54,958 nt of DNA from Clostridia bacterium (GTDB lineage Bacteria > Bacillota > Clostridia > TANB77 > UBA1234), in assembly GCA_900753135.1 (NCBI GenBank), contig CAADXZ010000200.1, positions 1-54,958 of the forward strand, in the 5' to 3' direction. Positions within the stretch are counted from its first letter, which is position 1. Each line of letters opens with the position of its first letter. Both the position numbers and the translations under genes were made by a program. Positions 1 to 54,958 of this stretch are shown here, one piece after another. Below the pieces are notes generated by a model. The model was not told where the DNA came from, ran no database searches, and worked only from the letters and a program-made list of their open reading frames with translations.

Positions 1-8614: not shown

Positions 8615-11002
8615 TTAGTTTTCCCACCAAAAGGTTTTCTCTTCGTTATTATTATTTCCACTGTTTCCTGAATTATTATTATCTTCTGTAGTATCATTTG
8701 AAGTTATATAGTTTCCATTTTCGTCCTTTTCAGCATAATGATATTCGCAATAATCCATTGGTATTGCATAAGCAAAATCGTTTGGAAGTACCGAAGGTTT
8801 TTCAGTATATTTTTTATCAATACATACAATTTGAATTGTACCAACTGTTTTTAAGCACGTTGGATTTGGCTTTTTGAATGTTTCTGGGCAAACCGTTGCA
8901 TATACATGTGTTGTGCATTCCTCTGTTGGCACATTATTCTTATCAAAAATTTCTGTTTTTGTTCTGTCACCCCTTCTATCTGCTTTACATAAATCAGTTG
9001 CAAGCAAACCTGAGTCAACACAAATATCACGTTCAACAATTCCATCTGGTCTTGTAAATGCTTTGTTTTGTAATCCTTCATGTACTTTTAGCATTACAGC
9101 CTTCCAAATTTTTGCAGCTGGGTTACCAGAAACACTAATTACTTTTTGTTGATCATATCCAACCCAAACTGAACCAACATAATATGGAGTATATCCAGCA
9201 AACCATCTATCTTTAGAAGAGTTTGTTGTACCTGTCTTACCAGCAACATTCATATTTGGTAACGATGCAGCACTTCCCGTTGCACTAATTCCTGTAACAA
9301 CATCTTTAAGCATACTTGTAACAATATATGCTGTTTGAGGAGAAACAACTTCTCTTAATTCACTAGTTTTTTCAATTAGCACTTCATCATATTTATCTAA
9401 TACTTTTGTGTATAGTTTTGGTGATAAGTATATTCCACTATTTGCAAGTGTACCATAAGCAGCGGCATGTTCAATAGGATAAATACCTTGTGTAAGGCCA
9501 CCAAGTGCAAGAGCACCAGGAACAGCATCTGAATTTGTAAGAGTGCTTATTCCAAACTTCTTTAGATATGTCATTGAAGTTGTTGCTCCAACTTCCATAA
9601 ATGCTTTTGCTGCAATTATGTTACTTGATATTTCAATACCCTTTCTAACTGATGTTAAACCTCTATATCCTCTATAACTATTTGAAGGCTTCCAAACTGT
9701 AGTTCCAACTTTAAATGTTGTTGGAATATCATCAAAAGTTGTAGCTGCAGTAAATATACCAGAATCTATACCTGGTGCATATACTGCAAGTGGTTTTATT
9801 GTTGAACCAGGTGCACGTTTTGCCATAGTTGCTCTATTTAATCCACGTTGTGTTGTTTTCTCTCCTGCACCTCCTACAAGTCCAACTACATTACCTGTTC
9901 TATAATCAATTATTACCATTGCCGATTGCAAGTTGGGATCATATTTTCCATTTGATAGCTTAAAATATTTTTCATCTTTGTACACAGTTTCCATAGCCTC
10001 TTGTATCTTAGGGTCGATAGTTGAGTATATCTTAAGTCCATTTGAATATATCATCTTTTGCGCCATTACCTTTGTTACGCCCTTTTGTTTTTGAAGCTCA
10101 TTAATCAAATCATCAACAATTGCATCAACAAAATACGAATTGCTTAAACCTTGGTCTAAAACACCTTTTTTGTAAACTAACTCTTGAACTTTTGCTTCCT
10201 CATATTGTTCTTTTGATATAGATCCTAGTTCATACATTTTGGCTAGAACAGTCTCTTGACGAGCTTTAGCAGCTTCAGGTTTCTTATATGGATTTCTTCC
10301 TTCAGGTGACTGTATAAGTCCAGCAATTAGTGCACATTCCGCAATTGATAAATCTTTTGCACTCTTATCAAAGTAAGTATAGGCAGCTGTTTCTACACCA
10401 TACGCACCTTCTCCAAAATATATTAAATTTAAATATAATTCAATAATCTGGTTTTTAGATAGCCATTGTTCAAGTTGAACAGCTCTTACAATTTCTCTTG
10501 CTTTTCTTTGCCAACTACGATCATCATCTTTTGTTACCTTTTTTATTAATTGTTGTGTTATTGTACTTCCACCAAAATCTGAGTTTCCTCTTAATACCCA
10601 ATTAACAACTGCAGCGCCAGTACGTTTTATGTCAATTCCCATATGAGTTTCAAAACGTTGATCTTCTATTGCTATAACTGCCTTTGGCAAGTATGGTGAC
10701 ATTTCGCTAAGTGATGAATACATTCTGTTTTCAGAGCTGTATAAGCTTGCATATTCTTTACCATCTTTATCATATACAACTGTAGTAAGAGAACTAATCT
10801 CAAAATCCGATTTTGATAATCCACCAGCACCATTTAGTACTGACATAACAAAACCAACCATTAATCCAATACCAATTAATATCATTATTAAAAGTATAAT
10901 TAGAACGGCCTTTAAGATTTTGTGACCATTTTTCTTATTTTTCTTTTTACTTTTTTTATTGTTATTGCTTTTATAATTACTATATTCACTAGTATTTGGC
11001 AT
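8615..11002 (-). CDS. Class A penicillin-binding protein (glycosyltransferase + transpeptidase)
   Basis: N-terminal TM anchor, EDQRFETHMGID (GT51), STIKP and KTGTT (transpeptidase); Cys-rich, Asn-rich C-terminal tail. Confidence 0.9.
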   Translation of the reverse strand: MPNTSEYSNYKSNNNKKSKKKNKKNGHKILKAVLIILLIMILIGIGLMVGFVMSVLNGAGGLSKSDFEISSLTTVVYDKDGKEYASLYSSENRMYSSLSEMSPYLPKAVIAIEDQRFETHMGIDIKRTGAAVVNWVLRGNSDFGGSTITQQLIKKVTKDDDRSWQRKAREIVRAVQLEQWLSKNQIIELYLNLIYFGEGAYGVETAAYTYFDKSAKDLSIAECALIAGLIQSPEGRNPYKKPEAAKARQETVLAKMYELGSISKEQYEEAKVQELVYKKGVLDQGLSNSYFVDAIVDDLINELQKQKGVTKVMAQKMIYSNGLKIYSTIDPKIQEAMETVYKDEKYFKLSNGKYDPNLQSAMVIIDYRTGNVVGLVGGAGEKTTQRGLNRATMAKRAPGSTIKPLAVYAPGIDSGIFTAATTFDDIPTTFKVGTTVWKPSNSYRGYRGLTSVRKGIEISSNIIAAKAFMEVGATTSMTYLKKFGISTLTNSDAVPGALALGGLTQGIYPIEHAAAYGTLANSGIYLSPKLYTKVLDKYDEVLIEKTSELREVVSPQTAYIVTSMLKDVVTGISATGSAASLPNMNVAGKTGTTNSSKDRWFAGYTPYYVGSVWVGYDQQKVISVSGNPAAKIWKAVMLKVHEGLQNKAFTRPDGIVERDICVDSGLLATDLCKADRRGDRTKTEIFDKNNVPTEECTTHVYATVCPETFKKPNPTCLKTVGTIQIVCIDKKYTEKPSVLPNDFAYAIPMDYCEYHYAEKDENGNYITSNDTTEDNNNSGNSGNNNNEEKTFWWEN

Positions 11003-11151
11003 CTTTTCGCCTCCTTAAATTTTACGAAAATATTATATAACACTAATATAAAAAAGTAAACAATATTACATTTATTTTACATATACATTAATATGATTAA
11101 ACATGTCTCAAAATCGCTAAACAAGTAGTGTTTCAGCATTTTCAAACCGAT

Positions 11152-11994
11152 TTATTCTAGTATATCATCAATACAAGTATATGGGATTGCACCGTTTTTT
11201 ATTAGTTCATTTGTCCCCAAACTCAAGTATGAATCAATATTTCCAGGAACAGCATATATGTTCTTTCCTTGCTCTAGTGCAAAATCAACAGTAATAAGAG
11301 TGCCACTTTTTGGTGCAGCTTCAACAACTATTACGCCTTCAGATAGCCCACTAACAATTCTATTTCTAGCAGGAAAATTACTAGGAAATGGCTTCTCGCC
11401 AACAGGATATTCAGAGATAATTAGTCCTCTTTTTAAAATTTCGTTATATATTTTTATGTTTTCATTTGGATAAGCAATATCAACACCACAACCTAATACT
11501 GCAATCGTATTACTATTTGATTTCAAAGCACCACTATGTGCACAAGCATCTATTCCTCTTGCAAGTCCGCTTACAATGGTGTATTTACTCGATAACTCAT
11601 TTGATATATTATAAGCTGCTCTTATTCCGTAAGAGCTCGGATTTCTCGAACCAACAATAGAAATGCTTTTGTTATTTATCAACTTTATGTTTCCAATATA
11701 AAAAAGTAATACTGGTGGATCATATATATTCTTCAAACTTTCTGGATATTCTTTATCATAAATAGTTATATATTTTACGTTCTTCTTTTTCATATATTCT
11801 TGCATCTCTACAATCGTTTCTTTATTCTTATTATTACAAATTGCTTTGTAAACTTCAGCACTGCTATATTGCCACTTAAAGAATTCATTTTCTGTTAAGT
11901 TAAATATTTTTTCTGGCTCATTGTAATGTTCTAGCAATCTTAATTTTGTATATGCATTTATTTTTATAGTTGCATACCATATCCAATAATCCAA
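11152..11994 (-). CDS. dprA: DNA-processing protein DprA (Smf)
   Basis: SGLARGIDACAHSGAL and the Rossmann-like DprA core; TTG start with GAAAGGAAG SD. Confidence 0.85.
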   Translation of the reverse strand: MDYWIWYATIKINAYTKLRLLEHYNEPEKIFNLTENEFFKWQYSSAEVYKAICNNKNKETIVEMQEYMKKKNVKYITIYDKEYPESLKNIYDPPVLLFYIGNIKLINNKSISIVGSRNPSSYGIRAAYNISNELSSKYTIVSGLARGIDACAHSGALKSNSNTIAVLGCGVDIAYPNENIKIYNEILKRGLIISEYPVGEKPFPSNFPARNRIVSGLSEGVIVVEAAPKSGTLITVDFALEQGKNIYAVPGNIDSYLSLGTNELIKNGAIPYTCIDDILE

Positions 11995-12010
11995 ACTTTA
12001 CACTTCCTTT

Positions 12011-12062
12011 CATAAACGCAATAAAGGGCATAAACAGACCAGTTATTAGTCTATTTATGCCC
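12011..12062 (-). terminator. Intrinsic terminator of folD
   Basis: 14-bp stem GGGCATAAACAGAC (12026-12039) / GTCTATTTATGCCC (12049-12062) with one mismatch, then TTTATTGCGTTTATG on the minus strand. Confidence 0.75.
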
Positions 12063-12066
12063 CTCT

Positions 12067-12155
12067 AATATTTTAATTTATACGAGAGATTTTCTTTCTT
12101 TCAGTCGAAAACTCTCAAGAGACGAAAGAATGAAAATCTTTGATTTTCATCTTTC
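12067..12155. repeat. Dispersed structured intergenic repeat, copy 1 (two hairpins; overlaps the folD stop codon)
   Basis: Shares CGAGAGATTTTCTTTC and TGAAAATC-NNN-GATTTTCA with 53271-53330. Its reverse complement aligns at ~85% with 31045-31105. Confidence 0.7.
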
Positions 12156-12998
12156 TTGTTTTATGTTTTGATTTTTATATGCTTTTACTATATTGCCCAT
12201 AAGTGTTATTATAGTCATTGGACCAACTCCACCAGGTACCGGTGTTATATAACTACATTTGTCTTTAACATTTTCAAAGTCAACGTCTCCTACTATCTTT
12301 TTTGTGTCTTTCAATCTATTTATTCCAACATCAATGACAACCGCACCTTCTTTTACCATATCAGCAGTTATAAATTTAGGATTTCCTATAGCAACGACTA
12401 AAACATCTGCTGTTTTAGTTATATCTGCCAAGTTCTTTGTATGTGAATGACATATAGTAACTGTTGCATCAGCGTTTAGCAATAATTCAGCCATAGGCTT
12501 GCCAACAATGTTACTTCTTCCAACAACTACGCAATGTTTTCCTTCAAGATTTATATTATAATCTTTTAACAAATGCATGATTCCAAGTGGTGTGCAAGCA
12601 GCGAAGCAGTCTTGACCCTGAGTCAATTTACCAACATTCAAAGGACTAAATCCATCAACATCTTTTTCTGGTGATATTGTTTTGAAAGCCTCAAGAATAT
12701 TTAAATGATATGGTATTGGACTTTGTAATAAGATTCCATTTATCGATTCATCTGCATTTAAGTTATTAATAAGCTCTATTAACTCACTTTGCGTTGTTTG
12801 TTCTGGTAAATGATATTCAACAAAATTAATTCCTAATTCGTCGCACATTTGGTGTTTTAGTCTAACATATATAGAAGACGCAGCATCATCACCAATTCTT
12901 ATAACCGCAAGACCTGGTTCTTTATCTAACATTTGAATCTCTTCTTTTAGTTGTTCTCTATATTTTTCTGCCACTTTTTTTCCTTCAATAAGTACCAT
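12147..12998 (-). CDS. folD: Bifunctional methylenetetrahydrofolate dehydrogenase/cyclohydrolase
   Basis: Full-length FolD-like sequence (GRSNIVGKPMAELL, PVPGGVGPMT). Confidence 0.95.
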   Translation of the reverse strand: MVLIEGKKVAEKYREQLKEEIQMLDKEPGLAVIRIGDDAASSIYVRLKHQMCDELGINFVEYHLPEQTTQSELIELINNLNADESINGILLQSPIPYHLNILEAFKTISPEKDVDGFSPLNVGKLTQGQDCFAACTPLGIMHLLKDYNINLEGKHCVVVGRSNIVGKPMAELLLNADATVTICHSHTKNLADITKTADVLVVAIGNPKFITADMVKEGAVVIDVGINRLKDTKKIVGDVDFENVKDKCSYITPVPGGVGPMTIITLMGNIVKAYKNQNIKQER

Positions 12999-13036
12999 CT
13001 AATCATCTCCTCACTATGATACTACATTATTTTACA

Positions 13037-13828
13037 TTAAAAAAACAATATTTTTGCGAAAATTATAAGTCCAAATATAATTCTATAAATAGCAAAAGCT
13101 TTAAAGTCGCCTTTCTTCAAATATGAAAGTAAAAACTTTATTACTAATAACCCAACAACAAAACTAGTTAGAACTCCAACAAAAAATGGAATTGAAAATA
13201 CAAACTCATCTAATTTAAATATTGTTGCTGCAAGAACTATTGGAGCAGAAAGCATAAAAGAGTATTTTGCAGCAGATTCTCTTTCAATACCCATAGCTCT
13301 AGCAGTTGTCATTGTTATTCCTGAACGAGAAACACCTGGTATAAATGCTAATGCTTGTGAAAGCCCAATTAGAAATGTTTGTTTTAATGTCATGTCTTCA
13401 TATTTTACAGTTGATTTTGATTTTTTATCAACCAAATACAAAACTATACCCATTATGATTAATGCAGTAGCTATTATTACAGGCTTCATTAAGAAATCAC
13501 CACAAAACTTATCTAGTATGAATCCAATTATTCCTCCAGGTATTGTCGCAAGCACAATGTATCCAAACATTTTTCCTTCAAAATTCTTTTCTTTTTTAAA
13601 AACAGATTTGTATGCGCCTACTAAAAGGTCAAGCCAATCTTTAAAAAAGAAGATTGCAATCGCAAGCAAAGTGCCAGCATGAAGTGCAACATCAAATGCA
13701 CCTATATCGTCAATATTCCATAAAAGCCATGGTAATATTTTTAAATGTGCAGAACTAGATATTGGTAAAAGTTCTGTCAATCCTTGCACAGCCCCTAAAA
13801 AAGCGGCTTGTAATATTGTAAGATTCAT
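13037..13828 (-). CDS. uppP: Undecaprenyl-diphosphate phosphatase
   Basis: LPISSSAHL motif; polytopic membrane protein; GGAGG 7 nt upstream of the ATG at 13828. Confidence 0.9.
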   Translation of the reverse strand: MNLTILQAAFLGAVQGLTELLPISSSAHLKILPWLLWNIDDIGAFDVALHAGTLLAIAIFFFKDWLDLLVGAYKSVFKKEKNFEGKMFGYIVLATIPGGIIGFILDKFCGDFLMKPVIIATALIIMGIVLYLVDKKSKSTVKYEDMTLKQTFLIGLSQALAFIPGVSRSGITMTTARAMGIERESAAKYSFMLSAPIVLAATIFKLDEFVFSIPFFVGVLTSFVVGLLVIKFLLSYLKKGDFKAFAIYRIIFGLIIFAKILFF

Positions 13829-13845
13829 AAATTTTCCTCCCAAGA

Positions 13846-15021
13846 TTATTTGAATTTATCCATGAAATTAAATTCCACATCATCATTCATTTCTTCTGTA
13901 TTATTTTCGTTAATCTCCTCTTTTTCATATTCTTTCTTTACTTTTTCATCAATTGCTTTTTCTAATTTCATTTGAGCTTGAGAAACCATATGTATACCTT
14001 CAAGGTAATCTTTAATATTTTTAAATAGTGGCTCAGTTTCAGCTTTATATCTATATGTTGGGTCGATATTTATAGCATATTCAATATATGAAACAGCTTT
14101 AATCTCATCATTTTTTAGTATGTATATTTTGGCTAATTGATAATATGCTTTGGCAGCCATTTCTTCATCTGGAAGTACTTTATTGAAGTATTCTTCAGCC
14201 TCTTCAAACTCTCCCCTTAAGAAATATATTTGCCCCATACTAAAATATGCCTCATATAAATCTGGTTTTAAATCTATCGCCTTTTTATAACTTTCTAGTG
14301 CCTCATTAAAGTCTCTTAGTTCTGTTCTGACAATACCTAAACTATAATAAAGTTGGTAATTATCAGGATCATATTTTATAGCATTTTCGTATACATGAAT
14401 TGCCTCATCATATTTATTTTGAGAACATAATACAAGAGCCAACAACTCAGATGCAGGAGTAAAATCTGGTTTTATTCTAAGTGCATTATCAAGCACAACT
14501 TGTGCATCATTTTTCTTATTCAACTCATTAAAAATAATTCCAATCTCATAATATGAATTGTAATCATTTCTATTTAGTTCAACAGCTTTTGCAAATCTAT
14601 CAAATGCAGTTCTTCTATCACCTATAGCATTATATGACTTTCCAAGTTTAACAAATATCTCACTATTTTTAGGATTGTGTTCAAGTGCCTTCTTATAGCT
14701 TTCTATAGCTTTATCATAATTTCCACTTTTTGAGTGAATATCACCAGCTTTTATTTCAAAAAGTTCTACTAAATCTAGCGACAAATACTCTGACAAAAAC
14801 ATTAAAGAAGGTACAAGTACAGCAAATATAACTATAAATGCTTGCATAATATAATTAGGATATGCTCCCTTTATAAGTGATAATACTTGAATAAGTGTAG
14901 ATATTATTTGAAAGCCTAAAAGTATCAAGCAGACTCCACTTTTATCTTTAAAACTTTTTCTCATCGTATAGCCTATAAGTACTATGCAAAGTAAACTATA
15001 AACAATCCTTTCTAACAACAT
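13846..15021 (-). CDS. Membrane-anchored TPR-repeat protein
   Basis: N-terminal TM helices followed by about 7 TPR-like 34-aa repeats. Confidence 0.75.
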   Translation of the reverse strand: MLLERIVYSLLCIVLIGYTMRKSFKDKSGVCLILLGFQIISTLIQVLSLIKGAYPNYIMQAFIVIFAVLVPSLMFLSEYLSLDLVELFEIKAGDIHSKSGNYDKAIESYKKALEHNPKNSEIFVKLGKSYNAIGDRRTAFDRFAKAVELNRNDYNSYYEIGIIFNELNKKNDAQVVLDNALRIKPDFTPASELLALVLCSQNKYDEAIHVYENAIKYDPDNYQLYYSLGIVRTELRDFNEALESYKKAIDLKPDLYEAYFSMGQIYFLRGEFEEAEEYFNKVLPDEEMAAKAYYQLAKIYILKNDEIKAVSYIEYAINIDPTYRYKAETEPLFKNIKDYLEGIHMVSQAQMKLEKAIDEKVKKEYEKEEINENNTEEMNDDVEFNFMDKFK

Positions 15022-15027
15022 TACTTT

Positions 15028-15573
15028 CTATTTCCTTTCAATTTTATTTCCAAACATGGCTTCGTAATTCTCCATGCATTTTGAAATACATTTTATTGCT
15101 TCTTTAGCATCAGATATTTCTTGAATTGCAGTGTGTTTACCCTCAAGAAATTTATATACTTCAAAGAAATGAGATATCTCATTAAATAAATGTGCAGGCA
15201 AATCAGAGATGTCTTTATATCCTGATAAAGTCGGTTCTTTTACAGGAATTGCAATTATTTTTTCGTCTTGCTCATCATTGTCTATCATATTCAAAACACC
15301 AATTGGAAAACATTCAACTAGCGTAAGTGGCACTATTTCCTCTTGGCATAATACTAATACATCAAGTGGATCATGGTCCTCTGCATACGTCCTTGGAATG
15401 AATCCATAATTTGCAGGATAATGTGTCGCCGTATATAAAACTCTATCCAATCTTAATAAACCTGTTTCTTTATCCAATTCATATTTGTTTTTACCACCTT
15501 TTGGTATCTCAACAACCGCTGTAAAAACCTCTGGTGTTACTCTTTTTGGATTTATGTCATGCCAAATATTCAC
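15028..15573 (-). CDS. ppa: Inorganic pyrophosphatase, family I
   Basis: EIPKGGKNKYELDK, YPANYGFIP and DPLDVLVL motifs; GTG start with GAGGGGGA SD. Confidence 0.9.
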   Translation of the reverse strand: MNIWHDINPKRVTPEVFTAVVEIPKGGKNKYELDKETGLLRLDRVLYTATHYPANYGFIPRTYAEDHDPLDVLVLCQEEIVPLTLVECFPIGVLNMIDNDEQDEKIIAIPVKEPTLSGYKDISDLPAHLFNEISHFFEVYKFLEGKHTAIQEISDAKEAIKCISKCMENYEAMFGNKIERK

Positions 15574-15691
15574 TTTAATTCCCCCTCAAAGTTTTGTAAT
15601 ATACCTACCTAACACGAAAAGTATACTATATTAATAAAGAAGTATCAAGTAATGACAATAATTTTTATGGTGTCATTCTTATCATACGAAT

Positions 15692-16546
15692 TTATATTTT
15701 TGCTGTTATTACTTTTCCTTCTAAATATGCTAGCTTGTCAGTTGCATTTAAAAATATTAATTTATATGCAATAAGTTTCTGCCAAGTAACATTGTGTGCC
15801 TTATTAACATCATTAATTCCATATTTTCCATCTCCTACAATTGGATAACCTATGTGAGCCAGATGTGCTCTTATTTGATGTGTTTTTCCTGTAACAAGTT
15901 CAACTTCTAAATCTGTAGTATTATCATTGTTATAATTCAATACCGTATATTTAGTTACTATTTCTGTGTAGCCCTTCTTTTTTTCATCACTTATATAAAC
16001 CATACTGTTTTTTCTATCTTTAAATAAATATGCTTTAAGTGTTGCTTTTTTATTCTTTGGTTTTCCATAAACAGTACATTTATACAACTTTTTTATATCA
16101 TGGTTTTTAATCATTTTAAAAATTATTTCTTCTGTCTCGTGTGATTTTGCAAATATTACAAGTCCAGCTGTGTTTCTATCTAGCCTATGACATGGATACA
16201 CAGGAATTCCAATCAGTTTTGAAACAAGTTTATCTAGACCTATATCATTTTCTTCTGAAACTACAAGCATATTTTGAGGCTTACATACTACAATTATATT
16301 TTCATCTTCATATGCTACTTGTTCTCTTGTTATTGAAACATTTCCGAATAATAAGTCATCTGTTATATATACTGTTAATTCATCACCAGCTTTTATTGCA
16401 ACATCTTCAGATGTTTTTACGTCATTTATCCTTATATCTTTGTTCCTTAAAGCTTTAAAAATTGCACCTTTTGGCAATCGATTAAACTTACTCTGCAAGT
16501 ATGTTGATATTTTTTTACAATCTTTTTCTACAATTATTTTTCTCAT
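15692..16546 (-). CDS. RluA-family pseudouridine synthase with N-terminal S4-like domain
   Basis: HRLDRNTAGLVIFAK and GKTHQIRAH motifs. Confidence 0.85.
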   Translation of the reverse strand: MRKIIVEKDCKKISTYLQSKFNRLPKGAIFKALRNKDIRINDVKTSEDVAIKAGDELTVYITDDLLFGNVSITREQVAYEDENIIVVCKPQNMLVVSEENDIGLDKLVSKLIGIPVYPCHRLDRNTAGLVIFAKSHETEEIIFKMIKNHDIKKLYKCTVYGKPKNKKATLKAYLFKDRKNSMVYISDEKKKGYTEIVTKYTVLNYNNDNTTDLEVELVTGKTHQIRAHLAHIGYPIVGDGKYGINDVNKAHNVTWQKLIAYKLIFLNATDKLAYLEGKVITAKI

Positions 16547-16567
16547 AAAATCTCCTTAATTTTATTG

Positions 16568-17239
16568 CTATTTTATAAATGCAAAATCTTTCCATGGACC
16601 TATTTTCTTTGGCAAACATTCAAAGCTAAGTATTTCATCTTTCGTAGGATGTTTAAATTCTAGTTTATATGCCCATAGTGCAATTTGCGTGTTGTTTTCT
16701 GCCTTTCCATATTTTTGATCTCCAACTAGTGGATGTCCAAAATGTGAGAATTGCACTCTTATCTGATGGTGCCTACCCGTTTCTAATTTTATTTTTACTA
16801 GTGATTTAGTATCTTTTTCTTCAACGACCTCATAATGCAATATTGCTTGCTTAGCTCCGCTTTTTTTACTCGATACGACCATACTCTTATTTAGTGCTTC
16901 ATCTTTATATAAATAATCTTCTAAAGTTCCGCTTTTCTCATTAATAATACCATTCACAACAGCAAGGTATGTTTTTGAAAATTCTTTTTTTCTAATTGAA
17001 TCAGAAAGTCGTGAAGCTCCTTTTGATGTTTTGGCAAAAACCATTATTCCGCCAACAGGTCTATCTAACCTATGTACTAGCCCTACATACACCTCGCCAG
17101 GTTTATTGTATTTTTGTTTTATGTATTCTTTAACTAGTGTTAACATATCTTTATCACCTGTCTTATCCGCTTGAGAAGGGATATTGCATGGCTTTTCTAC
17201 AACTATTACATGATTATCTTCGTATATAACTTTTAACAT
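16568..17239 (-). CDS. RluA-family pseudouridine synthase (short form)
   Basis: HRLDRPVGGIMVFAK and GRHHQIRVQ motifs. Confidence 0.85.
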   Translation of the reverse strand: MLKVIYEDNHVIVVEKPCNIPSQADKTGDKDMLTLVKEYIKQKYNKPGEVYVGLVHRLDRPVGGIMVFAKTSKGASRLSDSIRKKEFSKTYLAVVNGIINEKSGTLEDYLYKDEALNKSMVVSSKKSGAKQAILHYEVVEEKDTKSLVKIKLETGRHHQIRVQFSHFGHPLVGDQKYGKAENNTQIALWAYKLEFKHPTKDEILSFECLPKKIGPWKDFAFIK

Positions 17240-17251
17240 TTTAATCTCCTT

Positions 17252-18112
17252 TTATAGGCTTTCCCATCTGCCATATATTCCGCAAGGAAGTATTATACTA
17301 CTATCTTTCATTGGCAACCCAACTTCACCACAAGATACTTTACCTTTCTTTTTGATTATCATGCTCAATATATTAGCAAGAATTGTTGGAGATAAGCCAG
17401 TTGTATATGAGTTTATTAAAAAGAATAATGGATTATCTGATAAGATTTTACTACATAACTCAACTAACATATATAAACTTTCTTCTATATTCCATACTTC
17501 ACCATTTGTGCCTCTTCCATATGATGGAGGATCCATAACAATTGCGTCGTATTTATTTCCTCTTCTTATTTCTCTTTGCACAAATTTTATTACATCATCA
17601 ATAATGAATCTAACAGGCTTATCTGACAAACCAGAAGAAGCTACATTTTCCTTTGCCCAAGCGGTCATACCTTTTGATGAATCAACATGACAAACAGAAG
17701 CTCCTGCTGATGCACAAGCAACAGTTGCTCCACCTGTATACGCAAATAGATTTAATACTTTAATAGGTCTCTTTACACTTTTTATTTTATTCATCATAAA
17801 TTCCCAATTGACTGCTTGTTCCGGAAACAAACCCGTATGTTTAAATCCCATAGGTTTTAAATTAAATACTAAATCCTTATATCTGATCTGCCAAGCTTTT
17901 GGAACGTTCTTTATATATTCCCATTCACCACCACCAGACTTACTTCTGTGATAATGTGCGTTTGCTTTTTTCCATAATGCTGGCTTGGACTTTTCTTTCC
18001 ATATTATTTGTGGATCTGGTCTTATTAAAATTATGTTTCCCCATCTTTCAAGCTTTTCACCATCAGCCATATCAAGTATTTCGTAATCTTTCCATTTATC
18101 AGAAATAATCAT
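17252..18112 (-). CDS. Class I SAM-dependent (rRNA-type) methyltransferase
   Basis: LNLFAYTGGATVA (SAM motif I) and VMDPPSYGRG (motif IV). Confidence 0.75.
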   Translation of the reverse strand: MIISDKWKDYEILDMADGEKLERWGNIILIRPDPQIIWKEKSKPALWKKANAHYHRSKSGGGEWEYIKNVPKAWQIRYKDLVFNLKPMGFKHTGLFPEQAVNWEFMMNKIKSVKRPIKVLNLFAYTGGATVACASAGASVCHVDSSKGMTAWAKENVASSGLSDKPVRFIIDDVIKFVQREIRRGNKYDAIVMDPPSYGRGTNGEVWNIEESLYMLVELCSKILSDNPLFFLINSYTTGLSPTILANILSMIIKKKGKVSCGEVGLPMKDSSIILPCGIYGRWESL

Positions 18113-18144
18113 ATTATTTTTCTCCTAAACATATTTTTTAAAAG

Positions 18145-19409
18145 GTGATTAATTTGTTAAAATTTATTCTTTTCATTTTTTTAGCTATACTTTATCTACT
18201 GATTCCAAAAGACTCAAGCTTTAAAGTTCTTAATTTTAGAAAGCACTTATTAACTTGCATACTTCTTGGAACAATGATATGTATAATTATATTTTCAAAT
18301 AGTACATACTTAGCCGCAAAAGATGGTTTCATGTTATGGGTAAATAACTTAGTGCCATCCTTATTACCGTTTTTGATTTGCATAAATCTATTAAAAAGCA
18401 CTAATTTTATTAATGTAATGCGGAAAATTATTAACACCAATTATGCGCCCGCTATTTAATATTCCTGGTAGTGGTGCATTTGCTGTTGCACTTGGAATAA
18501 CTTCCGGCTACCCTGTTGGTGCAAAAATCAGTAATGAATTATTTGAAAGTGGCGAATGCACAAAGCAAGAAGCTGAACGATTACTTTCATTTACCAATAC
18601 TTCTGGCCCACTATTTATCGTAAGTGCAATTGGCATTGGTATGTTTAATAATCCACAAATAGGAACTACACTTCTTATTACACATTTTTTAGCAAGCTTA
18701 ACTGTTGGTCTACTATTTAAGAAATATAAATCAAAGAAATCACCTAAGTCTTGTGACATTATAACATATAAAGAAACAAAAATAAACAATAATGCGAAAT
18801 TATGTCTATCAAATCTGGGGCTTTTCATGGGAAAAGCAATTGAAGATGCAATATCTACTTTGCTATTAATTTGTCGGCTATATTATATTTTTTGCAGTGT
18901 TAAGCAACATCCTAGAAAGAGTAGGATTCTTTACTTACATAGTGCATTTAATGACTCCTTTATTAAATATATTCAATATATCAGAAGCATATGTAGTTAG
19001 TGTTTTAAAGGGAATTATTGAGGTTACTAATGGTTTGAAAGCATTAACTAGCATTAATGTAGAAGCAACTATAACAAAGATATGCATTGCAGCCTTTTTA
19101 CTAGGTTTTGGTGGCATCTCAGTACTGATGCAAGTTTCGAGTATTATTTCAAAAAATAACTTATCAATAAAACCATATTTATTAGGCAAATTTCTTCATG
19201 GTTTTATAGCGTCATTATATACATTTCTTGCTTTAAAATATACAAATCTTGCGTCTATAGCTACACTAACTGTATTTAACTACTCAAATAACAGCAAGCC
19301 ACTAATCATTAATGAAACTTCAAATTTAATTAGTGTCATATGTGGAATAAGTTTGTTTGCAATAGTGACTAGAATTGTAATAGCTGTAGCTGCAAGAAGT
19401 AAGAAATAA
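18145..19409 (+). pseudogene. ylbJ: ylbJ-like sporulation integral membrane protein (nucleoside-recognition domains), disrupted by two +1 frameshifts
   Basis: Three consecutive track ORFs in frames 1, 2 and 3. Deleting C18421 restores ...NVM-GKLLTPIMRPLF. Deleting C18875 restores ...LLLIC-GYIIFFAVLSNILER. Confidence 0.75.
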
Positions 19410-19484
19410 TATGTAACTAAAATATTGCTTTTTTATGTCGAATTCTGTATGATATCTTTGTGCAAACATAGGAGGAATATTATT

Positions 19485-21185
19485 ATGAAAAAATTTTTAC
19501 ATAAAGCATTTATTTGCATATTTATAGTTTATTTGGCATTCGTAACATGTCTCGAAATAAAATCCATATTTACTAAAGGGAGTATAACAATAGAACCGGC
19601 AGACAATATACATCAGGCTCATTCAAGTTCAGGAGATGACATCAATAAAACTCCAAATAATGAAAAAGACACTAATGAGAAGACAAATGGCAATGTTAAA
19701 ACTGAACAGCAATCTATCAAAGAAATTACTTCTGGAGATGTGGAAAAACAAAAATGCACATATCAGATAAAAACACCTAGCGGAGAAGTTTTTTCGTCTA
19801 ATATCTACATCGGCGATCCTTCAGCATATAACAAAGTTGAAGGAATAACAACATTTAGAGGTAACAATTACCGTGATACCGCTTTTTATGGCAAGTTAGA
19901 TGTGAACGAAAAAAAACTTTCAAAAATATGGACTGCAACCATAGGTCAAACTGATAACTGGACTGGTGTTGGCTGGAACGGTCAACCTTCAATCATAAAA
20001 TGGGACTCAAAAGTAAGAAGTCAAATGAATTTATATGATAACTTTAAAAATAAAGAGGATTTTGTAGAAGTTATCTATGGAACATTAGATAGTCATATTC
20101 ATTTTTACGATTTAGAAACAGGTGAAAGTTCAAGACCTTCGATAAAAGTTCCAAGTTCAATAAAAGGTAGTATCACAATAGATCCACGCGGTTATCCACT
20201 TTTATATGTTGGACAAGGCATAAATGCCGTCAGTGGTGATCCTGTAGAATATGGTTATAGAATTTTCAGCTTAGTTACTGGTGAAGAATTATACTTCATA
20301 AATGGACGTGACAAATTCGCATATATTGGTTGGGGAGCTTTTGATGGCAATCCACTAATTGATACAAAAAATGATACACTAATTCTACCAGGAGAAAATG
20401 GAATCATATACATTTCAAAGCTTAACACAAACTATGATGAGATAAATGGTACTATTAGTATTAATCCTAACACTACAAAGTACAGGTACCTTGTTAATGG
20501 TAAAGCTGGTGGAATGGAAAATTCTCTTACGATATATAAAAATTTTGCATACTTTGCAAATAACAATGGAAACGTTCAATGTTTAGATTTAACAACATTA
20601 ACTCCACTTTGGAATCATGATATTATTGACGATTGTGACTCAACAATTGGTCTTGAGGAAGAACAAAATAATGTTTATTTATATATCGGAAACGAGGTGG
20701 ATAAGAGAAAAACAACGTCACCATCTATTGTTAGAAAGATAGATGGAAAAACTGGCAAAACACTTTGGGAGTACACCTGTGATTGTCTTTATGATGCAAA
20801 TGTAAATGGTGGTGTTCTTTCATCTCCTGTTATAGGAAAAGGTAAAATCTCAGATATTGTTATTTATAACTTTTCAAAAGTTACAACTTTAAGAAATGGG
20901 AAAATGGTTGCATTGAGCAAAAAAGATGGTACCGTCAAATGGGAAAAAGATTTGCAATATTACTCTTGGAGTTCACCAGTAGCTGTTTATTCGAATGATG
21001 GTACACCTTATATCGTATTTTGTAATTCTATTGGTCAAGTATTACTAATTGATGCTTTAACTGGCGAAACGCTATATATTCTTAACTCTGGTGGTGGAAA
21101 TTTTGAAGGTTCTCCAGCTATATTCAATAATAAAATTGTTATAGGTTCTAGAGGAAAAAGAATCTTTTGTATTGAAATAAAGTAA
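19485..21185 (+). CDS. Membrane-anchored PQQ-like beta-propeller repeat protein
   Basis: GGAGG upstream of the ATG at 19485, an N-terminal TM helix, and repeated ...D..TG...W... blades. Confidence 0.7.
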   Translation: MKKFLHKAFICIFIVYLAFVTCLEIKSIFTKGSITIEPADNIHQAHSSSGDDINKTPNNEKDTNEKTNGNVKTEQQSIKEITSGDVEKQKCTYQIKTPSGEVFSSNIYIGDPSAYNKVEGITTFRGNNYRDTAFYGKLDVNEKKLSKIWTATIGQTDNWTGVGWNGQPSIIKWDSKVRSQMNLYDNFKNKEDFVEVIYGTLDSHIHFYDLETGESSRPSIKVPSSIKGSITIDPRGYPLLYVGQGINAVSGDPVEYGYRIFSLVTGEELYFINGRDKFAYIGWGAFDGNPLIDTKNDTLILPGENGIIYISKLNTNYDEINGTISINPNTTKYRYLVNGKAGGMENSLTIYKNFAYFANNNGNVQCLDLTTLTPLWNHDIIDDCDSTIGLEEEQNNVYLYIGNEVDKRKTTSPSIVRKIDGKTGKTLWEYTCDCLYDANVNGGVLSSPVIGKGKISDIVIYNFSKVTTLRNGKMVALSKKDGTVKWEKDLQYYSWSSPVAVYSNDGTPYIVFCNSIGQVLLIDALTGETLYILNSGGGNFEGSPAIFNNKIVIGSRGKRIFCIEIK

Positions 21186-21190
21186 CACAA

Positions 21191-21232
21191 AAAAGACTGA
21201 AAACTCATACATTTTCAGTCTTTTCTTATTTT
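21191..21232. terminator. Bidirectional terminator between convergent genes
   Basis: 12-bp stem AAAGACTGAAAA / TTTTCAGTCTTT with an 8-nt loop and T/A runs on both sides. Confidence 0.8.
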
Positions 21233-21241
21233 TTTCAAATA

Positions 21242-22453
21242 TTATTTATTTAATATCTGCACTTCTCCACCTTTATTTGAAACTCTTACTAACATTGGAA
21301 CATATATATATCCTTCACTTGAAGACATATTTTCTATATCTTCATCCTCATCATATGTAACGTTTCCAATGTCAAATTTGTAGTACAAATAATCTCCTAT
21401 ATTATATGCATAATCTATCGTTATCATATTCGTATCTTTAACAGGGTTTTCAATTTGACCAACATCTTTTCCTTTATTATATAAATGTATTACTCCATTT
21501 ATGTCTTTTAAATCATAGTTTCTTTGTATATCTGTTTTAATTTCATCATGAGTTTCTTCTATCTTATCATTCTTTATAATGTACATTTTTTCAGTATCAC
21601 CACTCATATTCGCATAAAACCAAGGCGTATCATTATCTTCATTCATGAACATATATATGTTTTGATATTCATTCAAATTAATTTTTTCTTTCTTGCCATC
21701 TTTCATATTAATTTTCAAAACATAGCTTTCTCCATCTATGTCAGTTGCCACACAATATACATAATTTTTTGTTGGAACAATTTGCAATACTTCATCATAT
21801 TTAGAAAGTTCATCACTCAAAGTAACTAATGCAAATTCATTTTTGGTTAATGCTACAATGAGTGTATTATTTTTATGACCAGGTGTTGTGTAATATATAT
21901 AATTATCGTCCTCACTCATTTTTTTCATATTTGCACTTGAAATTTGATTAACGTTATTTATGGCATTAAGAGTTTTACTATAATCAGCACTATATATATC
22001 GTTAGCATACAAGAAGACTACTTTTTTGCCATCAAAATATTGTAATTCACCTTGGCAAAAGAATTTCATATCATTTTTTTCTAAATCATACTGATATGTA
22101 TTATCTGCATAAACTATATATATCATATTGTTATAAAAAAACATATTATGATTGCTTATTGCTGTTTTCTTAAAATCGATAACATCTGTTATGGTTATAT
22201 TCTTATCCTTTGCTGAAATTCTGCTTATATTACTTTGAAAGTCTCCACTTTCATTTGTATATTCGTTTTGGTAATATATCATGCCATTATATTGAACTAT
22301 ATGCGACCAATTATTCAAAATATCATTTGAATAGCTATCATTATCTTTTTTATTATTCTTACTAACTTGACTGCCAAGAACTACAAATATTGCAATTAAA
22401 ATTATAGTTAAAACACTTGCTATAAGCTTAAGTTGTTTTAAATTTAACTTCAT
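21242..22453 (-). CDS. Hypothetical membrane-anchored protein (Tyr/Asn-rich, possibly beta-propeller)
   Basis: ORF track 403 aa, N-terminal TM helix, GAGGAGGGG SD. Confidence 0.65.
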   Translation of the reverse strand: MKLNLKQLKLIASVLTIILIAIFVVLGSQVSKNNKKDNDSYSNDILNNWSHIVQYNGMIYYQNEYTNESGDFQSNISRISAKDKNITITDVIDFKKTAISNHNMFFYNNMIYIVYADNTYQYDLEKNDMKFFCQGELQYFDGKKVVFLYANDIYSADYSKTLNAINNVNQISSANMKKMSEDDNYIYYTTPGHKNNTLIVALTKNEFALVTLSDELSKYDEVLQIVPTKNYVYCVATDIDGESYVLKINMKDGKKEKINLNEYQNIYMFMNEDNDTPWFYANMSGDTEKMYIIKNDKIEETHDEIKTDIQRNYDLKDINGVIHLYNKGKDVGQIENPVKDTNMITIDYAYNIGDYLYYKFDIGNVTYDEDEDIENMSSSEGYIYVPMLVRVSNKGGEVQILNK

Positions 22454-22528
22454 AGATTACCCCTCCTCGGTCAAATTTTAACTTCCACTTTTAGTATAAC
22501 AAAAATAGATTAGTATTTTCAATACATT

Positions 22529-23161
22529 TTAATCTTTATATGCTTCCAATCTGTTGATTTTGACACCTTTAGCACTGAACTTTTCTTCGTACTCTGTTGG
22601 TATATTAAAAATGTCTTCGTTATGCAAATCATACGTCAAATTTTTAATTTCATATCCATATTCTAAGAAACTTTTTCTAGAATATTCGAAAAAATCAAAA
22701 TTATCTGTTTTTTGAAATATCTCTTTTTTACCCTTAAAAACATTATCATATTTTTCTAAAAAGTTTTTACTGGTAAGTCTTCTTTTTTCATGTTTACTCT
22801 TTGGCCATGGATCTGAAAAATTTAAATATATTCTATCCACATCATTTTTAAAAACTTCTTCTATATCATTAGCGTCAGTCAAAACAAGTTTTAAATTTGG
22901 AATCTTTTCTTCTTCATCTAGTATGTTAAATGCTTTAACCATTACACTATCATACTTTTCAATACCTATAAAATTGATATTTGGATAAGTTTTAGCCATA
23001 TTTATAATAAACTTTCCTTTTCCCATGCCTATTTCAATATGTATTGGGTTTTCATTCTTGAATACTTCTTGCCATCTTCCTATATTATCTTTAGGGTTGC
23101 ATACAAAGTATTCAGACGCTTCTACTCTTTCTTTTGCATTTTTTACTTTCTTTAGTCTCAT
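22529..23161 (-). CDS. trmB: tRNA (guanine46-N7)-methyltransferase
   Basis: EIGMGKGKF and FSDPWPKSKHEKRRL motifs. Confidence 0.9.
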   Translation of the reverse strand: MRLKKVKNAKERVEASEYFVCNPKDNIGRWQEVFKNENPIHIEIGMGKGKFIINMAKTYPNINFIGIEKYDSVMVKAFNILDEEEKIPNLKLVLTDANDIEEVFKNDVDRIYLNFSDPWPKSKHEKRRLTSKNFLEKYDNVFKGKKEIFQKTDNFDFFEYSRKSFLEYGYEIKNLTYDLHNEDIFNIPTEYEEKFSAKGVKINRLEAYKD

Positions 23162-23305
23162 TTTATGTTACCTCCGTTTCTTCAAGTTCATAATATTTTT
23201 ACAGAAATTTACTGTTTTTTATAGACACATCAAACATGTTTATTATATAATACTTTCTGCAGTTATTCAAACCTAACTGTCAAAATTTAATAGGAGGTTG
23301 ATTTC

Positions 23306-23674
23306 ATGTTAAAGAAAATTTCTTTATTAGTTTCTTTAGTTATGATTCTTTCTCTTTCTTGTGTTGTTTTTGCTACTGATAATGCAGATTTATTAGCAGC
23401 ACCAGCTCAAGCTGAAACATCAGGAGAAGTTTCTGGTGAGGTTTCAGGAGAATCAAATACAGAAGTAAGCGGAGAAGTTTCTGGCGAAGATGTATCAGGT
23501 GAAACAAACATAAGCGGTGAAGTTAATAATACTCCATCTACTCCTGATAATACTACAACACCAGATAACAATAGTGAAACAGCTAACTCTAACAACACAG
23601 TTGTTGGTGCTATTATAGCTATCGTTATTGTTATTGCAGTTGTTGCAATTGTATATGTAATTCAAAAGAAATAA
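23306..23674 (+). CDS. Small secreted, C-terminally anchored protein with SGEVSGE-type repeats
   Basis: AGGAGG SD, signal peptide, (S/T)GE(V/D)-rich repeats, C-terminal TM helix followed by KK. Confidence 0.7.
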   Translation: MLKKISLLVSLVMILSLSCVVFATDNADLLAAPAQAETSGEVSGEVSGESNTEVSGEVSGEDVSGETNISGEVNNTPSTPDNTTTPDNNSETANSNNTVVGAIIAIVIVIAVVAIVYVIQKK

Positions 23675-23678
23675 TGTA

Positions 23679-23707
23679 TAAAAAAGCTGCCATAAGGCAG
23701 TTTTTTT
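23679..23707. terminator. Bidirectional terminator
   Basis: AAAAAGCTGCC-ATAA-GGCAGTTTTTTT. Confidence 0.8.
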
Positions 23708-24221
23708 ATTTTTCTTCTTCTTCACTTTGATTTTCATTTTTTTCTTCTTTAGTACATCCACATTCACAATCATCATCTTTATAATATTCATAAGAATATG
23801 TTGTTCCTTTATCTTTACAGATTTCTCCGATTTTGTCCAATATGTTCGGAACGTAATCTAAAAGCTTATCCACAGCATTGCAATGATCAACAGGAATAAA
23901 CTTTGGACATTTGCTATCATTCATTCCAGATACAATTACAAAGCCAACAGGTGTAATATTAACAGCAGCTCCACTTCCTCCGCCAAAAGGTAATTTATAC
24001 GCAATGTCTTCATCTATACCTTCCTTTGAATATTCATCTAAAGCTTCACTGGCAAATTCACTACCACCAGCTGCAAAACCAAATGTCACCTTCGAAATCG
24101 GTATTATAACTGTTCCATTAACTGTTTCAATAGCCTCACCCACTATTGTATTTACATCAATCATATCTTTCAAATTACTCATTGCAGAATTCATAAGACT
24201 CTCTATTGGATGTTCAATCAT
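23706..24221 (-). CDS. ytfJ: GerW/YtfJ-family sporulation protein
   Basis: VNTIVGEAIETVNGTVIIPISKVTFGFAAGGSEF; AGGAGG upstream of the ATG at 24221. Confidence 0.85.
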   Translation of the reverse strand: MIEHPIESLMNSAMSNLKDMIDVNTIVGEAIETVNGTVIIPISKVTFGFAAGGSEFASEALDEYSKEGIDEDIAYKLPFGGGSGAAVNITPVGFVIVSGMNDSKCPKFIPVDHCNAVDKLLDYVPNILDKIGEICKDKGTTYSYEYYKDDDCECGCTKEEKNENQSEEEEK

Positions 24222-24285
24222 ATATATCCTCCTTATACTCTTTTGTTTCACAAAATAATATTCCACAAAAAGATATTAATTATAC

Positions 24286-24834
24286 CTATATGTCTACCGT
24301 ATAGTATCTTAAGAAAATTAAAAGAGCTTTATATGGTGTAATACTTATAATTGTATTTAGCTTTACCTTTAGTTCAAAATCATTGTAGCTTGCTAAAGTT
24401 TTGTAACTAATGTTCTTCTTTTGTTTAAATGGTAATCTAAAGCAATAAGGAATTAATATGTTTACCACCTGTGATGCAAAGATAGTTAAAAAAACAAATG
24501 GTGTTCCAATTAAGACATTTAATTTCAAACTATCAATTTCTATCACTTCAGCAATATCTTTTATTAATGATAATTTGTTTTCAACATTATTTTTTAACTT
24601 AATCTTTTTTCTATTTTTATTACTCTTATTGTTACTTTTTCGATTCTCTTTTTTCTTCAAAATAAATTTGATTTTAAATTCCTTTTTAAAAACTTTAACT
24701 TTTACATATATCTTTAAATTGTCTATAACAATGTTTACATGAAGTTTAATTTTCAAAAATATAAGACTAAGGAATATTATAATTAAAACAATAAAAAAAA
24801 TAATAAGTACCTTCATAGCACTTATTATTTCCAT
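24286..24834 (-). CDS. DUF2953/YtfI-like membrane protein
   Basis: N-terminal TM helix, a Lys-rich linker, and a position directly upstream of ytfJ as in Bacillus ytfI-ytfJ. Confidence 0.55.
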   Translation of the reverse strand: MEIISAMKVLIIFFIVLIIIFLSLIFLKIKLHVNIVIDNLKIYVKVKVFKKEFKIKFILKKKENRKSNNKSNKNRKKIKLKNNVENKLSLIKDIAEVIEIDSLKLNVLIGTPFVFLTIFASQVVNILIPYCFRLPFKQKKNISYKTLASYNDFELKVKLNTIISITPYKALLIFLRYYTVDI

Positions 24835-24854
24835 TTTTTATAAATTATACTCAA

Positions 24855-26402
24855 TTATATTTGTTGTTTTAACCTGACATAACCCTTTTCTATCCACATG
24901 TTATAGTCAAGATCAAGTTTGAATAAAAGTTTTGGTTTAGAACCTGCTCTGTTTTTATCAACTACACAAGCATAATACTTAGTGTTTGAAGTTTCTGGTG
25001 GTTCTAAATCCTTATATTCTTCAGACTCTTCTTGTTCTGAATATTCATATTCATTTAACGTATTATTGTTTATTGCCTTAATCAAACATAAGTTATCTAA
25101 TACCTCTTTTACAGTTCTTGTACTCTGCATATCATTAACCGACATATTCAATGGTAAAGTAGCATTATCAACAAGCTGCAATGTAGAGCCTATGAACAAA
25201 TTAAAACTCTGTGCTAAAGTAGAAAGTACTGTTGCAGTTTTCTTAACCTCTTCACCGTTACCTATATGCTCAATATCAGTTTTTAGTGTATCATAGAAAA
25301 AGTACTCTATTCCCTCTTTATAGTAATAATCCAAAATGATATTTCTAAGTTCATCATTAGTATGATCCGCTGTATGAACAAAATAGATACCAGCATCTTT
25401 AAAATCAGAAAGCCAATCAGTTGCCCTTATAGTTTTGTTAAATTCTTCTGAAACCAATGCAAGTCTACTTCTGTATTCCTCATCAGTTTCATTTTCCTTT
25501 CTTAATACAAAGCCGTCTTCATCAACTTCAACATCTTTGTCTGGATCTGGTCTGAATTTTAACGCAAGAAGTTCAGCCTCTCTCTTATGAAGTTTTTGCT
25601 TATGCAATTCTTGAATAAAAGGTGAATTAACTATTGTTGTTATTAAACAAAGTTTCATCTTATCTTCTGTCATCTCGTTTGAAATAAGTAATACTTTCTT
25701 CTTTTCAACATAGACAAGATATGCAATTATATTAGTGATAAATCTACTTTTACCTGCGTTAGAAGGCATTGCAAAAGACATAGTTTCACCTTTTCTAAAG
25801 CCTTTAAAAGTTTTATTCATAACAGGAAAAGGTATTGCTATACCTGTCTTCAAATTATTATTACCTTCAAGCAAGAAATCAGTTATTCCCTCATTTAATA
25901 CACATTCTCTAATACTACTCGTAAAACTAATTTGATTCAAAGAATTTACGATTTCATCAATACCCATTTCATTGTATCTATCATACTTTTTAATAGAAAC
26001 AACTTTATCTTGAATCGTTTTTGTTGGAGCATTTGCATAAGCCATTTTCAACAAGAATAATTTTCTTATTTCGTAATATGCTTGCTCCATTGTATAATTA
26101 GAATCTAAAGCATATTTTTTACAAGTCTCCATATATGTATCTGTTTTTTCTGTTATCTTAGGGAAAGAAAATCCTCTTTTGGCAGCCTCTGAAGCATAAG
26201 ATTGTCCCTCTCTAAAAAGAACTAATTTATAAATATCTAGCATCCAAGGCACTGAAAATTGACACTCTTCACATTCAAGGTAAAACATACCAATACCTTT
26301 TGGATTTAAAATCAACAATCCAACATATATAGCTTCTAATTTTTCATTAGTAAGTATAGCTGGAAATTTAACTGCCCCTTCTTTTTTTATAGTATAAGCC
26401 AC
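24855..26402 (-). CDS. Divergent DnaB-family helicase paralogue
   Basis: DnaB N-domain-like LEAIYVGLLILNP; Walker A AMPSNAGKS; Walker B FFYDTLK; VVDKNRAG (KxRxG motif); GTG start with TAGGAGTGA SD. Confidence 0.7.
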   Translation of the reverse strand: MAYTIKKEGAVKFPAILTNEKLEAIYVGLLILNPKGIGMFYLECEECQFSVPWMLDIYKLVLFREGQSYASEAAKRGFSFPKITEKTDTYMETCKKYALDSNYTMEQAYYEIRKLFLLKMAYANAPTKTIQDKVVSIKKYDRYNEMGIDEIVNSLNQISFTSSIRECVLNEGITDFLLEGNNNLKTGIAIPFPVMNKTFKGFRKGETMSFAMPSNAGKSRFITNIIAYLVYVEKKKVLLISNEMTEDKMKLCLITTIVNSPFIQELHKQKLHKREAELLALKFRPDPDKDVEVDEDGFVLRKENETDEEYRSRLALVSEEFNKTIRATDWLSDFKDAGIYFVHTADHTNDELRNIILDYYYKEGIEYFFYDTLKTDIEHIGNGEEVKKTATVLSTLAQSFNLFIGSTLQLVDNATLPLNMSVNDMQSTRTVKEVLDNLCLIKAINNNTLNEYEYSEQEESEEYKDLEPPETSNTKYYACVVDKNRAGSKPKLLFKLDLDYNMWIEKGYVRLKQQI

Positions 26403-26460
26403 TTAAATTTCACTCCTATCAAAATGTATTTTACTACTACTTAATATTATAAATTTTGAC

Positions 26461-28278
26461 TTATTTTGTGTCAAGAGAATGTATAAAAGTAAATATTTCC
26501 ATAGCTGTTTTCTTATCAATTCCTTCTGTTTCTTCCAACTCTTCAACACTAGCATTTAAAATATTATTAACTGTTTTAAATTTTTTAAGTAATTCTGATT
26601 TTCTTTTTTCTCCCACTCCTGGTATCTCATCCAATACAGATTTAGAAGTTCTCTTTTCTCTTAGTTTTCTATGATATTCAATAGCTGTTTTATGAACTTC
26701 ATCTTGCATAAATGTTACAAAATGCATAACTTCATCATCATGTATTTCAAACTCTATTCCATTTTCATCAATCACTCCACGAGTTCTATGCTTATCATTC
26801 TTAACAAGTCCATACGTTGGAATGTTTATTTTTATGTCATTTAACACTTCTTTTGCGGCTCTAACCTGCGTTATTCCTCCATCCATAAGTATTAAATTAG
26901 GCTTTGGTCCAAAAGGATTTTTTTCATGTTCTCCAATCACATATTTAAGTCTTCTTCTAAGTACCTCTTTCAAACACTCAACATCATTTTGACCAACAAT
27001 GGTTTTAATTTTGATTCTTCTATATTCATTCTTCTTTGGTTTTCCATTTTCAAAAACAACCATTCCCGCAACGGTATCTGTTCCAGATATATTAGATATA
27101 TCATAACTTTCAATTCTTAATGGTAACTCATCCAAATTCAAAATATTTTTTAATTTATTCATTATCTGTTCTTTTTGAATTACATCTCTTTTATTTTCAA
27201 GAGAGATGAGTGCATTTTTTTCTGCCATTTCTATAAAACGCATCTTTTCGCCTTTCATTGGCACTTTAAATTCAACACTTTTTCCGTTATTTAAATCTTT
27301 AAGCCATTCACGCAAAAGCTCCATATCATCAAACTCATATTTAAAAATAATCTTGTTAGGAACATTTTCCTCTGTGTAAAACTGCTTCATGAAATCAGAG
27401 ATTATATCGCCCTCGTAAACCTCTGCAACATCATCAAATATGAAGTTTTCTCCACCAATCATTTTTCCACCGCGTATTCTAAACAACTCCAAAGAAGCCT
27501 TGTTTAGTGATTTTATAACTCCTATTACATCTACGTCATGTTCGTTAAAGTTATCAATCTTTTGCTTTTGAGATAAGTTTTGAATACTATAAATTTTATC
27601 ACGCAAATTTGCAGCTTTTTCAAAATTCATGTCTTTAGCAGCTTGCTTCATCTCTGTTTCAAGGTCTTTCAAAATATCATCAACTTTGCCATCAAGAAAC
27701 ATCATAACCTTTCTTATACTTTTCATATATTCTTCTCTCGATACATTTCCGCTGCAAACTCCCATACAACGCTTAATATGATAATTCAAGCATGGCGTTT
27801 CTGGCTTTTTAAATATTTTTCTGCAATGTTTAAGCATAAATAATTGATTTAAAAAATCAACAGTATCTTTTACTGCAAAGGCATTAGTGTAAGGTCCATA
27901 ATATTTTGCTGTGTCATTAAGTTTTTTTCTAGTAACACGCAAGGTTGGAAATTCCTCGTTTATAGTAAGTTTTATATAAGGATACATTTTGTCATCTTTA
28001 AGTAGCACATTATACTTTGGTCTATGTAATTTTATCAAGTTACACTCCAAAATCAACGCTTCCATCTCTGAATCCACAACTATATATTCAAAATGATCAA
28101 TTAGAGAAACCATCTTCTCAATTCTAGCCGTCTTATTATTCTTTTGAAAATACTGACGAACACGATTTTTGAGGATGACAGCTTTTCCAACATACAAAAT
28201 CTTATCATCCTTGTCTTTCATTATATAAACACCTGGTTTCTCAGGTAGTTTTTTTAGTTCTTCTTTTATATCAAACAT
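26461..28278 (-). CDS. uvrC: Excinuclease ABC subunit C
   Basis: GIY-YIG N-terminus (GVYIMKDKDDKILYVGKA), UvrBC-interaction region, C-terminal HhH. Confidence 0.95.
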   Translation of the reverse strand: MFDIKEELKKLPEKPGVYIMKDKDDKILYVGKAVILKNRVRQYFQKNNKTARIEKMVSLIDHFEYIVVDSEMEALILECNLIKLHRPKYNVLLKDDKMYPYIKLTINEEFPTLRVTRKKLNDTAKYYGPYTNAFAVKDTVDFLNQLFMLKHCRKIFKKPETPCLNYHIKRCMGVCSGNVSREEYMKSIRKVMMFLDGKVDDILKDLETEMKQAAKDMNFEKAANLRDKIYSIQNLSQKQKIDNFNEHDVDVIGVIKSLNKASLELFRIRGGKMIGGENFIFDDVAEVYEGDIISDFMKQFYTEENVPNKIIFKYEFDDMELLREWLKDLNNGKSVEFKVPMKGEKMRFIEMAEKNALISLENKRDVIQKEQIMNKLKNILNLDELPLRIESYDISNISGTDTVAGMVVFENGKPKKNEYRRIKIKTIVGQNDVECLKEVLRRRLKYVIGEHEKNPFGPKPNLILMDGGITQVRAAKEVLNDIKINIPTYGLVKNDKHRTRGVIDENGIEFEIHDDEVMHFVTFMQDEVHKTAIEYHRKLREKRTSKSVLDEIPGVGEKRKSELLKKFKTVNNILNASVEELEETEGIDKKTAMEIFTFIHSLDTK

Positions 28279-28312
28279 TACTTCCTCCTGTGCATTACTA
28301 CTTTTGATATAA

Positions 28313-29212
28313 TTAATGTAACAAATTCATAGTTTCAATTAATAATTTAATGTTGTCATATGTACATTTCTTTGTCTCTGAGCAAACGCCTTTTCTCATT
28401 AATGCTTTTTCATCTATGAGCTTTCCTCTCCTTATAAAGAAGAAAATTTTGCCTTCTTTATATATGATAGTAATTTCTTTATTAAGCTTTTTTCTCAATA
28501 TCAATAATTTTTCCATGAATTCTATCGTTAATATTTTTCTAGCTTCTATCTGATTATCAGAATATACCTCAAAATATCTCTCAAACTCAGGATTTTCCAA
28601 TCTGACAGTATTCTTAATTCCAACCATTTTTCTCATTCCAGCAGCGATATGATTTATGTATTTATTATTTATATCTGGATTAATTCTTATAGTAAAATCA
28701 TGAATCTCTTCAGAATCCAATACTCCAAATATTCCATTGAAGAGAATATTTTTATGTACATTACCATCTGAATCTTTATATATCTTTGAAAGAAGTAAAT
28801 CACATATTTGGAAGTTTGTGTGATCTTCAAGTTTTCCACCTATAAAGTTTTTAACATTATATTCATCATACTTATCTATAAAATTAGATTTTCTATATAG
28901 TCCTTGGTATATTCCCCTATTAGGTTTAAAATCAAAATTTGTTATAGTTTTATATAATGAGTTAGTAACATCCTCCTTCAAACATTTAATCAAATAAAAA
29001 TGTTTACTCATTATTTTATATCCCCAAAATTGTATTACAAAAAATGAAATTATTAGTAAAATAGTAATAGGTGCAAAAGTACTATCATAATCCTTCAATG
29101 TTCCATAAAATATAATTGCAGAGAGAATCACAATAAACAAAAGGATACATATCTTTTCTTCTTTTAATAATTTTTTTCTTTTTTCATCTAACTTTCTGCT
29201 TTCTTCGTCCAT
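28313..29212 (-). CDS. LemA-associated membrane protein (DUF3137-like)
   Basis: Two N-terminal TM helices, about 300 aa, immediately downstream of lemA. Confidence 0.5.
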   Translation of the reverse strand: MDEESRKLDEKRKKLLKEEKICILLFIVILSAIIFYGTLKDYDSTFAPITILLIISFFVIQFWGYKIMSKHFYLIKCLKEDVTNSLYKTITNFDFKPNRGIYQGLYRKSNFIDKYDEYNVKNFIGGKLEDHTNFQICDLLLSKIYKDSDGNVHKNILFNGIFGVLDSEEIHDFTIRINPDINNKYINHIAAGMRKMVGIKNTVRLENPEFERYFEVYSDNQIEARKILTIEFMEKLLILRKKLNKEITIIYKEGKIFFFIRRGKLIDEKALMRKGVCSETKKCTYDNIKLLIETMNLLH

Positions 29213-29285
29213 AAAAAACCTCAATTCATATACTTGGTTACTTCGCGATAGTAACTAAAAAATATAACAAAATGTAATTTTTCAA

Positions 29286-29828
29286 TTAGATTTTAAGATT
29301 AATTGCATTTCTAACATCATCATTTACCACGAACAATTTCTTAGACATTTTCTTCATCATTTTTGCCAATATATTTGTTGGAAACGATTGTATTGTTGTA
29401 TTGTATTCTGTAACAGCAGCATTGTACGTTCTTCTTGCCGCTAAAAGCTCATTTTCTATCATAAGTAATTCTTCTTGCAAGGCTAAAAAATTGTGACTAG
29501 CTTTTAAATCAGGATAATTTTCAGCAACAACAAAAACTGATTTTAATGCAGAATTAAACTTATTGTCTGTTTCAACCGCTAGGTTAGCATCAGTAGTATT
29601 CATAGCTTCTGTTCTAATTGATGTAACCTTTTCAAGCACTTCACTTTCATGCTCAAAACTTTTCTTTACTATTTCTACCAAACTTGGTACAATGTCATAC
29701 CTTTTTTTTAAAACAACATCAACAGTAGAAAAAGCATTTTTTACCATATTTTCTTCACTAACTATCTGATTAAAAAATATAATTGCTAAAATTATAATTA
29801 ATACTAAAACTATGATTATTACTGTCAT
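29286..29828 (-). CDS. lemA: LemA family protein
   Basis: N-terminal TM helix; AENYPDLKASHNFLALQEEL...AARRTYNAAV. Confidence 0.9.
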   Translation of the reverse strand: MTVIIIVLVLIIILAIIFFNQIVSEENMVKNAFSTVDVVLKKRYDIVPSLVEIVKKSFEHESEVLEKVTSIRTEAMNTTDANLAVETDNKFNSALKSVFVVAENYPDLKASHNFLALQEELLMIENELLAARRTYNAAVTEYNTTIQSFPTNILAKMMKKMSKKLFVVNDDVRNAINLKI

Positions 29829-29848
29829 GAATGCTCCCCCTATATTTA

Positions 29849-30955
29849 TTATTTTTCATCAAACAAATCTTTAAATAGTCCTCTTTCAATTTGTTTTGCG
29901 AATATACATCTCAAAGCCATTAAAGCAATCGGACCTGCAATTAATCCAAATACACCACCAATCAACTTGTAACCTGCATACATTGCCATAAGAGTAATTA
30001 TAGGATGTATTCCAAATTGATTACTTACAAGCTTTGGCTCTATAAATTGTCTTACACAGAAAATTATTACATAAGTTATAAATATTGCAGCAGCAAATCC
30101 ATAGTTGCCTTCTATTAGCATCCAAACTGCCCATGGATTTAACACTGTTCCAACACCGAGTACTGGTAAAATATCAAGAAGTGCAATTACAAGTGCAAGA
30201 CCAAATGGATATGGCACATCAAATCCAATCCAATTGAATATATTAAATGCTAAGAATAACTCTGTAAAAGTTATCACAATTATTTTCAAATAAACTTTTA
30301 TATATCCACCTATTGAAGCAAAAATCTCATTTAAAACCTTTGTTGTATTTTTAATCCATGCTTTAGGAAAATGGTGTTCTAATAAATCAATTACATAGAT
30401 TCTGTCTTTTGTAAAGAATATAAGTGCAAGAATTGTTATGATTATATTTATTGCAATTGTTGGAATAGATAATAGCATCTTCAAAGACTGTGAAGCAACT
30501 TCACCAATATATGTTCCAAAATTTCCAATAAAATCCACAACAGATTTTTCAACAGCATTTATAACCTGTGGTGAAATATCTGCGTATTCAGCAGTTATGT
30601 TATCTGTCAATACATTTACAAAATCTGTAGCTTTTGTTATTGCTGGTGCAATGTTACTAGTAAGTTTCAATAATTCAGAAATAAGCTCTGTAGTTCCCCA
30701 TACAACAACAAAACCCAAGATTACAATAGTAAGTGTGATAATTATAAAACTACTAACTCTTCTACTCATTTTTAATTTATTCATACAAAATTTAATTACT
30801 GGCTCAATTGCTATTGCAATTATTGCAGCAATTAAAAATGGCATAAAGAAAAATGCAAACTTGCACAATAAAAACAACATCAATAATGTTCCAAGAAATA
30901 TTCCAACCCTACCAATAATTTTAGCTCTTTTACTTTTACTCATATTTTCTTCCAT
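29849..30955 (-). CDS. ytvI: AI-2E/UPF0118 family permease (YtvI-like)
   Basis: Polytopic membrane protein of about 368 aa with AI-2E-like topology and a C-terminal conserved region. Confidence 0.7.
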   Translation of the reverse strand: MEENMSKSKRAKIIGRVGIFLGTLLMLFLLCKFAFFFMPFLIAAIIAIAIEPVIKFCMNKLKMSRRVSSFIIITLTIVILGFVVVWGTTELISELLKLTSNIAPAITKATDFVNVLTDNITAEYADISPQVINAVEKSVVDFIGNFGTYIGEVASQSLKMLLSIPTIAINIIITILALIFFTKDRIYVIDLLEHHFPKAWIKNTTKVLNEIFASIGGYIKVYLKIIVITFTELFLAFNIFNWIGFDVPYPFGLALVIALLDILPVLGVGTVLNPWAVWMLIEGNYGFAAAIFITYVIIFCVRQFIEPKLVSNQFGIHPIITLMAMYAGYKLIGGVFGLIAGPIALMALRCIFAKQIERGLFKDLFDEK

Positions 30956-31044
30956 AATACACCTCTATACGTTAATTATCTAACTACTATTCTTGCATAG
31001 ATTTATGCTAAAATCAAGATATAAGTCCGAATTATAGCATATAA

Positions 31045-31105
31045 ATTCTTTCAATCTTCGAAAGTTTTCGACTAAAAGAAAAAAACTCTCACATAAATTA
31101 AAATC
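31045..31105. repeat. Dispersed structured intergenic repeat, copy 2 (inverted relative to copy 1)
   Basis: Reverse complement aligns with 12067-12130 (GTTTTCGACT..AAAGAA..CTCTC..ATAAATTAAAAT). Confidence 0.7.
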
Positions 31106-31316
31106 TTTTTTATACAATAGGAAAGGAAAAAAATAATGCAAAAAATGTTGTAAAACTTACAGCTCTCCTTATGTATAAAAAGGCAGAAAATCTTTATTTG
31201 ACTATCACTGATAGCATAATCTTTCATTTTCCACCTTTTATTTCTTGATTTTCTAAATAAACAAGAAAACTTATTATTAAAATTAAACTTTTTACATCCA
31301 AAATCGTAATTTTTTA

Positions 31317-31751
31317 TTATATATTCTCCGGTTCTGAAGGTAGAGATATTTCCGTTAAAGTTTCACTTACCTCCATATTAAATTTATCACTTGCTGCAAT
31401 GTCGCCTATAGAAAGCATGCCAATTAATCTTTCGTTTTCTATTACAGGAAGTCTTCTTATTTGTTGCTTTTTCATCAAATCTAAAGCAAAATGAACTTCC
31501 GCATCCGGTTTAACACTATATACTTTATCAGACATTATACTACTTGCAAAAGTTTTATATGGATCAAATTCTTCCTTCGCCATATTTAATACAATATCTC
31601 TATCAGTAACCATACCTAAAACTTGGTCACCATGTGCTACTACTGGAACAGCACCAATATTGTGATGTCGCATCAACTTTGCCACATCAAATACGGTATC
31701 ATTAGTATCAGCTAGCACTAAGTCTTTAGACATTAAATCTTTTACTAACAT
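31317..31751 (-). CDS. CBS-pair domain protein
   Basis: Two CBS motifs; AGGAGG upstream of the ATG at 31751. Confidence 0.85.
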   Translation of the reverse strand: MLVKDLMSKDLVLADTNDTVFDVAKLMRHHNIGAVPVVAHGDQVLGMVTDRDIVLNMAKEEFDPYKTFASSIMSDKVYSVKPDAEVHFALDLMKKQQIRRLPVIENERLIGMLSIGDIAASDKFNMEVSETLTEISLPSEPENI

Positions 31752-31888
31752 TTTTATATTCCTCCTTTTTAGTGATATTGTGTCCCTAAAAAGTAAAAAT
31801 ATTCCACACAAGCAAATATAAAAACCTACTGCATAAATTGAGTTTTCCTACACAATAAAAATGTATTCTCCTTTGATAAACAGCCTTT

Positions 31889-31938
31889 CAATTAAAATAT
31901 GCAAAAGAGTGCTAAATTCTCAGCACTCTTTTGCATAT
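31889..31938 (-). terminator. Strong terminator closing the 36.1-31.9 kb operon
   Basis: 17-bp perfect stem ATATGCAAAAGAGTGCT / AGCACTCTTTTGCATAT with an 8-nt loop, then TTTAAT. Confidence 0.8.
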
Positions 31939-31944
31939 AGGAAG

Positions 31945-32535
31945 TTAAATATACTTTAAAACTTCCCTAGGAGGTAGCCTAGCATCTATTTTCACAATCT
32001 GGACATTGCTTGCTTCAAACAATTGAGTAATACCAATTACTGTTTCTTCAAATTGTTGAAAACGTTTTTCGATTATCTCCGTCGTGTCGTCCTTACGTTT
32101 TACAAGAATAGTATCGCAACAATCACATATTCCAATTCTTTTTGGCTTTTTAAAAGATTTGGAATATACACTCCTACAAGTAGGACAAATCAATCTATCA
32201 GTTGCTCTTTGAATTACTAAATCTTTATCGGCAACAATATAAAATAATTTATCCACCTGTAAATTGTTATTACTTAAAAGTGCCTCTGCTTGTCCAAGAG
32301 TTCTAGGAAAGCCATCAATGATAATATCACTTCTAGAATTAGCAGTAATCGCTTTGTCTATTAATGATATTATTAATTCATCACTTGCCATCGTTCCTGC
32401 TTCGATATCCACTCCTGCATCTTTCAACAACTTACTTGCCGAAATACATTTCATGCCAAGTTTGGTTAACTCTTCAATCCGTGTCCCTTTCCCACTAGCT
32501 GGTGCTCCGATGAAAACAAAAATCTTTCTCTTCAT
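31945..32535 (-). CDS. Divergent adenylate kinase paralogue with Zn lid
   Basis: GAPASGKGT P-loop, DGFPRTLGQAEAL, CPTC...CDCC lid, KRKDD; AAGGAG 8 nt upstream of the ATG at 32535. Confidence 0.75.
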   Translation of the reverse strand: MKRKIFVFIGAPASGKGTRIEELTKLGMKCISASKLLKDAGVDIEAGTMASDELIISLIDKAITANSRSDIIIDGFPRTLGQAEALLSNNNLQVDKLFYIVADKDLVIQRATDRLICPTCRSVYSKSFKKPKRIGICDCCDTILVKRKDDTTEIIEKRFQQFEETVIGITQLFEASNVQIVKIDARLPPREVLKYI

Positions 32536-32571
32536 CTTTCTCACTCCTTATATAATTTTATTTTTAGTATA

Positions 32572-33831
32572 CTAACAATTTTTATGTAAAAAGCAAAAAG
32601 TATCTACTCCATTTATATCTCCATTTAGATAGCATCTATATCTACAGCCACCCCTGCAATGATCATAACTATCACAATTATTGCAAGTTTCATTGCCTTC
32701 AAACTCTCTAAAGTTCTTTAGTATATGACTATTATTCCATATGTCTGTCAATGTGTTTTCCTTTACATTTCCACATATAAATTCATCTGGATAATGAGAA
32801 CATGGTCTAACATTTCCTAACGGATCCACACAAATGCTTTCCTTTCCAGCAAAGCAACCAAAGCCTAATTCTTCTATATATTCATAATCTTCATCACAAT
32901 ATATATTAAGTGGAGCTCTAATTTTTATTAAACCACTATATTTACTTCTTAACCTTTCAATATTTTGTATTGTTTTTATATATTCATCTTGTGATATTAA
33001 AATATTTATTTTATTTGTAATAGCTCTTCCATCTTCTCTAACCGTATTGAACTTTACAGTGTCACACTTATATTTAATTCCTATTCTTATGATATCTTCA
33101 ATTTGATTTATATTATTTTTCATGAGAGTTGTTTTCAAAGAATACTTGCCTTTATAGTACTTCTTTAATAATTCTAAATTATTTGTTACTTTATAAAACG
33201 TTCCGCTCCCTCTTACAAAATCAAAACTTTTTTCATTACCACCGTCAAAACTTATAGTAAGATTGCTTATTTTTAATTCATTAAGTTTGAGAATTACTTT
33301 CTCGTTAAATATCGTACCATTTGTTGTGATAGATACACTTATATTATTTCTATTACATTCTTCAATAAAAAAATATATATCTTCCGAACAAAACGGCTCA
33401 CCACCAGCAATAGAAATCTTCTGTATTCCAAGTTCTTTTATTTGATTTATCAGATTAAATTTTTCTTTTAAAGTCAATTCCAATTTTTTCTGTACTCCAG
33501 ACTCAGTAAAGCAATGCTTACATCTCAAATTACACTTATATGTAATATCATAAAATATTCTAAATGGTGCTGACAGATAATTCTCAGACGCTTTATTATT
33601 AGCATTCTTTATATCAATTTTTACAACACCCAATTTTACTAATTCACGTAACATTTCAAAAATATCGTTTTTATCTAACTCTTGTAATTCTTCAACATTT
33701 TTTTCATATTGGATATCGCTTAGCATTTGTATTAAATTATAAGTTTCTTTATCTATTGCAATGTTTTCTTTGGTATTGTCGTCATATATAATTCCCCCAA
33801 AAAATTCTTTTTTCAATATTAAATTTCCCAT
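32572..33831 (-). CDS. Radical SAM/SPASM maturase-type enzyme with N-terminal RRE(PqqD)-like extension
   Basis: CNLRCKHC; C-terminal CFAGKESICVDPLGNVRPC ... CNNCDSYDHCRGGCRYRC; about 85 aa precede the core. Confidence 0.85.
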   Translation of the reverse strand: MGNLILKKEFFGGIIYDDNTKENIAIDKETYNLIQMLSDIQYEKNVEELQELDKNDIFEMLRELVKLGVVKIDIKNANNKASENYLSAPFRIFYDITYKCNLRCKHCFTESGVQKKLELTLKEKFNLINQIKELGIQKISIAGGEPFCSEDIYFFIEECNRNNISVSITTNGTIFNEKVILKLNELKISNLTISFDGGNEKSFDFVRGSGTFYKVTNNLELLKKYYKGKYSLKTTLMKNNINQIEDIIRIGIKYKCDTVKFNTVREDGRAITNKINILISQDEYIKTIQNIERLRSKYSGLIKIRAPLNIYCDEDYEYIEELGFGCFAGKESICVDPLGNVRPCSHYPDEFICGNVKENTLTDIWNNSHILKNFREFEGNETCNNCDSYDHCRGGCRYRCYLNGDINGVDTFCFLHKNC

Positions 33832-33899
33832 ATATTACTCCTTATTTTAGATAAATCCTATATCTAATACATAATTTATACCTACCTGCTAATTAAATA

Positions 33900-33962
33900 T
33901 TACATGTGTAAATTTTTTAATTTTTTTATATGTTTTTTGTGTACTTTTTTATTTGTTTTCAT
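33900..33962 (-). CDS. Untracked 20-codon ORF MKTNKKVHKKHIKKLKNLHM (candidate precursor peptide)
   Basis: AAAGGAGGAG lies 6 nt upstream of the ATG at 33962 and the TAA stop is at 33900-33902. The ORF sits between the two radical SAM genes. Confidence 0.5.
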   Translation of the reverse strand: MKTNKKVHKKHIKKLKNLHM

Positions 33963-34009
33963 AATCAACTCCTCCTTTCAATCAAAAGTTTATATTAGAT
34001 ATAGTATAA

Positions 34010-34906
34010 TCAATTAATAGTTTTTTTGTCGTATGCTTTATATCTATTTATAGCACACTTCATACAAAATTCGTTTTTATGATCAAACTCTTTTTTTAAT
34101 ATCTTATCTAAACCGCCACTTTTTATATTTCCAAGTAGCAATGCACCTTCTGTAAATGCACAAGGAAATACATCTCCTTTATAATCTATATAAAGAGAAG
34201 TCGTTCCACATAAGCAATTTTGTTTTTGAGTTAAATATTTTTCAACGGGTAATTCTACCTTGCATTTTACTTCTTTCTCTTTACAATACACCAAAATATC
34301 ATCTAGTAATTTCATAAATTCATCAAATGGAATAGGAATATTATTATTTTCTTTCGCTCTTCCAAATAAGTTTGTAGAATTTACCTTCAAGTTCTTAATA
34401 CCAGATTCATCGCAAAAATTAATGATATCAAAAATATCTTCCTTATTATACTTTGATATTGTTGTCCTAACTGAAATTCTATCAATAATTTCTCTATGTC
34501 CAGATAAGGTTTTCAAGTTATTGATTACATATTCTACATTTATCCCTTCTCGCACATTATTTGAATTAATATTTGAAAGTGAATCTAAACTAATTGTTAC
34601 TTTTACATTTTGATTTTCTTGTAAGCATTTAATAATATCATCATTCAAAATTGTTCCATTAGTCGTAATTGATATTTGCATATCCCTGTTATCATTAATA
34701 ATCTCTACAATATCCTTTAAAAAAGGCTCTCCACCACCAATAGAAACTTTATTAATTTTATTTTTTCTTATTTCAATAAACGTTTTTAGAATTTCATCGT
34801 TAGAAAGTTCTGCTTTATCCTTTGTACTACTAGAATTTGTAAAACAATATTTACAATTTGCATTGCACAATTTAGTTATATCAAAAAAAATCTTACTTAT
34901 CATCAT
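34010..34906 (-). CDS. Radical SAM enzyme with partial SPASM/twitch C-terminus
   Basis: CNANCKYC; CLCGTTSLYIDYKGDVFPC ... CMKC; its start overlaps the upstream gene by 14 nt. Confidence 0.85.
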   Translation of the reverse strand: MMISKIFFDITKLCNANCKYCFTNSSSTKDKAELSNDEILKTFIEIRKNKINKVSIGGGEPFLKDIVEIINDNRDMQISITTNGTILNDDIIKCLQENQNVKVTISLDSLSNINSNNVREGINVEYVINNLKTLSGHREIIDRISVRTTISKYNKEDIFDIINFCDESGIKNLKVNSTNLFGRAKENNNIPIPFDEFMKLLDDILVYCKEKEVKCKVELPVEKYLTQKQNCLCGTTSLYIDYKGDVFPCAFTEGALLLGNIKSGGLDKILKKEFDHKNEFCMKCAINRYKAYDKKTIN

Positions 34907-35384
34907 ACTCACCTAATTCATTTAAAATTTCAAATTCAACTCCAATAGTTTCTTGTAAGGCTGTACATTTAGCATTAAAAAGTGAATAATTATTTTTATT
35001 ATTATTTCCAAAACAAGTATTCATAATAACAATCGCAGTTTCAGCTTTGTGTTTTCCAATTCCGGGGAATGAGCACAATCTTCGTTCTATTGTTTCATTG
35101 TTTCCTTTAAAAATATCTTTTACATCGATATAATTTTCTAATACATTCACAACAGAACTATATAAATATATACTCATGCTTTTAGGGAATCTGTGTAAAA
35201 CGGGCTTTACCAGCATCGCACTTTCGATTTTTTCATAAGTTAATAAATTATATGATGTTTCGAAATTCTCTATCAAATTTAATCTATTCATTAATTCTCT
35301 TGTGTTTAACAAAACTTGCATTGCTTTCTGAGACTGATTTAATATTGTAGCCCATAATAAATATAATGCTTGTCTATTATTCAT
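34893..35384 (-). CDS. Short helix-hairpin-helix protein (endonuclease III-like HhH only)
   Basis: FPGIGKHKAETAIVIMNTCFG; GGAG 8 nt upstream of the ATG at 35384; ATGAATAA overlap with the MazG-like stop. Confidence 0.65.
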   Translation of the reverse strand: MNNRQALYLLWATILNQSQKAMQVLLNTRELMNRLNLIENFETSYNLLTYEKIESAMLVKPVLHRFPKSMSIYLYSSVVNVLENYIDVKDIFKGNNETIERRLCSFPGIGKHKAETAIVIMNTCFGNNNKNNYSLFNAKCTALQETIGVEFEILNELGEYDDK

Positions 35385-35736
35385 TATTTTTGCTCCATTT
35401 TCTTTCAATATTTTCTTTCTCTTTGCTTAACACTGCAGAATACAAATCAATATTTAATACATTGCACAATTCTGTAAGCACAATAAAAACATCTGCAACT
35501 TCCTCTTCAATTTCTGTATAATGGCTAATTTTATCTTTATCGATAGTGCCACCCGGTAATTTTTTTCGAATAGCTTTTGCTAATTCACCCGTTTCCTCCA
35601 ATATAAGTAACATTTCATCTTGTATACTTTTGTTTGAAAAACCTCTAAGTTCAATAACATTTTTAATATACTTTTGTAACTCTGGTAAAGTTGTTCTATC
35701 GCTTAATTGTGAGAATAAACTTTTTTGATTATCCAT
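35377..35736 (-). CDS. MazG-like nucleoside triphosphate pyrophosphohydrolase (single domain)
   Basis: EETGELAKAIRK and EEVADVFIVL metal-binding helices; 119 aa; AAAGGAG SD. Confidence 0.8.
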   Translation of the reverse strand: MDNQKSLFSQLSDRTTLPELQKYIKNVIELRGFSNKSIQDEMLLILEETGELAKAIRKKLPGGTIDKDKISHYTEIEEEVADVFIVLTELCNVLNIDLYSAVLSKEKENIERKWSKNNE

Positions 35737-35750
35737 ACAAGTTCTCCTTT

Positions 35751-35948
35751 CTAATAACTTTTAAGATTTTTATTAATAAAATAGGATGCCTTCACACTTG
35801 CATAATTGTGTGAAAACATCCTTAAAAAAGTCAATATTTTTGCAATATATAGAGAGAAAATGAAGGAAAAAAGAGTGAAAGAAACCCTAGTTAAAACATA
35901 TTCGCTAACTACAATATTTGATAATAATTCAATAATTATATCTTTCAT
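35751..35948 (-). CDS. Possible 65-aa single-TM protein or leader ORF (MKDIIIELLSNIVV...)
   Basis: GGGAGGAAG lies 6 nt upstream of the ATG at 35948, but the ORF reads through the terminator hairpin. Confidence 0.35.
   Translation of the reverse strand: MKDIIIELLSNIVVSEYVLTRVSFTLFSFIFSLYIAKILTFLRMFSHNYASVKASYFINKNLKSY
35770..35821 (-). terminator. Leader terminator/attenuator 35 nt upstream of the MazG-like start
   Basis: Minus-strand RNA reads GGAUGUUUUCACAC, a 10-nt loop, GUGUGAAGGCAUCC (14 bp including 2 G-U), then UAUUUUAUU. The G-U pairs would be A-C mismatches on the other strand. Confidence 0.65.
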
Positions 35949-36068
35949 TCTAAACTTCCTCCCAATACTTACTATAGATAAAATAACTCTCATCATTGCA
36001 AGATTTTATATTACTACCTTCAACTGTTACTTTTGATGTTTTGCTTCAGAAGTAATTCTATGTGCAGG

Positions 36069-36097
36069 AATATATCATGAATATTAAATATTGTCAA
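36069..36097 (-). promoter_or_regulatory. Near-consensus sigma-A-type promoter of the operon
   Basis: Minus strand reads TTGACA (36092-36097), 17 nt, TATATT (36069-36074). Confidence 0.6.
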
Positions 36098-36167
36098 CAT
36101 TTTTTTCATACTCCTATTATCAAAACCCAGGCTGTATTAAATTAAATATATTTCTTGTTATACAATA

Positions 36168-36212
36168 AATAGTGAACCAACAAGATTTAAATGTCCTGCC
36201 GGTCCACTATTT
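36168..36212 (-). terminator. Putative ppdK terminator
   Basis: About 11-bp stem AATAGTGAACC / GGTCCACTATT (one mismatch, large loop), then TATTTATTG. Confidence 0.45.
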
Positions 36213-36239
36213 TAATTAGACAAATATTCTCTATGTTAT

Positions 36240-38870
36240 TTATTTTTGTCTTGGATATTTAATTTGAGCTTGAGCAGCTGCAAGTCTAGCTACTGGAACT
36301 CTAAATGGTGAGCAAGATACATAAGTTAAACCAGCTCTGTGACAGAACTCAACAGAAGAAGGATCTCCGCCGTGTTCTCCACAAATACCTAATTTAATAT
36401 CAGGTCTTGTCTTTTTACCAAGTTCAACAGCCATTTTTACTAATTTACCTACACCAACTTGGTCTAGTTTAGCAAATGGGTCGTTTTCATATATCTTCTT
36501 ATCATAGTATGCACCTAAGAATTTACCAGCATCATCTCTTGAGAAACCAAATGTCATTTGTGTTAAGTCATTTGTTCCGAATGAGAAGAATTCAGCTTCT
36601 TTAGCGATTTCATCAGCTGTTAATGCAGCTCTTGGTATCTCTATCATTGTACCAACTTTATACTTCATATCAACACCAGCTTCAGCAATTATCTTATCAG
36701 CTGTTGCACATACTACGTCTTTAACATATTTTAATTCTTTAACTTCACCAACTAATGGAATCATTATTTCAGGTGTAATCATCTTACCAATCTTCTTAGA
36801 AGCATTGATAGCTGCTTTGATAACAGCTTCTGTTTGCATCTCAGCGATTTCTGGGAATGTAACAGCTAGACGGCATCCTCTGTGTCCCATCATTGGGTTG
36901 AATTCGTGAAGACTAGCAATGATTGCTTTAATTTCTTCAACTGTCTTGCCTTGTGTTTTGGCAAGTAATTCAATATCTTTTTCCTCTGTTGGAACGAACT
37001 CGTGTAGAGGAGGATCTAGGAATCTAATTGTTACTTCGTATCCGTCCATTGTTTCAAATAATTGTTCGAAGTCACTTTGTTGCATTGGCTCTAATTTAGC
37101 AAGAGCTGCTTTTCTTTGTTCAACTGTATCAGAACAAATCATTTCTCTGATTGCAGCTATTCTGTCGCCTTCAAAGAACATATGCTCTGTACGGCAAAGA
37201 CCAATACCTTGTGCTCCTAATTCTTTTGCTTTAGCAGCATCTCTTGGAGTATCAGCATTTGTTCTAACTTCTAGAACTCTGTATTTATCTGCCCAGTTCA
37301 TTATTCTTTCGAAGTCTCCGCCTATTGTAGCATCAACTGTTGGAATGATACCAGCATAGATATTACCTGTAGAACCATCAAGTGAGATTTCATCTCCTTC
37401 ATGATATGTTTTACCAGCAAGAGTAAATTTCTTATTTTCTTCATCCATAACGATATCGCCACATCCAGATACGCAGCATTTACCCATACCACGAGCAACA
37501 ACAGCTGCGTGAGATGTTCTACCACCACGAACTGTTAAGATACCTTGAGCAGCTTTCATACCTTCGATATCTTCTGGAGATGTTTCAAGACGAACCAAAA
37601 CAACTTTTTCTTTAGCTCCTCTTACTTTAGCATCTTCAGCTGTGAATACGATTTTACCACAAGCAGCTCCAGGAGAAGCACCTAATGCTTTACCAATTGG
37701 AGTAGCTTCTTTTAATGCTTTAGGATCAAATTGTGGGTGAAGTAATGTATCTAAGTTACGAGGATCAATCATAGCAACTGCTTCTTCCTCTGTTCTCATT
37801 CCTTCATCAACTAAGTCACAAGCAATCTTTAATGAAGCTTGAGCTGTTCTCTTACCGTTACGTGTTTGTAACATATATAATTTACCGTGTTCAACAGTAA
37901 ACTCCATATCTTGCATATCTCTGTAATGAGATTCAAGTTTTTGACAAACATCTTTGAATTGTTCAAATGCTTCTGGGAATTTGTCAGCCATTTCTGTAAT
38001 CTTCATTGGTGTACGAACACCAGCAACAACGTCTTCACCTTGTGCATTTGTTAAGAATTCACCATATAATCCTTTTTCACCAGTAGCTGGGTCACGAGTA
38101 AATGCAACACCAGTACCACAGTCATCTCCCATGTTACCAAATGCCATCATTTGAACGTTAACAGCTGTTCCCCAAGAATAAGGAATATCATTATCTCTTC
38201 TGTATACGTTTGCTCTAGGGTTGTCCCAAGATCTAAATACAGCTTTGATAGCGCCCATTAATTGTTCTGTTGGATCTGTTGGGAATTCAGAACCAATCTT
38301 TTCTTTGTACTCAGCTTTGAATTCTTCAGCTAATTCTTTTAAATCATCAGCTGTAAGTTCAACGTCTTGAGTAACTCCTCTATCAGCTTTCATTTTATCT
38401 ATAAGTTGTTCGAAGTATTTCTTACCAACTTCCATAACTACGTCTGAATACATTTGAATAAATCTTCTGTAACAATCCCAAGCCCAACGTGGGTTACCTG
38501 ATTTTGCTGCAATTGATTCAACAACTTGTTCATTCAAACCTAAGTTAAGAATTGTATCCATCATTCCTGGCATTGATGCTCTTGCACCACTACGTACAGA
38601 AACTAAAAGTGGATTTTCAACATCTCCGAACTTTTTACCTGTAATCTCTTCCATCTTTTTGATGTATTCAAAAATTTGAGCTTGAATTTCATCATTGATT
38701 TTTCTTCCATCTTCGTAATATTGAGTACATGCTTCTGTAGAGATCGTAAAACCCTGTGGAACTGGTAAACCTAACTTTGTCATTTCTGCTAAGTTAGCTC
38801 CTTTTCCTCCAAGAAGTTCTCTCATTGAAGCGTCACCTTCACTAAAAAGATAAACATACTTTTTACTCAT
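36240..38870 (-). CDS. ppdK: Pyruvate, phosphate dikinase
   Basis: 876 aa, GGRTSHAAVVARGMG phospho-His region, CGEHGGDP, PEP-utilising domains. Confidence 0.95.
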   Translation of the reverse strand: MSKKYVYLFSEGDASMRELLGGKGANLAEMTKLGLPVPQGFTISTEACTQYYEDGRKINDEIQAQIFEYIKKMEEITGKKFGDVENPLLVSVRSGARASMPGMMDTILNLGLNEQVVESIAAKSGNPRWAWDCYRRFIQMYSDVVMEVGKKYFEQLIDKMKADRGVTQDVELTADDLKELAEEFKAEYKEKIGSEFPTDPTEQLMGAIKAVFRSWDNPRANVYRRDNDIPYSWGTAVNVQMMAFGNMGDDCGTGVAFTRDPATGEKGLYGEFLTNAQGEDVVAGVRTPMKITEMADKFPEAFEQFKDVCQKLESHYRDMQDMEFTVEHGKLYMLQTRNGKRTAQASLKIACDLVDEGMRTEEEAVAMIDPRNLDTLLHPQFDPKALKEATPIGKALGASPGAACGKIVFTAEDAKVRGAKEKVVLVRLETSPEDIEGMKAAQGILTVRGGRTSHAAVVARGMGKCCVSGCGDIVMDEENKKFTLAGKTYHEGDEISLDGSTGNIYAGIIPTVDATIGGDFERIMNWADKYRVLEVRTNADTPRDAAKAKELGAQGIGLCRTEHMFFEGDRIAAIREMICSDTVEQRKAALAKLEPMQQSDFEQLFETMDGYEVTIRFLDPPLHEFVPTEEKDIELLAKTQGKTVEEIKAIIASLHEFNPMMGHRGCRLAVTFPEIAEMQTEAVIKAAINASKKIGKMITPEIMIPLVGEVKELKYVKDVVCATADKIIAEAGVDMKYKVGTMIEIPRAALTADEIAKEAEFFSFGTNDLTQMTFGFSRDDAGKFLGAYYDKKIYENDPFAKLDQVGVGKLVKMAVELGKKTRPDIKLGICGEHGGDPSSVEFCHRAGLTYVSCSPFRVPVARLAAAQAQIKYPRQK

Positions 38871-38930
38871 TTTATTTCCTCCTTGTTAAATTAATTATTG
38901 TGATGTAAATTTTGTCTATAACACTAGATT

Positions 38931-38959
38931 AATATATACCAGTTTGTCCAAAAAATCAA
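38931..38959 (-). promoter_or_regulatory. Candidate ppdK promoter
   Basis: Minus strand reads TTGATT, 17 nt, TATATT, about 60 nt upstream of the ATG. Confidence 0.4.
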
Positions 38960-39004
38960 CTGTTTTTTGTCCTTTTACTTCTCTATAACATCCTATAAAT
39001 TATG

Positions 39005-39033
39005 TTGACTCTGCATCAAAGATATGTTATCTT
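39005..39033 (+). promoter_or_regulatory. Candidate promoter of the GC-rich element, divergent from ppdK
   Basis: TTGACT (39005-39010), 17 nt including TGT, then TATCTT (39028-39033). Confidence 0.4.
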
Positions 39034-39090
39034 ATTCTTGTAAGAATCTTCCACATCAGACCAACTTTTACATAAAGGAGGTAAAGCTGT

Positions 39091-39252
39091 ATGCCGTGGT
39101 TGCTGCTGATATGTGATTACTCTTTTTGGGAGCTACTGAGGGAATTCCGAAGTATACGCTGCTACGAATCACATTACCAGTGTGAGCTACACAATTACTA
39201 CCGGCGGTCTAGAGACTGCAATGGTGACATACGGCCTAGGTATTGGATTTAA
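39091..39252 (+). other. GC-rich structured element containing a 53-codon ORF (MPWLLLICDYSFWELLREFRSIRCYESHYQCELHNYYRRSRDCNGDIRPRYWI); either an sRNA or a small-protein gene
   Basis: AAAGGAGG lies 9 nt upstream of the ATG at 39091. Codons are rare for this genome (CGG x3, CTG x3, CCG, CGC). Long-range helices: 39089-39103/39218-39232, 39104-39108/39178-39182 and 39111-39118/39167-39174. Confidence 0.4.
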
Positions 39253-39261
39253 CTCAACAAC

Positions 39262-39296
39262 AAAAAAGCTGTTCCTAATTGGAGCAGCTTTTTATT
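39262..39296. terminator. Bidirectional terminator shared by the GC-rich element (+) and the 852-aa gene (-)
   Basis: AAAAGCTGTTCC-TAATT-GGAGCAGCTTTT, with A6 upstream and T-rich sequence downstream. Confidence 0.8.
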
Positions 39297-39329
39297 GTAT
39301 TATAATTGTCATCTTGCTTAATTATGTTA

Positions 39330-41888
39330 CTACGTCGCATCTGTTCCTAATGCTTTTTTACCACATATTGAGCATTTAGTACTTCCATATGGTACCTTAT
39401 GTACACCAGCGTTATTTGTTGCACTACATCTTATACATTGTTTCCAATGTGAAGTCATATTACCAGACCACTTAGAAGACCATTTGTGGCCAAGAGCTGG
39501 ACCGCTAGTTGCACCACATCTAGAGCATTTTTTAGGAGCTGTACATGTCGCAGATCTATAACTATGACCAAGTGCAGTTCCACTGGTAGCACCACACCTT
39601 CTGCACTTTGCCGCTCTTGTACATGTTGCAGAACTAAAACTATGTCCTAGTGCGCCTCCGTTTGTTGCTCCACATCTTGTACATGTTGCTGGCGTTGTAC
39701 ATGTCGCAGCACTATAATTATGTCCTAGTGCCCCTCCTGTTGTTACCCCACATCTTGTACATGTTGCTGGCGTCGTACACGTTGCTGCACTGTAGTTGTG
39801 TCCTAATGCACCTCCTGTTGTTGCACCACACTTTGTACATGTTTTTGGGGTTGTACATGTCGCATCTTTCCAGGTATGTTCACATATTGTTATAGCACTC
39901 TTGTTATTTGTTGAATCAGTGTTATCTACAAATTTTTTTGAATTGTAATTTGCTTTTGTAGCAGAAACCACAACATAAATATATTTTCCTATCATATTCT
40001 TTGGTATAATGTATGTACTAGATGTTGCACCACTTATTGCCGTGCCTCCGCTTGTTGCGTTTTTTGTGCTACTGTACCATTGATATTTTAGTGTGCAACC
40101 TGTTGGAACAATTCCTGATGTATCTGCAGTCAATGTCTTTAAATATACATTGTCTCCAGTTATCTTTATACTTCCACTCATATCTGCGTTTTGTATTCTA
40201 AAACCTACAGTTGTGTTTTGTAATTCATAATTTTCAACCTTTGCTTGTCCTCCTGTTACACTTGATATACTTGCCGAAGATGTATAATTACCAGTATTTA
40301 CCGCTGTTGTCCTTACTAAATTTAATGTTTCACCAGTCACGCCAGAATCTGCAGTAGCAGTTGGTGCCTGTTCACTTCCGTTATATGTGAATAATCTTGT
40401 ATTACCCCAAACAGTAGTTATTTTCTTCTTATCTATTGACCATGTATAACTTATTTCATCATCAGTTCCATTTGCCCATTCATACCTATCTTTGTTAAGT
40501 ATTCTTACAATTGCTGTCTTTGTTCCAACATCTATCATTGTATTATCAGTTATGCCTAAAATTGCACTATCAAAATTATTCAATTGCAATGTTTGTACTT
40601 GACCGTTATATGTATATGTTGGTACAGCAATAGTTGGTTTTGTTAATTTTATCTTTGGTCTAAATATTGCATACAACACCAAATCGTTTTCTGTTCCGAT
40701 ATTATATATTGTCAAACCTTCTGTAGCTGTAATTTTTGTATTCCAGCCTAAAAACTCATAATGTCGTCTACTTGCTTTAGGAGTCAAATCAACAAATGAG
40801 TTACAACCTATTTGTACTGTTGTTTCCGCTATATTGACACTTTCACCGCCATTTGCATCATACTTATATTTTACATTTAGCATAACCCTTATGCTCTTTG
40901 AGGCATTTCCTATTTTTCCAAAACTATTTTTTACCCACACGGTATATACGCCATTTTCTGTCACATTGAATTTTGCCGTATATTTATTAGCAGGTTCTGT
41001 AATATCTACCCAGCTATCTAAAGTTGGTACAACATCTTCACCAACAGTTACAGCATATGAAACAATTTTTGAATTTTTATCCTGTGCAATTACTGTAACA
41101 TCAGCAGTTCCTTGTTTATAATTACATACATATGAAATTATTTTTGGAGAATCTATATCATTGTCATTATCATTCGTACCATTTTCTATTCTTACAACCT
41201 TAGTCGTCGAACTACCGCCTTCTTCATTTGCTATTATTGTGCAACTTTCTTTGCTTTTTACAACATATTCAAAATTTTTTCCATCTGTTGTTGTCGCTTT
41301 TTGACCATCTACCAATACACTTAATATATTTCCACCATATGCTGGTGTAACTTCTATATGTAAATTACCGTCTTTAGTTGATATAACTTGTATTGTTGGC
41401 CCATTTAATCTGGTACTGGTATTATTTTCATCACTTCCATATCCATCAAGATACTTACCATTCTTTGCATAAAATACTTTTAATGAAGCATCATACACAT
41501 AGACATCACTTTCATTAAACGTTATAGTATCACCAGATGATAACTTAGAATAATCCTGACCACTTTTTAATTTCTCATAATCAATTACCGAAAGATCAAC
41601 AACATAACCAGTTGATTCATCCGTATCATAACTTACGAAATTATCTGGTGGATTTTCGACCTTTACCTTTATGAATCCTTTGTTTAACGTATCTTCATCA
41701 ATACCAGACTTGGCATTTATCGAACGAACTACAAGCATTCCTTTCTTCACTTCAGACAACTCTTGCATCATCTTACCATTAGAAGCCTCATCTATTGTAT
41801 TCATTGAATGTAAAGATATTGATGCTAATATGATTATTACTATTATTGTTATAACTAATGATATTAGTGAAACACCCTTTTTATTCAT
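39330..41888 (-). CDS. 852-aa surface protein: pilin-like N-terminus, Listeria-Bacteroides-type repeat, Ig-like region, C-terminal Cys/His repeats
   Basis: MNKKGVSLISLVITIIVIIIL; YDANGGES...YEFLGWN; five 26-aa H-x6-C-x5-C-x2-C units. Confidence 0.85.
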   Translation of the reverse strand: MNKKGVSLISLVITIIVIIILASISLHSMNTIDEASNGKMMQELSEVKKGMLVVRSINAKSGIDEDTLNKGFIKVKVENPPDNFVSYDTDESTGYVVDLSVIDYEKLKSGQDYSKLSSGDTITFNESDVYVYDASLKVFYAKNGKYLDGYGSDENNTSTRLNGPTIQVISTKDGNLHIEVTPAYGGNILSVLVDGQKATTTDGKNFEYVVKSKESCTIIANEEGGSSTTKVVRIENGTNDNDNDIDSPKIISYVCNYKQGTADVTVIAQDKNSKIVSYAVTVGEDVVPTLDSWVDITEPANKYTAKFNVTENGVYTVWVKNSFGKIGNASKSIRVMLNVKYKYDANGGESVNIAETTVQIGCNSFVDLTPKASRRHYEFLGWNTKITATEGLTIYNIGTENDLVLYAIFRPKIKLTKPTIAVPTYTYNGQVQTLQLNNFDSAILGITDNTMIDVGTKTAIVRILNKDRYEWANGTDDEISYTWSIDKKKITTVWGNTRLFTYNGSEQAPTATADSGVTGETLNLVRTTAVNTGNYTSSASISSVTGGQAKVENYELQNTTVGFRIQNADMSGSIKITGDNVYLKTLTADTSGIVPTGCTLKYQWYSSTKNATSGGTAISGATSSTYIIPKNMIGKYIYVVVSATKANYNSKKFVDNTDSTNNKSAITICEHTWKDATCTTPKTCTKCGATTGGALGHNYSAATCTTPATCTRCGVTTGGALGHNYSAATCTTPATCTRCGATNGGALGHSFSSATCTRAAKCRRCGATSGTALGHSYRSATCTAPKKCSRCGATSGPALGHKWSSKWSGNMTSHWKQCIRCSATNNAGVHKVPYGSTKCSICGKKALGTDAT
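39333..39884 (-). repeat. In-frame 78-nt tandem repeats encoding ALGH(N/S)(Y/F)S(A/S)ATCTxxxxCxRCGxTxGx units
   Basis: Five units plus a degenerate sixth. Units 2 and 3 are nearly identical in protein but differ at synonymous sites. Confidence 0.85.
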
Positions 41889-41942
41889 AAATCCACCCCC
41901 AAATTAGCAAACAAAACTCTTAGATATATTATAACATTTTTT

Positions 41943-41972
41943 AACAATAAAAGCCACACTTATGGTGGCTTT
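41943..41972 (-). terminator. Putative terminator after the ATP-grasp gene
   Basis: AAAGCCAC-ACTTATG-GTGGCTTT with flanking T/A-rich runs. Confidence 0.6.
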
Positions 41973-42034
41973 TTATGTTACATTTTTGTTACTAAAATAT
42001 TTCAATAACGTTAATCTATTAATATTTTTTGAAA

Positions 42035-43045
42035 CTATTTCAAGGCCTTTTCAAACACTGGCAATATACCTAAATCATTTGGACCTATTTTCTCTGCTAC
42101 TTGATATATATCATGTCCAGGAAATTGATTTCCTTCTATAAGAACAGGACCATTTACACTCATGGCAACATCCCAGCCGACGTATCTCACATGCGTACTT
42201 CTTTTTGCAGCAGTTTCCACAAGCTTCTTTGCCTCACTCCAATATGGAATTTGAAAACCTTTTATAACAGTTCCTGTTAATGGATGTTTTTCAAAAAGTT
42301 CTCCTTTTTTATTTACAGCTTCTTCAATGATTATTCCTGTTTCAGTATCTACTTTTGCAGTCATTCCACCACTATTAAAGTTATCAACAACCTTTCCGTT
42401 TCCAATTCTAACAAACGTTGCAAGTATTGTCACTTCGCCTCTTTCGTTCATAACTGATACCATTCTTGTTGTGTTTACAGAGCTTGAGTTTAATTTACTC
42501 ATTTCTTCGCATTGTATAACTGGTTCTTCAAGAAGTTCCAATTTATTTTCTATCAAATGACTATACACTTTCTCATAATCATTATTCCATTCTTGTATAT
42601 TGATCTTCTCAATGTTTTTGCCACATTGTCCATCATTTGGCTTAGCGAAAAATATAGGATGCTTCTTTATAAATTCGACAGTTTCGTTTTTCTTTGAACT
42701 TATAGGATATATGTATTCTCTTTTCAAGAAATCCCTAAACATGTCATTAAATTCGTTTTTGTTATTAAACAAATGCCAATAATCTTTTTCATTTAATTTC
42801 TTTACGAACTTATTATTTATTCCACGAGTTAACATTGTTTTTCTTTGCTTCGAAGTCAATTTATAAAAGCCAATTACATCATAATCTACATAACCAGCCC
42901 CATATCTAATTCCACACCATACCATATCGCAAAAAATCGAAAACTTTGATTTTGTACACTTTTCTTTAACGACATCTATTCTTTCAAACATTGATTTATA
43001 ATTCATAGTACATAGTCTTTTTATCAAATAATTTATACTAGGCAT
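42035..43045 (-). CDS. Sugar-transfer-associated ATP-grasp family protein
   Basis: Length and C-terminal VGWDVAMSVNGPVLIEGNQFPG are typical of the ATPgrasp_ST family. Confidence 0.65.
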   Translation of the reverse strand: MPSINYLIKRLCTMNYKSMFERIDVVKEKCTKSKFSIFCDMVWCGIRYGAGYVDYDVIGFYKLTSKQRKTMLTRGINNKFVKKLNEKDYWHLFNNKNEFNDMFRDFLKREYIYPISSKKNETVEFIKKHPIFFAKPNDGQCGKNIEKINIQEWNNDYEKVYSHLIENKLELLEEPVIQCEEMSKLNSSSVNTTRMVSVMNERGEVTILATFVRIGNGKVVDNFNSGGMTAKVDTETGIIIEEAVNKKGELFEKHPLTGTVIKGFQIPYWSEAKKLVETAAKRSTHVRYVGWDVAMSVNGPVLIEGNQFPGHDIYQVAEKIGPNDLGILPVFEKALK

Positions 43046-43183
43046 ACTTTTCCTCTTTTCTCATGTGTTATGTTGCATAACACCTCATCATAGTATAAAA
43101 AAGCTACGATGAGGTGCATAAAAGCATTAAATATTCTATTTTAAAACAGAAGATTATAAGTAAATATCAAGTCCATATTGAAT

Positions 43184-44572
43184 CTAAAATTTTAACTTAT
43201 CTTCAACGAATTTTTCTAAATCATCAATGTTGATTCTAACTTGTTCCATAGTATCTCTGTCTCTAACTGTTACACAGTTATCTTCAATGGTTTCAAAATC
43301 AACAGTTACACAGAATGGAGTACCAATTTCGTCTTCTCTTCTATATCTCTTACCTATACTACCAGCTTCATCATATTCACAATTAAATCTCTTAGAAAGC
43401 TTTTCATACAAAGCAGTTGCTGGTTCAGATAACTTTTTAGATAACGGAAGTACGGCAACCTTAACAGGTGCAAGAACCGGATGAAGTCTTAAAACAGTTC
43501 TAACATCTCCTTCGCCAACTTCTTCCTCATCATAAGCATCACAAATAGCAGTTAAGAAGATTCTTTCAACACCAACAGAAGGCTCAACACAGTAAGGAAC
43601 ATATTTTTCGTTTGTTTCTGGATCCAAATATGTTAAGTCAGCCTTTGAAGCTTCCATATGCCTTGACAAATCATAATCTGTTCTGTCTGCAATACCCCAA
43701 AGCTCACCCCAACCAAATGGGAATAAGTATTCAATATCTGTTGTACCCTTGCTATAGAAAGAAAGTTCTTCTTTTGAATGTTCTCTCATTCTCAAATTCT
43801 CTTCTTTAATACCTATACTCATAAGAAAATTCTTGCAGTAATCTTTCCAGTAAGCGTACCACTCTAAGTCCGTACCTGGTTTGCAGAAAAATTCAAGTTC
43901 CATTTGTTCAAATTCTCTTATTCTAAAAATAAAGTTACCAGGTGTGATTTCATTTCTAAAAGAACGACCTATTTGACAAACACCCATTGGCATTTTGCTT
44001 CTTGTTGTTCTTTGAATATTCTTAAAGTTAACAAACATTGATTGTGCTGTTTCAGGTCTTAAATATACTTCAGATTTTGCATCTTCTGTAACACCCATAA
44101 AAGTCTTAAACATTAAATTGAATTTTCTAATATCAGTAAAGTCTGACTTACCGCAATTAGGACAAGGAATATTATGCTCCTTGATATATGTAACTAATTG
44201 TTCATTTGACCAACCATCCAAGCCTGTTACTTGATTACCTTGTTTAAATGACCATTCCTCAATCAATTTATCTGCTCTGTGCCTTGTTTTGCATGATCTA
44301 CAGTCTATTAAAGGATCACTAAAACCACCAACATGTCCTGTTGTCACCCATACTTGTGGGTTCATTATTATTGAAGCATCTATACCAACATTATATTTGC
44401 TTTCTTTAACAAATTTCTGCCACCATGCTTCTCTTATATTTCTCTTTAATTCTGCTCCTAATGGACCAAAATCCCAAGAATTTGCAAGTCCTCCATATAT
44501 TTCAGATCCTGGATAAACAAATCCTCTATTTTTGCATAAGTTAACTATCTTGTCCATTGTTTTTTCTACCAT
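43184..44572 (-). CDS. glyQS: Glycine--tRNA ligase (homodimeric class II)
   Basis: [25 protein letters not shown], class II motifs, 462 aa. Confidence 0.95.
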
Positions 44573-44614
44573 AAAAAATTCCTCCTCATTCTTTTTAGGT
44601 AATCATATATCAAT

Positions 44615-44663
44615 AAGCTTTTTCTTTAAAGTTTTGAATGAAAGAAAAAACTCAAAATACATT
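44615..44663. repeat. Dispersed structured intergenic repeat, copy 3 (partial, inverted)
   Basis: AAGTTTTGAATGAAAGAAAAAACTCAAAATACAT aligns with copy 2 (AAGTTTTCGACTAAAAGAAAAAAACTCTCACATA). Confidence 0.5.
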
Positions 44664-44771
44664 AGCAATGATATACATAATCTTAAATCTTGTGATAATA
44701 TATCATAATTGCAATGTGTTTTCAAGTAAGTGAAAAACATTTGTTGGTTATATCTTAGTAAAAGATAAAAA

Positions 44772-45509
44772 TTACAATTCTACAATATACTCTTTTTCCA
44801 GTTTTTCAAATGTATATATCTTTGCAACCAAGTTCAACTCATCTATAGATTCTTGTGGTATGTCAAATGAAAATATCTTCTTAGGCTCGGAAGACAATAT
44901 GTACACCAAACTTGTATATGTTGTATATGAAATTTTTATTGCTCCTTTATCTTGTGTTTTGCAAGTTGCACACTTTATTCCATTATCTTTTATGCTAAAG
45001 TATATATCATCTCCTATATCAATAGCATTCTTTCCACACTCAGTACAAGCTTTTAATCTGGGCACATAGCCAAGTATTGCAAGCAATCTTATTCTAAATA
45101 TAGAAAACACAAGATCAACATTCTTATCGGTTTCTGATAAAACATATAAAGTATTTAAAAGTAGTTGTAATCTTTGAAAAGATAATTCTTCCTCTTGGCA
45201 AACGTCATTAATAATCTTTGCTATCGCTGATGCATACATTAACTTATCAATATCCATTCTTAAATTATAAAAAACATTTATAGGCTCTGCCGAACTTAGA
45301 TTATACATATCGCAATTATCTTCAAACAATACCATATCACTATAGCAAAGAAACTCTGTACTAGCTAAAAAGGTGCCTTTTGTCTTTTTAGCACCTTTAC
45401 AAAAAACTTTTATTTTACCCTTTTCTGCTGTTAATACAGTTAATACTTTGTCATTGTCTGATGAATTAGCAATTCTTATTACAATTCCTTTAGTTTTTAT
45501 TATCCCCAT
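44772..45509 (-). CDS. recO: DNA repair protein RecO
   Basis: OB-fold N-terminus (KTKGIVIRI...), CxxC...CxxC zinc motif, synteny era-yqzL-recO. Confidence 0.9.
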   Translation of the reverse strand: MGIIKTKGIVIRIANSSDNDKVLTVLTAEKGKIKVFCKGAKKTKGTFLASTEFLCYSDMVLFEDNCDMYNLSSAEPINVFYNLRMDIDKLMYASAIAKIINDVCQEEELSFQRLQLLLNTLYVLSETDKNVDLVFSIFRIRLLAILGYVPRLKACTECGKNAIDIGDDIYFSIKDNGIKCATCKTQDKGAIKISYTTYTSLVYILSSEPKKIFSFDIPQESIDELNLVAKIYTFEKLEKEYIVEL

Positions 45510-45645
45510 CAATATCACCTAACACATTGCAATCTTTGCCATCTAAGTTGTTTTTTTCTGTTCCACTTTCAATATTTCGCATAATCATAAATGCATCTAC
45601 GTTTCCAGTATTTTTAAATAGTTCCCATGCAAAATCTTTACTCAT
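45490..45645 (-). CDS. yqzL: YqzL-family small protein (51 aa; not in the ORF track)
   Basis: AAAGGAGGAAGG SD; MSKDFAWELFKNTGNVDAFMIMRNIE...; conserved position between era and recO; overlaps the recO start by 20 nt. Confidence 0.8.
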   Translation of the reverse strand: MSKDFAWELFKNTGNVDAFMIMRNIESGTEKNNLDGKDCNVLGDIDGDNKN

Positions 45646-45678
45646 TTGCCTTCCTCCTTTGCATCTGACAAACCAATT

Positions 45679-54958: not shown

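What the first reader, a model, noticed from the sequence alone, without database searches (positions are those of the whole stretch)
31945..36097. Unassigned operon: MazG-like NTPase, HhH protein, two radical SAM enzymes flanking a 20-codon ORF, and an adenylate-kinase paralogue
The operon runs from a near-consensus promoter (TTGACA-17-TATATT, 36069-36097) to a 17-bp-stem terminator (31889-31938). Seven minus-strand ORFs lie between them, with overlapping or short junctions:
- a 65-codon TM ORF or leader;
- a MazG-like NTP pyrophosphatase (EETGELAKAIRK, EEVADVFIVL);
- a 163-aa protein whose only recognisable feature is an endonuclease III-like helix-hairpin-helix (FPGIGKHKAETAIVIMNTCFG), and which ends before where the catalytic Asp region would be;
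- a 298-aa radical SAM (CNANCKYC) with a twitch/partial SPASM end;
- a 20-codon ORF;
- a 419-aa radical SAM (CNLRCKHC) with an ~85-aa RRE/PqqD-like N-terminus and a full SPASM motif;
- a divergent Zn-lid adenylate kinase (GAPASGKGT, GFPRT, CPTC..CDCC) with a shortened NMP-binding region.
The MazG and HhH genes overlap by ATGAATAA, and the HhH and radical SAM genes overlap by 14 nt. Peptide-maturation hallmarks (RRE, SPASM, a tiny ORF) are combined with three nucleotide-handling proteins. I know of no described pathway with this composition. The options are a RiPP with a nucleotide-derived modification, or a modified-nucleotide pathway (antiviral or nucleic-acid modification).
Basis: partly seen in the sequence, partly recalled or inferred. 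Interest (0 to 1): 0.85.

Follow-up and report, generated by a model that had tools for sequence, protein, structure and literature searches.

The report
Radical-SAM peptide cassette with nucleotide enzymes
This operon is a mobile gene cassette, conserved in several bacterial groups and not described in the literature or family libraries searched, in which a tiny lysine-rich peptide that always has histidine as its second-to-last residue sits beside two radical-SAM enzymes and three nucleotide-handling proteins, so it probably makes a new kind of modified peptide, possibly joined to a nucleotide.

Summary

The 20-codon ORF is real. The same short ORF, with a strong ribosome-binding site, lies beside the RRE-SPASM radical-SAM gene in about 32 distinct loci from Firmicutes, Fusobacterium, Proteobacteria, an actinomycete and a myxobacterium. 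Every copy has His as the penultimate residue (…LHM, …FHH, …SHN).

The two radical-SAM genes, the MazG gene and the HhH gene stay together across these groups although gene order changes. A P-loop NMP kinase is frequent but interchangeable: the ADK paralogue here, dTMP-kinase-like in most relatives, absent in the nearest ones.

No protein reaches a curated family cut-off. The closest characterised enzymes are MftC by sequence and SuiB by fold. PADLOC gave only generic viperin matches, no relative turned up in phage collections, and eight full-text searches found no description.

Best reading: a new RiPP-type pathway that modifies the C-terminal His tripeptide, with the nucleotide enzymes integral to it. 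A peptide–nucleotide conjugate is the leading but unproven chemistry. Self-protection against a DNA- or nucleotide-directed product is the main rival.

The cassette is mobile: cargo of conjugative elements, a conjugative plasmid, IS-flanked copies.

The parts
36069..36097 (-). Sigma-70-type promoter TTGACA-17-TATATT with a TG-extended -10
   Evidence: 11 of 12 matches, the best site in the scanned 7 kb. It lies about 70 nt upstream of the first ORF of the operon.
35751..35996 (-). Hydrophobic 81-aa ORF (65 aa from the ATG at 35948, after GGGAGG). It is specific to this lineage and not part of the conserved cassette.
   Evidence: No Pfam, NCBIfam or PADLOC hit. No counterpart in the 38-locus ORF clustering; relatives have an XRE-type HTH gene or other genes at this position.
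35377..35736 (-). MazG-type all-alpha NTP pyrophosphohydrolase, 119 aa
   Evidence: PF03819 29.6 bits, cut-off 22. PDB sequence relatives include YpjD, DCTPP1 and MazZ. The motifs EExGE, ExxD and KExxNxxRxW are conserved in at least 21 of 23 orthologues. Present in about 27 of 38 loci.
34893..35384 (-). 163-aa HhH-GPD-fold protein without the canonical catalytic Asp. Its start overlaps the MazG stop by 8 nt.
   Evidence: Family of 72 sequence clusters, typical length 163-172 aa. AlphaFold2 model pLDDT 88.5. The top Foldseek PDB hits are all HhH-GPD DNA glycosylases: MagIII, EndoIII, OGG1, AlkA (probability about 1, TM about 0.5, E 0.04). Conserved in at least 25 of 27 orthologues from all clades: N16, R34, P61, H64-R65-F66, G108, H112-K113; no conserved Asp after the hairpin. 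Present in 27 of 38 loci.
34010..34912 (-). rSAM-B: 298/300-aa radical-SAM enzyme with one auxiliary-cluster (twitch or partial SPASM) domain. It overlaps the HhH gene by 14 nt.
   Evidence: PF04055 78 bits, SPASM 30.8 bits. Orthologous in all clades, with invariant C16/C20/C23 and four C-terminal Cys (C233, C251, C283, C286). In the proteobacterial clade it carries an extra N-terminal EFFGG-type RRE-like domain.
33991..34007 (-). 5' arm of a long-range inverted repeat that encloses the precursor ORF
   Evidence: the minimum-energy fold pairs it with 33855-33871; 16 pairs, reached by 2 of 100 shuffles. The same architecture occurs in 9 of 11 Firmicute loci with three different arm sequences.
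33900..33962 (-). Precursor peptide gene, 20 codons plus stop: MKTNKKVHKKHIKKLKNLHM
   Evidence: GGAGGAG lies 7 nt upstream. About 32 distinct homologous ORFs sit next to rSAM-A or rSAM-B in relatives, all with a penultimate His. The Leu and His codons vary synonymously (TTA/CTA/TTG/CTC; CAC/CAT) while the residues are kept.
33855..33871 (-). 3' arm of the inverted repeat that encloses the precursor ORF
   Evidence: Compensatory arm changes in L010 (CCCGCATCTA / TAGATGCGGG against CCTATATCTA / TAGATATAGG), and a wholly different 23-pair stem in L009.
32572..33831 (-). rSAM-A: 419-aa enzyme with an N-terminal RRE, a radical-SAM core (CNLRCKHC) and a full seven-Cys SPASM domain
   Evidence: PF04055 80 bits, SPASM 49 bits. 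Best NCBIfam scores are NirJ2 (159.5) and MftC (157.9 of 265 needed); none passes. Invariant C100/C104/C107 and seven C-terminal Cys. AlphaFold2 pLDDT 88, with three strands then three helices at residues 4-67. Foldseek: SuiB TM 0.74, then SkfB, CteB, PqqE, anSME.
31945..32535 (-). 196-aa Zn-lid adenylate-kinase paralogue, the last gene of the operon
   Evidence: PF00406 73.9 bits, ADK_lid 37.5 bits. TIGR01351 137 bits, below the 168 cut-off. It belongs to a separate family of 193-196-aa proteins, 45-100% identical to it, while ordinary ADKs are 31-36% identical. Four contig lengths are shared between the ADK hit list and the rSAM-A or HhH hit lists (15243, 2136, 10111, 5278), which suggests the paralogue lies in the cassette on those contigs. 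A dTMP-kinase-like gene occupies the same position in most relatives.
31897..31938 (-). Intrinsic terminator
   Evidence: 19-pair stem, 6 G-C pairs, loop of 4, T-rich tail. It begins 7 nt after the ADK stop.

Best explanation
The operon encodes a RiPP-type maturation pathway that I could not find described.

Shown:
- The 20-aa Lys-rich peptide is a conserved gene.
- Its relatives share a basic/hydrophobic segment ([K/R]-[H/R]-I-x-K-[L/V/I]) followed by a C-terminal tripeptide with an invariant penultimate His.
- The cassette of precursor, rSAM-A, rSAM-B, MazG and HhH is conserved in Firmicutes, Fusobacterium, Proteobacteria, an actinomycete and a myxobacterium, and it is mobile.

Inferred:
- The RRE of rSAM-A, whose architecture is like SuiB and CteB, binds the basic/hydrophobic segment.
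- rSAM-A (two auxiliary clusters) and rSAM-B (one) carry out two radical reactions on the last three residues. By analogy with MftC, which is the closest characterised enzyme by sequence and works on the last two residues of MftA, these would be a cross-link to His and/or oxidative decarboxylation of the C-terminus.
- The three nucleotide proteins belong to the same pathway. MazG makes an NMP from an NTP. The NMP kinase (the ADK paralogue here) re-phosphorylates a nucleotide-like intermediate. The HhH-GPD-fold protein, which has lost the glycosylase Asp, holds a flipped-out base or base-like group.
- The most likely outcome is a peptide carrying a nucleotide on, or built around, the His imidazole.

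The product is then either an exported antagonistic molecule or an intracellular effector that benefits the mobile element.
For: Precursor:
- About 32 distinct peptides, each with a Shine-Dalgarno sequence and all with a penultimate His.
- Synonymous codon variation at the Leu and His codons.

Enzymes:
- RRE plus rSAM plus SPASM architecture; SuiB TM 0.74.
- MftC is the best characterised family by score in both clades, and is the next-best plasmid hit.
- rSAM-B has its own RRE-like domain in the proteobacterial clade.

Linkage of the nucleotide genes:
- Unbiased clustering of ORFs from 38 loci gives rSAM genes in 38, HhH in 27, MazG in about 27 and Tmk-like in 20. Most absences are at contig ends.
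- Gene order differs between clades: MazG-HhH-rSAM-B-peptide-rSAM-A-kinase; rSAM-A-Tmk-rSAM-B-peptide-HhH-MazG; peptide-rSAM-A-rSAM-B-…-Tmk-HhH-MazG; and divergent operons on the Rhizobium plasmid.
- The genes overlap as if translationally coupled: MazG/HhH by 8 nt and HhH/rSAM-B by 14 nt.
- The MazG catalytic motifs are intact.
- Kinases replace one another at the same position: ADK paralogue, dTMP-kinase-like (84.7 bits against an 83.25 cut-off), AAA_28.
- Further nucleotide enzymes appear in single loci: ASCH-NUDIX (L007), a deoxyribosyltransferase-like protein (L045, L046), a UDG-like protein (L046), CYTH (L003, L004).
- The same ADK paralogue family closes a second, peptide-less operon of B12-rSAM, Asn-synthase/QueC-like, NUDIX-like and NT5C genes. 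This suggests it serves radical-SAM nucleotide tailoring.
Against: - No chemistry is shown. Nothing here demonstrates a peptide modification or a nucleotide adduct.
- No enzyme of a class known to join nucleotides to peptides is present (ThiF/MccB-like, nucleotidyltransferase). NTP_transf_5 occurs in only 7 loci.
- The nearest relatives lack any kinase (L005-L008, L011, L012).
- Three gammaproteobacterial loci lack a detectable HhH gene, and one has only rSAM-A plus the precursor.
- The operon has no protease, and the window has no dedicated exporter.
- MazG and a kinase act in opposite directions if they work on the same compound.
- DNA glycosylases and house-cleaning NTPases are also what a producer of a DNA- or nucleotide-directed toxin would need for self-protection.
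Confidence: 0.45

Rival explanations
1. Toxin plus self-protection. The precursor and the two radical-SAM enzymes alone make an antagonistic, strongly cationic peptide that attacks DNA or nucleotide metabolism. MazG cleans damaged or analogue NTPs, the HhH-GPD-fold protein recognises or repairs lesions, and the kinase inactivates or recycles the compound. These three are immunity functions that travel with the biosynthetic genes on mobile elements.
For: - The HhH protein has the fold of DNA glycosylases.
- Remote relatives of the HhH family are fused to HhH-GPD-scoring domains, a methyltransferase and HTH domains, which are DNA-related contexts.
- DNA glycosylases as self-resistance genes in genotoxin clusters are established knowledge (YtkR2 for yatakemycin, AlkZ for azinomycin; from my own knowledge, not tested here).
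- ABC exporters lie next to the cassette in L003, L004 and L044.
- Location on plasmids, conjugative elements and IS-flanked units is typical of bacteriocin-plus-immunity modules.
- The kinase is dispensable in the nearest relatives.
Against: - The catalytic Asp of HhH-GPD glycosylases is missing in the whole family.
- MazG and HhH are translationally coupled to rSAM-B rather than to any exporter.
- Many loci, this window included, have no exporter in the operon.
- The cassette decays as a whole (frameshifted rSAM-A with MazG and HhH retained; internal deletions). That does not show the immunity genes outliving the toxin genes in any systematic way.
Confidence: 0.2
2. Peptide-derived small molecule or cofactor, in the style of mycofactocin or PQQ. 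The last two or three residues are cross-linked, cut off the peptide by a protease encoded elsewhere, and fitted with a nucleotide handle, as in FAD, F420 or MGD, by the nucleotide enzymes.
For: - MftC and PqqE are among the best-scoring characterised families.
- Conservation in the peptide is concentrated in the last few residues, and the N-terminal part varies in length from 2 to about 40 residues.
- The window operon has no exporter.
Against: - No conserved oxidoreductase partner and no peptidase in the neighbourhoods.
- Location on conjugative elements, a plasmid and IS-flanked units, together with frequent pseudogenisation, is unlike a cofactor pathway.
- MftC, PqqE and NirJ cut-offs are all missed by wide margins.
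Confidence: 0.12
3. Modified-nucleotide pathway, viperin-like antiviral or nucleic-acid modification. One or both radical-SAM enzymes act on an NTP or NMP supplied by MazG and the kinase. The peptide is a scaffold, activator or regulator rather than the substrate.
For: - Generic matches of both rSAM proteins to pVip models, including the class 'viperins associated with kinases', and to viperin and MoaA structures.
- The MazG-plus-NMP-kinase logic resembles phage pathways that make modified dNTPs (T4 dCTPase, hydroxymethylase and dNMP kinase, from my own knowledge; MazZ appears among the PDB relatives).
- The trio of P-loop kinase, HhH glycosylase-fold transferase and rSAM is the signature of thymidine hypermodification (PMC8989533).
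- The ADK paralogue also serves a peptide-less rSAM nucleotide operon.
Against: - Both rSAM families carry RRE-like peptide-binding domains.
- The viperin equivalog cut-off is missed (62.7 of 180 bits).
- No relative in phage genomes or viral contigs.
- The HhH family is unrelated to amino acid:DNA transferases by profile comparison (probability 0.3%).
- There is no hydroxymethylase or other base-activating enzyme.
Confidence: 0.1
4. Chance neighbours. A RiPP module and an unrelated nucleotide-housekeeping module merely lie side by side.
For: MazG, kinases and glycosylases are common genes. The kinase type varies and is sometimes absent.
Against: - The genes co-occur in Firmicutes, Fusobacterium, Proteobacteria, an actinomycete and a myxobacterium with at least four different gene orders.
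- Coding regions overlap.
- Every HhH-family locus examined lies in the cassette, and several further HhH hits share contig lengths with rSAM-A hits.
Confidence: 0.03

Closest known systems
Mycofactocin maturase MftC with precursor MftA (TIGR03962)
   Same: - A radical-SAM/SPASM enzyme that acts on the extreme C-terminus of a short ribosomal peptide.
- It is the best or second-best characterised family by score for rSAM-A in both clades (157.9 and 161.3 bits), and the next-best hit among plasmids.
- As in MftA, conservation in the precursor is concentrated at the C-terminal end.
   Different: - The score is far below the 265-bit cut-off.
- The precursor ends in x-H-(M/H/N), not G-V-Y.
- The RRE is fused to the enzyme, not a separate MftB.
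- There are no mftD, mftE or mftF genes and no dehydrogenase partners.
- There is a second radical-SAM enzyme, plus MazG, HhH and a kinase.
- The cassette sits on mobile elements.
SuiB/StrB (streptide), CteB and SkfB: RRE-rSAM-SPASM RiPP maturases
   Same: Same three-domain architecture. SuiB matches at TM 0.74 over about 440 aligned columns, followed by SkfB and CteB. A short precursor gene lies next to the enzyme.
   Different: - Only 16-22% identity.
- The window precursor has no Trp or Cys, so neither the Lys-Trp cross-link nor a sactionine bond is possible.
- None of these systems includes nucleotide enzymes.
Microcin C-type peptide-nucleotide antibiotics (MccA/MccB)
   Same: A very short ribosomal precursor, often plasmid-borne, combined with nucleotide chemistry. 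This is the only established class of ribosomal peptide-nucleotide conjugates (own knowledge; reviews PMC8183687 and PMC12250964 turned up).
   Different: - No ThiF/MccB-like adenylyltransferase was found in any locus.
- The precursors do not end in Asn, with one exception (L004).
- Radical-SAM enzymes play no part in microcin C.
Phage thymidine hypermodification: 5-hmdU DNA kinase, amino acid:DNA transferase (ADDT/aGPT-Pplase) and rSAM isomerase
   Same: [quoted passage not shown] It joins amino acids to a nucleobase (PMC8989533).
   Different: - The HhH family here is unrelated to ADDT by profile comparison (probability 0.3%) and matches canonical glycosylases better.
- The kinase shares only P-loop-level similarity.
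- There is no hydroxymethylase.
- The cassette was not found in phage collections.
- The partner here is a ribosomal peptide.
Prokaryotic viperins associated with nucleotide kinases (pVip)
   Same: A radical-SAM enzyme next to an NMP kinase, often in mobile or defence contexts. Both rSAM proteins match the PADLOC pVip models at E about 1e-20.
   Different: - The matches are at the level of the generic radical-SAM core. The NCBIfam viperin score is 62.7 against a cut-off of 180.
- Viperins have no SPASM or twitch domain, no RRE and no precursor peptide.

Membership tests
RRE-dependent radical-SAM/SPASM RiPP maturase (rSAM-A) | CX3CX2C radical-SAM cluster motif | tested here: met
   CNLRCKHC. 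C100/C104/C107 are invariant in 19 homologues. PF04055 80.4 bits.
RRE-dependent radical-SAM/SPASM RiPP maturase (rSAM-A) | SPASM domain with seven Cys for two auxiliary clusters | tested here: met
   PF13186 49.3 bits, cut-off 21.5. Invariant C326, C344, C383, C386, C392, C396 and C413.
RRE-dependent radical-SAM/SPASM RiPP maturase (rSAM-A) | N-terminal RiPP recognition element (three strands followed by three helices, PqqD-like) | tested here: met
   AlphaFold2 model: strands 4-9, 12-17 and 22-27, then helices 28-37, 42-49 and 54-67. The full-length structural match to the RRE-containing SuiB has TM 0.74. No Pfam PqqD hit.
RRE-dependent radical-SAM/SPASM RiPP maturase (rSAM-A) | Cognate short precursor gene next to the enzyme and conserved with it | tested here: met
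   About 32 distinct precursors with a shared motif and an invariant penultimate His.
RRE-dependent radical-SAM/SPASM RiPP maturase (rSAM-A) | Demonstrated modification of the peptide | not testable with these tools
   Needs expression and mass spectrometry.
Mycofactocin system (MftC/MftA) | TIGR03962 score at or above 265 bits | tested here: not met
   157.9 bits. The proteobacterial orthologue scores 161.3 bits.
Mycofactocin system (MftC/MftA) | Precursor ending in Gly-Val-Tyr, a separate MftB chaperone, and MftD/E/F genes | tested here: not met
   The precursor ends in LHM. The RRE is fused to the enzyme. The neighbours hold no such genes.
PqqE / NirJ / AhbD cofactor radical-SAM enzymes | Curated equivalog cut-offs | tested here: not met
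   PqqE 135.9 of 381, NirJ2 159.5 of 500, AhbD 130.9 of 500.
Prokaryotic viperin (pVip) | NF038283 score at or above 180 bits, and no auxiliary-cluster domain | tested here: not met
   rSAM-B scores 62.7 bits. Both enzymes have auxiliary-cluster domains.
MazG / all-alpha NTP pyrophosphohydrolase | Pfam PF03819 above its gathering score, and the metal-binding motifs EExGE and ExxD | tested here: met
   29.6 bits against 22. E47, E48, E51, E79, D82, K105, E106, N109 and R112 are each conserved in at least 21 of 23 orthologues. Substrate specificity not tested.
HhH-GPD DNA glycosylase superfamily | HhH-GPD fold | tested here: met
   All of the top 46 Foldseek PDB hits are HhH-GPD glycosylases, with probability up to 1.00 and TM about 0.5. 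The GIGxHK hairpin is conserved.
HhH-GPD DNA glycosylase superfamily | Catalytic Asp about 20 residues after the hairpin (the Gly/Pro…Asp loop) | tested here: not met
   The segment after the hairpin is variable and poorly modelled (pLDDT below 50 at residues 128-131). No conserved Asp in 27-35 sequences.
HhH-GPD DNA glycosylase superfamily | Sequence-model membership (PF00730, or TIGR03252 at or above 136.5 bits) | tested here: not met
   No Pfam hit. TIGR03252 scores 32 bits. Remote relatives do score on PF00730.
Adenylate kinase (housekeeping Adk) | ADK domain with P-loop and Zn-binding lid | tested here: met
   PF00406 73.9 bits and PF05191 37.5 bits. GAPASGKGT, GFPRT, CPTC…CDCC.
Adenylate kinase (housekeeping Adk) | TIGR01351 score at or above 168 bits, or any Adk equivalog cut-off | tested here: not met
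   137.1 bits, and every equivalog model is far below its cut-off. It forms a separate 193-196-aa family that is 31-36% identical to ordinary Adk proteins.
Amino acid:DNA transferase (ADDT / aGPT-Pplase2, PF18724) | Profile similarity to the family (reference: phage M6 gp51) | tested here: not met
   hhalign probability 0.3%. No Pfam hit. In the viral fold library ADDT and Pplase1 appear only at probability 0.13-0.15.
Microcin C-like peptide-nucleotide systems | MccB-type ThiF-like adenylyltransferase and a precursor ending in Asn | tested here: not met
   No such domain in any cassette protein. The C-terminal residue is Met here.
Known anti-phage defence systems (PADLOC-DB 2.0) | A specific match of the cassette proteins to a defence-system model | tested here: not met
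   Only generic pVip matches for the two rSAM proteins and a marginal LmuB match for the kinase. Nothing for MazG, HhH or the TM ORF.

The most novel reading that the evidence does not exclude
Radical-SAM chemistry joins a ribosomal peptide to a nucleotide through the invariant His, for example a carbon-centred radical added to the imidazole. An alternative is that the His is rebuilt into a base-like heterocycle. MazG, an NMP kinase and a glycosylase-fold protein that has lost its hydrolytic Asp would then process this product like a nucleotide. Either route would be a second way to make ribosomal peptide-nucleotide hybrids, mechanistically unrelated to microcin C, and it would be spread on conjugative elements of gut, oral and soil bacteria.
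Probability: 0.3. Interest if true: 0.92.

Novelty: new variant of a known kind. Interest (0 to 1): 0.8.

Why it matters
- It would define a new RiPP family, recognisable by a penultimate-His precursor, with a ready search rule: a short ORF ending in H-(M/H/N) next to an RRE-SPASM enzyme.
- It offers a new radical reaction on histidine.
- It may be the first case in which radical-SAM peptide maturation is wired to nucleotide metabolism.
- The cassette is common in human-associated bacteria. One HhH variant is indexed in 148 blocks of the assembly collection, and the Fusobacterium rSAM-A variant was seen on 117 contigs. It also travels on conjugative elements, a conjugative plasmid and IS-flanked units, so the product probably matters for competition, defence or plasmid biology in the gut and mouth.
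- It gives a function-finding handle for three orphan families: the Asp-less HhH-GPD proteins, a MazG subfamily and a short ADK paralogue.

Tried and rejected
1. Assignment to a curated family failed. Pfam, NCBIfam, PADLOC and PHROGs scans of all proteins gave only superfamily-level hits. No NCBIfam model matches the precursor peptides.
2. The HhH protein has no sequence match in the PDB.
3. I tested the idea that the HhH protein is an amino acid:DNA transferase of the thymidine-hypermodification type and rejected it (hhalign 0.3%; viral fold search). The cassette kinase resembles the 5-hmdU DNA kinase only at P-loop level.
4. A phage origin found no support: no relatives in viral contigs or phage genomes.
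5. RNAalifold on the raw intergenic alignment predicted no pairs, because MAFFT could not align the divergent spacers. I found the flanking stem instead with a direct arm search and by folding the window sequence alone. In several loci it is individually weak against shuffles, since the sequence is AT-rich.
6. Rfam found nothing in 29000-39500.
7. Eight full-text searches combining radical SAM, SPASM or RiPP with MazG, kinase, HhH, deoxyribosyltransferase, peptide-nucleotide or C-terminal histidine returned nothing relevant.
8. A first search for precursors ending in HM in the distant loci failed. Widening it showed -HH, -HN and precursors placed after rSAM-B.
9. The 81/65-aa TM ORF was dropped from the cassette because it is not conserved.
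10. The source organism could not be named. The exact proteins are in public collections without names, on an NCBI contig of the same length as the window. The best genome-collection relatives are uncultured gut Clostridia and Eubacteriales at 61-67% identity.

Full report
**1. What is in the window**

The minus strand between 36097 and 31897 is one compact transcription unit.

- It starts at the best sigma-70-type promoter match in the region (TTGACA-17-TATATT, TG-extended, 11 of 12 positions).
- It ends at a 19-pair hairpin with a T-rich tail, 7 nt after the last stop codon.
- It holds seven ORFs with short or overlapping junctions:
  - a hydrophobic 65/81-aa ORF;
  - a 119-aa MazG;
  - a 163-aa HhH protein whose ATG overlaps the MazG stop (ATGAATAA);
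  - a 298/300-aa radical-SAM protein that overlaps the HhH gene by 14 nt;
  - a 20-codon ORF behind GGAGGAG;
  - a 419-aa radical-SAM/SPASM protein;
  - a 196-aa adenylate-kinase-like protein.
- G+C falls to about 0.25 inside the unit, against about 0.30 around it.
No protein reaches the curated cut-off of any specific family.

**2. The small ORF is a conserved precursor**

I fetched loci around homologues of the 419-aa enzyme from contigs encoding its homologues, from species-representative genomes and from metagenomes. Nearly every locus that includes the relevant DNA has a short ORF with a Shine-Dalgarno sequence next to one of the two radical-SAM genes.

- Firmicute and Fusobacterium examples: MKKNNKKTVKKHIKKLKNLHM, MKKAQTTKKHIKVLSNLHM, MKNASKKHIKSLGDLHM, MKQRIKKLSELHM, MCKIKPLDELHM, MKKNSKKNKHFKNISDLHM.
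- A third clade: MKKTDNSKKKKRIFKISNLHM, MKRSKKRRFYRLSDLHM, MKKVKKSKRIRKLCMCHM and MKSVKNKKRFFKVSTSHN.
- Proteobacterial, actinomycete and myxobacterial loci: 25-54-aa peptides ending in …KKRIFKVSTFHH, with variants …RIFKISTMHH, …RRFFKVRTDHH and …RVFRVSTVHH.
- The joint pattern is a basic run, then [IVF]-x-[KR]-[VLI], then three variable positions, then an invariant His, then a last residue that is Met, His or Asn.
- The Leu and His codons before the stop vary synonymously between loci (TTA/CTA/TTG/CTC and CAC/CAT) while the amino acids stay the same. That is the signature of a translated, selected peptide.
- About 32 distinct sequences were found.

**3. The enzymes**

rSAM-A:
- It has the radical-SAM motif and seven invariant C-terminal cysteines.
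- Its AlphaFold2 model (pLDDT 88) starts with three strands followed by three helices, the topology of a RiPP recognition element.
- Its best structural neighbours are the RRE-rSAM-SPASM peptide maturases SuiB (TM 0.74), SkfB and CteB, followed by PqqE and anSME.
- By sequence the best characterised families are MftC, PqqE and the NirJ/AhbD group, all far below their cut-offs.

rSAM-B:
- It is orthologous in all clades and keeps four C-terminal cysteines, enough for one auxiliary cluster.
- In the window it begins directly at the cluster motif. In the proteobacterial clade it carries its own N-terminal 'EFFGG'-type domain like that of rSAM-A.
- Both enzymes are therefore best read as peptide-modifying.

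**4. The nucleotide proteins**

- MazG keeps the EExGE, ExxD and KExxNxxRxW motifs in its orthologues, so it should be an active NTP pyrophosphohydrolase.
- The HhH protein:
  - It has no sequence match in the PDB.
  - Its confident model (pLDDT 88.5) matches only HhH-GPD DNA glycosylases such as MagIII, EndoIII, OGG1 and AlkA.
  - The segment where those enzymes carry the catalytic Asp is variable and poorly modelled.
  - The family-wide conserved residues are instead N16, R34, H64-R65-F66 and H112-K113.
  - A profile search of 1.8 billion representative proteins finds 356 relatives. The distant ones score on Pfam HhH-GPD and are fused to DNA-related domains.
- The kinase:
  - It belongs to a distinct family of 193-196-aa Zn-lid ADK paralogues.
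  - Four contig lengths are shared between its hit list and the rSAM-A or HhH hit lists, which suggests it lies in the cassette on those contigs.
  - The same family also closes a different, peptide-less operon made of a B12-type radical-SAM enzyme, an Asn-synthase/QueC-like ATPase, a NUDIX-like protein and an NT5C nucleotidase.

**5. Linkage**

I clustered all ORFs of at least 70 aa from 38 loci without prior labels and followed up with family HMMs.

| Gene family | Loci (of 38) |
|---|---|
| Radical-SAM genes (usually two per locus) | 38 |
| HhH | 27 |
| MazG (two subfamilies) | about 27 |
| dTMP-kinase-like P-loop kinase | 20 |
| ADK-type kinase | 2 |

- Most absences are at contig ends.
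- Real exceptions: three gammaproteobacterial loci have no detectable HhH gene, one of them has rSAM-A alone, and the nearest Clostridia relatives have no kinase.
- Gene order differs between clades:
  - MazG-HhH-rSAM-B-peptide-rSAM-A-kinase;
  - rSAM-A-Tmk-rSAM-B-peptide-HhH-MazG in Clostridiaceae bacterium M8S5;
  - peptide-rSAM-A-rSAM-B-…-Tmk-HhH-MazG in the actinomycete and myxobacterial loci;
  - two divergent operons on the Rhizobium plasmid.
- Other nucleotide enzymes join in single loci: ASCH-NUDIX at the kinase position (L007), a deoxyribosyltransferase-like protein (L045, L046), a UDG-like protein with a second Tmk (L046), and CYTH beside ABC exporters (L003, L004).
- Association that persists across these groups while gene order is shuffled is strong evidence of a shared function. 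Chance adjacency can be set aside.

**6. Mobility and decay**

- In Fusobacterium the cassette lies among type-IV-secretion and relaxase genes.
- In a Firmicute locus it lies beside TraG and an AgrB/LytTR module.
- In Rhizobium and Bradyrhizobium it lies beside MobA/TraD genes, and in one case on a conjugative plasmid whose annotation offers only 'radical SAM protein', 'dTMP kinase', 'pyrophosphatase' and 'hypothetical protein'.
- In a very common human-gut lineage it is bracketed by identical IS copies at different chromosomal sites. In that lineage rSAM-A is split by a frameshift.
- Some metagenomic proteins are internal deletions that join the HhH N-terminus to the rSAM-A C-terminus.
- This is the behaviour of an accessory, horizontally moving trait.

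**7. How it most likely works**

Shown: the parts list, the conserved precursor, the architecture of the enzymes and the linkage.

Inferred:
- The RRE of rSAM-A binds the basic/hydrophobic segment.
- The two radical-SAM enzymes carry out two radical steps on the last three residues, centred on the invariant His. MftC, which decarboxylates and cross-links the last two residues of its peptide, is the nearest precedent.
- The nucleotide trio acts in the same pathway.

My preferred chemistry is a nucleotide attached to, or built around, the His imidazole.
- MazG would provide an NMP-level species.
- The kinase would re-phosphorylate it.
- The Asp-less glycosylase fold would serve as a pocket that binds a base or a base-like group.

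I put about 0.45 on the overall statement and about 0.3 on a true peptide-nucleotide conjugate.

The main rival (0.2) is that the peptide product attacks DNA or nucleotide pools, and that MazG, HhH and the kinase protect the producer. A cofactor-like small molecule (0.12) and a viperin-like nucleotide pathway (0.1) are less likely, for the reasons listed under the rival explanations.

**8. Comparison with what is known**

- The system belongs to the broad class of RRE-dependent radical-SAM/SPASM RiPP systems. All the testable defining features of that class are met.
- It is not a member of the mycofactocin, PQQ, streptide, sactipeptide, viperin, microcin C or thymidine-hypermodification families. 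In each case at least one defining feature was tested and not met (see the membership table).
- Two known systems resemble the way it may work:
  - microcin C, a ribosomal peptide plus a nucleotide;
  - phage thymidine hypermodification, which combines a P-loop kinase, a glycosylase-fold transferase and a radical-SAM enzyme (PMC8989533).
- In both cases the proteins themselves are unrelated.

**9. Verdict**

The RiPP reading is sharpened by the discovery of a precursor family found across these groups. I rate it as a new variant of a known kind, with high interest. Expression of two to six small genes followed by mass spectrometry would settle the chemistry.

Noticed in passing
window 33991-34007 and 33855-33871 (minus strand); also L005-L012: A long-range inverted repeat brackets the precursor ORF together with its ribosome-binding site. 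Its position is conserved in 9 of 11 Firmicute loci, but the arm sequence is not. Most loci have CCTATATCTA/TAGATATAGG, L010 has CCCGCATCTA/TAGATGCGGG, and L009 has an unrelated 23-pair stem. This suggests an RNA stem that could delimit or stabilise a precursor mini-transcript. L001 and L003 lack it. Single-locus significance against shuffles is weak in this AT-rich DNA.
   Followed up: partly
L127-L130 (gene at 7001-7585 in each): The short ADK paralogue family (45-52% identical to the window protein, with the same C-terminal …LPP.E.LKYI) is also the last gene of a different conserved operon. That operon holds a B12-binding radical-SAM enzyme (420 aa), an Asn-synthase/QueC-like PP-loop ATPase with a Zn ribbon (321 aa), a NUDIX-like protein (196 aa) and an NT5C/HAD nucleotidase. 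I saw no obvious precursor peptide there. It looks like an uncharacterised nucleotide-tailoring pathway in its own right.
   Followed up: partly
L011 6001-7282, L012 5995-7276, L133 7620-8901, L134 6835-8116: In a very abundant human-gut lineage, rSAM-A is split into two overlapping ORFs: the RRE plus radical-SAM core (about 220 aa) and the SPASM part (about 220 aa). The split falls at about the same point in the gene in independent assemblies. It is either a fixed frameshift (a pseudogene) or a two-piece enzyme.
   Followed up: no
proteins P0087, P0181, P0182: These metagenomic proteins join the N-terminal 50-85 residues of the HhH protein directly to internal parts of rSAM-A. In P0087 the junction lies at a shared INEKY/LNEKY microhomology. 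They look like internal deletions that removed rSAM-B and the precursor, i.e. cassette decay.
   Followed up: partly
L133 3919-5142 and 9324-10547; L001 1-5000 and 10000-17275; L131: The cassette has several mobile contexts. In gut Clostridia it is bracketed by identical IS (rve) copies at different chromosomal sites. In Fusobacterium it is embedded among VirB4/TrbL/MobA conjugation genes. In Rhizobium sp. T1473 it is on a conjugative plasmid beside IS66 and IS701 elements.
   Followed up: partly
window 29849-30955 and 31317-31811; L007 9025-10640; L004 996-2150: A CBS-pair protein and an AI-2E/PerM-family permease follow the cassette in the window and in the syntenic locus L007. A permease of the same ORF cluster lies about 6 kb from the rearranged cassette of Clostridiaceae bacterium M8S5. 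This may be a candidate exporter or plain synteny.
   Followed up: no
L003 5317-6107 and 9982-17254; also L051, L053, L061: In one Firmicute sub-lineage the cassette is preceded by a 48-aa ORF with an AgrB gene and a LytTR two-component system. It is followed by NTP_transf_5, a 377-aa unknown protein, a PP-binding carrier protein, a BtrH_N protein, CYTH and an ABC-2 exporter. This may be an extended biosynthetic or regulatory neighbourhood.
   Followed up: no
L046 9545-14382: One metagenomic locus extends the nucleotide theme. After rSAM-A, rSAM-B and the precursor come an HhH-family protein, two Tmk-like kinases, a large methyltransferase, a UDG-like protein and a nucleoside-2-deoxyribosyltransferase-like protein. 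These are weak Pfam hits.
   Followed up: no
L014 4619-6329; L045 4448-6106; L131 4943-6687: The loci from Proteobacteria, the actinomycete and the myxobacterium add two further conserved genes that Firmicutes lack: a TPR protein (about 225-250 aa) and a protein of about 300 aa with no family match.
   Followed up: no
window 33001-35000: G+C drops to 0.25 across the two radical-SAM genes, against about 0.29-0.34 in the flanking 10 kb and 0.38 in the neighbouring pyruvate phosphate dikinase gene. This fits acquisition from outside.
   Followed up: no

What the first reader, a model, noticed from the sequence alone, without database searches (positions are those of the whole stretch)
33900..33962. 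Hidden 20-codon Lys/His-rich ORF with a perfect Shine-Dalgarno between the two radical SAM genes
On the minus strand, AAAGGAGGAG is followed after 6 nt by ATG AAA ACA AAT ... CAC ATG TAA. This encodes MKTNKKVHKKHIKKLKNLHM and is too short for the ORF track. It starts 47 nt after the stop of the upstream radical SAM gene. It ends 68 nt before the RRE-containing SPASM enzyme. This is the classic position of a precursor such as PqqA or MftA. The peptide has no Cys, so sactipeptide or ranthipeptide chemistry is excluded. It has three His and nine Lys. His/Lys C-C or C-N crosslinks, or C-terminal processing, are conceivable but are pure inference.
Basis: partly seen in the sequence, partly recalled or inferred. 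Interest (0 to 1): 0.7.

Follow-up and report, generated by a model that had tools for sequence, protein, structure and literature searches.

The report
Conserved micro-gene: radical SAM precursor peptide
The 20-codon ORF is a real, widely conserved micro-gene that most likely encodes the substrate peptide of the two flanking radical SAM enzymes, in a peptide-modification cassette found from gut Clostridia to rhizobia that no searched library or paper describes.

Summary
It has 8 Lys, not 9.

It is not a chance ORF. I examined 22 loci carrying the same cassette, from Clostridia, Fusobacterium, Rhizobium/Bradyrhizobium, Gammaproteobacteria, Myxococcota and Actinobacteria. All 22 encode a short SD-preceded peptide ending [KR]x[HR][IF]xK[LVI]xx[LFM]-H-[M/H/N]-stop.
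- The penultimate His is invariant.
- Codon differences are mostly third-position or synonymous.
- In three distant loci the gene has moved to a different slot in the cassette.

The 419-aa enzyme has a predicted beta3-alpha3 RRE domain, CX3CX2C and a 7-Cys SPASM motif. Its best structural match is SuiB, over its full length. The 300-aa enzyme is its paralog.

The conserved core is peptide, two rSAM enzymes, an HhH-GPD-like protein and a MazG-like pyrophosphatase. Nucleotide-kinase-like and nucleotidyltransferase genes are often added. No conserved protease or exporter is present.

No NCBIfam model reaches its cut-off, and ten literature searches found nothing. The chemistry is unknown. My best guess is an MftC-like radical modification of the C-terminal His-X dipeptide.

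The parts
36069..36097 (-). Promoter-like site (TTGACA-17-TATATT with an extended TG), upstream of the cassette
   Evidence: 11 of 12 consensus matches. This is a consensus match only.
35377..35736 (-). MazG-like NTP pyrophosphohydrolase (119 aa), a conserved cassette member (cluster c2/c10)
   Evidence: Pfam MazG hit at 8.3e-07 and PHROG pyrophosphatase hits. Present in 19 of 20 loci scanned; also annotated in L031 and L033.
34893..35408 (-). HhH-GPD-like protein (cluster c1). The likely true start is the ATG at 35384, giving 163 aa. Conserved cassette member.
   Evidence: TIGR03252-like but below cut-off. Invariant LHRFP and GIGxHKA motifs. AF2 model pLDDT 87. The top 30 PDB fold hits are all HhH-GPD glycosylases, but weak (E about 1e-2, TM about 0.5). 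Wider relatives reach the Pfam HhH-GPD threshold.
34010..34912 (-). rSAM-B: 300-aa radical SAM enzyme with a partial SPASM/twitch-like region (4 invariant auxiliary Cys). It is a paralog of rSAM-A and lacks an RRE in Clostridia.
   Evidence: Pfam Radical_SAM and SPASM hits. hhalign against the rSAM-A profile gives E 7e-36. Invariant C16/C20/C23 and C233/C251/C283/C286.
33985..34007 (-). 5' arm of a long-range stem that brackets the peptide cistron
   Evidence: 23-nt arms, 83% complementary; equivalent stems with different sequences in relatives.
33969..33978 (-). Shine-Dalgarno AAAGGAGGAG, 6 nt before the ATG
   Evidence: An SD is present before the homologous ORF in the other loci.
33900..33962 (-). 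Precursor-peptide micro-gene, MKTNKKVHKKHIKKLKNLHM. The conserved C-terminal 12 residues are KKHIKKLKNLHM, with an invariant penultimate His.
33855..33877 (-). 3' arm of the bracketing stem
32572..33831 (-). rSAM-A: 419-aa enzyme with an N-terminal RRE-like domain (about aa 1-70), a radical SAM core (C100/C104/C107) and a full 7-Cys SPASM motif (C326, C344, C383, C386, C392, C396, C413)
31945..32544 (-). Divergent adenylate-kinase-like P-loop kinase (199 aa) and last gene of the operon. This is an accessory member: other loci carry dTMP-kinase/dNK-like kinases instead.
   Evidence: Pfam ADK and ADK_lid hits. TIGR01351 scores 137 bits against a cut-off of 168. Kinases in other loci.
31897..31938 (-). 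Intrinsic-terminator-like hairpin (19-bp stem followed by a T-run) that ends the operon

Best explanation
The ORF is a genuine translated micro-gene. It encodes the precursor (substrate) peptide of a conserved two-enzyme radical SAM cassette. The proposed steps are as follows. (1) The operon MazG-like / HhH-GPD-like / rSAM-B / peptide / rSAM-A / kinase is transcribed from one promoter. The peptide cistron, with its own strong SD, sits inside a long-range RNA stem, which may give it separate processing or stability. (2) The basic, partly hydrophobic segment ([KR]x[HR][IF]xK[LVI]) is bound by the N-terminal RRE of rSAM-A. (3) rSAM-A, followed by its paralog rSAM-B, carries out radical chemistry on the C-terminal dipeptide His-(Met/His/Asn). 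His is always exactly penultimate and the last side chain is variable. The most likely chemistry is therefore MftC-like: H-abstraction or oxidative decarboxylation at the C-terminal residue, with or without a new bond to the His. (4) The co-conserved nucleotide-type enzymes either decorate the modified C-terminus or handle a nucleotide-like product. These are the MazG-like pyrophosphatase and the HhH-GPD-like protein, often joined by an NMP-kinase-like protein and a nucleotidyltransferase. Shown here: the gene is real, conserved and tied to the cassette, and the enzyme has the architecture of an RRE-dependent peptide maturase. Inferred: binding, the site and type of chemistry, and the roles of the accessory enzymes.
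For: A homologous peptide gene is present in 22 of 22 cassette loci. These are the window, L001-L015, L025, L027, L028, L030, L031 and L033. The C-terminal 12 residues align without gaps and the penultimate His is invariant. Codon differences are concentrated at the third position (64/43/165 in proteobacterial pairs), with many synonymous changes, across 25-70% GC. In L009, L030 and L031 the peptide gene sits between rSAM-B and the HhH-like gene rather than upstream of rSAM-A. This argues against a cis-acting leader of rSAM-A. Further members in the protein database are all labelled 'hypothetical protein'. The rSAM-A model has pLDDT 90, with beta3-alpha3 at residues 4-67. Its best fold hits are SuiB (TM 0.74, full length), CteB, SkfB and PqqE, and HMM alignment to CteB and SuiB includes their N-terminal domains. 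CX3CX2C and the 7 SPASM Cys are invariant. rSAM-B is a paralog, and the proteobacterial rSAM-B retains the N-terminal domain. The cassette is conserved and shuffled in gene order across phyla.
Against: There is no direct evidence of translation or of any modification. No protease or exporter is conserved in the cassette; ABC genes occur only in some loci. The constant companions are nucleotide-type enzymes, so the rSAM enzymes could act on a nucleotide with the peptide playing another role. More distant relatives (L032, and partly L016) sit with RelA/SpoT, NUDIX, CYTH and B12-rSAM genes, and I found no such peptide there. Clostridial rSAM-B lacks an RRE. Some MAG loci (L005, L007, L008) have split rSAM genes.
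Confidence: 0.8

Rival explanations
1. The peptide is a real, conserved small basic protein but not a substrate. It could be a nucleic-acid-binding peptide, or an activator, scaffold or specificity subunit for enzymes that in fact modify a nucleotide or DNA. The rSAM enzymes, kinase, MazG and HhH-GPD-like protein would then form a nucleotide-modification or conflict system.
For: The accessory genes are all nucleotide-type: MazG, HhH-GPD-like, ADK/TMPK/dNK-like kinases and NTases. The peptide is extremely basic. The cassette often lies on conjugative or mobile DNA. Distant rSAM relatives occur with RelA/SpoT plus NUDIX and without an obvious peptide.
Against: rSAM-A has the full architecture of RRE-dependent peptide maturases, and its closest structures are peptide-modifying enzymes. 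The strict conservation lies in the last two residues plus a short recognition-like motif, not in a DNA-binding fold. Functional units can be as short as 12-13 aa. Viperin scores are far below cut-off: 62.7 bits for the paralog rSAM-B against 180, with no viperin model among rSAM-A's 25 best families.
Confidence: 0.12
2. The ORF is a regulatory leader peptide (uORF) whose translation or stalling controls expression of the downstream rSAM-A, with the flanking stem acting as an attenuator.
For: In most loci it lies in the 5' region of rSAM-A. A long-range stem brackets it. Conserved C-terminal residues are a feature of some arrest peptides (own knowledge).
Against: In L009, L030 and L031 the gene has moved to lie between rSAM-B and the HhH-like gene, away from rSAM-A. 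Fusobacterium L025 lacks room for a bracketing stem, with only 17 nt between rSAM-B and the peptide gene, and the proteobacterial loci were not examined for one; the peptide is conserved in all of them. No terminator follows the ORF in the window. The motif is conserved across phyla with very different ribosome and codon contexts.
Confidence: 0.05
3. It is a chance ORF in AT-rich intergenic DNA, where AAA-rich sequence gives Lys-rich pseudo-ORFs.
For: The window is about 28% GC in this region, so AAA/AAT-rich short ORFs are common.
Against: The same C-terminal motif is encoded at 25-70% GC with different codons. It is always followed by a stop, always preceded by an SD, and always inside the same cassette.
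Confidence: 0.01

Closest known systems
Mycofactocin system (MftA precursor with MftC rSAM/SPASM)
   Same: A short precursor whose functional residues are the strictly C-terminal dipeptide. A SPASM radical SAM maturase is present, and MftC is one of the two best NCBIfam hits for rSAM-A (158 bits) and the best for proteobacterial rSAM-B (122 bits). No exporter is present.
   Different: Scores are far below the MftC cut-off of 265. The C-terminus is His-(Met/His/Asn), not Val-Tyr. There are no MftB/D/E/F homologs. The RRE is fused rather than separate. Two paralogous rSAM enzymes are present. The accessory genes are MazG, HhH-GPD-like, kinase and NTase types.
PQQ system (PqqA with PqqE/PqqD)
   Same: A tiny precursor gene next to an rSAM/SPASM enzyme. 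PqqE is a top sequence and fold hit. The product of that system is an intracellular small molecule.
   Different: There is no Glu-X3-Tyr motif and there are no pqqB/C/F genes. PqqE scores 136 bits against a cut-off of 381. The RRE is fused here.
Streptide system (SuiA with SuiB) and sactisynthases (CteB, SkfB, AlbA)
   Same: These are the best full-length structural matches and share the RRE + rSAM + SPASM architecture. The precursor gene is adjacent to the enzyme.
   Different: The conserved core has no Trp, so no Lys-Trp crosslink, and no Cys, so no thioether. Streptide and sactipeptide clusters encode an exporter or protease, and this cassette core does not.
C-terminal tailoring of lasso peptides by kinase and nucleotidyltransferase-fold enzymes (paeninodin and pseudomycoidin types; own knowledge, not tested here)
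   Same: A RiPP whose C-terminal residue is tailored by a kinase and an NTase-fold enzyme. An NTP_transf_5 or NTP_transf_2 gene and P-loop kinases recur in these loci.
   Different: The kinases here are NMP-kinase-like (ADK/TMPK/dNK), not HPr-kinase-like. There is no lasso cyclase or protease. MazG and HhH-GPD-like partners are not known from those systems.

Membership tests
RiPP precursor with RRE-dependent radical SAM/SPASM maturase (general class) | Short ORF adjacent to, and on the same strand as, the maturase, and conserved across homologous clusters with a conserved core motif | tested here: met
   Present in 22 of 22 loci. The C-terminal 12 residues align without gaps and the penultimate His is invariant.
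RiPP precursor with RRE-dependent radical SAM/SPASM maturase (general class) | RiPP recognition element (PqqD-like beta3-alpha3 winged helix), either in the maturase or encoded nearby | tested here: met
   The AF2 model has strands at 4-9, 12-17 and 22-27 and helices at 28-37, 42-49 and 54-67, with pLDDT 83-91. Full-length Foldseek matches to SuiB and CteB. HMM alignment covers the CteB and SuiB N-terminal domains. This is fold-level evidence; no Pfam PqqD hit was obtained for this domain.
RiPP precursor with RRE-dependent radical SAM/SPASM maturase (general class) | CX3CX2C radical SAM cluster motif plus a 7-Cys SPASM motif | tested here: met
   C100/C104/C107 and C326, C344, C383, C386, C392, C396, C413 are invariant in 25 sequences. 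Pfam Radical_SAM and SPASM hits.
RiPP precursor with RRE-dependent radical SAM/SPASM maturase (general class) | The peptide is translated and covalently modified by the enzyme | not testable with these tools
   Needs Ribo-seq or peptidomics, plus co-expression or in-vitro reconstitution with MS.
Mycofactocin | MftC equivalog score, MftA C-terminal Val-Tyr, and mftB/D/E/F genes | tested here: not met
   TIGR03962 scores 157.9 bits against a cut-off of 265. The peptide ends in H-[M/H/N]. No such neighbours are present.
PQQ biosynthesis | PqqE equivalog score, PqqA Glu-X3-Tyr motif, and pqqB/C/D genes | tested here: not met
   TIGR02109 scores 135.9 bits against a cut-off of 381. The conserved core has no Glu or Tyr.
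Sactipeptide / ranthipeptide | Cys donor residues in the core peptide | tested here: not met
   The window peptide has no Cys, and nor do 16 of 19 aligned homologs. AlbA, StsB and PapB scores are far below cut-off.
Streptide / WGK-type Lys-Trp crosslinked peptides | Conserved Trp (and Lys) in the core, and a maturase reaching the family cut-off | tested here: not met
   No family member has Trp. WgkB scores 133.6 bits against a cut-off of 650.
Prokaryotic viperin (pVip) with kinase | Viperin equivalog score and a nucleotide substrate with no peptide or RRE | tested here: not met
   NF038283 scores 62.7 bits against 180 for rSAM-B. PADLOC pVip hits of 65-75 bits are at the generic rSAM level. 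An RRE and a SPASM motif are present.
Microcin C-like peptide-nucleotide RiPP | ThiF/E1-like adenylyltransferase (MccB) and a C-terminal Asn precursor | tested here: not met
   No ThiF-like gene appears in any locus annotated or scanned. Only L009 ends in Asn.
HhH-GPD DNA glycosylase superfamily (for the 171-aa neighbour) | HhH motif, Gly/Pro-rich loop and a catalytic Asp | tested here: inconclusive
   The fold hits are only glycosylases, but weak. The GIGxHKA hairpin is invariant, yet no invariant Asp follows it. Relatives reach the Pfam HhH-GPD threshold.

The most novel reading that the evidence does not exclude
The cassette makes a peptide-templated product that has no precedent among RiPPs. 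The invariant C-terminal His of a 12-55-aa ribosomal peptide would be converted by two radical SAM enzymes. It would then be joined to, or processed like, a nucleotide by the co-conserved MazG-like pyrophosphatase, HhH-GPD-like N-glycosidase-type protein, NMP-kinase-like enzymes and nucleotidyltransferase. The result would be a peptide-nucleotide conjugate or a His-derived nucleotide-like small molecule. Given the frequent location on conjugative elements, it could be used in inter-bacterial or anti-phage conflict.
Probability: 0.2. Interest if true: 0.88.

Novelty: new variant of a known kind. Interest (0 to 1): 0.66.

Why it matters
The finding defines an uncharacterised family of radical SAM-modified peptides. 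Precursors can be as short as 12-13 residues, which is far below usual gene-calling limits, and the one invariant core residue is a penultimate His. The family occurs in human gut Clostridia, oral Fusobacterium, plant-associated rhizobia (including a conjugative plasmid), soil Gammaproteobacteria, Myxococcota and Actinobacteria. Radical SAM chemistry on a C-terminal His-X dipeptide has not been described in anything I could search. The constant partnership with nucleotide-type enzymes (MazG, HhH-GPD-like, kinases, NTase) is unusual for RiPPs. It suggests either new tailoring chemistry or a new class of peptide-derived metabolite. The system is small, at 5-6 genes with a 20-aa substrate, so it is directly testable by co-expression and mass spectrometry.

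Tried and rejected
- **Peptide family scans.** Pfam was run only on the neighbouring proteins, not the peptides; NCBIfam scans of the peptides gave no hit.
- **Enzyme family scans.** NCBIfam scans of both rSAM enzymes gave many hits, all far below the curated cut-offs, so I assigned no known equivalog.
- **PADLOC.** Only generic pVip-level rSAM hits were found. I rejected membership in a known defence system.
- **Literature.** Ten full-text searches covered gene combinations and the peptide motifs themselves. None returned anything relevant. Subscription-only papers were not searchable.
- **RNA searches.** Rfam and tRNA scans of the window found nothing.
- **Alignment folding.** RNAalifold on a MAFFT alignment of the intergenic regions predicted no pairs. 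MAFFT could not align the lineage-specific stem arms. I evaluated the stem per locus with RNAfold/RNAduplex against shuffles instead.
- **Rejected peptide candidates.** For L009, L030 and L031 I first looked upstream of rSAM-A and found only unconvincing candidates, such as MELKWW and MQKRIGEVGKISWREDWLVS. I rejected these after a motif scan located the true homologs downstream of rSAM-B.
- **The HhH-like protein.** A PDB sequence search found nothing. PHROGs gave no hit, and Pfam on the close members gave none except one HhH-GPD match (P0169, 5e-07). Only fold search and wider relatives link it to HhH-GPD.
- **A weak phage lead.** A match to the helical domain of a phage 5-hmdU DNA kinase (E 1.4) is a lead only and is not used.
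- **Phage collection.** No homolog of rSAM-A was found.
- **Upstream 81-aa ORF.** The ORF at 35751-35996 is not conserved in relatives and is not counted as part of the cassette.

Full report
**1. The observation**

On the minus strand, ATG lies at 33962-33960 and TAA at 33902-33900. The ORF encodes MKTNKKVHKKHIKKLKNLHM. AAAGGAGGAG (33978-33969) precedes the ATG by 6 nt. The gap to the stop of the 300-aa radical SAM ORF (34010) is 47 nt. The gap to the start of the 419-aa ORF (33831) is 68 nt. The only error in the finding is the Lys count, which is 8 rather than 9.

The region is about 28% GC, so a Lys-rich short ORF alone proves little. Strong SD+ATG sites are informative in this genome, though. 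Of 30 such sites in the window, 24 start ORFs of at least 60 aa.

**2. The neighbourhood**

All genes lie on the minus strand. In order they are:
- a MazG-like pyrophosphatase (35377-35736);
- a 171-aa HhH-GPD-like protein (34893-35408);
- rSAM-B (34010-34912);
- the small ORF;
- rSAM-A (32572-33831);
- a divergent adenylate-kinase-like protein (31945-32544).

A promoter-like site lies at 36097..36069. A 19-bp terminator hairpin lies at 31938..31897, directly after the kinase gene. Together they delimit one operon.

**3. Conservation of the ORF, the decisive test**

rSAM-A has about 100 close homologs. A genome scan with their alignment returned 15 orthologous loci (L001-L015). Further loci came from exact-protein look-ups and from a Rhizobium conjugative plasmid.

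In every Clostridia-type locus the gap between rSAM-B and rSAM-A holds an SD-preceded ORF:
- MKKNNKKTVKKHIKKLKNLHM
- MKKAQTTKKHIKVLSNLHM
- MKNASKKHIKSLGDLHM
- MCKIKPLDELHM
- MKKNSKKNKHFKNISDLHM (Fusobacterium)
- MKQRIKKLSELHM

In Rhizobium, Bradyrhizobium, Gammaproteobacteria, Archangiaceae and Spirillospora, a 35-55-aa ORF upstream of rSAM-A ends in ...KKRIFKVSTFHH (variants: FFKVRTDHH, IFKISTMHH, IYKISTFHH).

The last 12 residues of all of these align without gaps. The consensus is [KR]x[HR][IF][KFY]K[LVI][SK][NDET][LFM]H[MH]-stop, and the penultimate His is invariant. The motif is encoded by different codons at 25-70% GC. Third-position differences dominate: 64/43/165 by codon position among proteobacterial pairs, and 142/58/187 among clostridial pairs. 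There are 118 and 137 synonymous codon differences respectively.

In three more distant loci I first found nothing convincing upstream of rSAM-A. A motif scan then located the gene between rSAM-B and the HhH-like gene, each copy with a strong SD:
- L031: MKRRIFVISDLHM
- L009: MKSVKNKKRFFKVSTSHN
- L030: MKKVKKSKRIRKLCMCHM

The peptide gene is therefore present in 22 of 22 cassette loci. It keeps its motif while moving within the cassette. That is what a trans-acting gene product would do, and not what a cis-regulatory leader would do.

A profile search of the protein database found 17 called proteins. Apart from the 7 weakest (E > 0.01), they end in KRIFKVST[FLM]HH or a close variant; one weak hit (P0186) ends FKVSNFH. 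None carries an informative name; those with a source name are called 'hypothetical protein'.

**4. The enzymes**

rSAM-A carries CX3CX2C (C100/104/107) and the canonical 7-Cys SPASM motif. Both are invariant in 25 sequences.

Its AlphaFold model (pLDDT 90) starts with three strands and three helices at residues 4-67, the RRE topology. The best PDB fold matches are:
- SuiB, aligned over its full length (TM 0.72-0.74);
- CteB, SkfB, PqqE and anSME.

The profile also aligns co-linearly with CteB and SuiB from their N-termini.

rSAM-B is a paralog of rSAM-A (hhalign E 7e-36). Proteobacterial rSAM-B (E 3e-46) retains the N-terminal domain, and clostridial rSAM-B has lost it. rSAM-B has four invariant auxiliary Cys.

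No NCBIfam equivalog cut-off is reached. The best scores are NirJ2 at 159.5 bits (cut-off 500), MftC at 157.9 (cut-off 265) and PqqE at 135.9 (cut-off 381).

**5. The cassette**

Clustering and HMM searches across the loci show a conserved core:
- the peptide;
- rSAM-A;
- rSAM-B;
- the HhH-GPD-like protein;
- a MazG-like protein.

The gene order differs between phyla.

Recurrent accessories are:
- P-loop NMP-kinase-like proteins. These are ADK-like in the window and L014, and dTMP-kinase/dNK-like in L006, L009, L025, L027, L030, L031 and L033, with weaker matches in L010, L015 and L028.
- Nucleotidyltransferases, seen in L010/L015 (where L010 is inferred from homology to L015), L027 and L025.
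- A TPR protein in the proteobacterial and actinobacterial form.
- PqqD plus a CPBP protease in L009, and in the more distant L016.

ABC transporter genes are nearby in only some loci, and no protease is universal.

The HhH-like protein has a confident model (pLDDT 87). Its top 30 PDB fold matches are all HhH-GPD glycosylases, but the matches are weak (E about 1e-2). It keeps the hairpin GIGxHKA and an LHRFP motif but has no invariant Asp. Its wider family has 715 representatives at E <= 1e-10. That family includes members that pass Pfam HhH-GPD, and fusions to DUF6884, DUF7662, DUF7669 and methyltransferase domains.

The cassette is often on mobile DNA:
- T4SS, TrbL and topoisomerase genes in Fusobacterium and Clostridia contigs;
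- MobA/TraD in Bradyrhizobium;
- integrases and transposases in L031;
- a MOBQ conjugative plasmid in Rhizobium.

In the window and in L003 it sits among housekeeping genes.

**6. An RNA feature around the gene**

In the window a 23-nt inverted repeat (33855-33877 / 33985-34007, 83% complementary) brackets the SD and the ORF.

Equivalent long-range stems occur in L001-L008 and L027, with lineage-specific sequences:
- TCCTATATCTA / TAGATATAGGA
- ACCCGCATCTA / TAGATGCGGGT
- a 24-bp stem in L005
- TTTGTGTGC / GCACACAAA

They are stronger than shuffled controls in 8 of 10 loci, with z from -2.4 to -9.2. My inference is that an RNA stem encloses the precursor cistron, plausibly for processing or differential stability. 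It is not universal: Fusobacterium lacks it.

**7. Mechanism**

Three things are shown:
- the gene is real, is under purifying selection and is tied to the cassette;
- rSAM-A has the architecture of an RRE-dependent peptide maturase;
- a paralogous second enzyme is present.

The rest is inferred. The [KR]x[HR][IF]xK[LVI] segment would be the recognition sequence, and the His-X C-terminus would be the site of chemistry. His is always exactly penultimate while the last side chain varies (M, H or N). This points to chemistry that needs the C-terminal backbone or carboxylate, as in MftC acting on Val-Tyr (established knowledge of mycofactocin), plus the imidazole. The nucleotide-type enzymes may tailor the product, or may treat it as a nucleotide-like molecule. 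I hold the chemistry loosely, at about 0.25 confidence. I hold the precursor role firmly, at about 0.8.

**8. Comparison with known systems, and novelty**

Membership in each of the following is not met on its defining features (see the membership table): mycofactocin, PQQ, sacti/ranthipeptide, streptide/WGK, pVip and microcin C. The system works like an RRE-dependent rSAM RiPP system. It differs in its core motif, in its very short precursors, in its paired paralogous enzymes and in its accessory set. None of the libraries or the searchable literature describes it, although subscription-only papers could not be searched. I rate it a new variant of a known kind.

Noticed in passing
window 33855-33877 and 33985-34007 (minus-strand RNA); L001-L008 and L027 intergenic regions: A long-range inverted repeat brackets the peptide cistron, including its SD. 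Relatives have stems at the same place but with different sequences (four sequence classes). They are stronger than shuffles in 8 of 10 loci. This may be an RNA processing or stability element. Fusobacterium lacks it.
   Followed up: partly
L016 3505-9775; L032 167-4413: More distant rSAM/SPASM relatives (32-34% identity) sit in different nucleotide-flavoured contexts. L016 has CYTH, a dTMP-kinase-like gene, a B12-rSAM, PqqD and a CPBP protease. L032 has RelA/SpoT, a second rSAM and NUDIX. I found no H-[MHN]-stop peptide in either.
   Followed up: partly
window 34893-35408; proteins P0189-P0335: The 171-aa HhH-GPD-like protein belongs to a large, mostly unannotated family, with 715 representatives at E <= 1e-10. 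Some members are fused to DUF6884, DUF7662, DUF7669 or a methyltransferase domain. The canonical catalytic Asp is not conserved in the cassette-linked members.
   Followed up: partly
window 39091 (+), 45645 (-), 54634 (-), 18947 (-): Four other strong SD+ATG sites start short ORFs of 53, 51, 14 and 11 codons. They might be further unannotated small genes.
   Followed up: no
L005 5953-6797; L007 7001-8282; L008 6654-7935: In three MAG loci one of the rSAM genes is split into two ORFs, by frameshift or stop, while the peptide gene stays intact. The cause could be assembly error or decay of the cassette.
   Followed up: no
window 31945-32544: The operon's last gene is a divergent adenylate-kinase paralog with a Cys4 lid. 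It scores below the TIGR01351 cut-off (137 against 168 bits) and is followed directly by a 19-bp terminator. A related ADK-like gene flanks the cassette in a Gammaproteobacteria MAG (L014).
   Followed up: partly
window 18001-22000 and 52001-54000: GC skew, otherwise strongly negative across the window, is near zero at 18-22 kb (-0.005) and weaker at 52-54 kb (-0.118). This probably marks stretches of opposite coding strand.
   Followed up: no
L033 (Rhizobium sp. T1473 plasmid NZ_CP149876.1) 6789-6924: The 45-aa precursor ORF ...KKRIFKVSTFHH is absent from the gene table held for this conjugative plasmid. An identical peptide is annotated only as a hypothetical protein in R. leguminosarum (P0181).
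   Followed up: yes

Follow-up and report, generated by a model that had tools for sequence, protein, structure and literature searches.

This locus raises the question of whether a short GC-rich unit set in AT-rich intergenic DNA is a protein gene, a structured RNA, both at once, or the remnant of another gene. The window, i.e. the whole stretch of 54,958 nt that was analysed, derives from an uncultured, spore-forming gut Firmicute of ~31% GC whose closest relatives belong to the Clostridia, and it represents ordinary chromosome, with era, recO, glyQS, ppdK, murD, pfk, a PBP gene, uvrC and yqfD. The 460-nt gap between the start of ppdK and the stop of a gene for an 852-aa pilin-like protein contains a unit on the plus strand with a GC content of 42-46%, versus 23-26% in the flanking intergenic DNA, as an earlier note on this DNA had remarked. 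The unit is very probably a monocistronic, unannotated small protein gene, and we interpret this gene as an independently transcribed, lineage-restricted orphan under purifying selection at the protein level. Because a synonymous excess and in-frame indels stand against the loss of the proposed RNA helices, selection preserves the reading frame and the expression signals, and not the RNA fold. The features of the locus are as follows:

36240-38870, minus strand: ppdK (pyruvate phosphate dikinase), with PPDK domains
38994-39026, plus strand: promoter core, comprising the -35 hexamer and the spacer as far as the TG
39005-39033, plus strand: predicted SigA-type (sigma-70) promoter, near-consensus, from a promoter scan
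39005-39010, plus strand: -35 hexamer TTGACT, separated from the -10 hexamer by a 17-nt spacer
39028-39033, plus strand: -10 hexamer TATCTT, with TG immediately 5' (TG-extended -10)
39074-39081, plus strand: strong Shine-Dalgarno site AAAGGAGG, read from the sequence
39091-39252, plus strand: small protein ORF of 53 codons and TAA (ATG at 39091, TAA at 39250-39252)
39091-39252, plus strand: predicted product of the small gene, MPWLLLICDYSFWELLREFRSIRCYESHYQCELHNYYRRSRDCNGDIRPRYWI (6.9 kDa, 21% aromatic residues, 8 Arg)
39263-39293, no strand assigned: predicted intrinsic terminator hairpin with a 13-bp stem and a 5-nt loop, from a terminator scan
39330-41888, minus strand: gene of the 852-aa pilin-like protein, convergent with the small gene

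This layout agrees with that of the earlier note, in which a TTGACT-17-TATCTT promoter, a ribosome-binding site AAAGGAGG placed 9 nt before the ATG, a 53-codon ORF starting at 39091 and a bidirectional terminator had been described: the promoter scan returned the same hexamers and spacing, the ribosome-binding site lies as placed, the ORF listing and translation gave the same frame, and the stem at 39263-39293 is preceded by an A-run and followed by a T-run. A housekeeping sigma factor would transcribe the unit from a start near 39040, which would leave a leader of ~50 nt, and translation would begin at the sole in-frame ATG (39091), because in-frame TAA stops sit just upstream. The transcript would end at the hairpin common to the convergent gene, which could terminate both the small gene on the plus strand and the 852-aa gene on the minus strand. 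The unit stands alone between promoter and terminator, and no gene follows it.

Since 80 ppdK loci of GTDB species representatives (PPDK identity 76-85%) were found to lack the element by blastn, nhmmer and six-frame tblastn, relatives were sampled as metagenome contigs fetched via PPDK proteins of graded identity. One contig (L001) carries an identical copy of the window locus, and another (L087; PPDK 97%) has the same arrangement, including the pilin-like gene, with 94% nucleotide identity over window positions 36249-40064; the window and L087 represent lineage A. Lineage B comprises seven contigs (L088-L093 and L101; PPDK 98-99%), in which the ATP-grasp gene is followed by a gap of ~520 nt and then by ppdK, the pilin-like gene being absent. 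The comparison covers only two lineages, with four distinct sequences. Seven substitutions separate the ORF of the window from that of L087, every one of them synonymous (S = 32.3 and N = 126.7 sites); under site proportions such an outcome has a probability of about 1.4e-5, which rises only to ~2e-4 on the assumption that 30% of mutations are synonymous. The orthologous ORF of lineage B occupies the same site, flanked by the ATP-grasp gene and ppdK, and has 57 codons (55 in L091 and L092). Its ATG and TAA are at positions equivalent to those of lineage A, the two lengths are 12 nt apart, and in the protein-guided alignment each indel is a whole codon. Non-synonymous divergence between the lineages (pN 0.26) is well below synonymous divergence, which is saturated (pS 0.78), and the same tendency is seen for L088 versus L090 (pN 0.021, pS 0.136). 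Comparison of relatives by blastn and tblastn, together with a test for codon-like substitution, had been suggested as a check on the unit, and its outcome, a synonymous excess and a frame kept across lineages, favours the small protein among the candidates listed in the earlier note.

Within lineage B we counted 4-5 synonymous changes, four non-synonymous changes and one nonsense change, all of the non-synonymous ones being confined to the C-terminal tail. The nonsense change, found in L091 and L092 (loci ~3615-3625, minus strand), turns the penultimate codon from TGG into TAG and shortens the product from 57 to 55 residues. Because this change removes them, the last two residues of the lineage B product seem dispensable.

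The expression signals are conserved along with the frame. In alignment A2, which contains eight sequences from the two lineages, 30 of the 33 columns of the promoter core (38994-39026) are identical in all sequences; these near-invariant columns (124-156) are bordered by columns that are only ~40-50% alike (99-123 and 157-200). The aligned lineage B promoter consists of TTGACT, a 17-nt spacer and TACTAT or TATTAT, and it also has the TG. The Shine-Dalgarno site AAAGGAGG is unchanged in all eight aligned sequences, preceding the ATG by 9 nt (lineage A) or 7 nt (lineage B), and outside this site the aligned leader is poorly conserved between the lineages. At the position of the terminator, a long hairpin is likewise formed in lineage B, from a different sequence (GAGGCAGAAAATTT...AAATTTTCTGCCTC).

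The small protein has diverged far more than the proteins encoded around it. Between lineages A and B it is 58% identical in a global alignment (52% by tblastn), versus 84-99% for the flanking proteins: 98.9% for PPDK, 98.3% for GlyRS, 98.3% for the MazG-like protein, 91.1% for the ATP-grasp protein and 84.4% for RecO. Because its divergence far outpaces that of its neighbours and purifying selection nevertheless holds, we propose, with low confidence, that the product may be a lineage-specific factor. The divergence along the locus is itself a mosaic: the window and lineage B share 96% nucleotide identity over 35373-39141 (MazG-like gene, ppdK and promoter region) and only 83% over 42033-45520 (ATP-grasp gene, glyQS and recO). 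The junction of the two segments suggests a recombination boundary at the small gene (38968 / 39141).

The distribution of the gene is narrow. Sister lineages with a PPDK identity of 91-95% (L082-L086, L094 and L095) lack the ORF at the locus and carry other content, or nothing, at its position. Two of them have an unrelated ORF of 133-140 aa where the small gene sits (L082, 4362-4784; L094, 3387-3788), without a Pfam match, and the ATP-grasp/ppdK gap may therefore be a hotspot of gene turnover. Searching the 53-aa product against 5.8 billion protein clusters returned no relative, and its own sequence was absent as well, which indicates that no annotation pipeline has called the ORF. A second, word-indexed protein search with both alleles and with the two-allele alignment found no homologue. 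In an exhaustive HMMER search of 1.84 billion representatives, the sole match was P0121 (E = 9.7e-5), which we judged spurious, given that it is a repeat-made sequence of 221 aa in which one 25-residue match is counted twice, and that lineage B fits the matched stretch less well by eye. Pfam, NCBIfam, PHROGs and PADLOC contain no family for either allele at E-values up to 10, and the best match among PDB sequences has E = 5.3. Peptide patterns and a DNA pattern (WELLR...HYxCEL) gave four chance matches only in JGI metagenomes; no relative was found in viral contigs, and one tblastn search each against phages (53-aa allele) and plasmids (57-aa allele) returned nothing. Independent family support is lacking because no gene caller has called the ORF and no relative is present in the protein libraries. 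As far as these tools reach, the gene appears confined to two closely related lineages.

The three nested helices on which the structural claim of the earlier note was based exist exactly as described, and they are no better than chance. Helix 39089-39103/39218-39232 has 13 of 15 pairs (three of them G-U), helix 39104-39108/39178-39182 has five of five (two G-U), and helix 39111-39118/39167-39174 has eight of eight; when this sequence was shuffled 100 times, 68 of the shuffles contained a helix as good as 13 of 15 pairs or better. Plus-strand folding of the 261-nt unit gave an MFE z-score of -3.5, and the ORF alone reaches only -1.2 (mononucleotide shuffle) and -0.5 (codon-order shuffle), so that the value for the whole unit owes much to the terminator and the leader. 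In lineage B, the same helices fall to 5-6 of 15, three of five and four of eight pairs; overall they are 62-70% paired, and they are broken in all six lineage B sequences examined. The lineage B ORF folds better than its shuffles on its own (z -3.1 and -2.6), and the whole lineage B unit reaches -6.0. A fold common to the two lineages did not emerge: RNAalifold reached a consensus of no more than -21.6 kcal/mol, to which the covariation term contributed -0.48 kcal/mol, and the two lineages have a structure conservation index (SCI) of 0.22, versus 0.19 +/- 0.07 for column-shuffled alignments. Rfam returned no match at the gathering score over the whole window, which agrees with the earlier note in that no known ncRNA family could be assigned. 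In E-value mode, 38880-39340 gave noise only, with sub-threshold matches driven by the terminator; the best of these, Thr_leader (21.6 bits versus a threshold of 55), is carried by it.

The codon usage of the ORF departs strongly from that of the host, and the list of rare codons given in the earlier note (CGG x3, CTG x3, CCG, CGC and AGG) was, if anything, an understatement. The ORF contains three CGG codons, two of them in tandem, versus none among the 12,964 codons of 30 large window genes, and three CTG codons, versus 0.5 per 1000 in the same genes; it also uses CCG, CGC and two AGG codons. Its GC3 of 0.547 compares with 0.194 +/- 0.061 in 1,154 windows of 53 codons drawn from the 30 genes, among which the maximum is 0.49. 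The highly expressed ppdK contains no CGG, CTG or AGG and has a GC3 of 0.198. Window-wide, CTG, CGC, CGA and CCC each occur at no more than 0.5 per 1000 in the 30 large genes, and no tRNA gene lies within the window. With three CGG and three CTG codons, the ORF should be translated poorly. GC3 lies between 0.54 and 0.60 in both lineages at saturated synonymous divergence, and CGG codons are kept in both, the tandem CGG-CGG in lineage A. This alien usage points to a foreign origin or to additional selection on the mRNA. A foreign origin would fit the composition; persistence of the usage in two synonymously saturated lineages is not easily explained by it.

The product is predicted to be a soluble protein rich in aromatic residues (21-26% across the two alleles) and arginine, without a signal peptide, and its pI is 7.7 in lineage A versus 9.6 in lineage B. 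The predicted sequence includes the stretches CYESHYQCELHNYYR, MPWLLLICDYSFWELLR and DCNGDIRPR. In the global alignment, the lineage A protein reads MPWL-LLICDYSFWELLR---EFRSIRCY-ESHYQCELHNYYRRSRDCNGDIRPRYWI and the lineage B protein MSWFSILVHDYYFWELLRNLGNFQNPRHYFDSHYLCELNSYY-RSRSNRRNYRPRYWL. The two share a skeleton of M-x-W (W3), DY-x-FWELLR, SHY-x-CEL-xx-YYR and R-P-[RK]-Y-W-[IL], including a Trp two residues from the C-terminus. One of the four Cys residues, Cys31, is common to the orthologues, and for this reason the description as a Cys-rich protein, proposed in the earlier note, was dropped as a property of the family. The product would work inside the cell, where it might bind a macromolecular partner via two short helices and a basic tail; we regard this function as a doubtful possibility, and the description of the two helices is itself weak because the single-sequence AlphaFold2 model is uninformative (pLDDT 45, unreliable).

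The main alternatives at the RNA level differ in how much they ask of the ORF. If the unit were a purely non-coding structured sRNA with an incidental ORF, its GC-rich composition in AT-rich surroundings, the z-score of -3.5 on the plus strand and the nested helices would all be accommodated; this reading is very unlikely and is in effect refuted by the comparative data, given that all seven substitutions prove synonymous when read in one frame, that the ORF is kept across lineages with in-frame indels and matching start and stop, and that the helices are at chance level, broken in lineage B and without an Rfam match. The proposal of a novel structured sRNA was consequently not upheld, also in view of an SCI at the shuffled level. 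A transcript that encodes the small protein and has an added role is improbable rather than implausible. Such a transcript might be a dual-function riboregulator selected at the RNA level, or a translation-coupled sensor that uses codons the host never uses, slow and stall-prone translation reporting scarce arginine tRNA. Dual-function sRNAs that encode small proteins include SR1/SR1P of B. subtilis, RNAIII/hld of S. aureus and SgrS/SgrT of E. coli. The small gene resembles them as a short, stand-alone promoter-terminator transcript with a small ORF and no downstream gene, GC-richer and more foldable than its surroundings. It differs in that no conserved pairing or seed region is detectable between its two lineages, and in that only the coding function is supported. 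What speaks for an added role is the GC3 of 0.54-0.60 in both lineages, versus 0.19 in the host, despite saturated synonymous divergence: since selection at the protein level alone leaves this persistent GC3 unexplained, a constraint at the RNA level may operate. The z-scores of lineage B (-3.1 for the ORF and -6.0 for the whole unit) point in the same direction. On the other side, no helix is conserved across lineages, the SCI equals the shuffled value, the ORF of the window does not exceed its shuffles in structure (z of -1.2 and -0.5), a target did not emerge, the leader is poorly conserved outside the Shine-Dalgarno site, and a foreign origin accounts equally well for the high GC3. If slow translation or selection on the RNA did apply, the fast-diverging peptide would be a lineage-specific signal or effector.

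Two further readings assign the unit to a known genetic or biosynthetic system. The earlier note had recognised, by eye, a sparse framework (W-L-x3-C-x-Y ... E-(L/F)-R ... R-P) shared with the lectin-like C-termini of the pilin-like paralogues, and had accordingly considered a relic, or a copy resembling the template repeat of a diversity-generating retroelement (DGR), of their variable segment. The likeness to a DGR template repeat extends to a unit of ~150 nt with unusual composition near genes whose lectin-like C-termini vary among paralogues, and an unusually high GC3 is common to the ORF and to the C-terminal segment of paralogue 53388-54914. The framework did not survive formal alignment: BLASTP of the product against the C-termini of paralogues 399-1910 and 53388-54914 gave E = 1.1 and 23, nucleotide local alignments to 399-700 and 53388-53700 on both strands gave z-scores of 0.7 to 2.4, none of this similarity being significant, and alignments to both C-termini on both strands with adenine as a wildcard fell within the shuffles. 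Moreover, a blastn search with the element gave no match elsewhere in the window, the lineage B orthologue lacks C8 and G45 of the framework, no reverse transcriptase domain was detected in the 40 window ORFs screened with Pfam, and lineage B has the ORF without an adjacent pilin-like gene. We give this reading hardly any credence, and it is already refuted on its defining feature, namely identity between template and variable repeat with adenine-specific mismatches: the small gene shares no nucleotide identity with any of the candidate variable regions, also when such mismatches are allowed, and has no reverse transcriptase nearby. Somewhat less remote, and still quite unlikely, is a modified or exported pro-peptide, such as a graspetide-like substrate of the ATP-grasp ligase, a pherotype-type signal or a leaderless bacteriocin. 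The lineage B ORF adjoins, and is convergent with, the ATPgrasp_ST gene, it combines quick divergence with a conserved motif skeleton as pheromone and bacteriocin precursors do, and the Trp near the C-terminus is conserved. Nevertheless, sister species without the ORF still carry the ATP-grasp gene together with glyQS, the product lacks a core rich in Thr/Lys and Asp/Glu, the adjacent genes include none for a transporter, immunity, AgrB or a ComQ-like protein, and L087 and lineage B retain the ORF but do not have the radical SAM/SPASM genes that lie 4 kb from it in the window. Precursors of the AgrD, ComX, SCIFF/ranthipeptide, graspetide and leaderless-bacteriocin types, as well as type I toxins, were each rejected, as adjacent partner genes are missing and the features do not fit.

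The small protein gene, which we retain as the preferred reading, belongs to a kind that is already documented, namely small ORF proteins of the gut and other microbiomes that annotation has missed (Sberro et al., bioRxiv 10.1101/494179; GMSC, PMC11364881). Like these, it is shorter than 100 codons, was missed by gene callers, and was recognised by a conserved frame, a synonymous excess and a ribosome-binding site in gut metagenome assemblies. Unlike them, it has no family in 5.8 billion clusters or 1.84 billion representatives, and its codon usage is far beyond the range of its host. It is thus an orphan within a well-known kind and not a new type of system. The find is modest and does not open a long-standing question; it adds a well-supported, hitherto uncalled small protein gene to an uncultured gut Firmicute, and it illustrates that what looks like a structured, GC-rich island amid AT-rich intergenic sequence can turn out to be a coding sORF and not an sRNA. 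The combination of fast protein divergence, strict conservation within a lineage and foreign codon usage makes it a test case, which can be used to probe the origins of orphan small genes and the regulatory roles of sORFs laden with rare codons.

The surroundings of the small gene, whose neighbours are ppdK, the pilin-like gene, the ATP-grasp gene and glyQS, yielded further observations. The 852-aa pilin-like gene (39330-41888, minus strand) is a lineage-specific insertion present in the window, L001 and L087; in L088-L093 and L101 it is missing and the ATP-grasp gene faces the small gene directly. Its C-terminus contains five tandem 78-nt repeats (39487-39876), which encode Cys-rich units of 26 residues of the type CTTPATCTRCGATTGGALGHxYSxAT. 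Between the MazG-like and CBS genes, the window and L001 have a block (31945-35408, minus strand) made up of a 171-aa ORF, radical SAM/SPASM genes of 300 and 419 aa, and a gene resembling that of adenylate kinase. L087 and lineage B lack this block, which has the appearance of a strain-variable island. Two ORFs of 409 and 403 aa (48599-49828 and 21242-22453, minus strand) lie in a housekeeping context and matched no Pfam family at the thresholds used.

Among the paralogues, the C-terminal ~55 codons of gene 53388-54914 (53460-53630, minus strand; GWLASSCVYMYSDNEYAYFELRHAYSGAADGYILCGSTANTYAPAYGLRPVVS) have a GC content of 46-54% and a GC3 of ~0.45, versus a gene background of 0.19; no other 53-codon window of the 30 reference genes has a GC3 as high. 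In paralogue 399-1910, the corresponding C-terminal segment has an ordinary AT-rich composition. The composition of 53460-53630 recalls a DGR variable region, and neither a template-like copy nor a reverse transcriptase was found in the window. Just downstream of paralogue 399-1910, a 67-nt direct repeat occurs in two copies 100 nt apart (31-97 and 131-197; 76% identity), each of which bears a perfect hairpin, GGAACACGCTGTGTTCC.
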